This document shows, in pieces, positions 1-64,000 of a stretch of 64,000 nt of DNA. This DNA is from Sphagnum compactum (taxonomy: Eukaryota). Numbering within the stretch: the first letter of the stretch is position 1; the number at the start of each line of letters is the position of its first letter. The stretch is taken from NCBI GenBank assembly GCA_965153455.1, contig OZ234493.1:31114213-31178212 (forward strand), given 5' to 3'. Below the pieces are notes generated by a model, which saw nothing but the letters and a program-made list of their open reading frames with translations, was not told where the DNA came from and made no database searches. The translations under genes were made by a program, and so were the position numbers.

Positions 1-1466
1 CAGTCCAGCGTCAGACAGGGAACAGACGACGGTGGAATCACGCCGCATCAACAGCACAAGACACCCACCCCCACGAAGCAAACAGAAGCCCAAAAAAAGC
101 GAAGCAAATCAAAGGTGTCACAACACGCACGCAGGCGCAGACCCCGCCCATTGAATAAATGTATTTGGGTATTTATATGTATGATGGTGTTTTTTATATT
201 AGAAAATTATGGATGTGTTTTTTTTAATTATGTATTGTGTACTATTTATTTGTGAGTATTATTTCCAAATTTGAAGTTTCATAATACACATGTCCAAATA
301 ATTATGTGGTTAATATTATGTTGTGTCATTTGGGAAGTAAATTTTGGGACATAGCCTTGTAATTTAAACACAATGTGTATGGGTTTATGATCTCTCCAAT
401 AAGTTTCAAAATTATCTTGTTGTATTAGTGCATTGGTCCATATGTGATCTATTTGAGTGTTATAAATAGTAACTATTTTGAAAAAAACAAGTCTTAAACC
501 ATATATCCATAAAATTTTGTAGTTCCATTGATTGTAATGTGTTTGTTAACATGTTTATATTGAAATTCCCAATTATTATAGTTGGACAATGCATAATTAT
601 TTTTTGGACAATAGTTTTTTAAATGGAAAGGAATAAGATAGTAGCATATTTGGGAGTTTATAAATTGTAATTACATGTATAGCTTCTCACGTATTTTATT
701 AAAGGTTGCGACAATGAATTTGTTATTGAAATTATGTTTGACAAAGAGATCATTTCATCATAAAGTATCATTATTCCATGTTGATCATAACAAGATATTA
801 AATTTGTTATTTAGTATAGCATTGTGAATTTTTTGGTATGTATAAATATTTTGTATTATTGTTTCATTAAAACAAAGAATATATGATGCAAATAAGTTTT
901 GATTTACAAGGATGTCTTGGAAATGTAAAGAATGAGAGTTAAGGGATTGATAGGTAAAGGTAATATTATATGAAGAGTGGAAAAAAAAAAAAAAGTAACA
1001 AGGTGAGTTATTGAAGCTCAAAAATAGTCAGGATATGGATACGTAGCAAGATTTAATGGTACAAGTTGATAGAAAAGTATAGAGTGACAAGTTGTGACTA
1101 TTGCAAGCCAATGATGTAAGTCGACAACCAACCTAACAAGCCAATAGACCTGACATACCATCCAATCCAGTCATTTAAGGCCTCTGGGTTGCCTTGCAGC
1201 TAATCAATGATGGTTGAACCAACAAGCAGTTAAGCAAATAAAATAAGTTATAACCACCAAGAAGACTTTGTATAAAGGGCACGAAGTCCAATAGTTTTGG
1301 GTTCGCCATTTTTGATAAATAGGCGTTCCAACAATTTAGAGATAGGACACTGTAAATGAAACATGGATTTCCAAGGACATTGTGTGCATGTGTGCGTGTG
1401 TGTGTGTGTGTGTCTATCTATCTGTGTGAGTAGTTTAATCTGTGGCAAGGGCAGATTTGGGAGCAA

Positions 1467-1640
1467 TGTTAGAGCGAGGTTTATGAACTAGTAAAACATC
1501 AATAAAAAAAAGTAAAGCAATGAGGTAATCTACCAAGAAAGCTCGGACCATGGGGTACGTGGTACTTTAATGGATGGCACAAGGAAGAACCCAACAGTTT
1601 ATGAGAGGGGGAAAATGTATATAAAATTAATAAGCTAACA
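1467..1640 (+). mobile_element. Putative 5' LTR of an old Tat/Athila-like Ty3/Gypsy element
   Basis: Bounded by perfect 6-bp inverted ends TGTTAG (1467) ... CTAACA (1640) and followed after 2 nt by a PBS-like sequence. No second copy was seen in the window. Confidence 0.6.
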
Positions 1641-1642
1641 TT

Positions 1643-1660
1643 TGGCGACCATGCTAGGGA
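1643..1660 (+). promoter_or_regulatory. Primer-binding site (PBS)-like sequence
   Basis: TGGCGACCATGCTAGGGA starts with TGG (complement of tRNA CCA) 2 nt after the LTR's CA end; it resembles the TGGCGAC...GGGA PBS of Tat/Ogre-type plant Gypsy elements. Confidence 0.6.
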
Positions 1661-1813
1661 ATGTTGTCATGCCCGTATGCATGGTTTCATACATGAGGTC
1701 GTTTATGGGCATGCCATTCATGCCTTTTAGGGTTAATGTACGCTCTTAGGGTTAGTGTACGTTCTTAAGTTACTGTACATTATTAAGTGTTTAGGGTTTC
1801 AACTTATTGGCAA

Positions 1814-1825
1814 CTATATAAAAGG
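1814..1825 (+). promoter_or_regulatory. TATA-box-like motif in the 5' terminal region of the retroelement
   Basis: CTATATAAAAGG followed by a pyrimidine-rich stretch, as is typical of LTR promoters. Confidence 0.35.
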
Positions 1826-2492
1826 CAAAGCCCTTCCCTTCTCTTGTTAGTTTTTCTAGAATTCCTTTGTCACGGAAAGTTTTCTCCATAATAGATTGGA
1901 TTTCTAGATGCTCACAACGGCCATTACACGACCACCGTTTACATACACTTCTTTTCTTTCCTTCTTTGCAACTCAATTTTAGAAAAACTATTCTCTATCA
2001 TTTAATGTTAAAAGCGGCAAATTTTTTACACATTTGAGTTCTTGAATTTATTTTTGCTACTAGTGTTGTTATTGCTAGGGTTGTTGTTGCTGTTGTTACG
2101 GCTGCTGGAAGGAGCTTGTGCTGTTACACCTCTACCAACCAAGGAGCTTGGAAAAGCGAGATCAAAGGGGGGAGTGATGTATTCTGGACCAGGTTTCAAA
2201 GTTGTTTTTTTTTCTCTCTTTCTTTTTTTCTCTCTCGTGTAGAGACATAGGAGGTTGAAGTTGCTGGAGCCAAGCGTTGCAATGAGTAAAAAAAAAAATT
2301 GCATCTACAACACCACGATCTATAGTGCAGCGAGCTGTAGCCCGGCGTTCGTAGCATTGCCACCCACCATCACTTCGAAGTTCACGGTCACTTCACAGCG
2401 CTGTGGCTGTCGTGTCGCTTCACGTTTGCCATCGTTGTCGAGCTCACGGACACCTCACAGCGCCGTGGCGCTCGTAGCACCGTCCGTCCATA

Positions 2493-2870
2493 GACTTTCG
2501 TCAGACTTCTATCGGACATTTGTCGAACTTTCGTTGGACATCAGTCGGATTTTCATCGGATGTTTATCAGATTGTCATCAGACTTCCGTCTGACTTTCGG
2601 TCGACTTCCATTTGTCGAACTGTCATCTGACTTCCGGCCAACATCCGTTCGATTTCCAGCCGACTTCCAGTCAACTTTTGGCCAACTTCCGCCGACGTCC
2701 GTCCGATTTCCGGCCGACATCCGATTAACTTCCGTCCGACTTCCGTTCGACTTCCGTCTATGGACTTCTGCCCACCGACTTCTGTCTATGAACTTCCATC
2801 CGACTTCTGTCTATGGATTTCCATCCACCAACATCCATCCACAAACGTCCATCCATCGACGTCTGTCTGT
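2493..2870 (+). repeat. Degenerate CG-rich tandem array, about 25 x 11 bp (consensus GACTTCCGTCC), grading into about 14-bp units
   Basis: Units such as gactttcgtca, gacttccgtct, gacttccggcc, gatttccggcc, aacttccgtcc, gacttccgttc in 11-bp register, just upstream of gag. Confidence 0.85.
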
Positions 2871-2947
2871 CGCCGTTAATCCCCGTATCCAATACCATAT
2901 TCTTCAAACTATATTTAGTGCTCTATATTTCTACAAAATTTTGGAGC

Positions 2948-4692
2948 ATGGGACAACACCATTCCTCAAATGATGAGAGCACTACCGCTCAACCAGAGCT
3001 AAAGTATCAGCTACGAAGTAACACACAATCATTTGAGCCGATTTCTTGAGCTCACGATCTTCACGACGGTACCATCAAGTGTCTATAATGCCATCGTCAT
3101 CCAGTACAACTCCTACCAGGAATTCAGGTTTAGGTTACACTACATCAACGATACATCAGAATCCGTTTGGAAAGGTCAATCAGTGGGTTACACCTGCGGC
3201 TGCACCAGCTTTCACACCATCACCTTATATTCCGCTGCAAGCCGTTACCTCTACACCCATATACACCATGGAGGTCAGCAGTTCCTTTGGGAGAATTGAG
3301 AAGTTTAGCGGAAGGCTAGATACCATTTCTTTGAAGGAGTTCAAGGCAACTTTCTCAACTGTGGTTTGTGAATTGGAGTTCAAGTATGGCGTTCATTACA
3401 CCGAAGCATTCGCATTCAAACAACTGGCCCGTTATGTGCACTATGAGGCATTGGATGTCTATGAGCAACATTTTCTGAGGATTTTGGGTGTCACCTAGAT
3501 CCCCAATCTACCTTATGCCATAGCCATCGCCACCGCCTCTCCAGTTACACTGCAATCTACCATTGCACATCATGGGACTATGCCCAATAATCCAGATCCG
3601 GTACCTATTTTATTAAACCTTTTTCCTCAACAACTCATTGCTACTACCATAAACATTCCTCCCACCATTGATGCACCAGCTTTTGTTGATCTAGTGGGGG
3701 AATTCTTTCGAATTCTTGAGCTGGAATTTTCGATAAATAGTTCTCAAAATTTTCTACAGCTCGCCACTTTCTTTCGGCAGAAGGATGAAACCCTCAAGAT
3801 GCTCTACAGAAGGCTTCTCAAGCTCAAAGAGGATACTGAGAGCATTACAGACGTGGAAGTTGCCCATTGGTATCTTTGTTTGTTGGAAGGTACTCCGACA
3901 TTCCATGCGCAGGTTTTGCAACGGGTTTTTGTAGAATTTGGAGACTCGTACACTTTGTTGGATGTGTACAACATTTCTGAAAAGCTAGAATTGGCTCATG
4001 CACACTATGAGGCCAATACTATGAGGCCTCCATCACGTTCAAGGCCTCATCCTCCACCAGTTGCGCCAACCAGATCATCACATTCTTCTTCAAGGGCGAA
4101 AGCAATGCACTTGGCTGCACCCATCCTACCTTCTTGCAACTACTGTGGCAATCCTGCCCACAAAGCTAATGAATGCAACATTCCTTCCGAGGATCTCCTT
4201 TGTGATTATTGTGGGAAAGAGGGACATCAAGAAATTGTTTATTTTGTCAAGTTCCCGGAACGGAAACAACTCCAATTACCACGACAAAATTTGCCAGCAT
4301 CTTTCGTTGCCCCTCAACCAAAAGCTAAGGCACCTCAGCCTTCCACTCAGGCTTTCCCCACCAAGGGTAATTCCAATAATAATGCTAAGAAGAAAGAACA
4401 CAAGGATGACAAAAGGGAGGCGCTTCAAGCCCATGTTGCTCAAGTTCAAACTTTGCAAAATGAACTCGAATCATTCAGGACTCAGCTTGCTAATCTAAAA
4501 GGCAAGTCTGCCCAACCAGCTAATCATGCCCAACTTGTACACGGTTCAGGATCATGGGAGGGACCTCCTAGGTCATTCTATGGCCTCCCACATGATGCCA
4601 TGGTTAGGGAATATGTTCTTTCTAGTGCACACAATTCTAGTCTCACACTAGAATTTGCCACTTCTTTTTGCCCTTCCTACTTCGCGACATAA
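2948..4692 (+). pseudogene. gag: gag with two zinc knuckles (disrupted)
   Basis: Likely ATG at 2948 (MGQHHS), frameshift near 3046, stop at 3496. CNYCGNPAHKANEC is a perfect CX2CX4HX4C; CDYCGKEGHQEIVY is a second knuckle with the last C changed to Y. Confidence 0.85.
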
Positions 4693-5399
4693 AAAGCCAG
4701 TGTGGCACCCAAAGTTTCTACCACTAGGCTGCCATTAGGCAAGTAATTTAGACTGATGGACTCGCATCTGGTTCAAGTCCTATTACCAAGGCTAGAGGAG
4801 CTCGAGTAGTCATGTCATAATCTTTTCGTCCTCTCAACACGGAAGAAGAACGCACCTTGTTGGCGAAGGGGGAAGAGACTACTACACCACAAGTTGCTAG
4901 GGCATCAAATTCTCATGTCCCAAAAGTACATGTACATTAGGAAACACACAATTTTCCACTGATCAGCTTATGGAGTGCCAACTTCAAATGCGTGAAGTGG
5001 CGCAAAAGCTTATGAATACACCATTGTTTAGTTTTCAAGATTTGAAGCTAAGCACCAGGGACATAATTACAATATTAAAGGATACCCTGAACACTACATC
5101 AGGCCCTATGCCAATCCCTGATCCACATGCTACAGGGGTCCCATCCAACACCTTGGAGAAACATTCAATTGGTTCACGTGTTGTAGATGGCATTCGTAAT
5201 TTGGTCATTAGTTCTAGCATGGCTAAACTAATGGGCTTTCTTACCTTTGATTCTACATTCACATATTAGAAGGGAGCTAAGAACACCTCACTTGTGGATT
5301 TGTTACTCAGCAAAGGCATTGTGGATAGCCATTCTCTCCACAAAGTTTCACACTCATTTCCGAAGGTGGTGCCTAATGAGAGAACTTCCATCGCCACCG

Positions 5400-5780
5400 G
5401 AATTGCCATTGTTGACAATACTAAATCAGCAATCTAGGTGGGAGGACATACACCCAGAGTGGTACTTCTTGATACAGGTGCCCAACCAGTGATTCTTCGA
5501 GTTCAATTCACCAAGAAGATGGGCATGCTTGACTTCAAACTATAAAAATTTATGTGACAAATTCGCACCACTAGTGGGAGCGTAGAGGAGGTATTTGGGG
5601 AGAGATCAGATTTGATTGCACTTAACTTCAATGAAGGTACAGATCAAGAGCTTTGCCTACTGGTCAGATGTTTAATCACCAATGCCACCAGTTACGATGT
5701 GTTCATTGGGCAAGAAGCCCTCTTTCCACCAGGTTTCACAATTAACAACTGGTTCGAGCATGCATACAACCGAATGGATT
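5400..5780 (+). pseudogene. Retroviral-type aspartic protease domain (disrupted)
   Basis: VVLLDTGAQPVIL with catalytic DTG at 5471, and YDVFIGQEAL near 5693 (C-terminal hydrophobic-G motif); interrupted by stops. Confidence 0.85.
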
Positions 5781-6120
5781 AGGAGACTGATGGCCACCAT
5801 CTGGGATACATACCCCTTGATTTACATGGGAACCAGAGTTCTATGGCTCACCATTATATGCTCAAGGAAGCACACACAATTTCCTACATCCAACAAACTA
5901 GCCACGAGTGGATAGAGGGAGATGAAGAGGAGACAGCTTACGCCCAAACTACTAAAAGGTTCAAGATGGTCCTACTAACATTCAACATGGACCAGAGGTT
6001 TTACAGAAGTTCAAAGCAGCCCACGAACCCTTGGTGAAAGGTTTATCTAGTTTTGAGAACATGGAGAGCCATGGCGAACTAATTACGCCAGTACTTCATG
6101 AGCTAATCACCTGAACACCG

Positions 6121-7060
6121 CCTAAGGAGGGGATTACATTACTAGAGCTCTTTGGTGGTATTGGTACAAGTCTCGAAGCCCTACTATAGTCAGGGATGGT
6201 GGTTCGGAGATATTTCTGCGTAGACATTGATCCTAATGCAAGGCAAGTGGCAGCATCGAGAATGATGGAGTTCACAACCATATTTCCACAACAGTTTGCA
6301 ACCACCGCATGGAAGGCCAGTTTCACTTTCTTGCCCTCTAACATACAACTAATTCAGAAGAGGCATATGGAATTACTCGGCCCTGTGGACCTCATCATTT
6401 CAGGTTGGGAGTGTCAAGGATTTTCAGCGGCTGGATTTAGAAAAGGCTTGAGTGACACAAGATCCGGTCTCTTCACGGACATGGTACGATTAATCACCTG
6501 GGCTCAATCCATTTCCCCTACGCTTGGTTATGTAATTGAGAACACCCCTTCTCAGCTTGACCAGAAGGAGAAAATCCAGGAGCAGTACACGCTAGTCAAA
6601 CATTACCTTGGAGAGCTGTTCTTATTCGATGCGGCACAATGCGGCTCCTATGCGCACCGGCTACGCAACTAGTGGACCAACCTTGCACCACTCTTAGTTC
6701 TGCAGTTGGCTCTTAGATACACCATCAGAGACCCCAACCTACAGGTTTTTCACATATTGGATGATCAAAGCTCCTGCCAACCAGTTACAAGGCAAAAAAA
6801 ACCTCCTTGGTTTCCTGCGAACATAATAGGAAAACCAAGAGGTGCTTGGCCCACCTTTGTCTCCTTCCCAGGAGCACACGCCTTTCAGGTAGATGGACCA
6901 GGTTTGGTGTATCGTCATGCTTCAGCCACTTGGGATGAACTAAGCCTAGAAGAAAGAAAAAGGGCTATGGGGTTCCAAACTGGCATTACTAGTCACACCA
7001 AGGTGACTAGAATGGAACGTAACGCTCTACTGGGGAGAGGCATGGACCTGAACTCCCTTA
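6121..7060 (+). pseudogene. C5 cytosine DNA methyltransferase domain inside pol
   Basis: One frame, canonical motif order: I LLELFGGIG (6139), II CVDIDPNA, IV VDLIISGWECQGFSAAG (Cys at 6412), V GLSDTRSGLF, VI YVIENT, VIII DAAQCGSYAHRLRN*WTN, IX ELSLEERKRAMGF, X RNALLGRGMD. In-frame TAG stops at 6187 and 6670. Confidence 0.93.
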
Positions 7061-7399
7061 CATGGTTATTGGTAACCTGTGTACTCTTTCAAATGTACAC
7101 AACACCAACACTGATTCAATCAGCTTTGAACTCTAGCGATGTAACTACATGGCACCCCGACCAAATACACTTGCCTATCTTCAACACTCTACATTTCACT
7201 CTTAGTGTTGGGGGGGAGGAGGTACCATGTAATTTGACTCAAATTATTTCTGATACACCTGGAGGTACATCAACTTCTGAAGAAACAATTACAACCTTCT
7301 ACGAATCTGCGTAGTTGGATAGTGGAGAACCCAATACACCAGGTTCTTCAGACACACTTTCCAATTCCATTCCATGCATTTCCAACTACCCTTTCGTTA

Positions 7400-8330
7400 C
7401 GGGGAACCAGCTCACCAAGAAGGAGAGAGCCCTAGTCACGGACTTACTAATTAAGTATGAGAATGTGTTTGCAATCTCAATGAAAGACTTAAACAGGTGT
7501 AAAACCATGCAGTTTTCTATAGACCTTACAGATGAACACCCATCTATCGGAGGAGGCATAGGTTGAGCAAGCATGAGTGGGAAACGATAGATGAAAGATG
7601 CAAAGAACTCCATGAGGCTGGTCTCATTCAGCCATCAAGTTCTGATTTTGCAGCCGCTACAATAATGCTAGCAAAGAAGGATTTAGTTGGATTATGGATT
7701 GAGAAAAGGATGTGCGGGGATTATAGGCCTTTGAACCTGGTTACACTTCAGGACAGGTACCCCATGCCCATCCTTGAAGAACTGTTTGATAACATTAGAG
7801 ACTCAAACATCTTCACAATTGTGGATCTCAGGCAAGGCTTCAACCAGATTGTGCTTGTTGCGAAGGATCGTAAGAAAACGACATTCCATGGAAACAACAA
7901 GTTGTGGGAATGGCTTGTGATGCCTTTTGGATTGAAGAATGCACCTGTCTTCTTTCTGGGAGTCATGGACCAGGTTTTCGAAGGGGCAAATTTCCTGAAA
8001 TGCTACATAAATGACGTCCTAGTGCATAGCAAGGGACTCATGTAGCACTTGGCTCATCTTGAGGAGTTATTCAAGAGGCTCCACGAAGTCAATATGAAGA
8101 TCCATCCTAAAAGTGTGAGTTTGCTGTCACTTCAATAATCTACCTTGGACACAAAATTTTGCCAAATGGTATTATGGCTCATTGGGCCAAAATAGTAGCC
8201 ATTTTGGAAATGCCCAATCCTACTACTGTTCTCACACTTTGAGGAGCTTCATCGGACTATGTAATTACTACAGGATTTATGTCGAAGACTTTAGTACTAT
8301 TGCTCATCCTCTATGCATTGTTAAAGAAGG
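7400..8330 (+). pseudogene. Gypsy reverse transcriptase (disrupted)
   Basis: RMCGDYRPLN, DRYPMP, DLRQGFNQI, MPFGLKNAP, YINDVLV (YIDD with D>N), LRSFIGLCNYYR; stops and frameshifts present. Confidence 0.95.
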
Positions 8331-8399
8331 ATGTTGCTTGGACATGAATGAAGAGGCTCAAGAAGCTTTCAACACACTCAAGGAAAAGCTTTCAAAGTT

Positions 8400-8800
8400 C
8401 CCCATTCTAAGAAGACCTGATTTCAGCAAAGGCTTTATTCGACACACTGACTAGAGTGCTTTTGGTATTGGTGTTATTATTGGCCAACTTGATGAGGAAG
8501 GCAAGGAATATGTTATCGCCTATGCATCCTGAAGCAAAAACAAGGCTGAGAGCAACTACTCTTCATACGAGGGGGAATGTCTTGTTGTTGTATGCGCCGT
8601 CATACATTTCAGGCCCTATCTTTATGGCACCGAATTCACTTTGTATACCGACCACCAGCCTATGAAGTGGTTGATGACCAATAACAAGCTTACTGGTAAG
8701 TTAGCTCGTTGGGCGCTTATACTTCAGGAGTACGAGTTCAAGGTTATTCACTAACCTGGTATTACACATCAGTATGCGGATACCATGTCGCGGAGACCCC
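8400..8800 (+). pseudogene. RNase H domain (disrupted)
   Basis: HTD*SAFGIG, YVIAYAS*S, NYSSYEGEC, FRPYLYG, LYTDHQP, LARWALILQEYEF, ADTMSR. Confidence 0.92.
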
Positions 8801-9099
8801 TCACTACCTCTGAAGATTTTTTAGAAGTCAGGCAAGACTTCGACCAGATTCTAGCAGTACATGTATCTTGTGCATCTAATTATCTTGCACTATTGCAATG
8901 TAACCTGGTTGAGCATCCCATTGTGGATATATGGGAGGCCCTGGACAGTCTGAGGTTTCTTTAACATGGGGAATTCCCTCCCCAAGTTACATCAAATCAT
9001 CGGGATGGCATACAACAACAGTCCAAACGCTACTCATGGAGGGACAGTCACCTCGTCCAATGTTTACCACAAGGCGACAGAGTGGTTCCTCCACCACAT

Positions 9100-9980
9100 G
9101 AACGGCTTAGTATTATTCAAAAGGTACACTCAGAGCTTGGACACTTTGGAGTTTAGCGTACTTATAGCCTTCTCGCTCCTCATTACCATTGGAGAGGTAT
9201 GTATGCTCAAGTCTGAGACATCATTGCTAGGTGTGAACAATGTGATAGAGTGAGAACTTCTTTCTCCTCTTGACAGCTCACGCTTTCTCCACTCCCTATT
9301 CAGGGCATGTTCTATTGCTGGTCATGTGATTTAATTGGAGAGTTACCATAGACCTCCAAGGGTAATGTTTACATCATGATTGTGATTGAGCATTTTTCAA
9401 AGTGGGTCGAACTTGTTGCACTATCGGACAAGTCATCACACAGCACCAGCCAGGCTTTCTTACAACAGGTCCTAAGTAGGTTTAGGGCTTGTGCTGAGTG
9501 CCTTATTAATCAAGGATCAGAATTCAGAGGAGAATTCCAAAACCTATTTGACCATGCTCTCATTGACCATTGCCAGACTTCAAGGGATCATCCCTAAGTA
9601 GATGGCCTTGTAGAAAGGATGGTTCAGACATGTAAGAAGGGACTTCGGAAGATTTGCTTCACTAAGAACAAAGAGGATTGGGACCTAGCCCTACCTTACA
9701 TCGCCATGGGTTATAAGATGTCCAAACATGCCTTTTTGTCTCATTTCTTTCCTTACTCTCTATTTTTTGGGAGACATCCCATTCCACCCTCTTCCATTGC
9801 TGCTCAAATGGACCAGGTTGTGGACTTGGACTCCCCAGCCGCCTGGGCTAGGATCATCGCAGAGAGGGCTGTTCTATTCAAGAGGGTTATGCCCATGGCC
9901 ATGGAGAACTTATCCATTACACATCATCGAAACACCTTATGGTATGCACACACACGAGGTGGCAGTTATAAACCTAAGGT
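9100..9980 (+). pseudogene. Integrase (HHCC zinc finger and catalytic core, disrupted)
   Basis: VHSELGHFG ... CEQCDR (HHCC), WSCDLIG, EHFSKWVEL, NQGSEF, DHP*VDGLVERMVQTCK, WDLALP, LFFGRHP. Confidence 0.92.
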
Positions 9981-10101
9981 GTGTTGGAGTTGGAAGGAGC
10001 TGACGAACGCACAATTCGGGATCACTCCAAAAATTATGCACCACGCCACCTGCTGAACTTAGATCCTACCATTATCACGTCAACTTGGACTTGACTATCC
10101 A

Positions 10102-10236
10102 TGTCAGGTATGTCAAAGGATAGACGATGTTGATTAGATGCTACTTTGTGATAATTATAATGGTGAATAACATCTATTCTGCCTCAAGCCGAAACTCACT
10201 CAAGTTCTCGTCGGCATTTGGTATTGTTCATCATGT
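10102..10236 (+). pseudogene. PHD finger at the integrase C-terminus (disrupted)
   Basis: CQVCQRIDDVD*MLLCDNYNGE*HLFCLKPKLTQVLVGIWYCSSC has C4HC3 spacing with the MLLCD and WYC signatures; one C>Y and two stops. It is missed by the ORF track. Confidence 0.88.
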
Positions 10237-11116
10237 TTTCCTGCAGCACTTGGATTTCTACTCGGACCATGCGTCAGGCGTCCGTTGAACTTTCATATAC
10301 ATGAGAATTTCATCTCAGCCCCCTTTTGTGCATTGTATGTATATGTGCGTGCATATCTTTTTGATTGATTAGTTTCTACCTTTGACTGGTTTTTATCTTT
10401 TTGTTTAGTAGAGTAATTATGGATTTACACCCTTATGACACTGTACGTCATGACACTACATGTTACGACAATATTGTTTTGATTTTTTCTAAAGATTTAA
10501 CATTTTTATGATGGGTGGTGGCGAATTATAACATGGAAAAGGTTGGGTAGAAATGTATAAATATGATATTGGTTTTTATATACTACAAACCTTAAGGCAC
10601 ACCAAGCTAAATGAGAAAGATGATGATGATAAGTATATCATGGGAGTCCATAAAATCAAGAAAGAAAATCCATCAAAAAAAACATTCATAGTTGATGGGG
10701 CGATGAAGATCATTAGATATACTAACTTCTTCACACCTTCTAAAATGATCTTGCCAAGAAACTAATTAAAGACCAAAATCCAGAAAGATATATAACAAAC
10801 AATACTTCTATGATTGAAACACAATCAAAAGATAACACTTCATTGAAAGAGAGCACCATAGAAATTCAATTATAGTCAAAACAATTATAGCAATGGATTG
10901 GTTTCAATCGAGATGCTGAAGAAGATGTGAGAGCAGACCAAACATATTCAAATTTGGTAAATTTTATTACCATCGGACAAGCTAAAAAGTTGATGAGATA
11001 GAATATCTGATATGGATGAAATTGGGAAAATTATAATAAGAGTCTTGAAAAGTGTATTGAACCAAAGTGTTAACATTGTTTAAAGAAAAGGCTTGAGGAA
11101 TTAACCATACCATTAT

Positions 11117-11354
11117 CACTATGAGAAAATTGTGTCTCTTGCAACTTGTCCAATGCAACTAAAAAGTGTTTGATAGAACTAGATTGCAACTAAAAAGTGT
11201 TTGATAGAACTAGATTACAACTAAAAAGTGTTTGATAGAATTAGATTCCAACTAAAAAGTGTTTGATAGAATTAGATTACAACTAAAAAATGTTTGATAG
11301 AACTAGATTACAACGAGATAAACAAGTTGCAATGGACATGATTTTCTCATAATG
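11117..11354. mobile_element. Non-autonomous CACTA (En/Spm) element
   Basis: Starts CACTATGAGAAAAT and ends ATTTTCTCATAATG; 33-bp TIRs match at 28/33; 3-bp TSD TAT at 11114-11116 and 11355-11357. Confidence 0.85.
11156..11314 (+). repeat. 31-bp tandem repeat x5
   Basis: CAACTAAAAAGTGTTTGATAGAACTAGATT(A/G/C) at 11156, 11187, 11218, 11249 and 11280, with no spacers. Confidence 0.95.
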
Positions 11355-14300
11355 TATATGAGAAAATCCTTAAACATGTCCATAAATGTACTAAAGTTTG
11401 GGCTTTATAAAATGGGGTATTAAACATACAAACGACAAAACTGGGAAAATATAGGAGGCGGTTACCAATATTGGTATGCATGTTAACTTTTACATTTATG
11501 AGGAGACTAGTAGCAGTACATAAATATAAAAGTTTCAAGGAAGCATTAGAACCTCAAATACCTATTATGTCCCTTCTCAAAAAATGGATACCATATGATA
11601 TGTTGGCTTTTATAAATGAGAAATGGGGAAAATTAGCTTGTTGTATTCCAAGAAGGTGGGTAGTATATTGGCCCCCATTCATGACTGAGAAAGAAAGAAT
11701 AGCTTCACTAACATAATATAAGAAAATGATTGAAACCATTCTAAACAAGGAATGATAGAGCTAGACAAAATAGACTTGGGATTTTGCAAGTTATGCAATG
11801 TTGTAAAGGTAAATCCTTGCATATTTACACAACAATTGGGAGAATATAGAATGGCCAAGCCAAAAGGTAGGTTGAGGAACATGAATGTGTTGGGTGCAAA
11901 ATGTATAATTGTGTATCCTAATTTATTCACCTTATGAGAACAAGAAGTTGTTAAGTTGTTACTGATAACCAAATTGTATAATGATCGAAATGAGTGTAGA
12001 CTAGAGGAGAGGTAAGTAATGTCTTTGATCCTTAGAAAAAGTGAATAGTTAAAACAAAGCATTACAAAAGAGACAACAGAAGAATTGTTGAGAACAAATA
12101 TCCATTATAGATGGACAATTACTACCTACCTATATAAACCAAGGAATGCACCAAAGAAGGAAGGATGGAATGAGTTGGTCGATAGATTCAAAGGATTACA
12201 TGTTCACGTCCAAGAGTTGATTTTGGAAAAACTACATGGAGGCACCCAAGTATGGTGTGTACAACATTGTACGTTAATGATCAATTCATCATAACTAACT
12301 AAATATCGACATTGGTTATCAGTATTGGCATGTTTGCCAACATTGATACCACTTGAACAAATAACAGCTACTTATCATCGAATAATTGTCCAAGATGACA
12401 AAGAATTCATCAAACCCAACATCAATGCATTGGTAGAAAAGTGGATGTCATGTGACATGTTGTGGATCCAACCATGCTTCTATGAAAACTATGTCATGAA
12501 ATGAAGAGGCAACCCGAGTTATCAACCTTTCTATGACATAGACAAGGAACCTTTACATCTTTATTCTTACAAAAAATTAACCCATAAATGTAAAGAAAGA
12601 TGAAGATTTATCAACTTCAAACTCATGATGGATAATGCAAGGAAGGCTAAAAATGACAAACTATGAGATGCAAGACGAACTCAAAGGGAAGGAACTAGAT
12701 AATTGTTCTGTAAATCAAAAGACCTTATAGATTTCTTAAGAAGGTGGAAGAAAGCAAGTCCATTTGACTATGTGATAGGATATGAATAATTGAGCCCCAA
12801 AAGGGAAGAATTAATCATATCAACAACATGTACGATGATCAATACCATTAAAGGATAAAATGTGGACCACCTAGTAATGAAAGAGCCAATTCAATAGTTG
12901 GAGAATTGATGGATATTTTGTTGCCTATCTGACCACGCTCGTTAAATAACTTTTTGACAACTTGGGTGTGGAATTCTATAGATAAGCCTTTGTTAGTAGA
13001 GGATGAACCAGCACATTCAATCACTTTCAATTTGGGTTTCCTCAAGTTGGATACATTGGTAGAAAATAATAAAGAGGAAAGGGCTACATGAGCTAAATTG
13101 ACTAGCTCAAACGGAAGCTTACTAATCTCACCAGAAAGGGGAAGTGATATTGTAACATTACCAAATGTGCAAACCTAGGCACATAATTGGACCACTAGTA
13201 AACATGGCTCTAGCGATAGGCAATGTGTTAAGGATACAACTGCCTAAATATCATGATGGAGATGAAATTGTCACACATCCGACAATTCACATGTCTGTGT
13301 GACCAATGGCGAAAACAATGATGTTCATAAGTTTCAATATTTTCCAAATACTCTAAAAGGAAAAGTTGTCGATTAGTTTGTTTGTTTCAAAACTGTAAAC
13401 CTTGCAACAACATGGCCATCGATATAACAAAATTTCATTTGCATTTTAATGAAGTACACAATGAAGGTCAAACATTAGCAGTAATCCAGAATATCAAGCA
13501 AAAGAGGCATGAAACTGTTGAAGACTAATATATGACATGTTCCTACAATTGGTAGTTGTCATCTTGAATCAGCTAGATAATGTATACTTAAGGGAGAGTT
13601 TTCATGAAGGGTTACACTCAAGATTAAAGATGGCAATCTTGGGAATGCCATAAGCAATGATCATTGAAGTTGTTAATTAAGCAAAAACAATGGAGGGAGC
13701 TGATGCCCTCCAAGAAATACTACAACAAGGTCCAGGACAAATTAAAAAGTGAAATGTTTGATTATCATTCTGATGAAAAACCTTGAAAAAAAAAACTAAA
13801 CAACAATTTGACACTTATTGTCGTGGCATTTATTATCATAATTGTTACAATGAAGGTCATTACACTAAGGAATGCAAGTTGTTACAAAAGTTTTGTTGCA
13901 TCTATAAGAACGATGATCATAATATGGATCAATGCACAAGGAAAGACGTGAGCAAACACAAATCTTGAAGGAATGTGCATGTAATGTTGTGTAAGTTGAG
14001 GCAAACGAAGTGGTGCAAACCATGCAATAAGAGTATCTTGGGGCCAATAACTAGAGAAGGTTTGGCAACCAATCAACAATCATGCAAGTTGTTAGGAGGG
14101 AATAACTAGCAAAACAATAGAAGCCAAGGATGGCATAATGGCTGGGGGTGTGCTAACAATTTTATAACAATCAAGGTTATAACAAAAACCAAGGATTTTG
14201 CCCAAACAACAAAATGTTTCTATTGTCTAAAAAAAGGACATGAAAAAAGACTATTTAGTATGAAACATATCTATGAAGAAGAAATGATTAGAATTAAGCC

Positions 14301-16351
14301 CAAAGTGGGAGTAAATGTTGCCATGGTGGACTAGGAACAAACATTGGTGGATGTGTGTGTAACAACTCGGAGCAAGAAGGCTTTCCTCATGGACAAATAA
14401 CAAGGAACACATAGACCAATCCCACTAGAGGATGACAAGTCAAATGGGACAAGTAAAAGACAGTGCATCAAGAAGCATTTGAGGAATTATAGAACATTCA
14501 AGGTCTTGAGGACATTCCGGTGATGGTCTATAGAGAGTTGGTCACCAAATAACCAATTTGTTTGACAAGAACAAGCGACAAGGACAAAAGCTACGAAGAA
14601 CTCAAACAACATACCAGCTAGTAGCAACATGTTGGCAATTAATTCACAAACCAACATGGATCAACCAGAAATCAACACAATGCATACCAAGAAAATAGAC
14701 GAAAACAACAATTTGATAAGTGACCATTAGTTGGGAACCGATTTGTTTAAAGCAATCGTGGAGTTCAAAATGAAGGTCAAGCTAAGGAAATTGTTATAGT
14801 TATGTCCACAACTAAGGAAATTATTAGAAATTTCTTTGGCAAAAATAAAAGGACGGGGAGTAGCAAATGTTTGCAAAGTCACCATGGTGAAGGTTGAAGA
14901 TTTTGATGAAGCCATGCATGTACTTCAAGTAAGGATTGGAAAGTTGGGAGTAAAGGATGTACTACTAGATGGAAGATTTGGGGTTAATATCATCTCTGAA
15001 GAACTTAGAAAGAAGCTAGGGTTGAGGAGGGCCTTAACTAGCCCCTTTCATGGCTTATATGGTTAACCAGAGGAAAGTGCAATCAACTGGACTAATCTGA
15101 AGCTTGAAAATAGACCTAGCAAGGTGTTCATATAAAATCTCAATTAGAATACTAACTATGGAAGAAGGCAAAGAAGCATATTCCATGCTACTTGGAAGAC
15201 CATGACTTAAACAAGCTAGAACTACTCATGATTGGGGTAACAATACCCTGATAATTACCTCTAGGAACACTAAGCACCATCAAAAAGATCAAGCTAAATC
15301 CATCTCAATGACCAGAACACCTAGATGACAGGTATGATGGGGATGGACTTACCAAATAGGATGAAGAGCAACTTTACAAATTTGTACCAAAATTATGGCC
15401 TATGGGAGAAGTGGCCCACAACAAATTATCTTTTTTGCCAAATGTGTTTTGTGGCATGTTACATGCTGACAAAAATATCAAATATCAAGAGCATTTTTAC
15501 CAACATGAACTAGGAGAGGCCTTGATTCTAAACGAGTTGATAGACATCACAATCTGAAACAAGCTGATAGTTGGATGGATTGTGATAGAAGAAGAACAAT
15601 TGATCAAGTTCAACTTGGGAAATGTAGAAGACCTTAAAAATGTACTGATAAGTTCAGCATTGTCAAGGGAGTTGAAACTCTCTTACGAAAAATTACAAAG
15701 ATGTATTAGCTTGGAGTTTCAAGGAACTGAAGGGAATTCCAAAGCAAATTTGTGAACATAAGATTGAATTAATGATTGACACCAAACCAATTAACCAAAA
15801 ACAATATTGAATCAATCCAAATTATGCGTCACCCATAGAAGAGAGGAAACACATCACCATTAGGGCACGACCTTATATTTTACAAAACGACGGTTTACAC
15901 AAGTTAGGACTAGATGGGGTCCTACGACAATGTTTGAATGGACAAGAGGCCCAATGTGTCCTGTCAAAACTCCATGAAGGACCTATTGGAGGGCATTATG
16001 GGATTTACAATACAATACAAAAAAAATGGTTGTAGATTATTGGTGGCCTATGTTACAAAAACAAATAGTTAAAATGTGCCAAACTTATGACATATGCCAA
16101 CAATTTGGACCCTAGAGCATCACAGGAAGGGGACCCTTACGGTCAATATTATCATTTGAACCATTCATGAAATGGGGACTAGATTTCATGGGAACATTCA
16201 AACTAGTGGCAAGATACATCGACAATCAATACAATGTAGTAACAACTAACTACATTACGAAATGGGTGGAAGAAAGAACCTTAAAAAATAATATAACAAA
16301 AAACACTACCAAGTTTTTATATGAACACATCATCATCTGGTTTAGCTGTCC

Positions 16352-19300
16352 TAGGGTGAATGCATGATCAAGTGGTTCAAAAATGGCAAAAATTACATTC
16401 CCTCTAAATCCATATAAGATTCTTTAAAATGATTCAAATGGACATGGTTGTTACTTTAAAAAATGTTATTATTCAAATCTTTGAATAATACATGTTCAAT
16501 CATCTACAAACCTTCCCAAATCGATGTGAAAACTTGTATTTAATGTAGTTGATGTCATTTTTTAATTTGGAAATCCTAAAAGGAAAACCCACAAAGTCCA
16601 TATGAATAATGACCCAAGTAAAGCTTTCAAAACTATGCTTTTGGGACAAAGAAATTGAAAAACAAACAAAAATTGCAACTCATATGGATTTATGAAAATA
16701 TGGTCAAATTTTAACCATTCAAAAATCCCTAACTATTAAATGGTTATAGTTTTCAAAGAAAAGATTCTTCATATGAATTTATCATCTTATATTACATCAT
16801 ATATTGAGCCCCAATAATTTTTTTGGAATGTGAATTAATACAATTTTTTTCATTTTGTGATATTCCAATCAAATGACCAATCCGTACTTTTCAATTTCAA
16901 AAGTCCATTACTACTAGCAAATGAGTTTTTTATTAATAAATAACCACATACTTCATTTCACAATGAAATTTTTAGTTTATATCCAAGTTTTGATTAATAG
17001 ATTTAAGGATATATTAATTACCATATGCATTTGGATACCAGAAAAAAAACTCTTTTTATTAGTGATCAAAGTAGCCATTTCATCAATGACATCATTGAGA
17101 TTTTGACAACCAAACTTGCAATCATTCATCACAAGTCAATTATTTATTACCTTCAACGAAATGGGTAATTCGAGTTGACAAACAAATCAGTGAAATGGAT
17201 GTTAACCAACACAACAACACATTTTGGGTTTTGTGAATAGCCTTTACAAGTACATGCTAATTAATAAGGACATATGTTACTAGTGACTAATGAATTGTTA
17301 AACCCATGTAATTTCACCCATTTAGTTGCAAAGGACGTTTAGTTGTAAAACCCAATTGTCTTAATGATTAAGATTTTATTTTTTTATAATAATGAAATTC
17401 CATGTCATCATTAACCTTGATATGACATGTAAAATGCATGTCATCTCAACTTAGTTGTTTTACTCAACTAAATGTTATAGAAGACGCCTTGATCAATGGA
17501 TGACGTGTGTCAAAAATCTATAAACACATTATGAGTTATTGCACATGACTAAAAGGCAACCTAATTTAGCCCATATAGCTAGCGTACCCAAAAGTCAATT
17601 TAGCCTAACTTAACTAAGCTAGGCAACCTAGCCTAGCTTACTTAACCAAAAGTCAATCTAGTTTAACCTAACTAGGTTAGCTACTTATGTTAGGCAACCT
17701 AGGTTATCTAACTTAGGATAAATGGCTTAAATTTTTAAAAAATGTTGGACCCCTAGCCCAAGAAGCCTAGATTAGGCTTTCTAACCTAATCCAAGTGGCT
17801 TAGGTATCATGGGTTGCAAGAGTGAGAACTTGAACCCTTCACCTTCATTTTGGGGTTCAAGTCTTCATCCATTGCATTACCATTTTTTAATATATTAATC
17901 ATATTTAATACAAAGTTGTAACATGTTCAAAGATTCAAGCCTTGAATTAAATTTGGCCACTTAGGTTGACCTAGGTCAACCTACCTACTATTTACCTACT
18001 TAGCCTAGACCTAGACCTCCTTAAGTTGATTTATGATGAATTAGTTGCATCTAGTCACACAAATTTGAAGTAATTACAAACTTGATAAAATATCTTGTAA
18101 TGAAACTATTACATAGGTTGACTTGACAAAAAAACCTAAAGCTAGCAACTTAAACAAGCCTACCTAGGTTAATCTATTAGTAGGGTAACCTATTTTAAGT
18201 ATATTAATACATATTAGATGTAATAAATTTCGTATGTCTAATTAAGTAACTTATAAAGTAGCCTATATGACGAAATAGGTTTTACTAAGTAGCTTACATA
18301 CATAGGTTAACTTAATGGGTATGTTAACTTAAATTAATGTATTAAATAGTTAAAGAATCAAGGCACTATGTCTCACTTTTTTCAGAGTTACGACTATTAA
18401 TATTGTAGTCATAATTTCAAGTTAACAATAGATTATTTAGTACACATACACATGCATGTGAATTCATTTCAAAACCTCATGGCACACAAAAATTTATGAC
18501 ATACCATGACAAATATTGGTGTCATAAATTCAAGACACACAAATATTTATGGTGTCATAAAAAATCATGGATCACTATGAAAACTTGTGACACCTTGTTG
18601 CCAAATGGGATGACATGTAATCATCACATGGAATATTGAGTCATTATTAATCACAAAGAACAACAATAATTTCAACTAACTAATAAATGAAATTAATTAA
18701 TCAAATCAATGACATGAATCATGATGATGACAAATAGGACCACATCATCTTGTTGGCATGTAGCATGCCATGTCATCATGATGGGAGATTGAGTTGTTAT
18801 TAGTTGCAAAGGTGGATGGTTCTTGTAACTAATTAACTAATGAACAAAAATTGAGAAATAATATGATAATTTACCAAAAAACCAACAAGTTGACATATTG
18901 ACTATAGTTGCAAAGCCATGATGCTATGTTGCATGTTGATGCCTTTTGCCATTATTTAGTGATTGTTATGACTAAGTAATTATAAATGTAATTGAAAAAA
19001 ATAATCATAGTTATGACATTCTTGGTGCGAGAATGTTATGGAAGCCCAAAGAAACAAGAATTTTAAAGAATTTTATAAATCAACCAGTGTAATTTGGTAA
19101 ACATTCGCGGGTAAAGAATGTTATGACAAGGTGCTAAATGAAGAATTTTAAAGAATTTTAATGTGCAAAATGAAGAATGTCATCACTAGGAAAATAATAA
19201 TGATTTTTGTGTTTAGTTCAAAGATAGGATTTGTTGTCGTGAAAATAAAGTTTTTGGACTTGCATTTTGATGTAAAAAACTACATTGAGAGATTTTGGAC

Positions 19301-19698
19301 ATCATTTCTAACATAGTTACTGACCAACAAATGCCTCATTTTATCCAAAGTAATGTATGAATAAAATATTTTATTACCATGTGCATGTGGAATGTCACAT
19401 CATCACGTTGTGAGACTAGAAGTCATTATTCTAGTCACAAAAATCAAGGTATTTTTATTAACTATTTTTAATTTATTTTAAAAATCATTACAATTTCAAA
19501 AATAATAATAGATCTATCCAAAAAAACCCACTAGTCGTCATATTAACTATAATCATAAAACCATGACATCACATAACATTTCAATGGCCTTTGCAACTAC
19601 ATAATGATTTTTGTGACTAAATAACCTTACAATTATATAGTAAAATATGATAGTAATTGTTTCTTTGATTGATAAAAAACCCATAATGTGTTGTTGTG
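16352..19698. mobile_element. AT-rich insertion(s), probably nested non-autonomous DNA transposons, interrupting the old integrase
   Basis: Integrase reading stops abruptly at WFSCP (16352) and resumes near 19700; the intervening DNA is non-coding with TAGGTT/AACCTA-rich repeats and a CACTAGG at 19184. Confidence 0.5.
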
Positions 19699-20733
19699 CA
19701 AGATGGTTAATGCCAATCACACTAATTAGGATGTCATGTTGCTAATGGCATTGTGGGCATATATCAAACATCATACAAGGTCACGACATAACATAAACCC
19801 CTATGAATTGGTTAATGGCACAAAGCCAGTACTAACAGTAGAGTTCTTTATTCCCACCTTTAGAACCCAACGTCAAGTAAAAGAAGATTTGGTTTGGTTG
19901 TGGCAGTTTTCTTGTGAAGATGGAGAATTTAGCCCTAATAGACGAACTTCAATGGGAAGTAGGTGACAACATGGAAACACCTGAAAAGGTGGCCTAAATT
20001 GGACAGAGAAACCTGTCCTGTGTTGCAAGCCAACTGGATGGCCCACAAGGAGAAGAGATGATTGGACAGAGTGTGGCCAGGTTTTGGGCTGTGGGTTCAA
20101 GATCTGAATACGCAAGTCCATTGGGTGTTTGAGAGCCATGTTTATATGGGCTAAGTTTTCGGCACCTGAATTGGGACGTGGTTCCTCCCTCCCTTAACGA
20201 CGGTAGAGGAGGAGGAGGAGGCCGACGAGACGGTCGATGAATGAAGGACACTTTGCTACTTACGTTTTGCTTCAGAAGAAGAGTTGCTGCCGTTGTTTGT
20301 TGCTTCTTCAGGAGAGATTTGGGTCCTTTGCTGATTGCTTCCCAGTCGAGCGTCTCGTTTGTGCCAAGCTTTAGAGCTCTCTCGCGCGCAATTTGGTGCA
20401 GATTTGCGGACGGGAGAGGGTTCATGGTCTCATTAGGTCATATAAATAAACCTTTCCACTTTTCTTTCTTCGATCCCCGGAATTTTGAGTTGTTTCGAGT
20501 CATCGAGAAAGGGATTTTTATTTAGCGGGTTTTTGCGTCTGAGAGAAGAAGAAGAACAACAGGGTGGTTTGAGGCTTGCCCATGATGTTGTTGTGGGATT
20601 TGAAGAGTGTAAAAGCTTTTTTCTAGCTATGGGGTATGGCAATATAATATTTTGAGGAGCTTCTTGGGTGCAGTGGAGAAGGAGGAGGGTGTGCTGCTGC
20701 TGCTGCTGCTGCTGTAAGGGGAACGGATTCGGG

Positions 20734-23700
20734 ATGTCTTCAGTGCAGCTAGCACATGCACTGAAGCGCAAAGTGCAAAACCAGTCACGTTTCTTAACCC
20801 CAAAAAGGTATTCCCTCTTTCCCTGATGTTGTAAGTATGTGATCCACCAGTACTTCTTCATGTGCACAGTGGGAAAATTTTCTGAAACCAACCAACATCT
20901 GCTATTTTTTTTTCTGTTTGAGCAAACTAGGGTTTCCAGTAGCTGGTATGATGAAGGGTTCCACTAGTACATCTTCATGTGTAGCACAGTGAGAAGCTTT
21001 TCTGAAACCAACATCTACTCTTTTTCCCCCCCTGTTTTAGCAAATTAGGGTTTCCAGTAGCTGGCATGATGAAGGAAGGGTTCCAAAGAAGTGGAAATTG
21101 GATATCTTTTTGTGTTTTCTCTTGTAACTTTTCTCTTGTAACTTCTTGGATCTAGCTGTGAAACAAAGTCCTCAAGGTATATATATCCTGGGATATCTTT
21201 GACAATTGTCCTCAACCAGGGTATGGAGGGATTGAAATGATTTGTGTGCCTCATGCTCATTCCAATATCTCAATTTGTGCTAAATTGGGAGTTGTCAATA
21301 GTCAATTTTACAGGTTTTTGAGGCTTTTATAGTTGTAGAGAGTTCTTTGTCTCTTAGATGGTCAGTCTTATTGTCTTTCTGAAAAATAAATGCTACCTTC
21401 TAAAGGTTCTGTTAAAGAGGACTAGAGGGTTGCTCTATGAGGAAAAAATTCTTTTTCGAATTTCAGCATTTGGAGTATTTATTTTTGTTTCTTGGTCCTT
21501 TGTTCTCTGTTTTTGGAATTCTCTGTGGCTGGTTGAAAAAGTGTTAATCTCACTTAGCCTTTTCCTAATCATGAGAATGGAGATTTCTTGATTCTTATGA
21601 GAGATAAATCTTTTTGTGTTTTGCAGGAAAGCGTTGGCAGTTGTAGCTGTGGTGTTATTTGCAGGAGGTGGATTAGCATATAATCACTCCAATCGTCAGA
21701 GACAAAAACCCATCCACCATCCCCTTGCACATGCAGCTGATACAGATGATGGAGAGGAGGTGGCCAGAGTGGCTGCAAAGGGAAGGAGTAGTGGAGTTTT
21801 GCAGAAAGGGAAACAGAAGAGGGGTGGGCTGAAGTCAGTGAAGGTGGTCAGTGCAATCCTTCTGGCACACATGGGGAAGCGAGGCATGGAGAATTTAGTG
21901 TCTTTGGCTGCCATTGCGGTATGAGGCCGGCCCTTTCTACTGTCAGACAACACATGTTTGCTGAAATTATTGAATGTCCTGATGAACTTTGCAAGATTTT
22001 AGTGTCAAGTTTCTGATGCACTCTTTTAACACAAAGTCTCATCTTCTGTTATTTGTATGCTGGTTGTGCACTTTGATTTTGTTTTTGTTTGCATTTTTCT
22101 GTCGGGATGCCCTATTCACTCTTTCTCAGTAATTTTATCTCCACAATTTCAAAGTTGGACATTGGAATATATCATTGTTTTAGTGATTAGGTTTGTAAGC
22201 CAATGAGGTGTGAAAACATGCATAATGTGATGATGATGATGATGGAGCAGGTGTTGAGGACAGCATTGGGGAACAGATTAGCCCGGGTGCAAGGATTTTT
22301 GTTCAGAGCTGCGTTCTTGCGTCGTGTACCCCTCTTCATGCAGTTGATTACGGAAAATCTGGTGTTGTGTCTTCTGCAATCTGTTTTGGTATCAACCACA
22401 AGGTTCCTGACTGGGACTTTAAGTCTATGCTTTCGGAAGATCTTGACTGATCGGGTCCATGCTGATTATTTCCAGGTGGGTTTTAGCTTCTGAAATCCAG
22501 GGAGAGGGAATCTATATACCTTCAGGGATCTCCTCCTTGCCTAATACTGTCAGTAACAAAAAGTGGAAGAATGTATATGTGCTTGTGATTTTCTAGGAGT
22601 GACACAGGCAGGTGGGTGCAGCAAGACAGTGGCCTGAGTTTTTCCTTCTGCTGAATTCTTCTTTTTGGGATCTGTTTTCCAAAAATTCATTGTGTGGACT
22701 AAAACTTTGCTGGCTGTGGCAGAACATGACATATTACAAGATGTCGCATGTGGATCATCGAATCAGCAATGCGGAACAGAGAATAGCCAGTGACATTCCA
22801 AGATTTTGTGCAGAACTTAGTGACCTTATACAGGAGGACATAATGGCCATTTTTGATGCATGTCTCTATACTTGGCGATTATGTAGTTATGCCCATCCCA
22901 AATATGCCTTCAGCATATTGGTATGTGACTTCTTGCTCATTTTGGTGTCAGTTTGATTTGGGTTCTGTTGAGAATTTCTGCTGTGGTACTAGTTGACAGA
23001 TTGGGTCCCTAGGCTATCTGGCAGTTCTTGGTCTCATAATTTTAGCAATGTTTGAAATTCATAGTCCTTGATTGTTTTGCCGCTCATTTGAGGTGTTTTT
23101 GTGGTTTCTAGTTTGGTCCAGGGAAAAAGGATCTAAAATGGGTTCAGTGATGTTCCATGTAGGCTTATGTGTTAGGGGCTGGAGTAATAACGGGGGCCCT
23201 CTCACCACCGTTTGGGAGGCTAATGTCAACTGAGCAGCAGCTGGAAGGGGAGTATAGGCAGCTGCATTCACGAATCCGAACACATTCTGAAAGCATTGCA
23301 TTCTATGGAGGACAAGTGATTGAGGCATCAATCATAAAGCAACGGTTCAAGGCACTTGTAAAGCATCTGGGCAAAGTGCTGCACACACAGTGGTGGTTTG
23401 GCATGATCCAGGACTGTTTCCTGAAATATCTTGGAGCCACTTTTGCTGTTGTCCTCATTATTGGACCCTTCTTTGGAGGCAACTTGAGACCGGATAGTTC
23501 CACACTTGGCCGTGCCAAGATGCTCAGTAATATGCGGTATCACACTAGTGTGATTATCTCCCTGTTCCAGGCCATGGGTACTCTTGCCAGCAGCTCTCGC
23601 CGTCTTTCTCGTGTCAGGTTAGCCTACTTGCACAGCCAATTGAGCATGCTGTTTCAGTCAAAATCAGTACTGTGATCACTGTGTTTTGAAGTGTAACAAT

Positions 23701-26700
23701 GACTCCTTGCATCTTTGTGTGTCCGATTTGCAGTGGGTATGCAGATCGCATTCGTGAGCTTATCATGATAGCAAGAGAGTTGCGAATCGCTGGTGGTAGC
23801 AAGGTTGTTAGTAACAGAGACAGTGACAGCTACTTTGTGGAAGCAAAATACATTGAGTTTGAAGGTGTGAAGGTTAGTTGCTGATTCAGCCTGGTTCATT
23901 TTTGTTTGTGTCAGCTCACTTTGCCATTGTCCGAATTTTAGGTTTGGTTATCAATCTATCAGCATGATGCAGGTAGTAACACCCACAGGCAACATTTTGG
24001 TGGAAGACTTGACATTGAAGGTGGAACAAGGCTCAAATCTTCTTATCACTGGTGTGTCTTTAACCTAACCTTCCAGCTCTCTTAGGAGAATAAATGCATG
24101 CCTGTCATGTGATCTTAGCCTTCTGAAGTGTCCTTCAGTTTGATCTCATTGGGGGCAAACAAAAGTACGGATGTACTATGTGTTTCTTAGTCTGGCTTAT
24201 GTGGATACCTGTTGCAGGACCAAATGGTAGTGGGAAGAGCTCTTTGTTTCGGGTTCTGGGAGGGCTTTGGCCTCTAGTGGCGGGCCGAATTGCCAAACCT
24301 GGAACAGGAGCAGATTTGAGCCATGAAATTTTCTATGTACCTCAGCGACCTTATATGGCAGTCGGAACTTTGCGTGACCAGCTCATTTACCCACTTACTT
24401 CTGCAGAAGAAACAAAGCCACTGACGATCGATGGCATGCGTGAATTGTTGAAAAATGTAGTGTGCCCTTTTTCTCTCCTTTTGTAGGGGTCAGTCACTAT
24501 AGTCGTGGGAAGATGGACAAAGGTGAATTTTTTTGAGTAAGATTTGCAACTTAAAAGGTTTTCTCCATACAACATCATCCCATGTGCAACTCTGCATGTG
24601 ATTGGTAAAATCAGTTCTAGTCTGCAAATTGTCTTTGCTGTTGTTTTGTGGCCAACCTTTGTCAGTGCCCTCTGATGGAGTCAATTATTTTCTCGAGTTT
24701 AGGTGGACCTGGAATACTTGCTTGACCGCTATCCGCTAGAAGAGGAATTGAACTGGGGGGACGAGCTGTCACTCGGAGAGCAGCAGCGCCTTGGCATGGC
24801 TCGTCTCTTCTATCACCGTCCAGCTTTTGCAATCCTGGATGAATGCACCAGTGCTGTCACCACCGACATGGAGCAACGCTTCTGCAACAAAGTGCGCGCA
24901 ATGGGCACATCCTGTGTCACCATCTCTCACCGTCCTGCACTTGTGGCCTTCCATGACACTGTTCTTTCCCTTGATGGTGAGGGTGGCTGGAGTGTTCACT
25001 ACAAAAGGTTGGGACTTAATGTGGGTTTCAATAAGTTCTGAATGTATGCTTTTATCCTGGTTATACATCAGTTCTACAAACCACTAGATTAGGGTTTCAC
25101 ATGGAGTAAAGTCTTAAGAACCTCGGTTTCTCTTTTTTATTGAGTTCAAGAACTGTGACAGTGATTTGAATTTCATTTTTTTTCTTCAGAGAAAACCCAT
25201 TGGAGATCCTTTTGGAGGAGAAGAATGATCATGAAGACGGTGAACTGCAATCAGATTGCAAGTCAGGTGCAATGGTAGTCCAAGAGCATTTTTTGGCCTC
25301 AACAACCAAGGTACCTATTATTACCTTGTGCAGTTACACAATTCCTTTGTATGTTGACCCTCATAGATAATCAATATGGCTGGATGATGTCTACAGTTGC
25401 AATGTTATTCAGGTTGCATTTTTTTTGAGATCAATTTTCTGTTCTGCAATTTGTCTTACTATGGTTTTTTGCAGGACACACATAATGACTCACAAGCAGA
25501 TGATGCATATGTGAGCACTATATTGGCAACATCTCCTCCCCCTGACCCTCTTATGCCTATTCCATTGGTCCCAAGGTTGAAAGCAGAACCTCGAACGACA
25601 CCTGCCCGAGTCAGCTCCTTGTTGAAAATTTTGGTAAGTCTGACCTAGCCACAACCGTATGTGGGTTCATGCTGGGAGTGGCTTGGAAATTGGTAGTTGC
25701 TTACGAAGGAAAACATTTTCACGGGTGTGATTTGTAGGTTTTCTCTCTTATCTTGATTGAGAACTGAGATATCTGGCATCTAACTATCCCTGACACATGT
25801 AGAACTGCCATCTGGAGTTTTGAGCAACAATCAGTTATTCCCAAACCTGCACTAGTTTCTGATTACAGTGAGGACTTCTAGATGTTGTCTTAATAGTCCA
25901 AAGAAAGGGTTTCCGCATCCATGTTACAGATCTGGGTTCAGTTCTGAAGGTGGTCATGGCTATGGGTAGGTACCAACTATATTGGGTAAGCAAGGAGGTC
26001 AGCTCCTGGCTGTGGCACTGCTTGTTGTGAGCCGTACATGGATTTCTGACCGCATTGCAGATCTCAATGGTAAGCTGTTTGTTGAGTGACCATCCTTCTG
26101 TGATAGTGTGATGCTCTTGCTGGTCAGTAGAGGCTATTGTGGTAAAATTTAAAAGCCAGAGTATAGTTGCCCTGACTATGGGTTGATTGGGATTGGCAGG
26201 CACAAGTTTGAAGCACGTTTTGCATCAAGACAAAGTGGCTTTTATTCGTTTAACGGGCATAAGTGTACTGCAGAGTGTTGCCTCTGCCATTGTTGCTCCA
26301 TCACTCAGGTCTTTGAGCACCCACCTCTATTGGATCTCACTCAATTTCCCCTTTACATTTCTCTACAGAGAGCTTGAGCCATAGTTTTGAGACCTGTTGT
26401 GGCAAAATGGAGTGTCTTAGGCATGGCTGGTGCCTTTGATAGCTGACATGGGTGCTCTTTTTCTTGATCAGGAATTTGACTGCTAAGCTAGCTCTAGGTT
26501 GGCGATACCGGTTGACAGAGTCTCTCTCCAAACTGTACTTCCAAAATAATGCATACTATAAGGTCAGATGCCCACACATTTTCAGCTTTCAGAGAATTGC
26601 AAAGGGCCTTATTTAGGGACCACCTTGTAGGTGGTCTCTAAAGCTGCCTTCTCTTCATGCAGCTACAAGTATGATCAAGGTGTTGATACCCAAGGGCTGG

Positions 26701-29700
26701 GGCATCATCTATAAGTTGCATACAGAAGCAGAGGTTGAATGGTGTTATTATCCAATGACAATATTAAAAAGGATTTGTTCTATAAGTACTGGGAATCGGG
26801 GGCGTTGCAGGCGGTGCACTTGTCTGAAAGTGGCATGGATGCTGACCAACGGATAACACAAGATGTGGACAAACTTTGTGGTGATCTTTCGGGACTGGTC
26901 ACAGGCATGGTGAAGCCTCTGGTGGATATTCTATGGTGAGTTAGAGCTCCCAAGTTGTCAGCTTCTGTTCTACAAGAGGCTTCTGCTATCTGCAAGCTAA
27001 CAAAGTGGGTTGGGGGGGAGGAGGCTATTTCAGCAGAAAAGAGCCTGCAATATGTCATTTCTCTGAAACTTGAAGTTGTGGGAGCTGTGAATGGGGGTTG
27101 CAGGTTCACCATGCGAATGAAAAGCCTCACTGGCAGGAGAGGGGTGGCTATCTTATATGCATACATGTTTCTGGGCTTGGGTTTCCTGCATGCTATTACC
27201 CCTGATTTTGGAGCTTTGTCAAGCAAAGAACAGCAGCTTGAGGGTTATTTCAGGTATGGAGTTCTGTCCAAAAGTGTGGCATGAAGAGCTCCTACTTGTG
27301 TTGAAAAAAATGTGTATCATGGATGTGCTGTGATTTTTTTCCCTGCAGGTATGCACACTCCAGGCTTCGTACACATGCAGAATCGGTGGCTTTTTTTGGA
27401 GGAGGCTCACGTGAACAAGCAGTAAGAATTACCAACTCTAGTTGAAGTTATCATCTCTAGTGCCAGTTTGTACCCTTGTCAGTATGGTTTTGTGGCTTGG
27501 ACTTCTTAGAGACTACTACGATGCTTGGAGATGGTTCAAAGAATATGGTGTGGTGTTGAAGACTAGAATGAGAGATTCATCTGGGTTCATGCAGGTGGTT
27601 GAAGGTCGCTTCAAAACCCTGCTCACACACTCACACAAGCTACTGAGGAAGCGTTGGGTATTTGGAATTGCTGATGAGTTTCTAACCAAGCAACTGCCTC
27701 ACAATGTGACATGGGGGCTTAGCTTACTGTACGCAGTTGAGCATGGTGGAGACCGTGCTCAAGTCTCTGTTCAAGGTTGGTTGTTTCCCTTTGTGTTTCA
27801 TATTCAAGGTATTGCATGTCCTTGAAGGGTTTAGGGTTTAGGGTTTTCTAAACCCTAAACCCAGTCACTTTCTTCTATTGCCTACAAGTTACTAGAGAAG
27901 AATTGGGTAGCTCATCTTATCATTCACTAAGGTATAAGATATGGGGTCTGCAGCGGAGCTGGCACATGATCTGCGCTTCTTAGCATCAGTCGTTTCCCAA
28001 AGCTTTCTTGCATTTGGGGATATTATGGAGCTCTACCGGAAATTTGTGGAGCTCTCAGGTGGAATCACCAGGGTTTCCGAACTGGAAGAATTGCTTCGTG
28101 CAGCCCAGAATGGTGAGTGTCACCATTTCATACTGTAGACTGGCATGAGCTTCATTTCCTTCATGAATATGGTTTGTTTCGGGTTGTTTTGAGATGTTCA
28201 CTTTCTTATGGCAGAGTAACCTGCAAAAGTTCTGGGTTCAAAACCATTTTACTTAGGACTTCAAAACCAGTTCACAGCTTTGCAGTGAAGTCTTGTGTAC
28301 TTTTGGATGATTTGTTTGTAAAAGGAAACTGCTGGCCATGTTAGGTTAAAGAATTAGCATTGTTGATAGTAATGGCTGTCCTGTCACTGCAGATACAAAG
28401 ATTCCAAAGTCATCAAGCCCATCCCCAAATCCTTTGTTAATGATAGAGCAACAAAGGAAATTTCCTGTCAACAACGGTATTGTCTTCTCCGAGGTGGACA
28501 TAGTTGCACCTGGGCAAAAGTTGCTTGCTCGCAAGTTGTCTTTCCGGATCAATTCTGGTCAGAGCATGCTTGTCACAGGTCTGCTACTGCCGCTTCCTTC
28601 TTAAATGGATGAAGTTGATGGAATCATTTGATCTGTTGCATATGCTTGTGGCAGCATGTAGCCTAATGAGTTTGAATAAGAAATATGGGGATCAAACCTT
28701 CTTCAACGTGGGTGCCCTTTTCATCTTGCAAAAGTGATGGTTCTGTGGATGCTTTCAACAACTCTTGCATGTCATGGAAAATCTCTTTGCTTTGGCACAC
28801 ATGATGGAGTGCTTCTGTATCTGATGGGTCATGGGGTATAGGTCCAAATGGAAGTGGAAAGAGCTCACTGTTCCGGGTGCTTGGAGGGTTGTGGCCAATT
28901 GTGAGTGGAAGCATTGCAAAGCCAGGCATGCTCCTAACAGATGGAAATAATGAGAGTACAGGTTTAAGCCATGAGATTTTCTATGTTCCACAGCGGCCAT
29001 ACACTGCCTTGGGAAGTCTTCGGGATCAGCTGATCTACCCACTGACTCTTGCAGATGCCACTAGAAAAGTCCTACAAGACAATGAACAAGATAGCTATAT
29101 CAATGGTAACTAGTTTTTCTCAGATCTCTTTACTCCTTGCTGGTACCAGGATCAACAGTAGGCCTTGATGTTCCCAGCAAAATGAATGCCCAATATTGCA
29201 TATCTATGGACTCTAGGAGGAGAGAATCACATTCCCAATGGCACTTGCTATTGCACAACATCTGTGCATAGATTCTTCTTTCAAAAGGAAGTACACCAAG
29301 TGAAGCAAACTAATGTTTCTGTGGTTTTCTGAATTTTGTATAGGAATGGGGAGTCCTTTAAGTGTGCAGACAAGTACTCCCCAAAATGCCATAGAATTGC
29401 TGGACCAGAGGTTGCGATCCATATTGGAAGATGTAAGGCTTGTTTATTTGCTCGAGCGTGAAGGAGGCTGGGATGTGACAGCAAACTGGGAAGACATGCT
29501 GTCGCTTGGAGAACAGCAACGCCTTGGCATGGTATGTTAGTGTCCTTCCCCAAAAAGGTTCTCAAGATTCTGCTCTTAGGCAACATCAGTGCAGTCAGTA
29601 AATATATATATGGTGATTGCCAAAAGATCATGAGCTGAGAGGCCCAAGAGCTGGAAACTAATGGATCATGCTTTTGCTTTTGGCAGGCGCGGTTATTTTT

Positions 29701-30648
29701 CCATCATCCAAAGTTTGGAATCCTGGATGAATGTACCAAGTAAGTCCCATCTCCTGCACATCATCAAGACACATTTTTTGATTTCAGTAGTGCTGATGTG
29801 CAATTTGGATCACATTGTTCAATGTCTGTATAGTCTTCCCTTCTCTGTATTTCTTCTTCCCTGTTCTGAAGTCACCTATCTGGAGTTTTTCTTTGACTTG
29901 AAAGGAAAGCTTTTTTCACAGGGTTCTGAAACTTTTAGCATTGTGAGTATGGAGATTTACTGATACTCATGAGAGTTTATTTTGATGTTCAAATTGTTGC
30001 TAAAGCATCAGCCTTAGGCATGAAAAGAGGTGTGTCAAATTTGAGAATGTGCCTGATCAGATGCACTGCATCTTTCTGCAGTGCTACAAGTGTGGATGTT
30101 GAGGAGAGTCTTTACAAACGAGCTCAGGCTCTTGGAATTGCTGTTGTCACCATCTCACAGGTTTGCTCAAACCTCATGTATTTTCACAGTTGGTTTTTAT
30201 TTTGGTGTCAGAATATAGCGCATTTGGCACATTTACAGAGCATTTGGCATGGGATTAAAAGTGACAGGGTAGCAGTGTCTTGGCCATGCTACATGCAGCT
30301 ACCCAGCACAATGTACCACATGTACATTTTCCAGGGCTTATATTTATGGTGCTGTAGCTGAGCTGATATGCAAGCTGACAGTCAGTCCTAGAAGCTTTAC
30401 TTTGGAGACAAGTGACTTCTTGTCACCAGGTGTCTATGATCAGCAAGATTGGATGTGCCAGTTGAAGACTTACAGTCCATTTGATGTGTGATCAGAAGAC
30501 CTTGAACCACTTTGAGTCTCAGATGATTTACCTTGTGAAAGTGGTGATGTTTCTGCAGCGTCCAGCATTGATACCTTACCACTCAATGGAGCTCCGCTTG
30601 ATTGATGGTGAAGGAGGTTGGGAGCTACGATCAATCAAGCATGACTGA
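20734..30648 (+). CDS. ABCD1: Peroxisomal full-size ABC transporter, subfamily D (PXA1/COMATOSE/ABCD1-like), 25 exons, about 1377 aa
   Basis: GT-AG exons joining in frame: 20734-20807, 21627-21918, 22251-22475, 22723-22920, 23163-23617, 23734-23872, 23973-24051, 24218-24456, 24703-25007, 25190-25310, 25475-25633, 25970-26069, 26200-26308, 26472-26562, 26811-26935, 27104-27253, 27349-27421, 27595-27775, 27954-28112, 28393-28578, 28842-29105, 29344-29531, 29687-29739, 30082-30160, 30559-30648. Two Walker A (GPNGSGKSS), two [15 protein letters not shown] signatures, ILDECT Walker B, and EAA-like [10 protein letters not shown] / [10 protein letters not shown]. Confidence 0.96.
20845..21085 (+). 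repeat. About 120-bp imperfect tandem duplication in ABCD intron 1
   Basis: TCTTCATGTG..TTTTCTGAAACCAAC..TAGGGTTTCCAGTAGCTGG(T/C)ATGATGAAGG occurs twice in succession. Confidence 0.8.
27826..27862. repeat. Head-to-head plant telomere repeats in an ABCD intron
   Basis: AGGGTTTAGGGTTTAGGGTTTTC followed by TAAACCCTAAACCC. Confidence 0.8.
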
Positions 30649-32042
30649 GTTGTATGAAGCATGCATCATGGGTGCAATGGCCAACAATCTTAAACTTGGT
30701 GTTAAGACGAGAATACTTAGTACTTAGGTAAAGAAAACACATATGCAACTAGCTAGCCACATGGTGAATGGTACATTTCACTTCAAATTGCATTCTTTTT
30801 TTGACATAGGTGATCCACCAACTGATGTGGGTGGGGGCTGTAGCGCAGGGTGCAATGCAACGAAGATACAAGAGCTTTGTCATGGATATAGTTTCTTGTC
30901 AACATTATGTGCCTTCCTGTCTGCAGAAAAAGGGATGATGGATTCCAGACAGTTAGTGATTGTGTGGAACATGGGTCGACATCATCAACCTCCATGTTAT
31001 CAGCAGCCTCAACATTTGTAATCTAAGATAACCCATTATACAGAGCCTTTTCTGTGATTATATTTATTGATGTTTATGAATGAATGTGGGTCTTCAATAT
31101 GGCCATGTTGGTGTCAGATTGTGCATTGGTCTCTCTGCTGGTGGAGTGTTCACGGGAGTTGTACAACTTCCCCATATGTATGTTACTAGCCAACGTGCTT
31201 CAGCAAACTAATTGTAACAGTACTGACAATTGTGCATAGGGCTTCCTGAAGTAGTACTAGCAAATAGAAGTACCAGTCAAAAGCTGCCACACTGAAAATA
31301 AATGAATTTATGAAGGATTGTAAATTTAAGAACCTGTGTTTTGGTAAGAACCCATATTTGGAGATACCAGTCACTGTTGTCTTGAAACTTTCATGGAAAT
31401 AGGCTGTCAGAAGTGACAGACTGGCTGATCATTAGTTGAGGTTATTAGGCCTCATGAGCATACAAGTCCAGATGTGAGAGCAATACCTTAATGAATCCTT
31501 TGGGGCTTGGATTGCATGACAAGCCAAGGAAGTAAACTGTGAGGTTCTTCCCCTTTTCAGAGGTATTAACTGGTTACTCTCCTGGAAATTTATTTTGTTG
31601 GTTTTGTCCATGCGATTGTACAACCTGACCTTCTTTAGACCAGAGGAAATTGTTTCTAGAAAGAGCAAACAAATACCTTTCCTGTGCTCCTGCTTTTGTT
31701 CCAGCTGCAGGTCCTTGATCTTTTTCCAGTTTTAGACTTTTAAACGAGTTGATGCAAGCATTTTTGCATATGGAAGTTTTGAAGTCATCACTTTTGTGAT
31801 TGGAGACAGTGGGCTGACAAAGTCTTTTAGGGTAGTTTCTTAGTTTTTCATACACTCTCAAGAAACATGATCCGTGGTGGTTGCACCTTAGGACCTGAGC
31901 ACAATTCTTGGTGAAGTTCATGATGTAAGTAAGTTGTTGGATGTGTGATCTTGCATCCTTCATTTTGAGCATCAAGAGCAGATTACAAGCTTAGATTGAA
32001 ACATGAATTGCACAAATCAGATTTCGGCTCTGCAATGGGAAG

Positions 32043-32830
32043 CACTACAAGCGACAATCAAATTGACATTAAGGTCAGATATTAATATATTTTAATTTGT
32101 GATGTTGGAAATCATGTCATGATAATTTGCATTTACCCATTGTGATGTTACGAATAATTTTTGATGATGTCAATAATTTTTTTATTTTCTTTTTATAATA
32201 TCATGATAATTTTTCTATGTACAATGTTTTATTCATCAAGATTTCATGTTGTGACAATTTTGCGCATGTTTTTTTTTTTTTATCATGTCATGTCATGACA
32301 ATTTTTATGTTTGTGTTTTACTCGCAATGTTTTGATAATTTGTGGAATTATCTGATCAAATTTGCCAAATTTGTCAAAGCGATTTTTTGTGTTTATATTT
32401 GATTCATCATGGTTTTTTTTTAAAAAAAATTGGAAATTATATAATCAAGAGAATTTTTTTTGTGTAAATTGTGTGTGTGTTTTTTTTAAATATTCATGTT
32501 GCATTCCACAATTTTGTGTTTTGGTGTTATTTAATTTGCCTTACAAGAAATTTGAGTTTTTCATTGTTGCAACGTTTTGATAATTTGTGGAATTATCTGA
32601 TCAAATTTGCCAAATTTGTCAAAGCGATTTTTTTGTGTTTATATTTGATTCATCATGGTTTTTTTTTAAAAAAAAATTGGAAATTATATAATCAAGAGAA
32701 TTTTTTGTGTGTAAATTTGTGTGTGTTTTTTTTTAATATTCATGTTGCATTCCACAATTTTGTGTTTTGGTGTTATTTAATTTTCCTTACAAGAAAATTT
32801 GAGTTTTTCATTGTCTTGATTGTTGTAGTA
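32043..32830. mobile_element. Probable degenerate non-autonomous CACTA element containing a 245-bp tandem duplication
   Basis: Starts CACTACAA, ends TTGTAGTA; near-identical copies at 32324-32568 and 32569-32814. No clear TSD. Confidence 0.5.
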
Positions 32831-35091
32831 TTGCATTAAACAATGGTTTTTTTTTTGTTTTTTTTTTTTGGGTGTTTTTGGGTATTTATTTTGGAAGATA
32901 ATTTAGTGTTTTGCAGTGTCAAGTAGGTAGTGAGGGATAAAAACAAAAAGTGGTAAATGTAGGGTTACTCTAGCACCTAACACCTGGTGTCCATGCAAAG
33001 CTTGGGTGACAAACCCACTTGGAAATTATTTATCTTGCTCTTATTTTATTCACAAGGCATGTAATGAAGACATTTGTCAATGATAATATAAATAAGTGAA
33101 ATTTAGCACTAGAATCCAGGGTTGGGTTTTTTTATAAATTTATTAAAATTAATTTTTTTTAAAATTTTATTTTTGGCAAATTCCTCATGTAGGTCCCCAA
33201 TGGCAAGGATCCCCAGCAATTGTTAGCCATTAAATCAAAAATGCTGCTACAAATGGCAACTCAAGAAGTGCATAGGTCTAGATGTGGCTAATTTAGTTAT
33301 TTTTATCTCAAAAAATGAAGAAAAATAAAATCCTTTTTTAAAAAACTTCCTCTTTTCTTTTCATTTACTAAAAATCTAGCAAAATAAATAAAATTCAGAA
33401 TTTTTTAAAAAAGGGATGAGATGCCTAAATTACATCAGAAAACTGCCCTCCCCAAAAAAAAAACCCACCAAAGTAGGAAAAAATTAAAACAAATTAAAAA
33501 ATAATAATAATAAAATAAAAACTCCAAGTGAGTCTGGAGTGTACAGCTGTACACGTACTCGTTGTTACACGCCTGCATGCGGCATCGTACGAGTGGCAAC
33601 TGCGAATATTCCCAAGACTGCGATTCGTCTCCCCCACCATCATCCCTCCCTCACTCACTCACTCTCTCTTTCTTTCGAAACTCCAGTTGCACACAATTTG
33701 GACCCAAATCTTGCTGTGGATTCATGTCCTTCTACAGTCTTTAGAAATTGGTGGTGATTTCCAGTTTTCGGTGTCTCGGAAGTAAAATTGCGTCACGGTG
33801 GGTCGTAGTTGATTTCTCACTTTTGTAGGATTTGCTGAAGAGTGAGAGAAATTTAGGGTGATTTCTCTCCAATCTCGAGGGAGCTCAGCAGCAGTAGTGT
33901 TGCATGCAGAATTTGTACATGCACGAGACACAATTTCGTCTAATTGATTGATAATCCCCAATAGTAAATGTTTAAAAGATCAGCTCCTGTCCGAGCTTTT
34001 CTTAAGTGAGTGGTTCTTTTTTTTCCCCCAGAAGATTTGGAAGTTTGTACACACCAGGTATGTCAATTTTTTGTGGTGCTACTGAAGAATTTGTGGCTGC
34101 TGCAGTTGTGGAATTGGTTCTTGCTCATCATTTGTTTCAACGAGCTGCCTGATTGATTGATGAGGTGTAGGAGCAATGTTCAATTGAGTTGATGAAGTTC
34201 AATGCCCCTACTAGAAGTTGCAGAAGCTGAAAATTGGGTTCAGCTTGCAGTTCTAGAAGTTATGAAAATTGGGTTGATGTTGATCCTTAGTCTTGTTATT
34301 GGGAGCTGTTTTTTTCTTTTTCTTTTTTTCCTTTTTTTCTCACTTGGGTGAGTGTGGAATTTCTGTGTCAGAAAAATTCTCATGTTGTAATTTCTAGCCG
34401 AAACCAATGAAGATTTCTTGACGCTGGTTTGGGTGAGGTTTCTTTCTGCAAAATCTCAACTTTTGGCTCTATGTCGCATGCAAGTTCAGAAGCTTGGACT
34501 CATTTCTTTCCAAAGCGGGGTTGTGGAATTTTAGGGTTAACAAATCTTGAGCTCTTGTCATGCTTTGAAATACATGGTTGAAGAAATCTGATCTTTTGTG
34601 GTGGGGTTTTGGAAAATTCTGGAAACTGTCAAGGATGAGATTTATGGGTTTTAGAAAATTTTGGAAAATGTCAAGGATGAGGTTTATTGCCTTCTGCTTA
34701 TGGACAAAATGTAGGAAAAAAATTTCCTTTTGATCAAAACCACACACACAGTAGTATTTGCTGCTTTTAATGAATACTTCTGGGGCATGGGGACAAACAG
34801 GGGGAGGAAGGAAGCAAGCGAGCGGGGCTCACATGGATTGAGAAGTATTGAAGGTCAAGTTCTCTTCTTTCTTTTATAAATGACAAAATGAAGATGCTTT
34901 CTCATGAATATTGGCATGACCCACAACTGACTACTCTACTTGGGGCAGATTTCTTTGCCAGGATTTTGTTCAAAAGTTATACATCCCTGTAACGGCACAG
35001 TGAACAGGTTGATAGTTGATACAGCCTACATTGATACTTAACTAGAGACCATTGCTACTCACAGGTGATCAGACAGTGAACACACACACCA

Positions 35092-38000
35092 ATGGACAAT
35101 TTGTTAAGGATGGAGACAATGATCAGTACAAACTCATGGTCAAAACTGGTTTTTGAACCTGGAGAGGAGTTTGACAATCGCCTCATTACCAACATGGGTA
35201 ACTTCTCGATGTATACATGGGCATTGATAATTGCTGGCACTTTCACACTTTTTGCTCTCAGCCTTTCGTCACACCTTCTCCGAAGCCATCTTTCCAGCTA
35301 TAACAATCCCAATGTGAGAATTTCTCCATCTTTCCAGCCTATGTAACAATCCAAATGTGAGGTTTATTTTTCTGACAGAAGTTTAAAAAAAAAGAAAAAA
35401 GTTGGAACTTTTCTCCTCATTGATTTTTTTTTGCACGGACTGGATTGCCTGGTACTTGTTCCAACGCAAATTCATATGTGAAGAATAAGAAGAAGTATCT
35501 GGTGTCAGATTTGTATCGATTTTTTGCATGTGGGAAATTTATTCACAGTTTTTGCTTCTTTCTGGAGTGGGTCATGGATCAGAGATGCAGTTGTTTCTGC
35601 TGTGGAATTTGTTGTCGTTCCAAAATATCTGAATTTGACCTTAACTTGATCCATGGTTGATGGAGTCATGGGTGGGTGATGTATGTGAAAGTCTGCTTCT
35701 TTCTCTCATGGGTTTAGTCAAGTCATAGAATCAACATATTGTGGTGCCTTAGATGATCTTTGCTATTATGAAAGTTGACTGGATTGAAGTTAAATCAGTC
35801 CTTGGGGCAAGAAGAAGCAGATATGATGATTAATCTTCACTGGTTTTCTCTTTTTGTGTTTTCCCTTTGCAGGAGCAAAAATGGCTGATCGGTATTATAT
35901 TGATGGTTCCTGTTTATTCAGTCACATCGGTAACAGAACTTTTCACTTCATTGAGCTATCACTTTGTATTCCTGTTTCATACTAGGGAGATGATTTCTGT
36001 GCCAGGGTCTCAGATTACCCGAGCCTCCTTTTCTAGATCTGCAGCCTTTTAAAAGAAACAAAGAAAAAAGATTGTCCACATCCAATGCACAGAACTTTTT
36101 TCTTCTCATTTGCTATGCTCTTGCATAGGCTGCAGTTCTTATCATTGTCGAAGCCCAGATATGCTGTGTACATTGCAACATTGGGAGAATGCTATGAAGC
36201 ATTTGCTCTTTACTCCTTTGGGCGCTACCTGATTGCCTGCCTAGGTGAATATCCCCTCATAATGCTCCAATTGCTCTACTATTTTTTTCCCTAATTTGAT
36301 CTTAGCAACTACGCTGGAAATCTGGATACATATATATATATATATATATGATTTTTATTTTATTTTTAAAAACAAAATCCTCGACACTTACTTGTACAAT
36401 GTGACATTTAGCCATCTGGGAAAATACTTTATAGATGGGTTTATGGGTGGGTTTGTGAATTTGAATTGCCCATTTGCATATGTGCAATTAACTTCAGTGT
36501 TGATTTGTACGTAGGTGAAGAGGAGATGGCAGTTACAAGGTTGGCAAAACAAGGATCAGACAAGGAGTTCATGCACAGTGGGCTGTTACTGGATGAAAAA
36601 TCAGGCTCAGACCATCATGATTTGGTGGCACATCCTGTTCCTCTCAAATGGTGTCTGGATCCATGGCGACTCGGTCGCCAATTTTATGACACGACCAAAT
36701 TTGGCATTGTGCAATATGTAAGACACTTGTGTTATTATATCACAACCACATAATCAATCGGTCATTCTCATTACTGTTATGTTGCAAATATATAGCCGAT
36801 TTTGGGAAAATGTCCTTGGATGAATTTCTTTTCACCTTTTATCCATTGAAGCCGTTGATCAAGAACGGGAGGATGAGAAATTATCCTTCCAAGGATTTTC
36901 CAGTATATATATATACATACTGAGAGCGTTCGTTTGATGAGTTGGAGTTTTTAGTTTTTACGTTACAATTAATTCTAGACTTGGGCCACCTTTGCAGAGA
37001 GACATCCAGATTCTGAGTTTCCAGGTTCAGGGTTTAGGGTTTAAACCCTAAACCCTTTACCCTTGCTCAAAGAATTGGATGTTTTTGGACTTGAGAGATC
37101 TCATGCAAGCAAGTCACTGGGGTTTTTTTACATTGCAGATTATAATGAAAGTGCTGGGATCATGGGCTGCTCTCATCCTGGAGATATTCGATAAGTATGG
37201 TGAAGGCGATTTTGATTTTTCAAAGGGGTAAAACATTTTCAGTACATTTCTGGCATGCTTGGTTCTTTTTCTGTCATCCTTTCTGCAAATGGGATAGCTT
37301 CCATTTTAGCTCTGAGCCTTTCTGCCTTACCCTTCTGTAGTATGTGCTTATATAGCCCTTGTCTCCCAAGGTGGATTGTCACATAAATGTATGCCTCAAT
37401 GTAAAGAGCTATGAGGAGTTTTCTAGTGTATTTGGAGGTAACCATATATAGGGCAGAAATTTTTCATCTGCAAAAGGGTGAGCATTTCAAAAAGCAAAAT
37501 GTATGTTTTTTTCTTGAAGGTTTTTGTTGAACATTTTCCTTCTTTGCATTTTCTCTAACAGCAAATTGTGTGGGGAATTTCTTGGGGCAGGTACCCGTAC
37601 ATAACAGTAGTTCAAAATTTTAGCCAATTGTGGGCGCTTTACTGTCTTGTGAAATTCTACCAGGTCACCAAGCACGAGCTCCACGAGATCAACCCATTAG
37701 CCAAATTCCTTTGTTTCAAGGCAGTTGTGTTTGTCACATGGTGGCAAGGTGTGGTAATCGCATTGCTGTTCACCACTGGCATTGTCACAACCCAACCTGC
37801 ATCTCCCCACAAACCCAGTGACAATGCACCTGCAGAGCAGCTCCAGACCAGCCTCCAGAACTTCATTATTTGCATTGAAGTAAGTTTCTCTTGTCTTGTG
37901 CAGTTCCAGGGAACTATGAAGCTCAATTGCATTGTACAGTTACACATAGAAAACTCACAACCATAAGATGATCTTTGAGTTTTCTAATACGATAAATTGA

Positions 38001-39359
38001 TGAGTGTTGTGAATGGCACACAGTTGCTGATTTATGGATGAGAAGAAACCTTTATGACTTGTAGTAGAGCATCATATTGAAACACTTGGATTTTTGGGTA
38101 TGCTAAACCCTTAACCTTGATTTTCTGGTTGTGTGTGTGTGTGTGTGTGTCTGTAAAAGATGGCAATTGCAGCTGTGGCACATATTTACGTATACCCTGC
38201 AACTCCCTATCAGCAGCATCTGGACAGGAAAGAGCAGAATGTGAACAGTTTTGGTAGCGTGATGGTTGATGAGATTGAAGAAGACCTTGAGATTGCAGCA
38301 ACGAGTGTTAAAGACAGTATACAAGATGTTGTAATTGGCGGTGGTGGACATGTAAGATTCTTATCCTCACTGATCATATTTCATGAAGTTATATCTACTG
38401 AAAATTTAGGGTTTAGGGTTTTAGTTTAGGACTCCATGACCCAAAGAGTTTTTGTATGAACCCAAGAGCTAAATTTTGTGTTCTCCTGCTGTTTCCAGTA
38501 CTCATTTGGGTTCCATGACCAAATTTCAAGCTTTTGTGTAACCCTCCTGCTTTTGGGACGCAGTTTTATTATCACTAATTTGGGATGTTGTCAGGTGGTG
38601 GAGGATGTGAGACTTACAGTCTCACAAGCAGCTGAGCCAGTGGAAACAGGTATCACAAAAGTGAATAAAGCTTTGCAAGAAAATGTGGGAAAGATGAACG
38701 AAACACTACAGGAGAAAGGAACAAAGTTGAATGAAACATTGCACAAGAAAGTTCATCAATGGGACAGAAGACGAGAGGAGAAGATCAGCAAAGAAGGAAC
38801 TTACATGATTGATGACAATGAGGAAGATCACCCACAACTTGTGGAAACTAAGGAAAATGTGCGAGTTGAGCATGACACACAACAAACAGGTCCCGATGCA
38901 GATGAGGCTGAGGATTCACCATCCTCATCATCATTGTCAAGAAGTCCTTGTTCAACCAAGTCTATGGGGTATCTGAAAAAAGAAGTTTCAGGCTCGATGA
39001 CAACTTCAAATTTGAAGGGTGATGGTGGTAGTGAGAAGATTTGTTACCGGCAACAGAGAGAGAGGTCCAATTCAATGGAGATGAACGAAACAGCTGCTGA
39101 AAAGGAGCGAACCAATGCTGCTGGTGAGTGTGAACAATTAGAGGAAAGGGTAGAAGTTCGTGAGCAAAGAAAGTTGAATCGACATGGCGACCCCATAAGC
39201 AAGGAGACAACTATGCAATGGGTAGGAAAGGATGAGAATGGAGTTGGTGACAAAGAGATCACCAAAGAGTATGAAGAGACCGAAATAGAAGAGGGAGAGA
39301 GGGTAGTCAAGGATGTGAAGAAGAAGAAGATATCACATAACAACAACACAAAGAGCTAA
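35092..39359 (+). CDS. LAZ1/TMEM184 (DUF300, organic solute transporter alpha-like) membrane protein, 8 coding exons, about 641 aa
   Basis: Exons 35092-35313, 35873-35929, 36136-36244, 36515-36717, 37139-37227, 37591-37879, 38160-38351, 38595-39359 join in frame. Motifs HLSSYNNPNEQKWLIGIILMVPVY, ECYEAFALYSF, KFGIVQY, SQLWALYCLVKFY, KFLCFKAVVFVTWWQG, LQNFIICIEMAIAAVAH. Probable 5'-UTR intron about 34038-35064. Confidence 0.93.
37029..37056. repeat. Perfect 28-bp palindrome of telomere repeats in a LAZ1-like intron
   Basis: AGGGTTTAGGGTTT followed by AAACCCTAAACCCT. Confidence 0.9.
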
Positions 39360-41149
39360 TTTGGGTCTAGATCTTGAGGTGTGATTGATTAAGAGCTTTG
39401 ATTCAGGTGTAGATAGATTTCAGAGGTGTAGATAGATTTCAAGTGTGTAGATTACTTAAGAGCTTTGGCCAATACAAAAGAATTGTTGGGTATGTAATCT
39501 AACCTAAAAATATTCAAAAAACATATATGATTACCTATATCCATGACTTAATTTGCCATTTCCAAAACCCTAAGTGCTAATCATGTGCACTTATACCCTT
39601 GCTTTGTACCCATATGTTAAACGAAGTTGTGAAGGATATGTAGTTGGGTATATTAGGTCTTCAATTGAATTGACTTTGTTTCTTTTCTCTCATTTTTTCT
39701 TTTTTCCGCTCCTTAGAAATGCTTTGTAATCTTTTACAATCAAAGGCCCATGCAATGTTTTGTTTTTGGCTTTCTCATTGTCGCAAAATTGACCCCTATC
39801 TTCTAGGTGGATTGAGATGGCAAAATACCAAGTGACAATATTGCTCAAATGGTGTTGTTTTTTCAATATTTGTTTTTTTGTATAATGATGACGATAGTTT
39901 TAGTTCAATTTTCATGGTATGTGGCAACATAGACTTGTTAGTGGTAGAAACAAAGTTGCAAGGGACAAGTCAAGGTTTTAACATTTTTGCAAAGTTTATT
40001 TTACTGGTTAGCAATTTGGTCATAATATTGTTGCAAATAGCAACTTGGTCTTTTAATGTCCTCACAAGTCCAACCAAGACCAAAATGAACTTGGCTGAAC
40101 TTGGCTGACAGCTGAACAATATCAAAGCTCTTGAATTTTGAAACCCAATGTTCATTGCTCATTATTCACATAATAATATATTGTATACTACCCAATGTCC
40201 GCAAATGTCAATATCAATCAATTGCAAGTCCACAATTTTGAACAACCAACCACACACTTTAGACCTAAGTCACACAAGGTCATGTTCATAAACAATTCTT
40301 TAGACAGTTTGCAAAAGTAAAATCCAAAGTAATAGACAATACAACAAACACACATATACACACAAATTATCTTCAAACATAACATGGATAAAGCCGGTGG
40401 GAAGTCTATGCAAAACTAGAATGAATCACATGTGTAGTAGAGTGGTCATCACATTCCAACAAAAAATTGTGCCACTAAATCAAAGAAAAAAAATTTATTG
40501 GAGAATTCTTTTTTTAGTTTCCTATTCGTTTCCCAAGTCCTTAAGCCTATTGTCCTCCTCAACTTAATGAAGTACTTGACATTAACATTGCATAAGGTAC
40601 TTCGACTCCTCTAGCTTGTGAGTATGTGACTTCTAATTACATCTTCACCAAAACACCAAATTAGGTTAGTTAAGGCAACATATTGATTAAAGCTGGAAGC
40701 CCTAAGTTATTATATCATGCTACAACATTTTAAAAAGTGGTTGCACTATTGCAATAAACATTATGGCAAAAGGTTTTATCTACAAAATCCAAGCTGACAG
40801 CTAAATGAGAAATACTTAAAAATTTTGATACATTTCCAAAATCCAAAGTTGAAGATGTATTTTTCACAAAGTTTTTGCGGTGATAGATTTAATGCAATGC
40901 CTTCTTAGGGAGTTGAACCCTAGTCCAAAAGAAGACATTGCCTTCTTGTAATGGAAGGTGACCCTACAAAAAAAAGAAAACATGAGTATTGACAGCTTTA
41001 TCTAGATTCATTATTGAATAGGAATTTTATAAATAGAATTAAGATTATGAACTTGTTTGAACACAAGAGGTAAAATTTGTGAAGATGCCATATAGGTTGC
41101 CTTCTCATAAAACTACTCCAAATTTCTATAGGTCTAACCCATATTGGGA

Positions 41150-42277
41150 TTTTGCTTCATTCCAATTTATGATTCCAATTTATGATGCCATCGTGGAATG
41201 GAAATGTGTACAAATTTTTTTTTAAAAGTCCTAAACATACATCTTAACAACCAATCCACATTAGTTGTTAGACAGTTCTTTAATTTGGACTTCATAAAAG
41301 TGACGATAGAAAAGGCATGTTCATTTTCAACACTCTTTAAAATCAAAACAATTGCAAGTTCAATAAGTTTGAAATATTCAGAAATTCTATTTATCAAAAT
41401 CACATTAAAAACAAACCTTTTCCACATTCAAGTGGTTGGGTTGTAATCATGGGGAGGATTCAAAGCAACCTCACTATTGGATTGCATGGTGGTCATAAAA
41501 AAACTAGGTTGTTGCTCAAGTAAAACATGATCCATAAGGGTGCATGTGATTTGCCATATGGTTAAGTCATATTGTGACAACAATTATATGATTTTTCAAT
41601 TTGCAAGTGTTTAGGGAATGTCATGCCAACTTTTAGTTATACCCAATGTTGAGGGTAAATAATGTCAATAGTTCATTCATAAGTTCCTATGCTAGAAATC
41701 TTCTATCAAGTTCAATTATCAAATCTTTTTGCTATAGAAATGCATTGGTTTTTTACATCTTGGCATATAGTTGCACAATCCTTTTTAGTGACCATGGACA
41801 TAACTCCAATGCACTTGTCAATTTTGTGCAACATGTAAAATTATTCCTTGAAACAAAAAGTAGTGTAGTATGTTTTTGTGTGATGGGCTCAAGGTGCCAA
41901 ATTGTCATCAATGCATCAAATTTTAATCCCACCAAATCCACAAAATTATGGAATTAACCATGTGAGAAATGTTGTTAAGGTCCACATAGAGATTATAGAG
42001 ATCAACTTGAATAAACTTCATTGCTGCCACAAAATCACAAATTATGGAATTAACCATGTGAGAAATGTTGTTTAAGGTCCACATAGAGGTTATAGAGATC
42101 AACTTGAATAAACTTCATTGCTGCCACAAAATCACAAATGAAGCAATTTCCATTTTGAACAAGTTTGTTCAAACTTTGCACTACCTCCAACATTGCAAAC
42201 ACACACATTAGTCCCATCATAGTTTCCACATCACATAACAATTCATAGTTAGTGACAACAACTGAATTAATAGAAAG
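41150..42277 (-). mobile_element. hAT-like transposase relic
   Basis: EYFKLIELAIVLILKSVENEHAFSIVTFMKSKLKNCL resembles the hAT C-terminal dimerisation motif (S-x-x-x-E-R-x-F-S...K-x-K-x-R-N-x-L); upstream fragments on the same strand; includes a 95-bp tandem duplication at about 41942-42139. Confidence 0.7.
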
Positions 42278-42760
42278 CACTAATAGAAATCTTGTCATTT
42301 GTAACTAGTCATTATGCAATGTGTGCAACTAAGTGTCGTTTGCAACTAGATTGGTTGTGTTTGCAATTACAAATTAGGTATTGTATAATTTTTGGTCATA
42401 TGGTTATGTGTGTAGTTGACATGTAATTAGTAGTGCACAAAATGAGAACATGTCATCAAAATCATGGCCTAAGTTAATACATACCTATGTTAGTACACCC
42501 AATATATCTGCTAAACTATGTGCAATAATCTTATATTTTTAATATTAACGTAAACCCATGTTAACTAATGTTACCCAAAGCAAAACATTGCCTAAACATA
42601 GGCTAAACTAATTAAATTAACCATGGTTAAACTAGTCACGGTTAACCTAACTATTAAGCTAAACTAATTATGGCTAAACTAATTAGGAGGTTAAACTAAC
42701 TAAATTGATCATGGCTAAACTAATTATTGAGACTAAACTAACCATGGCTAAACTAAGTAT
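42278..42760. mobile_element. CACTA-end fragment with GCTAAACTAA subterminal-type repeats
   Basis: CACTAATAGAAA at 42278 truncates the transposase relic; many GGCTAAACTAA variants at 42590-42760. The other end was not found. Confidence 0.4.
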
Positions 42761-43374
42761 TTGTGAAAAACTTCCATAGATTTTTTTTCACAAAAGCTTG
42801 GTCTGTTTTTTTCTTTGCTGTGTACATAAAAAGTTCATTCATGGCAAAGCAAAGTCTGGTGAAAGACTAAAGCTCCTATTTTTTCCACTTCAAAATCTCT
42901 TTGTGCAAACTGTTAATGTAGACTTCATCTGGTGCAGTTTCTTTGTTTGCAACCACAAGTCTAGAGATTTCGATCAACACATTCCAATCTTAGTTTTGAA
43001 ATCTGTCATTCTGTTTGTTGGATGCAGTGATACAAAGAAGAAGCAGTAAGCAAGCAAATAGTGTCATTCCTGGTGAGCTTTTAATCCTAAATCTCTTGAA
43101 GTTTCCAAAAAGAAGCATTGACAGCAGGACAGTGGAGCAGCCATATGTTAGGTTGACATCAATATGGTTTCTCCATTGTCCCAATATCAACACCCACTGT
43201 AGATGTTGGGACATTAATGGGCATCACTGTTCATACCCATTGATTTTTCACTGCACTTGAATTTTGGTTTTTTCCAGTACATCAAAGGTATTGAGGTCTT
43301 GCACCAGTTGTTAGAATTTGGACATAAAGTTTCTCAAATGGAGGAAATTCCTGAGATTGGGATATGGTTTGCAG

Positions 43375-44990
43375 GTTTCAACTGTGGTGAGGCAGCAAAT
43401 TTTGCCATCCCTGTATGGCTGGATGTGGCAAGGGAAGCAGCCGCTTGGCGAGCAGCCATGAATTATCTTCCCAGGCTCTCCCACGAGCAACTCCTTTACT
43501 TGCTGGCCATGTCTATTGCATCCAGGCTTTTAGCTTGTTTTATAGAGAGCTTTTCCTTTTTTGGTGTATTAGTGTAATTCCAGAAGATCTCTTTTGCTCA
43601 ACCATATACATCTCTCACTGGTCACTCCACATCCAACTTGACTTTTGGACATTGGCAACAGTTCCTGACTCATGATGCAGATTAGAGCTTAAAAGGGATC
43701 CTATGACAAGGATAATTATGGGGTGATTCCAGGCCACCTTTGAGCTCACCAACAGAGGTGCAAATTTCATGCCTGAAAGAGACGAAGAGAATCGGTGAGG
43801 AGATTGTGAAGACTGTGTTTGTGAACGATGTAATTTTCCATAACAGTCTGCTTGGCAAACTCACCAATCATGGTGTCACCAGCTGCATTCTGCTGAGTGA
43901 TGTTTGTAATGTAACTCTGCCAGCGCCCAGTCTGATGCACTCCAATTGTCTCCAATTGTAGAAGGTGGAATATTGACTCCTCAGGTACTTGAGAAAGAAC
44001 TGTTTAGTGGGGACTGTAATAATCAGTGTTGGAGCTTGGCCATGACCCCCAATGTAGAAGGTGAAGCCTTTTTAAATTAGGTGAAAGTAGCTGATGCACT
44101 GCGTTCAACCATCATGAGCAGAAGGAAGATGTGGTATTATCAGACAAAGGCGCACCAAGGAAGAGTGCATCCAATCTGAAGGAAGTTGATGGGCAAGATG
44201 TTTTGTGCACATCACACTGGTATGCATCAGAGGCAGTACTTTCAGTTGTCCCAGTGGAGGGCCAATCTCTTGGCAAGGATGTTGGTTCAGCTGGCTCACA
44301 ATATAAGTTTTCTATGTCCACCCCATCAATATTTCAGTTGGAATAATGGAGAGCTTGGCAGGTGATGTTGGGAGCACTGGTGATGAATTTGTAGTGTGTG
44401 AAGAACAACCAGAGTTTGATGATTCAAGTGGAGCAGTTGAGGTTTGTGCATCACACTCAGATCCAGCGCTCTCATCACTCCAGCTCTTGACAGCTGTTTA
44501 TAGTGTTAATTGTGAGATTGAGGATGATTGTTTCCTCCTCACCCTCAAGGTAAGGTTGGGTGATCTCCAGGTATTGCCTAAAACATGTATCACCATTTTT
44601 TGAGATTATTCACAAACATGATGATGCCTTTCAAGTGCATTTGTCAAAACTCCAAAATTCTGAATTTCACTTTAACTGTAGCTATTTGCTGATGAAATCT
44701 CTCGACCAGTGTAGGAAGTGGCAACACATACATTTCAATGCAGAGGGGATTTTTCTTGTCAGCATGCCCACACCTTGAAAACCTGTCACCACTTCTCAAG
44801 ATCAGTGCATACCAATTGGGTCTCTCATGCTCGTTCTACAACACCCACACCTGCAGCACAACAAAAATTCAGTGAAGATGGTCCTGACATAGTCAATGAT
44901 CTGATCACTCTAGAGCGCATACATGCAAGGTCTTGGCTCACTTACAGAGTAAAGAAGCCTGCTAATTACAGTACAACCAAATATTTCTTT
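43375..44990 (+). pseudogene. REF6/ELF6-like JmjC histone demethylase gene fragment
   Basis: After an AG acceptor: GFNCGEAANFAIPVWLDVAREAAAWRAAMNYLPRLSHEQLLYLLAM (JmjC C-terminus of the REF6/ELF6 clade). Next exon LKETKRIGEEIVKTVFVNDVIFHNSLL; later SSLQLLTAVYS and SCQHA. Stops and frameshifts; JmjN and the Fe-binding part of JmjC were not found. Confidence 0.8.
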
Positions 44991-45089
44991 TTGTACAACA
45001 GTAGTCCTTCACACTTGAATTGTGTTAATGGCACATGTTGCGTTAATGTCAAGTACAATTTCCATCCCATTGCTGAATGGTGACTAAAG

Positions 45090-46732
45090 TGTTCCTTAAC
45101 ATGGTGGAGAAAATTGAAGAAAATTGTCTCATCCCTACCCTTGCATCTTGTATTACTTGTACACGTTCATTTGATTTTTGGATGTCTCATGCGAGCTTTG
45201 ATACCTTTGCTATTGTTGTGAACTTCACCAATGCTTCATGGGAGCCTTGTCATGTGACAATTGGGATTTTTGAAGCACACAACACTCCAAGTGCAACCAT
45301 GGCAAACCAAGTAAAATCTTTGTTGGATTCTTTCAGCTTACTTGAAAAGATGAAGGGCCTAATTTAAACACTTTGACTTTTGCATTGACTTTGTTGTTTC
45401 TTGTTCTGCCCTTTGTTCTGCCCTTCAGTTAGCATGCCCATTTATAGGGTCATGTTTTGGGCATGCCATGTCAAAGGTAGCTTAGTATGCTACTGATGAC
45501 AATAAAGTCTGTGCTGGATTTTCATAGGTTAGTTTGAAAGAAGTTCAATTCACATTGCAAAAGACCATTACTTGGTCAAAAAAATTTGTTAAGGGGTGGC
45601 ATGAATGGAAAAAGTCTTGTATTGTTACAAGTTGCCTATTAAGATGTTGTAAACTTTTGTGAAGACAAGGTTTGCTTCCTGAATCATCTTATTCCAAGAA
45701 ACACTAGAATATTGAAATGCAATATCCATTTGCTATGGACAACAACAAGCTATTCATTTATCTTCTAGAATGTCGATATTTTAAACTTGGGCTATTACTC
45801 AAGCCATTATAAATACACTCCTTGTTATGGAACTTTGTGTCTTGAATCAAAGTGTTGGATATCGGTTATCGGTCAAATGCACTTTATTTCGCTTTCACCT
45901 TATGCATTGCCATGAAAGCTAATGTGGCTAAGGCCCAAGGTTTAAATTAATTGCTAATTCGTGGGGACTTTGATTCAAAGTTGCAGGAATTCAAGTTAAG
46001 GATGATGACACAAGTCATCAATATTTTGTCCCCATTATTGGAATTTGCTTCAACTTACAATCAAACCAAGGCCCATAACATGTTGTCTATCATGTTGGAC
46101 CCCAACTTCAAAAACATGAAAGTCATATGGGATTTTGTGGGCAATGCACATGTGCCATTCAAATTGTGAGAAATTATGACATTAACATTGTGTGCCCTCT
46201 TTTATTACAAGTGTTCTTTCATTTGAACCCTATTAGGGTAACAACAATAGATCAATCGACAATAATTGGAGATAATGATTTTTTTTGGGGTAGACTTTAT
46301 CAAATGATTTTGTAATCATGTTCACTTTGAAGAACGCATTACAATTAAATCGACAATTGGTTGTGTGATAAACTAAAATTGAAAGCCTTCTAATTTGGTG
46401 GGCAGAGCATGTTGTGCAATTTCCCCGGTCTTCTTTGTCACTCATCAAATACTTGGTATTGTGGGATCATAAATTGAAATAGAACAGATTTTTAATGTTG
46501 GGTGTTATCACTAACTTGAAGCAATTTATTGCTTGGGATTGAGAATTTAGATCGATTCATTTTCATAACCAAGAATTGGCCTAGTGACATTCGTGTTGGG
46601 TGTGATGGACCTTTGAAGCCTAAAACCATGGCTGCATTTCTGGAAAGGGATTTTGCTATGATTGAAAAACACAATAGATTAATTGAGGAACAAACTTTCT
46701 TTGAAGAAGATTCAAATTCTGATTTCATGTGA
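45090..46732 (+). mobile_element. hAT transposase pseudogene
   Basis: SFDFWMS..DTFAIVVNF..WEPCHVTIG, KTRFAS, HNMLSIMLDPNFK, LIWWAEH..FP, QILGIVGS*IEIEQIF, ENLDRFIFITKNWP; many stops. Confidence 0.85.
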
Positions 46733-49700
46733 TTTCAAGTTCAGGTTTTTGCTTTCATCTTCAATTTTCGTTTTTTTGTCAACATTCTTTTTGTGCAAAA
46801 AAAATTTTAATTATGTTTTTTTGGGCTTCATTTTTAGCATTGAAGTTGAGGATTGAAAATGCTGCTTTCTGTTGCAGCATAGGTATTTTTTTACCTCACA
46901 TTTGTTACTAAATTTCCTATGATGAAATGGGTTGAACCTAGGAACGGCTTAATGGGTGCAAGTACGTAGATAGGAGCCAACGAGATTACTTTACAAATGG
47001 ATTGTGAGTCTTTTTTCACTCTTTCATATGAAAGAATTTTTGAATGAAATCTTTTGCAACTTGTTATTAAAAACTCATATAGTTGCCCCAATAGATCACA
47101 TGTTTTGTGTTAATCATTGTTGAATAAATATGAATTTTTCAAAGTGTGTAAGTTCTGCTAGATTCTGCATTGCATTTTGAAAATTTATGATAATTTTGAA
47201 TTATACCAAATAATGCTAACTACTTTAGGTTTTTTTTATATTATAAACTACAAAAAAAAATTGTATGTCATGCACATTACACCCCATTTACATGTGATAA
47301 AAGACTCTTAAAATTTTTAAAATTTGAAAAATATTTTGAATTTTTAAAATTTTAAAATTCCATATCTTTTTAATTGTGAGTGTTTTTTGGGGATGTGCAT
47401 TGCTCTAAGGTTTATCCAATGTCAAATGCTCAAAAACCCAATTTTGTGAAAATAGATTGTTGCAAATGTGAGTAGTGAATAGGCATTAAGTACATAATTG
47501 TTGCAAATTAGATGTAGTTTCATAACATTTTCAAATTTTCAAATTCATTTCTTTCAAGTACTTGCCTTCTAATTGCAATAACCAATTTTAATTTTTTTAC
47601 AATCCAATACCTAAACCCTAACGATTACCCAGACCTGCCCCTTTCAAAAAACTTAAACCCTAGTACTTGAGAACCCCCCCATATCTTTTCAAAAACATTG
47701 ACCTTAACCAGAGGTTCTGGATTGTTCTAAACAAAATTCAGAACCTTAGGGGGAGGTTCTTTCAAAAAATAATAATAAGAGGGAACCGACCCTGGAGGTT
47801 CTCCAACAGAAAAACTAAAGAACCACCCAACACTGGTTGTAACCTGTTGTCCATATATATACTAGTTTGAACCCCGTGCCTAATGCACAGGTGTGTTATT
47901 TCAACAATGTTCGTAATCACTAGGAAATTTCTGACTAATCTTTCCAGCAAAAGAAAAAATATCCATCTCAAACAAGCTAAAGAAAGGGAAAATGCCCATC
48001 CATACAGAAGGTTGGTACCTAGTCTCCTTTATCAAAAAGCAGTACTGCTTTGGACAACTAAAAAACAAGGAGTCCATGTTTCCATGCCCATTGCCCTCTG
48101 TCCACTTCTGCTGTTTCTGCCATCTTCACTCATGTTTTGGGTCCCACTGTCCTTAACTCATTGTCTTCTTCTTCTTCAAAAACAAGTCTGAACAAAAGTG
48201 ACCCAAAGGATAGGGTATTGGGCACAAGAGCACAAAGTGTGTGAATTCATTCACTCACAATAGATCCTTTTTTCAACTTTTCTACATTTGTGAATGAAAA
48301 TAGGGACTCTTCTGGAATTTCAAGATAATTAAAATTTTCAACATGGAATGTTCAAAATTCATTAATTAGTTATTCAACAGACATTTGTTAAAGTTGGCTC
48401 TGCACTAAATATTGGGAACAATGTGGGGAACATTTGGCATGACATATAATGGGATGTAATTATTAAGAAACACATCTGAAGGACACATGGGAACTATGGA
48501 AACAACATAGTGAACATTTAGCAAAGCACATGGGATAAAATTAAAGAGCATGTGTGGGGGACACATGAGAACTATGAGGAACAATACGAGGAACAAATTT
48601 GACCCAAAAATAAATGTGGGACAAAATTAAGGTGCACATGGAGAAAAAAATCCAGAACACCATTGAGAAGATAGTTTGGAAATTTTATTGGGAATATTGC
48701 TAGGGAACAGAACTTCTAAACCCAAACAATTCTCAAAGTTCCTCCTTACTCCACATTGGACCCCACGGGCCCCCACCATGGAAAGAAAGAAAGAAAGAAA
48801 GAAAAACCTGAGCCTGTTCTACTAACCTCATTAGTTGCCTACCAAATATCTTCCTAAGTGTGTTCAACACCCATTTTTGCCCTGACAAAATACACCGTCT
48901 TTGATTCCAGGTACCTTTTCAGCTCATGTCTCTCGTACTTTCCTTCTAGACTTTATTTGTGATATTTCGATTGGAAGTTGTCGAAGAAAGGTGGGCACTG
49001 GGTGAACACCTACTAGTAAAAGGTTTACATTAAAGTTATCTGTAAAGTCACCCTCTCTTTCACCCCTATCCCCTCTTTCAGTGGTATCCGCAAATTTAAG
49101 AAATTTTTGTGCTGCCTCGGTAAGTTGGTGAAAATCTAAGACTTTGTCATTGTCATGGTGAACATGCAAGGGCAAAGCCCGAGGCTGCAGGCTTTACAAG
49201 AACAAGGGCCTGCACGAGGCAAGTGGGCAGGCCCCATTCCAGCTCAGTCAAAAAGGTTGAGTCAAAAAAGATTTTTGCTCACCCTTCAATAGTCAATTTT
49301 TTTTTTCACCTCGTACCACCCCTGCTCACCCAACGACCCCATTTACTCACCTATCCCGCTCATTTTGCAATGGCAAAACCTATATCTCTTCTTGACTAAA
49401 CTTTTCAAATTAGTTTATGTTTTATAATTATATAATCAAATTCATATTATAATATAAAAATTAACATGCATGTATTTAATATATTGTATTTTTTAAATAC
49501 ACTATGAATTTTGAATGGTTTTGAAAATAATGTAATTATATGTTGATATATCATATTATATGCACTATTTGTATTAAATTTCATAATTAAAATGTGCTAT
49601 GTAATACAAATCAAATTCATATTTTTAATATTTTCTTTCATTTGGACAAAATATGAAAAAGATAATGATGATTTTTTAATAAAAATATCCTCTTGAAATG

Positions 49701-52589
49701 TATTGAAATGCAAGATTTTTACATGCAATTTTCTTCAATTCAAGTATTGTTTCAATTTTTTCATAATTTTAATGTGTAGATTTTGGGAAAAAAATTTAGA
49801 ATGAAATTTAAATCATTTCATTTGGACATAATATGAAAAAGATATTACTAATTAAAGTTGAATTTTAGAAAAGTTTTAGTTGCACCTCAATTTAAAATTA
49901 AAGTGCAAGTAAAAGGTTTAACGCATATGTTTTGTCTTTGATTCTCATCTCACAAGCCATATAAAGAACATGTTCTCTCTTGATTTCACACTTAAAAATG
50001 CATATGCCAATTTGGGATGAGTGAAGAAATGTTTGACCTTAAATGAAAATTGCAACATAAATGCAATATTTTTTTACTATTTATTCCATCTACATTTTCC
50101 CTTTCCTACCTATTTGTCTACCTACCTAGGTAGATAGGTTTGAATCTTCTTGAAATTTTCAATTAAAAAATAATTGAACGAACAAATAATTTGAATTAAA
50201 TAATTAATGTTAAATTATCTAGATTAAATAATTAATATTAAATAAATAAAATATCAAAATATCTGAACTGTTTATATGTTAGTGAATTTACTTGTCCATA
50301 TCAACTCGTTGTCGATCACTAAGCAATTGACAAATTTGCTAAGAATTCATTTAATTCATTACAAAACCTGGTGAATTCATTAATGGATTTGGACTCTTTA
50401 TGTACTAGTAACACCATAGTAGTTCAAACAAGTAATGTACAATAATTTAGGGTCAGTGAGCAAGCTTTCTCATGTTGCATAGAATTTCACATATTACATG
50501 GGACACAATGACTTTTTGTTGTGATATATGAGGGTATTGCCCATCCCATAACCTTTTTAACATGGGATTTCCCATTTTGAGGTAGGTATTGTCTTTTTTG
50601 TTGTTCTCATAGTGAAGACTTCCTTTAGTGTATATAGGTAATGTAACATGGGGTTATAGTGAAAGTTTTAGATCTAAGTATGAGTTCATTTTCACAAAAA
50701 AGAGGTGTGTTTTTGGATGAAGGTAATGCAATATCAACATGTTAAAATATGATGAAAGTATTTGTTTTGTTGGTGTACATAGTGAATAATCACAATTGAG
50801 TGTGTAGGAATTACATTCACCCATACTTTCAACATTTGTATTGGATATTGACAATGTAGGTTTTGTAGTTTTCTGGACTTTCTAATAACCCTAACCTAAG
50901 TGATGGAGGGGCCAGTATATGCAATACCCACATATTAAAACCTTTACATAAATGAAGTATAATTGGTAATAAATTATATGGGAATTATATAAACTTAGTT
51001 ATTTTGCATTTCAATTCCAATGGGGCCCCAATTTTATCGTGAAGGTATTACAAAATCTAGGTCCATTTTCATTAAAGTTCCACCACAATATGATCGGTCC
51101 ATTGTATGCAATACCTTGATTTTTCATTTTTTACATTGAATTGGGAAATATTTAAAAGAAGCAAAAATAAAATAAAATTGTGTGATATTTGCATTTAAGG
51201 CATAGAATGTTAGTTAGATTTTTTCATGTTTCACATAATATCCAAATTTTGGGCATAAAATATGCATATTTACTGATAAACAAAAATTGACAAAAATATT
51301 TTTGAATTTGTTTAAAAATTTAAAACATTAATTAATTAAAAAATTGATTATGAAGAAAAAATAGAAGAAAAATCATTTAAACCAACGAAAAAAAATAATA
51401 CTATAAGAAATTAGAAACATAATCTAAGAAGCAAAAAAAATTTTAAAAAACAAGTTTAATTTCAATCACAAATGGCATTGTTTTCATATGTGGGTATTGC
51501 ATGTTAGGATTAAATCTTCAACTACTATTAGTATTTGCCATAATAGGCAAGACTTGCATGTTACCCATACAATAGGTGTTAGTTTTGGGAATTCCAAACC
51601 ATTACAAACATGGTGGTAAGGGCAAAAACATAGTTAAATGGCTCAAAAGTGGTGTTTGAAGGTCCATAATCTAAAATTAATAAAAAAAATTGCAAGTTTA
51701 ACAATTATCAAACCATAAATCCTATAATTATCCCCTATGCTTTTAATCATAAATATTAATAAACCAACCTATGAATATCCCTGAACATGCGATTGATAAA
51801 AAAATCCATGCAAAAGATTAAAATTTTTAAACGGACTTTCAAGGATGAAACTTTACAACAATCACATCATTTAAAACTTTTAAAAATTAAAAATATACAT
51901 TAAAAAAAATTTCAATGCACATCACTGATAAATTGTTCATTTGATGATGTTTTATTTTATTTCATTTATTTTGACACTATTTTGACATCTTTTTGAGTCC
52001 ACGTTTTTCATTTTTTTTGGTGACACACATGACAAAAGTCCATTACAAGTCCATAATCTTCTTAAAATTCATGATGATTCCTATTAAAGTTTATGATAAC
52101 ATGAATAATTAAAAAATTGACATTGTTAATTTTGAATATGGCTTTACATTTTATGTTTGTGTGTAATCCAGACAAATTACAAGTGTGACATTTCAAACAA
52201 TCCACCTATTCACGCTTTCACCCTTAACTTGACACAAGTATTGTAATGCCCAAAACCTAAACCTTCAACCTTTATATGTAAATTTAACCTTCCTTTAAAA
52301 ACCATATGTTTTACATTAATTTTTTTATGCTTTAAGTGATTGAATTAAATAATCATTGAAAATACAAGAATTTTTTTTCTTACCTCCTTAATTATTTGTT
52401 CTAACTAAAATTAACATTATTTTTTATGTCCTCGATTGATTTTTATAAAAATATATATTGAAGTTCATTTTACACCTTGTGGATTCCATTATTGTTGTTT
52501 CTTTTTAGAAAAGTAGAGGTTTAACTATGAAACAGAGAGGTTTACCCAAAATTTAGAATTTTTTTGTTGAATGTAAAAGTTTACATAAT

Positions 52590-53076
52590 CAGTGTTGTTA
52601 GGTACTGTTTAAACGAAAAAACAAAAAAACGTTTTTTTGTCGTTTAAACGGTGTTTAAACGTTCTCCTTCGGTACCAGAAAAACGCCCATATAAAAAAAC
52701 GATGCAGTGCCCTGCTGCAGTGCAAGTTGCACTACAGAATGCGATTCGTCGGCATTGCCTCAAACGTTGTCGCGGGGCTGGGCATGGGTGAAGCGGACGT
52801 GAATGACGATGAGGGGCTTGAGGTCGTTGAGGAAGGACAAGTACGTCCGCCATGGCCGATGGGAAACGTCCCAAACTGGCCACAAGAGCCCACCCCCGCC
52901 AAGCTCACCGGCTTGTGTGGCACGAAAGTGGCTTTGGGGGTCCTATTTGAAGGCGTAGACCTTCCTGACTTGTACTAAATGGAAAAAATTGCGTTTAAAC
53001 GTAAAGAAACCGTTTAAACGTTTAAATGTCGTTTAAACATTTACTAAATTTGTGACGATCGTTTTTAACAACACAG
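52590..53076. mobile_element. Small TIR element with GTTTAAAC subterminal repeats and a GC-rich core
   Basis: CAGTGTTGTTA ... TAACAACACAG ends; GTTTAAAC at 52608, 52642, 52653, 52993, 53012 and 53031; flanks ACATAAT / ACTTAAT (6/7 match). Confidence 0.7.
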
Positions 53077-53099
53077 ACTTAATATGTAAAAACATTGTG

Positions 53100-54230
53100 T
53101 TGAGAGGTAAAGGCTTAACTAAAAAGAGATAAAGGTTTTGTTGAAAGGTATAGGTTTAACCAAAAATATATAAAAGAATTGTTGGGAAGTAAGAGTTTAG
53201 CCAACAAAGAGAAATGTTTTGTTGAGAGGTCGAAGTTTAGCTAAAAAAAGATATAGGTTTTGCCAAGAGTTAAAATTTTAGCCAAATATATATATAATTT
53301 TTGCCAAGAGAGAAAAAATTAGTTAAGAAAAAATATAAGTGTTGCCAAGAGTTAGAAAATTAATTACGAAAAAATATAAGTGTTGCCAAGAATAAATATA
53401 AGTTTTAAGTTTTGCCAAGAGATAAAAGTTTAACCAAGAAGAGATATAAGTTTTGCCAAAAGTTAGAATTTAGCCAAGAATAGATATAGGTTTTGCCAAA
53501 AGAGAAATGTTTAGCCAAGGAGAAATATAAATTTTGCTAAAAGAAAAAAGTTTAACCAATAAGGGATATAGGTTTTCCCAAGAAAGAAAAATTTAACTAA
53601 GAAGAGATATAGGTTTTGCCAAGAGAAAAAAGTTTAGCCAAAAAGATATGTAGGTTTCACCAAGAGATAAAAATTTAGCTAAAAAAATATATTGTTTTGC
53701 CAAGAGATAAAAGTTTAGCCAAAATATATATATAAGTTTCCAAGAGAAAAAATTATAGCTACGAAAAGATATAGGTTTTGCCAAAAGAAAAAAAGTTTAA
53801 CCAAGAATAGATATAGGTTTTGCCCAAAAAAAAAATTTAGCCAAGAAAAGATATAGCTTTTTCAATAGAGAAAAGTTTAGCCAAAAAAGGATACATATTT
53901 TGCCAATAGGAAAAAAAATTAGCTATAAAAAAATATTGGTTTTGCCAAAAGATAAAAGTTTAGCCAAGAAAAAATATAGAGCTTGGCTAGTTTTTCTAAA
54001 CTCACACTAGTGTGAGTGTTTGGTAGCCTTAGCTCGTATTTCTAGCATGGAAAAAGGCCCAGCTACATTGTAGAAGGTCATTGCTTCCTGCTCTTATGTC
54101 GTCCCCTGGGCGTTTTTGCCAAGAAAAAAAAGTTTAACCAAAAAGAGATATAAGTTTTGCCAAGAGATAGAAGTCTAGCCAAGAATAGATATAGGTTTAG
54201 CCAAGAAGAAATATAGGTTTTGCCAGGAAA
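53100..54230 (+). repeat. Degenerate tandem array of about 41-bp bipartite units
   Basis: Consensus GCCAAGAGATAAAAGTTTA-GCCAAGAAGAGATATAGGTTTT repeated about 20 times, interrupted at about 53985-54110. Confidence 0.9.
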
Positions 54231-57200
54231 AAATATAAAAGGTAGGCAAGGGATTGGTTGGGTTCAAGGTTTAAGTTAAGAGGTAGGTTGGTAGGGTAAC
54301 TCGGTGGGAGGGTAGTATGGAGGGTCAGGGTTGAGAAAAAATTGGCCCAAAAAAAAAGGTCAAAGGTCAGCATGCAAAAAAATTGAATGTGGTAGAATGT
54401 TGGTTAATATAGGGTGAATAGGAAAATGAAAAACATAGCCCATCTAGTGGATAGAACAACCAACTAGTGCAATCATGGAGGTTGGTTCATTTTGGCCCTA
54501 CTCTAATACAAAAATCGGAACAAGTCTTTAAGAGGTGTCACATTTACCTATATTAGAAGGGCAAATGGGTAGAGGCCCTTTCAAGGCAAGTTATAGCATT
54601 GAGTTGGGTCCCATGATCCATGGCATCAAAGGGGTGCACTCCACTATAGATTAAATGAACAAAGCCCAAGGACCCATCCCTACATATTAAAGCACCAAAA
54701 AAAATAAATTATTATCACTCAAACCAACTTTGATCTAAGATCAATCTCAATTTAGATCCAATTCCTATTAACTAAGACCTTGAAATGGCAATTAAGTATC
54801 CCCCAACTCCAGTCCTAATCATTTTTCAAAAACATTGTTCTAATTCCAATTCCACACATAAATTAAGAATCTGGTTGCAAGTATAATTCTTGTTTTGAAA
54901 ATCAAACCTAGTTCAAATCTGGTTTTTATTAACTGAAATCAAAACCAAGGTGGGCATGTTGCTACCGATGTTGTGAATGTAAATGGTGTAACATTGAAAT
55001 AGTGTCAAGGTTTTTTTTTATGGATGGATGGAATGTGAAAACCCTAAATGCTATGGATGAAAGGCAGAAGGTGACAAACTATGGGATGGTTGGGCATCAT
55101 GAAGGGTTGTGGATGCCGAAAGTTTATTTTCTATTGTTTATTTTCTACATTTGGTTGTTTTTGTTAGCTTACATGTTATATGTTTTTGATGTCTTGTTTT
55201 TCATAAGAGTGACACTACTAATTTAAGTTTGGTGATGGAATGGATTCTTTGTTGTTGATGTAATGGCTCTTTGATGGAAATGCGTATCATGTTGCACAAT
55301 GATGGTTGGTGGGGAGTTTCAACACCATTGATGAAAGGTGGTATAAAAACTTGGATAAATAAAAGTTCCCATGGAAGGAAACGACAGACGCATCTAGAGC
55401 TAAGTTTTTCTTCTCTTGTGCGTGTGTGGTTTATGTAAAGTGTGTTGAGTATAGTTAACATAAACAATTGGGGCACAAGTGGTCTTCAAATTTATTTTTG
55501 GAGTTGACATTCCACTACGTCATGGACTTCATGAAGGAAATAGAAGATTTAGTTGTAAGAGTCATGGACCAGAACAAGGGAAGTTATGATAACATCTAGG
55601 ATTTCATGAACGGTCATGGTGGCAAATTCATCTTGTTTGTGATTTTCAGGGCAATTGTGGGAAGCTATTAGTCTACTTGTGTTTGAAAGAAAGTACCTTT
55701 GCAAGAGCTTCGGGGAATTGAACTATGTGGAAGGGTGTGGGTTTCATGAAATTTTGATGTTGCATTGTCCAATATTATGTCTTTTTATGTCCACTTTCTA
55801 TGGGAAGAGCTAACGAGATTGGGGCATTTGTTGGCATTTTAAGTTTAATGTTGAAAGATGAGTTGCCACAAAGTATGACCAGTTAGCTCTTGAGAGGAAA
55901 TCAAAAGAGATATGATCCCTTGAGGTCCAAAGTTCATATGTTGTAGAAGTCATAGAATAACCAAGGTTAACGAATTAGATATGTTAAATTCAATGCATTT
56001 TCACTTTGATGAGATCAATAAATTGTAGATGCATTGATCTTGTTAATGTGTTTTCTAGTTAAGTCACCCCTCCCTTTTTGGCAACAATGGTTCAAGACTT
56101 ACATTTTGTGTAAGTGTATAATATTCATCTACATTCATGTAAATGTAAAAATAAATACATTTATATGGTTTTACATGGCTATGTAAAACAATGTCAATGT
56201 AAAACAAATATATTTTTATGGTTTTATGCAACTATGTAAAATAAGGTGAAAAATGTGATTTTTACTTGGGGAAAGACAAATTTGAGAATGTTTTTGGTGA
56301 TAGGCCAACCAAATGGTCCGTTCCCCAAAAAAAAAATTAAAAAAATCAAACATTTGTGCTTTGGGATGCACTACAATTAATTTAATTAATTAATATGAAT
56401 CACAATAAGTACTTAAGCTCTTGTAAAAGCCTAGGCCAAAAATGATGATGAACAAAGTTAGGAATAAAAGTTCCACTTAAGCAATAAAGTGGGGCAAAAT
56501 GTGCATTCAAGATATTCCTTCAAATAACACAACCATAGTCCCATATTGGTAGAACATGCTAATTAAGTTTGAGGAGTATCGAAGTACTATGATTTTTTGT
56601 AATGGGTCAATCAAATTGGTCCATTTCCACAAAACAAATTGAGTTTTACAATGCACCCAAAACTAATTAATATGGATTTGCAAGAAGGTATGGTCATTAA
56701 GGGTATATAATATATAGACTTACACACCTCAAAACATTTACACGAGGTTGTGTGAGTGTATTTGACAAATATTTACATTGGTTAGTTGTAAGTGTAAAAA
56801 ATAAGGCTATGTAAGTGTAAAGGATTTACACTTACATGTCATATATACAATTATTGACACTTACATGAACAACATTGGTTGTTCTTCACTTTGTTGGATA
56901 CATTTTAAAGCAAAAAACAACCAATGTTGTTCATGCAAGTGTATTGGTATCCAACAAAGTGAGTATCCACCCAACCTTCTTCTCAAAGCTAAGCATTGAC
57001 ATTTGTGATTTATCATACATTATATATAAACGCATCAGTTGGCAAATATGTAGGTGTGCACTAAGTTTTTTTTTCCATTTTTTTATGTAGCAAAGGTGGT
57101 GATCATCCATAAACCAATTTAACCAAATTTGGCTACTAACAAAATATGAAATGAAATATTTTAACATCTTTATATATATTTATGGCTACTATTTGAACCA

Positions 57201-58069
57201 TGTACATAAATTTGGAGACTTTTTACGATTTTTTTGAATTTGCAACAAAAATTTTGAAAATTTTGCAACATTATGAAATTTTCTTAGAAAAAGGTTGATG
57301 TCCACAAGTTGAATACATTAACTTTAAAGAAAAATGTGTGAAGGATTTGTCAAAAATTGTAATCTATATATTAAAATAGGTGTTTGTTTGGATGTGACCA
57401 TTTCATAATTTTCTCAAACTGTGCCCCTTCATTTTACTTTTGTACTATCAAAAAACTCTTGATGAAGTAATGTGCATGTTTGTTGTTTCTCAATTTTTTT
57501 GACTAATGAAACAAAAATGATTGAATTTAGAATAATTTCCATTAAACTTAATTTTAAAATGTTCCACAAAAACTCCAAAGTTAAACCCACTTTGACTAGA
57601 ATAGTATTGGGACAAATGACCTTAGAGGAGGTTGAATATATTGGGGCCAATGACACATTAAAGGCCCACTAGTATACCATTAAATTTTTCATAGTTTTGT
57701 GTTTAACATGAGTCCAACAACCATAGGTCAATCAATTTTAAGTTAGGAATCACATATTTGATCAATGCTTCAAGTGAGTACAATTTTTACCAACCTTAGA
57801 ATATGTTTATAGACATTAATAGTCATGAAAAAACTAGAAAAAGACAAACTCAACATACATGTCTTGATGATGTTTTTTTTATAAAGCTTTGTTGATTAAA
57901 TCCTTGTTCATGTCATGTTGCAAAATTTAACTTCACCACAACAATATGAAATGATAATGCCATCTTTCAACATTGTGCTAAGTTTACTTACAAGGGGAGT
58001 TTACAAAATATTTTCCAAGCTTTCACCATATATATTCATTGCAATTCATGAACAATATACCTATAAATT

Positions 58070-58978
58070 TGTTGCAACCCCGACCTTAGGTTCATGATCA
58101 AGGCTAAAGCACGAAAAAGAAAACATGCCAAGAGAAAAGCTAGGTTGTCTTGAAATTCAAACACATTTTCACAATTGTGGGAGAGTGCAAGGGAACAAGG
58201 CCCAACATTTTAAGTATATTCTCAAGTGGATTCTCACTTTGGGAACCCTAGGGTGTCCCAAATGTTTGGATCAAGGTTTTTGGGGCTAAACCTTATGCAA
58301 ATGGGCCCTCTTTAGACCATTGGAAATATGTTGAAGGGTAAAATACTAAAATGGGGTTTTGGTCACAAAATAATCACATGTACAACACAAGTTATGGCAA
58401 GTTATGAAAGGTCAAAAATCAAATTACCAACATGAATCTTGATCATTTAATCATTTGACAACATAGTCAAATCAATTTCAATTAAGGAGTTTTGATTGAG
58501 GAAAGATCACTTCAAGGGCTATAACAAAATTGCCTTTGAAAACTTTCCAATTTAAAGCAAAATGAGAAAATTATGAGCCTTTAACATGGGAAGATTCATA
58601 ATTTCACAATTTTGATATTTTTAGGAAAGAAATGTCATTACAATGTAACCTTCATTAGTAAATGAAGAATATACAATAGGGAGGAGAGTGGTGATTCTTC
58701 TCAAGTTTACATCATGGTGAATCTTGTGAATTTTGTGTTAACTTGTGGTTCGAAACAGTTTGGTTCCAAATTACATTAATTGCCTTTTATTGAAATCATA
58801 AATTAAATTCATGGTCATGTCCCTCGTGGTCATGAACTTAATTTAGGATTTCAATTGAGTATCATTTAAAAACTCCCATGCCTTCTTCTTTGTTGGGGAG
58901 TAACAAGGGCACCTAGGTTTGCATTTTGTTGCAAAATCGAAAATTGGCAAAGTTTTTGACCACCAATATTGTTTCACA
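58070..58978. mobile_element. Putative solo LTR
   Basis: Starts TGTTGCAACCC, ends TTTCACA, with identical 4-bp flanks AATT (58066-58069 and 58979-58982); no coding capacity. Confidence 0.6.
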
Positions 58979-59754
58979 AATTTAGAGGTGTGTTAAGACT
59001 GATGAAGATGGTGGCAAGCATTTGAAAATTGAAATTCTTGATTAAATATGGACATTGGGCCCAACAATTCCATGTAAAGAAAATAAGGTGGTCCATTTTA
59101 GTAAAGCTTTTGCTTGAGGGCTTTTGTTGATGTAAAGATTGCAAGTATTTGATTTTTCTTTCCAATTTTGTTTTTTTTTTCTTAGGTGATTAAATAATTA
59201 GATTATGTTTATTTCTTGGTACAACAAAGTAATATGTGATATCAAGAGCTATGAACCCAAAAAAATATAGTAGAACAATAAACCCAAAAAGATGTCCTTG
59301 TTTGGAAACATTCAATAAAAGGCAAGAACTTTGCAAAAAACCTAAAAAAGGAGTCATATTACGCTTATTCTTCAATATTAGGATGGATCTTATGTTTACA
59401 AATAGGTGTACGATCCCTCCCACTCTTAAAGAATAGCTATAAAAACCCTCCCCTTCGTATGTGTCATGATTTATGTATGTTTAATGTAAGGTAAAGATTG
59501 AAAATAATTCTTTTTTGGGAATGAAAGCCCAAATGTGACATCAGAATGAAATGTTAAACCAAATTCACAAAACAAACTTGTTTCAAATCCTTACACAACA
59601 TAAAAATCTATAAAATCTTAAATGATTTCAATTATTTTCAATAGGAAAGGAGGCACCTTGCGTGTAAGGTTTTTCATGAAAATGAAGAACCTTACATGTA
59701 AGGTGCAAGGTGAACTCTTATGTTGAGGTAGAAATTTTACAGAAGGGGTAGGCA

Positions 59755-60960
59755 CTAATGTTGGGTGGTTTTCATTTTTTTGTGAAAACCATTAGGGTTT
59801 TGATTTTCACATACAATTTGAAGAATTGAACCAGTTATCTAAATTTTCCACAAAAAACTAGCTAGGGTATTAGACCTTTGAATTTTTTTTAATTAAACAA
59901 GTTTTTTAAATGTCGGTTCTTACAAATTTAAGACCAATCGATTTTCAAACACAGTTCTTATTAGTTGGTTATCAAAATTTCAATTATTTTTAGCAAAATG
60001 ATTTTTTAGTTACAAAATTACTAAAAATGGTAAAAATAACAAAGAATGAAAAAAATCCTTCACATTTAAATATTCGATAACTTCATTTTATTTAAATGAA
60101 CCTTCAAAATGCTTGAAATCTCCTTCCATTCTAAGATATTTTTCAATTAACTCCACTAAATTAGGAGATTTGTAATCAATTATTGGATCATTAGGCCAAT
60201 TCTTGCTCACAAATATCAATTTCCCTAAATTAGCCATTTATAAATGACATCTGAATTTAAGTTTGTTAATATATCAGCTAAAGAAAAAATGTTATTTGCT
60301 TCCATTTGAAAATTTATAATGTTTAATATTTGGCAGACCAAAAAACCAACAATGAGACACATGGATTTGTGCTTCTCCCACCATTGAGGCAAACATTTGA
60401 TATCCTTGATGTCCATTTAGTATCTTTTGAGAATTTGCAACTTTTGCCCATAAGCTCTTTCATTGGCTCATTAGTGTTGGTAGTTTGTTCAAACATATTT
60501 AATTCACAATCTTCTTCAACCATTGGATCTACACGATCACCTTTAGATTCTAACAAAAGATGTAAATGATTATGGCATTTGATAAGCATGGGATATAATG
60601 ATTTCTTGTCATATTTTTCAACAATATCCACACCTTTTTGTGGCCAACATAAAACAATATTAGGCAAAAGCTTTTAAACCTAAGGGTTATCATCAAGGAC
60701 AACATGTTATGAGTTTTACATCATATTTCTTTAAAAAGGGTAGGAAAGACTCCAATGCCCTTGAAACCTCCTTTTTCATGTTAGAGGCCAACAAAGACAA
60801 CCCAAGAATAACCCCAAAATCATCATCTATCAAATTTTCTAAGGTTGGTGGGATTTAAACTTCTATCCCCAATTTCAAACACATTATTATTATAGAATGC
60901 AATGCGTCACTTAACAACTAATGTCCTTCAAATTAATTCATAACACAAGCACTCAAAACC
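59755..60960 (-). mobile_element. hAT transposase relic with TIR-like end
   Basis: Minus strand HNMLSLMI, CLPQWWEKHKSM..VGFLVCQIL..NIFSLADILTNL, IFVSKNWPNDP, homologous to the 45090-46732 copy. End motif CTAATGTTGGGTGG at 59755 resembles CTAGTGTTGGGTGG (63186) and CCACCCAACACTGG (47823-47836). Confidence 0.75.
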
Positions 60961-61374
60961 ATGGAAATGTAGTAAAAAAATATTTGAAAAATATGCCATG
61001 TAAAAGGAGGTAACATTTTTCCATTGATTTTGATAAAAATTAGTATATTGTAAGAAAAGTTAATATCATTATGAAATTGTAAATTTTTTTGGAACATAAT
61101 CACTTTGAAGGCAAATTATAAACAAAGTTTAACATTCAATGTTAATATTTTCAAACTATAGTTCAAATAAAAAACTAAAATCTAAATGTTCTATGTTCAA
61201 ATTAAAAATAAATGATTGTAGAAATCATTTCAAGTGAAAAAAAATTAGCTTATATTAATTGGAGTGTTTGGTTTTCTTAAATGGATATTAGAATCCTCAC
61301 AAACCTTATTCCATTCTCATTTTCTTTTTTCAAAATGTTTAGGCCAAGTTATACATTTATAATTGAGTGGTAGT

Positions 61375-62270
61375 AAGAGGAGTCAAACAACACGACAAGA
61401 ATTCAACAACAACACAAGAGGAACTAAGTAGCATGCATGAAAATTAGGTCAAAATAATATTTGAGTTTGGAGAAGCTAAGTGGTAGCAAGAAAAACCAAA
61501 CAACAATAAGACAAGTCAAATAGTAGCAATAGAAAAGTCAAACAACACAACAATAGGAATTGAACAACAACACTAGAGGAATTGAAGAACATGCATGGGA
61601 ATTAGGTCAAAATGGTATTTGAGTTTGGAAAAGTTGAGTAGCAACAAGAAAAACCAAACAACAACAAGATGAGTTGAAGAGTAATAAGAGGAGTTGAATA
61701 ACACAACAAGAAGAGCTAAGTAACAAGAAAAAGAACTTAACAATAAAAAAAGATTAGCTGATTAACAATTAAAGTAATCAAACAACATAATAAGAAGAGT
61801 TAAACAACAAAACAAGAGAAGTTAACCAACAATAAGAGGAATCAATTATCAACTTAAGAACAACACAAAAGGAGTTAGAAGAAGAGTAGAACAACAATGC
61901 CATTTTAAGAATTGAATAACAACACAAGAAGAACTGAACAACAACATTGCAAGAAGAGTCAAGGAACACCACTAGAAGAACCAAATAACAATGACAATAA
62001 AAGAATCGAGTAACAACACAAGAGGAGCCAAACAACAATTATGTAAAAGGAATTGACTAACGACACAAGAAAAGTTGAACAATAATATCGTAAGAGGAAT
62101 TGAGCAAGAACATAAGAGGAGCCAAATAATAATGTTACAAAGAGGAGTTGAGTAGCAACATAACAAAAATTGAACAACAACGTTACAAGAGGAGTGAGTA
62201 GCAACACAAAAGTAATTGAGTAATAACATCGTAAGAAAAGTTGAACAACAGCACATGAAAACCCAATCAA
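61375..62270 (+). repeat. Degenerate A-rich tandem array of about 20-bp units
   Basis: Variants of CAAGAGGAGTTGAACAACAA recur throughout; includes a higher-order duplication (GCATGAAAATTAGGTCAAAAT / GCATGGGAATTAGGTCAAAAT). Confidence 0.8.
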
Positions 62271-62960
62271 GCCAACAAAAAAAATTCAACTTATAAGCTT
62301 AAAAAAAATACAAAGAAAATCTTCAATTTTAGAACTTTGTAAAGCTCTAACACAAAAACCAAAAGCACAAAATAAATTAAATAACAAAGTGGGACCCAAA
62401 TAAAAAGTGAAAAAGTGGAGAAAAAGTTTAGTTTCCACCAGCTGTGATGGTAGTTGGTTGAAATTTGAGAAGTGCATCTTATTCTATTTAAGTACCCTAT
62501 TAGGTATACTACTTTTGATATTTAAATAAAGGACACAGTGTAGGGGTCAATCTTCACCCCATTGTAACCTTGTGGGTCGAATATCAACTCAAATCTCATT
62601 GTAAGTATTATTTGATTTTCTTGATGAGAACCGACTTAAACTCACGGCAAGTTTTTTCTTCATTTTTAATACTCACCCAATGGTAGTCATTTTGGGGATA
62701 CCCTACATAATGAGGCAAGAAGTTATTACCCCCCCCCTCCCCCCTAATTGTTTTTTAAGAACCTTAACATCTCGTTTGAGATGGGTAAAGACAAATGTGG
62801 GGGACAACATTGCCAAAATGTCACACCAAACCTGTGTATGGTCTCCTATTAGGCCCTTTATTATATTATGGGAATGGCCATTTTGGGGGCTTTAACCCCC
62901 TCAATTGTTTCATTGTAGTGAAAACAAAATTGTTGGGAAGTTGGTTCAAACTACCCAAGT

Positions 62961-63126
62961 CACTAGTAGAAAATATGTCTATTTTGACTTGTCTTTGTTG
63001 ATTAAAAGAGTAAAAACAGTGTCATTGTCGATTAAAAAATTTTGACTATTTCAATTGACAATGAAATTTTTTCGACTCTTTTAGTCGACAAAGACAAGTT
63101 GAAAAATACATGTTTTTCTACTAGTG
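62961..63126. mobile_element. 166-bp palindromic CACTA MITE
   Basis: CACTAGTAGAAAA ... TTTTCTACTAGTG, inverted symmetry over most of its length, perfect 3-bp TSD AGT (62958-62960 and 63127-63129). Confidence 0.93.
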
Positions 63127-64000
63127 AGTGGAGACTATAAACATTACCAACAATTAGAGACCTAATTTGACTTGGGATGTTTTTACTAGTGTTGGGTGGA
63201 TATTTGAAGGTCCACTGAATATTAATCGAGTTTTACCCCATGTATATATATATATATATATATATCCACCAAATGTTGAATTTTTAAAATCGACCTTGCC
63301 TTGAACCCAAACATTTTAGAAAATTTGTACTCACCCCCACCTCATAACTAGAACTTTTAGAAATTCAAATAGCTTAACCATACCTAGTCTAAAGGGAAGT
63401 AAATGGAAAGGGTATTTCCGAAAAACCTATATGCCCTTATAGTATTTGATTTATACACTTTCAACATATTATGGTTAGGGTTAAGGATTTTGTAGTCTGT
63501 AGTTTGTAGTGCACATGTTTCCTTCACTTTTCATAATAGCTTGCAACTTCCAATGTTCATTTTGAGACTTGTATCAATGTGTTGTCAAAACTATGAATTC
63601 AAGCTATGAGTTACTAGAGCTTTATAGGACGAATCAATTTTCTTTCAAGGGAACATGGCTGCTACAAAACCTTTGAAAAAGGTAAGTGTTTCTAGAGCGC
63701 TGTATCATTTTTTGAGTTTAAGTCACTTTGTTTGGTTTCATTTATTGCACCATCATTTCTACATTGGTATGAAAATTGTATGTTCAAGTTGCCAAGGTGG
63801 TGGAAGGCAAGGGAGTTCAACATAGATTTGGTGATTGATGACAACATTTTGGTCCCCGATCTTGGAGTTTCGCTGTGTTTCATTGGTGGAGGACAGAATT
63901 TTCAACAAATCTTTGGTGATTGTTGCAATGTCTTGGGTGTCTTACATTTGTTTCATTCTTTTAGACGTTCTTTTGTTTTTCACCTTGCTGTTGCAAGCTT

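Follow-up and report, generated by a model that had tools for sequence, protein, structure and literature searches.

Introduction

Does a retrotransposon of a peat moss encode, as a regular part of its own polyprotein, a DNA cytosine methyltransferase (DNMT), and if it does, what kind of enzyme is this and what might the element gain from it? The question is raised by a locus of Sphagnum compactum, in which a preliminary description had read the motifs of a C5 cytosine methyltransferase in the pol gene of a Gypsy-type element. Cytosine methylation is the main weapon of the host against transposons, so a de novo methyltransferase borne by a transposon is a striking inversion. To our knowledge, transposons bearing a methyltransferase have so far been known from dinoflagellates and one charophyte alga.

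In this study, the element was analyzed within the window (the whole stretch of DNA, 64,000 nucleotides) and compared with its relatives. We are highly confident that positions 1665-10470 represent a decayed copy of a high-copy Ty3/Gypsy-type family with a DNMT3-like domain in Pol.

Results and Discussion

Anatomy of the Element

The features of the copy are listed in Table 1. The Ty3/Gypsy order of protease (PR), reverse transcriptase (RT), RNase H (RH), and integrase (IN), the last of the DDE (rve) type, was found in pol, with the methyltransferase placed between PR and RT. The chromodomain (PF00385) that would mark a chromovirus was not found by Pfam in the plus-strand frames of 1801-10802. 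Reading through the pol of this copy requires at least three frame changes, besides four stops, and the active-site motif of RT (at 8004) is YIND. The left and right flanks (ATGT and ATAT) agree at three of four positions, which is weak evidence when taken alone. No tRNA genes were detected in the 64,000-nt window, a canonical TGG primer-binding site was not visible by eye 3' of repeat A1, and Pfam returned no matches on the minus strand of 22000-32000.

Table 1. Features of the element copy, in window coordinates
Feature	Position	Strand	Evidence or remark
Putative 4-bp target-site duplication, left (ATGT)	1661..1664	.	Directly 5' of the TGTCATG terminus
Terminal repeat A1, starts TGTCATG	1665..1977	+	blastn to both A copies of L002, L008, L034, L044
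Leader, partly copy-specific (2202-2803)	1978..2911	+	Not alignable to relatives
Degenerate tandem repeats in leader	2629-2863		TRF
gag	3037..4692	+	ORFs; gag piece matched in relatives
gag CCHC knuckles (two)	4135-4176 and 4201-4230	+	
Aspartic protease, DTG at 5471	5402..5782	+	Other frame than the DNMT in this copy
DNMT3-like C5 cytosine methyltransferase	6115..7122	+	PF00145; DNMT3A top PDB relative; interrupted by stops 6187 and 6670
Motif I, ELFGGIG	6145-6165	+	
Motif IV, GWECQGFS	6403-6426	+	Catalytic Cys kept; Glu in place of DNMT3A Pro
Motif VI, VIENTP	6532-6549	+	
Motif VIII, AHRLRN	6652-6669	+	
Motif X, LLGRGMDL	7027-7050	+	
Reverse transcriptase, third frame	7536..8111	+	RVT_1, 65.3 bits
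RNase H	8347..8733	+	PF17917, 113.7 bits; PF17919, 96.7 bits; frame 1
Integrase, H2C2 zinc domain and rve core	9088..9585	+	PF17921, 57.1 bits; PF00665, 33.8 bits; frame 1
PHD finger at integrase C-terminus	10096..10236	+	PF00628, 25.6 bits
Repeat B, ends ...ACGACA	10291..10470	+	blastn to B1 and B2 of relatives
Putative target-site duplication, right (ATAT)	10471..10474	.	

The Methyltransferase Domain

The segment at 6115-7122 is an unpermuted C5 cytosine methyltransferase between the protease and the RT of a Gypsy-type pol. Frame 1 of 6040-7566, translated with X for stops (509 residues), matched the DNA_methylase family (PF00145) in Pfam with 37.9 bits against a curated cut-off of 22 (E 1.9e-9), and the score was 34.2 bits in a long read-through. 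The top PDB match of the 509-residue read-through in phmmer was the catalytic domain of DNMT3A (E 2.7e-6). The alignment was colinear over query residues 31-216 (N-terminal motifs) and 301-337 (C-terminal motifs), thus the motifs are unpermuted. In DRM enzymes the motif order is circularly permuted, with VI-X placed before I-V; this order was not found here, the motifs running from I to X. The motif labels at 6145-7050 were assigned by eye, and not by a program, from the DNMT3A alignments. The catalytic Cys of motif IV, the Glu of motif VI, and the Arg-x-Arg of motif VIII are all present in this copy. Four in-frame stops were found in the methyltransferase frame (6112 TGA, 6187 TAG, 6670 TAG, and 7312 TAG). 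No BAH, chromo, PWWP, or ADD domains were found by Pfam in the three plus-strand frames of 1801-10802.

The observation made in the preliminary description was thus borne out. Both its C5 methyltransferase, set between the DTG of the protease (5471) and the RT, and its statement that the enzyme is not of the DRM type agree with the PF00145 score and with the colinear match to DNMT3A; the stops at 6112, 6187, and 6670 lie exactly where it had put them, with that at 7312 in addition; and the BAH and chromo modules that it had not seen were not found by Pfam either in the plus-strand frames of 1801-10802.

A profile of 29 family members was searched against PDB in order to place the enzyme among known methyltransferases. 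The best matches were DNMT3A (2.1e-26), DNMT3B (5.9e-24), and DNMT3C (1.8e-23), followed at a distance by DRM (6e-16 and 6.5e-12), M.HhaI (1.5e-11), and DNMT2 (7e-5); none of the DNMT1 or CMT entries reached 0.01 in this search. An AlphaFold2 model of the stop-free domain of one relative (locus L002, see below) was obtained with pLDDT 94.7 and pTM 0.92, and all matches listed for it by Foldseek (ranks 1-50) were catalytic domains of DNMT3A, DNMT3B, or DNMT3C, the best of those listed having E 1.4e-19, a TM-score of 0.84 on the target, and 21% identity. By sequence and by predicted fold, the domain is nearest to the catalytic domains of DNMT3. In the ESM Atlas, generic PF00145 clusters only were found, one of them mostly from Streptophyta. 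A homodimer prediction for the domain gave a score of 0.00, which counts neither way.

A Trait of the Family

Among 1612 candidate proteins, 272 near-length relatives were found at E<=1e-3, with up to 88% identity. Those with names came from Sphagnum compactum, S. magellanicum, S. balticum, and the liverwort Calypogeia fissa, the relative from the latter showing 58% identity and matches to both PR and DNMT. In metagenome contigs, at least 599 pattern matches were detected, of which at least 527 were confirmed by tblastn. The best 80 of these confirmed stretches (loci L001-L080, 77-90% amino-acid identity) were searched by tblastn with the gag, PR, DNMT, RT, RH, IN, and PHD pieces of this copy. 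Among the 71 loci whose contigs extend at least 720 nt to the 5' side of the DNMT, 68 have PR there (L019, L061, and L064 do not). RT follows the DNMT in 58 of the 59 with 930 nt or more on the 3' side, L019 again being the exception. The seven pieces were all collinear, in the order gag-PR-DNMT-RT-RH-IN-PHD, in 22 of the best 80 loci. PR through PHD were found in one frame in L002, with gag in another, which indicates that the ancestral pol was a single frame including the DNMT. The methyltransferase is a family trait and not a one-off insert.

Sequencing data were also compared with the copy. An 829-nt DNA contig over 2113-2941 contains the copy-specific stretch without any difference. The summed word depth in the same DNA run was 5,000-10,000 over the coding part versus 43-55 over the copy-specific part, a contrast that gives no copy number but fits a family of many copies. 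Of the words sampled from 5400-8100, no sequencing run contained as much as half. Contigs from metatranscriptome libraries fell on 28 of 30 bins (one example, of 703 nt, covers 6103-6770 with 71 differences). We do not count them as expression, since DNA of so numerous a family may have been carried over into these libraries.

Terminal Repeats and Ends

A pair of identical LTRs was looked for in the window by gapless repeat search and by self-blastn, and no LTR pair was found. The relatives point to the reason. Of 14 long relatives tested, 10 have two A repeats, each about 300 nt long and 82-92% alike, and 9 have two B repeats of about 180 nt; the split layout A-coding-B-A-B was likewise found in 9 of the 14. 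The copy at 1665-10470 retains A (1665-1977) and one B (10291-10470), without A2-B2. The split nature of the repeats, together with the missing A2-B2, explains why the window holds no LTR pair. Recombination between B1 and B2 would yield exactly the A...B form of this copy. Both joints of the split layout, A to B and B to A, were present in DNA contigs of one sequencing run (X1).

The element starts with TGTCATG (in A) and ends with ACGACA (in B), that is, with TG..CA termini. Perfect 4-bp target duplications were seen in two of three relatives whose flanks were read (GGTC in L002 and CCAA in L008); the flanks of the third, L034, match at three of four positions.

Decay of the Copies

The copy at 1665-10470 is dead. 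It cannot produce the methyltransferase because of its stops, its frameshifts, and the YIND motif of RT. Other copies have an extra base at 7535, and single-base differences in length were observed among them at 7535, 8108, and elsewhere. Among the best 80 of the at least 527 relatives, the DNMT region was free of stops in only two (L002 and L032), the usual count in this region being two to six, and a fully intact pol was not seen among these 80. In L002, an open stretch of 847 codons runs from the DNMT into RNase H, but stops remain at 9998, 12542, and 13100 of that locus.

Of the changes from the column majority, 74% were C>T or G>A, and 203 of 271 stops arose by such changes. Per site and copy, C>T occurred at 0.19 in CG, 0.23 in CHG, and 0.07 in CHH, compared with 0.02 for A>G/T>C. 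The excess at CG, CHG, and CHH is the trace that methylation in each of the three plant contexts leaves over a long time. It fits methylation by the element itself and methylation by the host alike, and does not tell the writer apart.

Deep Relatives and a Sister Architecture

In an exhaustive search of 1.84 billion cluster representatives, 2106 relatives passed E<=1e-3; 651 of them also passed 1e-10, and 218 passed 1e-30. The top 150 were mostly polyproteins of 1000-3400 residues with the DNMT inside. Two architectures were observed, CCHC-PR-DNMT-RT-RH-IN, as in the moss copy, and RT-RH-DNMT-IN-PHD. When 139 domains were placed in a quick tree, 112 rows were parted from the other 27 by a single branch (SH-aLRT 98). 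The larger side contains 91 rows of the RT-RH-DNMT-IN-PHD type and 21 untyped rows, with none of the other architecture; the smaller contains 17 rows of the CCHC-PR-DNMT-RT-RH-IN type and 10 untyped, again with none of the other architecture. A careful tree of 41 DNMT domains gave the same division into a PR-DNMT-RT side (29 domains) and an RH-DNMT-IN side (12 domains) with support of 98/98. The moss family and Calypogeia were grouped at 100/100 in this tree, and no settled order was obtained among the moss-liverwort, Klebsormidium, and Closterium groups.

The named members of the PR-DNMT-RT side were Klebsormidium nitens (GAQ93235.1, P0185), several Closterium strains, Calypogeia, and Sphagnum. 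The CCHC-PR-DNMT order was found in the K. nitens and Closterium proteins, and PR-DNMT in that of Calypogeia. The RH-DNMT-IN side included the chlorophytes Chromochloris zofingiensis and Haematococcus lacustris. Most rows are unnamed, coming from metagenome or run assemblies, and the host ranges of both sides are therefore a minimum. In one distant relative (P0297), a chromodomain and a PHD finger occur together.

The moss family is the land-plant (bryophyte) branch of the streptophyte lineage that has been described as KnitGypsy-Dnmt3. A wider reading is conceivable, though we think it less likely than not: a single ancient Gypsy-like clade, with a catalytically conserved DNMT3-like domain and often a PHD finger, would predate the split of chlorophytes and streptophytes, and the DNMT would have moved once within Pol (RH-DNMT-IN versus PR-DNMT-RT). 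Such a clade would have persisted into land plants, with hundreds of copies in peat mosses, and some bryophyte copies might even now be active and write methylation. If so, what has been called an "independent acquisition in the K. nitens lineage" would be one old capture.

Conservation of the Enzyme

The catalytic Cys of motif IV and the Glu of motif VI were present in all 139 domains of the deep relatives, as was the first Arg of motif VIII; the second Arg was kept in 137 of 139. The residue before the catalytic Cys was Glu in 83 and Pro in 47 of the 139. This deep conservation of the catalytic residues suggests that the enzyme is used.

Two signals of selection were also sought within the moss family, and both were rejected. 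Pairwise dN/dS (NG86) was computed from 253 pairs of 23 non-duplicate copies, out of 31 with full-length DNMT and RT matches. The values were 0.364 for DNMT and 0.373 for RT, and those of the out-of-frame controls 0.394/0.686 for DNMT and 0.392/0.746 for RT; these values cannot serve as evidence of selection, because they are driven by the transition bias (C>T plus G>A being 74% of changes). The contrast of nonsynonymous and synonymous changes between singleton and shared variants, in 48 DNMT and 26 RT copies after removal of rows more than 97% alike, was seen in frame (p=0.00014) and was mirrored out of frame (p=2e-5). As both tests failed their controls, constraint within the moss family is not demonstrated.

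The PHD Finger

The intact PHD finger of L002 was compared with solved PHD fingers. The best match was that of WSTF (E 1.8e-15), followed by KMT2D, ATXR5, KDM5D, and BAZ2B; CHD4, BAZ2A, UHRF1, and AIRE were among the lower matches. Several of these PHD fingers read histone H3 that is unmethylated at K4. In Chlamydomonas transposons, PHD fingers have been described as frequent accessory domains (PMC8557442).

Possible Role of the Methyltransferase

What might the element do with such an enzyme? Made as part of Pol, the DNMT would, with SAM, carry out de novo methylation of the DNA newly formed by the element itself, be it the cDNA, the pre-integration complex, or the fresh insertion. The PHD end of integrase would tether the complex to histone H3 tails, most likely those unmethylated at K4, a target proposed because that state is read by some of the closest solved PHD fingers. 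In this way, a new copy would come to lie, and to remain, in chromatin that resembles ordinary methylated host DNA. This is essentially the proposal already made for retrotransposon DNMTs (de Mendoza et al., 2018; PMC5890265). In the same study, no methylation by the domain of KnitGypsy-Dnmt3 was detected in yeast, from which the authors draw no conclusion. We put forward this combination of self-methylation and tethering by IN-PHD tentatively, as a mechanism that may well need to be replaced. The explanation as a whole, a blend of identity and mechanism that leans on the identity, is in our opinion probably right.

It has been considered whether the DNMT acts instead in trans on chromatin, methylating the surroundings of the insertion or the host genome elsewhere, and so shaping the local state or damping transposition to the benefit of the host. 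Roles of this kind are listed as open by de Mendoza et al. (PMC5890265), and they would be consistent with conserved catalytic residues and with a histone-reading PHD finger linked in the same polyprotein. DNMT, IN, and PHD are adjacent in the sister architecture; in the moss family, however, the DNMT adjoins PR and RT and lies away from IN-PHD, and we regard action in trans as unlikely here.

Methylation of RNA (genomic or primer), or a non-catalytic role in the particle, structural or in the binding of nucleic acid, seems still less probable to us. The failure to detect DNA activity of KnitGypsy-Dnmt3 in yeast (PMC5890265) is in its favor, and so is the replacement of the motif IV Pro by Glu in 83 of 139 domains. 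In sequence and fold, however, the closest enzymes are DNMT3-type methyltransferases of DNA (2e-26, versus 7e-5 for DNMT2), and the invariance of the catalytic Cys, Glu, and Arg (139/139) argues against a pseudo-enzyme. That the methyltransferase is a one-off host gene fragment, a nested insertion, or an assembly chimera, for which nothing was found beyond the frame changes on both sides of the domain in this copy, is refuted by the constancy of its place and spacing relative to PR (68 of 71 loci) and to RT (58 of 59), by its sharing one frame with PR and RT in L002, and by the same order in K. nitens, Closterium, and Calypogeia proteins, with no repeats or duplications of its own around the domain, and is hardly worth further thought. 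Self-methylation, with tethering through IN-PHD, remains the mechanism that we prefer.

Novelty and Significance

Elements of this kind have already been published (PMC5890265), and only the land-plant range and some of the anatomy are new here. What is added here is that the lineage has a bryophyte branch with many copies, and that elements of mosses, a liverwort, Closterium, and K. nitens form a single clade sharing one architecture, to which an architecture with chlorophyte members is sister. Further additions are the PHD finger and the occurrence of TG..CA ends and 4-bp duplications beside split repeats. Retrotransposon DNMT3 in "streptophytes" is mentioned in two later reports (PMC12344493; bioRxiv 10.64898/2026.05.21.726589). 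A description of a land-plant retrotransposon DNMT3 was not found in the article texts searched, though published data of this kind may exist.

The remaining claims of the preliminary description were supported in part. It had taken the methyltransferase for an integral, intron-less part of pol, which agrees with PR upstream in 68/71 and RT downstream in 58/59 loci; it had named the retrotransposon DNMTs of Klebsormidium for comparison, and GAQ93235.1 is grouped with the moss family by the branch supported at 98/98; and the search of article texts is in line with its remark that no characterised land-plant family was known to it. Its proposal that the enzyme would be cut from the polyprotein inside the particle and could methylate the cDNA or the insertion site is a conjecture, which de Mendoza et al. 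(2018) had also put forward.

The streptophyte lineage is not confined to Klebsormidium, as it occurs at high copy number in bryophytes and has a sister architecture in green algae. Bryophytes offer methylomes, mutants, and transformation, and with these tractable tests of the function of a transposon-borne DNMT3. Counts of DNMT3 in bryophyte genomes and in moss-associated metagenomes are inflated by transposon copies.

Comparison with Known Systems

The closest known system is KnitGypsy-Dnmt3 of Klebsormidium nitens (de Mendoza et al., 2018, Nat Commun 9:1341; PMC5890265). It shares with the moss family a DNMT3-related, unpermuted, intron-less methyltransferase within a Gypsy-type Pol, and the K. 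nitens enzymes are termed "Dnmt3-related" but "a more divergent clade". The DIRS-like split layout A-coding-B-A-B given in the legend of Fig. 4c of that paper is that of the moss relatives, whereas the present copy keeps only A...B. In the careful tree, the branch with 98/98 support places GAQ93235.1 of K. nitens together with the moss family, and its domains are likewise ordered CCHC-PR-DNMT. The differences concern the hosts, which are land plants in the moss family, with the liverwort relative at 58% identity; the copy number, which is far higher in the moss family (at least 527 stretches among metagenome contigs), fewer copies being described for K. nitens (PMC5890265); and the state of the copies, which are mostly dead in moss. 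The moss family carries a PHD finger after integrase, which the K. nitens element may or may not share.

The nearest catalytic domains among cellular enzymes are those of DNMT3A, DNMT3B, and DNMT3C, with about 21% identity between the moss enzyme and human DNMT3A. In contrast to cellular DNMT3, the moss element has no PWWP or ADD domain, as searched above, and carries instead a plain PHD finger after integrase; Glu is often found in place of Pro before the catalytic Cys. Unlike DRM, the moss domain has a motif order that is not permuted.

Chromoviruses resemble the moss family in having a chromatin-reader module at the C-terminus of integrase, which probably guides integration. The reader is a chromodomain in chromoviruses and a PHD finger in the moss family, and we know of no chromovirus that carries a methyltransferase.

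SymbioDIRS-Dnmt3 and SymbioLINE-Dnmt of Symbiodinium are, like the moss family, cases of DNMTs borne by retrotransposons (PMC5890265). SymbioDIRS-Dnmt3 is DNMT3-related, has split direct repeats, and showed de novo CG methylation in yeast (PMC5890265). These elements belong to the tyrosine recombinase or LINE class and to another host kingdom, whereas the moss family has a DDE integrase, TG..CA ends, and 4-bp duplications. The EpiLTRs and DAM-LTRs of green algae are likewise Gypsy-like and combine methyltransferase with chromatin-reader domains (bioRxiv 10.64898/2026.05.21.726589). They differ in having adenine methyltransferases and a DNMT sister to DNMT4 at the 3' end of pol; the Gypsy-DNMT3 of streptophytes, to which the moss family belongs, is treated in that preprint as a separate acquisition that was described earlier (bioRxiv 10.64898/2026.05.21.726589).

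Decay of the element copies

Base changes in the methyltransferase region were counted across the related element loci (L001-L080) together with positions 6115-7122 of the window. C>T/G>A changes made up 74% of the differences from the column majority, the commonest base in each alignment column. Rates of C>T per site and copy were 0.19 in CG, 0.23 in CHG, and 0.07 in CHH contexts, as against 0.02 for A>G/T>C. The excess is consistent with methylated cytosines having been deaminated in each of the three sequence contexts that plants methylate. The YxDD box is the active-site motif of reverse transcriptase (RT); in the window copy, asparagine replaces its first aspartate. The resulting YIND is one more inactivating change.

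Leader and possible polypurine tract

Between repeat A and gag, the window copy has a leader of its own. No alignment of this stretch to the relatives was obtained, its DNA depth was at single-copy level, and it contained degenerate tandem repeats with units of 11, 14, 25, and 54 bp. A run of G before repeat B has been lost from the window copy. It was observed in L002, a less decayed relative, where it looks like the polypurine tract that precedes a 3' LTR.

Positions of features in the window and in L002
Sequence	Positions	Feature
Window	2202-2863	Copy-specific and repeat-bearing part of leader
Window	8004-8024	YINDVLV at RT active-site motif
Window	11156-11314	Tandem array, 31-bp unit, 5.1 copies, 95% matches
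Window	20000-32000	Raised G+C (0.41-0.45)
L002	14295-14312	Eight-G run immediately 5' of repeat B1 start (ATACATGAG)

Sequence outside the element

The 31-bp tandem array starts about 700 nt past the end of the element. The G+C-raised segment lies in AT-rich surroundings, from which it also differs in base skew: its GC skew is strongly positive and its AT skew negative. A Pfam scan of the minus-strand read-through of 22000-32000 gave zero matches.

Distant polyproteins

In the sister architecture, the methyltransferase lies between RNase H and integrase (RH-DNMT-IN). Ten proteins of this type (P0212 and P0318-P0326), all of 2487 residues and each encoded on a separate contig, formed one cluster, which looks like a young and possibly active family. 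Precomputed Pfam lists give an additional G-patch (PF01585) or chromodomain (PF00385) for three distant polyproteins of the RH-DNMT-IN-PHD type (P0292, P0294, and P0297).

Follow-up and report, generated by a model that had tools for sequence, protein, structure and literature searches.

Chromatin readers and DNA methylation writers in retrotransposons are already in print, although the PHD-bearing Gypsy elements, the Gypsy elements with a DNMT3 and the elements combining a reader with a writer have each been described separately. Among the known systems closest to the element reported here is KnitGypsy-Dnmt3 of Klebsormidium nitens (de Mendoza et al. 2018, PMC5890265). Its Gypsy pol ORF includes a DNMT3-related domain free of introns, and its repeats have a DIRS-like A-coding-B-A-B layout according to the legend of Fig. 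4c. The main text and three supplements of that paper do not mention "PHD". In Chlamydomonas reinhardtii, Gypsy-7a_cRei is described as carrying a PHD finger in its Gag-Pol and as having an intergenic bias for which a targeting role was proposed (bioRxiv 10.1101/2022.06.16.496473); REM1 and CR1-like PHD elements are cited alongside it. PMC6673714 and bioRxiv 2021.11.30.470311 likewise describe Gypsy polyproteins with PHD fingers, for which a role in targeting is proposed. Finally, EpiLTRs and DAM-chromoviruses (bioRxiv 10.64898/2026.05.21.726589) and CopiaMBD (PMC6673714) are reported to bring methylation writers and a chromatin reader into retrotransposons.

Here we analysed a 64,000-nucleotide stretch of the genome of the moss Sphagnum compactum (the window), which contains a Ty3/Gypsy element with both a DNMT3-like domain and a PHD finger. 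The moss element has the same-ORF methyltransferase and the repeat layout of KnitGypsy-Dnmt3, but its host is a land plant and its domain pair is also found in named chlorophyte relatives. Gypsy-7a_cRei differs from it, by description, in having paired LTRs and no described methyltransferase. In the EpiLTRs, DAM-chromoviruses and CopiaMBD the reader is a chromodomain or an MBD and the writers are DAM and a DNMT4-related enzyme, whereas the moss element has a PHD finger and a DNMT3-like domain. The domain order, the frame, the position behind a barrel and the conservation of the PHD finger are direct observations. We favour, with moderate confidence, the reading that the feature in the window is the decayed C-terminal PHD finger of a Ty3/Gypsy integrase and that such a finger, kept on the integrase, docks the complex on nucleosomes with low H3K4 methylation.

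Element anatomy and reading frame

The features of the window copy are as follows.

1661..1664, no strand: left 4-bp target-site duplication, three of four bases matching the right one (end mapping)
1665..1970, + strand: terminal repeat A, starting with TG, about 312 bp in young copies (repeat comparison)
2970..4900, + strand: Gag-like region, broken, presumably gag by its position and Cys/His knuckles (without a Pfam match above cut-off)
5430..5720, + strand: aspartic protease, broken, approximate (mapped from the sister ORF)
6100..7070, + strand: DNMT3-like cytosine methyltransferase domain, three stops (PF00145, 38.4 bits)
7600..8150, + strand: reverse transcriptase, frameshifted, approximate (PF00078)
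8350..8735, + strand: RNase H, approximate (PF17917, PF17919)
9088..9258, + strand: integrase H2C2 zinc domain (PF17921)
9313..9630, + strand: integrase DDE core (PF00665)
9630..10101, + strand: integrase C-terminal helix and predicted SH3-like barrel, with deletions of 112 bp (near 9977) and 8 bp (near 10089)
10102..10236, + strand: PHD finger, pseudogenised, two stops and seven of eight zinc ligands (PF00628 and ligand reading)
10293..10470, + strand: terminal repeat B, terminating in CA (repeat comparison)
10471..10474, no strand: right target-site duplication (end mapping)

The PHD finger is interrupted by two stops, TAG at 10135 and TAA at 10168. With X at these stops, its read-through translation matched PF00628 over model positions 1-47 of 47 (34.7 bits, E = 1.8e-8), above the gathering cut-off of 24 bits; the PHD of an intact sister copy scored 42.8 bits. 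It was the single match to a PHD-like pattern in the six frames of the window, and the zinc domain and core of the integrase precede it. The sequence-only reading had proposed a C4HC3 PHD finger hidden by two stops. The finger and its stops were confirmed, but the C4HC3 set is incomplete in this copy, where Tyr replaces the fourth Cys; Leu also replaces the Pro of the P-x-G-x-W pocket. The window copy has 26 in-frame stops and several frameshifts, and its identity to a young sister is 90%. It is dead and decayed, does nothing itself, and no host function was seen for it.

A DNA search of the moss's own 382-Mb genome gave 157 candidates, and all of the 40 that were scored matched the element. 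Among 29 sister loci, the spacing between integrase and PHD was 612 nt in 22, 606 nt in one and off by 1-2 nt in six. In the window the spacing is 492 nt. The two linker deletions there total 120 bp; therefore integrase and PHD share a frame, while the linker stretch between the deletions is out of frame. Nine of the 29 sister copies are stop-free from the integrase core to the end of the PHD, and 28 have a conserved stop six codons past the last PHD Cys. All eight ligand codons without a stop were found in 11 of the 29, including one copy (L007) that is frameshifted near its end. These counts bear out the proposal that integrase and PHD are in frame in the family. One of 10 full-length copies examined has a single ORF of at least 2,467 aa, in which a protease (PF13975, 25.8 bits, below the cut-off of 28.2), DNMT, reverse transcriptase, RNase H, integrase and PHD follow one another. 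Since this natural ORF holds all the domains, the earlier claim that DNMT and PHD belong to one polyprotein is true for the family, whose polyprotein is Ty3/Gypsy Gag-PR-DNMT3-like-RT-RH-INT-PHD with the PHD as its last domain.

The PR-RT-RH-INT order with a DDE integrase, the TG...CA ends and the short target-site duplication are those of Ty3/Gypsy elements, but split A/B repeats take the place of two complete LTRs. Like the Gypsy-DNMT3 elements, the family has DIRS-like split repeats and a DNMT3-related domain with its catalytic residues kept inside the pol ORF. The 4-bp target-site duplication was exact in eight of 10 sister copies, mismatched in one and absent from one. Among 10 copies, seven had the layout A-coding-B-A-B and three A-coding-B; the window copy is A-coding-B, its second A-B pair being absent. 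Repeat identity was 99-100% in the youngest copies. An exact 17-mer from the 3′ end occurred 106 times in the genome, often twice per copy, compared with 0 for a control.

Several further observations were made on the repeats and copies. The inner B-A junction of the 3′ repeats (L031, L033, L035, L037, L039 and L045; compare window 1665-1970 and 10293-10470) forms a CA-GC-TG palindrome that joins both integrase-type ends in six of seven copies, and a G run lies directly ahead of the first B and not ahead of A, which suggests a circular or end-templating intermediate for the DDE integrase. At G000:C1:1359019-1360013, three 3′-end motifs are spaced 489 bp apart, and the A-B unit appears to have expanded there into a tandem array. 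The young copy L035 (repeats 99.4% identical) is without about 720 bp corresponding to window 6345-7067, most of the DNMT domain. Metatranscriptome contigs from four moss or plant sets matched the stretch in short, diverged pieces, for which DNA carry-over is possible.

Position behind the integrase and predicted histone target

Chromoviruses, as described in PMC3605345 and PMC6317226, likewise have a histone-reader module directly after the SH3-like integrase C-terminal domain. Their reader is a chromodomain and their mark H3K9, whereas the moss element has a PHD finger and a predicted H3K4 mark. The C-terminal 210 residues were modelled with AlphaFold (mean pLDDT 82.6, pTM 0.41); besides the PHD, the model contains a long helix and a small beta-barrel. 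Model residues 81-147 resemble many SH3, Tudor and KOW barrels, RSV integrase being a middling match (Z 6.3), and Pfam SH3_Tf2-1 gave no match on the linker before the PHD. Going by this predicted model, the barrel would be the SH3-like C-terminal domain of the integrase. A Foldseek resemblance to the Tudor-PHD pairs of UHRF1 and PHF1 was rejected as homology, the rmsd of 12-18 Å indicating two separate common folds. The PHD starts 75 residues past the GD of the barrel, and the chromodomain of a chromovirus from the same genome starts 84 residues past the matching motif at the start of its SH3 domain. The PHD thus occupies the chromodomain place of chromoviruses, as had been proposed from the window.

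A protein query with integrase and PHD, which is biased towards PHD carriers, returned 184 relatives, of which the best 120 were listed. No chromodomain was matched in the window read-through up to 10368 or in the intact sister ORF, in agreement with the earlier view that none precedes the element end, and the precomputed domains of the 120 relatives listed included PF00385 only as a weak match in P0072. A PHD plus chromodomain combination in P0072 was rejected; it is a merged gene model, and the weak match belongs to the tail of a second integrase. Integrase identity to chromoviruses of the same genome was 24-26%, compared with 42-56% within the PHD clade. Therefore, no recent swap between PHD and chromodomain took place, and the two domains fill one slot in distant lineages. 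The same genome has at least two chromovirus families in high copy number (L103, L105, L107-L132) that combine SH3 and chromodomain and include open frames of 1,299 aa; they are a possible control for insertion bias.

Conservation of the PHD was assessed in 118 relatives from this query (integrase identity 42-56%). Seven zinc ligands are kept in at least 117 of them, and all have C or H as the eighth. The position two residues ahead of the ligand His, which we take to be the cage Trp site of H3K4me3 readers, is Gly in 112 and Trp in none. The family thus lacks the aromatic cage of H3K4me3 readers of the ING/BPTF type, the cage being that named in PMC8166343. An Asp follows Cys3 in 113 relatives, and the P-x-G-x-W pocket has Pro in 115, Gly in 89 and Trp or Phe in all 118. 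A cage-less finger with P-x-G-x-W and Asp after Cys3 is typical of H3K4me0/me1 readers such as ATXR5, BAZ2 and KDM5-PHD1. In the structure of a rice Ehd3 PHD, as reported in PMC13022364, the Pro/Gly and Asp residues contact H3 Ala1 and Arg2; single PHDs of Ehd3, a close sequence match, are stated there not to bind H3K4me1 alone. For the cage-less BAZ2 PHDs, similar binding to K4me0 and K4me1 is reported, about 6- to 11-fold stronger than to K4me3 (PMC4291147).

The top sequence matches among solved structures were the PHDs of CHD4, WSTF, KDM5, KMT2C/D, ATXR5 and BAZ2, with UHRF1 PHDs also among the matches, and the top structural match of the PHD model was an ATXR5 PHD-H3 complex (Z 9.4, rmsd 1.3 over 52 residues). 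The ATXR5, BAZ2A/B and KDM5 PHD1 fingers have the fold and the cage-less H3-tail surface in common with the moss PHD; they belong to host proteins and their binding has been measured, whereas the moss PHD is known from sequence and a model. Because the cage Trp is absent from all 118 relatives and the best match is the ATXR5 PHD, the moss PHD is predicted to bind, probably, H3 tails with K4 unmethylated or singly methylated. The opposite possibility, that the PHD reads H3K4me3 and sends copies to active promoters, is very improbable. A Met at the cage-flanking position in 95 of the 118 relatives would suit it, but the missing cage Trp and the absence of ING, BPTF or PHF2 PHDs from the best 60 of 80 solved matches speak against it.

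In some readers K4 is contacted by an acidic residue; hand mapping places Ala at this position in the moss family and Glu in 60 of the 118 relatives. The absence of the acidic residue from the moss family, like the Ehd3 result, counts against the favoured reading. The dN/dS of the PHD was 0.31 over 29 copies, compared with 0.30-0.57 elsewhere in pol; for shared variants it was about 0.32 and for singletons 0.76, over 45 codons only. When the PHD was modelled together with residues 1-32 of the host H3 and two zinc ions, the score of 0.30 fell below the mark of 0.34, and the prediction was counted neither way.

Proposed role in integration and insertion sites

Ty3/Gypsy protease processing frees the integrase from the polyprotein. 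In the moss family, the protease would release an integrase still carrying its PHD, and the PHD would tether the integration complex to nucleosomes with a free H3 N-terminus and K4 unmethylated or singly methylated. New copies would then be biased from H3K4me3-marked promoters into non-coding chromatin. Such a role would parallel the job of the chromodomain in chromoviruses, via another mark.

Insertion sites were compared using one 5-kb flank of each of 20 copies (18 beyond 3′-end 17-mer matches and two beyond mapped ends) and 20 arbitrary stretches. The flanks were more AT-rich than the controls (GC 0.325 vs 0.371, p = 0.019) and had fewer ORFs (141 vs 223). Repeat coverage, tested within the 41 sequences compared, was not enriched (0.069 vs 0.063, p = 0.75), and CpG depletion did not differ (p = 0.30). 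Host-gene domains were found in three of the 20 flanks and four of the 20 controls; the controls also included one plastid-derived and one Copia stretch. With no repeat enrichment, no CpG difference and gene domains in three flanks against four controls, there is no pointer to heterochromatin, and nested insertion into repeats or CpG-depleted DNA was rejected, the 20 flanks resembling the 20 controls in both respects. The pattern fits avoidance of coding DNA, through targeting or selection, and the AT bias can stem from selection against genic insertions or from a DNA preference of the integrase. AT-rich flanks could also be promoter-proximal, as an H3K4me3 reader would require. The PHD-bearing Gypsy-7a_cRei is reported to insert into intergenic DNA 2.6 times above chance (bioRxiv 2022.06.16.496473).

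These data also bear on the possibility that the PHD persists for a function other than choosing sites, such as general docking on nucleosomes that makes integration more efficient, recognition of H3R2 or of the free N-terminus whatever the state of K4, a part in integrase assembly, or acting as a decoy for silencing readers of the host. The flanks without heterochromatin or repeat bias, the fact that the best-kept surface residues serve H3 Ala1 and Arg2 rather than K4, the UHRF1 PHDs among the matches and the proposal in PMC6673714 that captured readers may act outside integration are all consistent with it. We consider it unlikely, however, as the PHD sits in the chromodomain slot, the flanks are AT-rich and ORF-poor, and an intergenic bias has been published for a PHD-bearing Gypsy.

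Other sequences around the element and in the genome were noted. In the window, host genes lie at 21600-30400 and 36400-39400; they encode an ABC transporter whose two halves resemble each other (PF06472, PF00005) and a protein like organic solute transporter alpha (PF03619). Tandem arrays with units of about 41, 47 and 31 bp lie at 53110-54220, 61377-62263 and 11125-11345, respectively. A stretch of a nuclear-scale contig (L096, G000:C19:3000001-3005000) has plastid cemA, ycf4, petA and an accD-like ORF in long open frames and is probably a recent plastid insertion. Two small unplaced contigs (G000:C281 and C514) carry clustered histone genes, with H3 scores slightly unlike those of the chromosomal copies, which may come from another organism.

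The methyltransferase and the history of the pairing

The best solved match of the sister-copy DNMT was DNMT3A (E = 1.8e-9). Among 111 relatives, the catalytic Cys and the Glu-Asn are each kept in 105 and the two Arg of Arg-x-Arg in 107 and 104; motif IV has an unusual GW-x-CQ form, which is characteristic of the clade and not a sign of decay. ADD domains read unmethylated H3K4, and in ADD-DNMT3 enzymes the reader adjoins the catalytic domain in one mature protein. In the sister ORF, however, the DNMT has no reader domain of its own and is separated from the PHD by 1,063 residues, with reverse transcriptase and RNase H in between; the best Pfam match of the PHD is PF00628, and no ADD family is listed.

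Among the 120 relatives listed of 184, 108 carry both DNMT and PHD (seven with a weak DNMT match), 10 the PHD only, some of these being partial, and two the DNMT only. The named ones are from Haematococcus, Tetrabaena, Pleodorina, Chlamydomonas, Hariotina and Tetradesmus, and most others are metagenomic proteins. The C. reinhardtii protein CHLRE_09g398141v5 (P0064) falls in the clade of the moss element and has a DNMT-like region that has diverged (79 bits). The matches listed for the integrase-PHD and DNMT queries included no sequence named K. nitens. A query with the DNMT only gave 11 matches, nine with an integrase and seven of these with a PHD; since two of the nine are without it, the PHD is dispensable in some lineages.

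Trees were built with IQ-TREE in a quick run (36 of 122 rows) and with FastTree (122 rows), leaving out proteins with tandem-duplicated domains (P0003-P0005) or without full reverse transcriptase, RNase H or integrase. In the branch of the moss family, the DNMT precedes the reverse transcriptase; most other branches have it behind RNase H (SH-aLRT 100). Its absence with the PHD kept requires at least two changes on the tree (starred branches), and the PHD was lost while the DNMT stayed in P0035 and P0124 and is degenerate in P0038. Across the relatives listed, the PHD lies constantly about 160 residues behind the integrase core while the DNMT shifts slot; therefore the PHD travels with the integrase and not with the DNMT, although the pairing itself is ancient. 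In 102 of 118 relatives (P0007-P0121), the C-terminus extends more than 100 residues past the PHD (median 313) with no Pfam domain listed, and the moss family stops after six. P0129, a protein of 4,100 aa with PF12237, a reverse transcriptase and a related C-terminal DNMT but no integrase, is possibly a DIRS-type element with two methyltransferases.

The sequence-only reading had joined PHD and DNMT into a self-contained epigenetic module. In such a scheme, the PHD would do in trans what ADD does for animal DNMT3, and the new copy or its surroundings would be methylated only on H3K4me0 chromatin. Several observations agree with it: the 108 of 120 relatives listed that carry a DNMT absent from the query, the PHD in seven of nine integrase-bearing matches of the DNMT-only query, a DNMT with catalytic residues kept and no reader of its own, and a predicted PHD mark equal to that of ADD. 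Co-occurrence is, however, expected by descent, and the 1,063-residue gap, the losses of each domain without the other and the change of DNMT slot argue against an ADD-like module. The DNMT of the Klebsormidium element was inactive in yeast, a result that its authors call inconclusive (PMC5890265). We therefore regard the coupled scheme as quite unlikely. The self-contained module was not upheld; what stands of the proposed epigenetic pair is a shared polyprotein and a conserved PHD with the sequence features of H3K4me0 readers, whereas the two do not appear to form an obligatory unit. Under the favoured reading, in which the PHD acts on the integrase, the DNMT3-like domain would be a second passenger, probably acting on the element's cDNA or new insertion, as PMC5890265 proposes for enzymes of this kind; it would work apart and need no PHD as a covalent ADD-like partner.

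Neither the pairing of DNMT3 and PHD, nor its presence in both chlorophytes and a land plant, nor the existence of two slots for the DNMT was found in the open-licence literature, including PMC6317226 and PMC12344493, as far as these texts are accessible; the figures and main supplement of PMC5890265, the bioRxiv supplements and Repbase may show them. We give little credence to the idea that this old green-lineage Gypsy clade rebuilt the logic of animal DNMT3 from separate parts, with the integrase PHD sensing H3K4me0 and, within the integration complex, licensing the element's own DNMT3 to methylate the new copy. If true, one histone mark would decide both landing and self-silencing. The present analysis turns one alga's published oddity into a lineage with a DNMT3 and a PHD-tailed integrase, extending from chlorophytes to a land plant and using two DNMT slots. 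In this lineage, the PHD finger may be a second solution to chromatin-guided integration beside that of the chromoviruses, which predicts that new copies would avoid H3K4me3.
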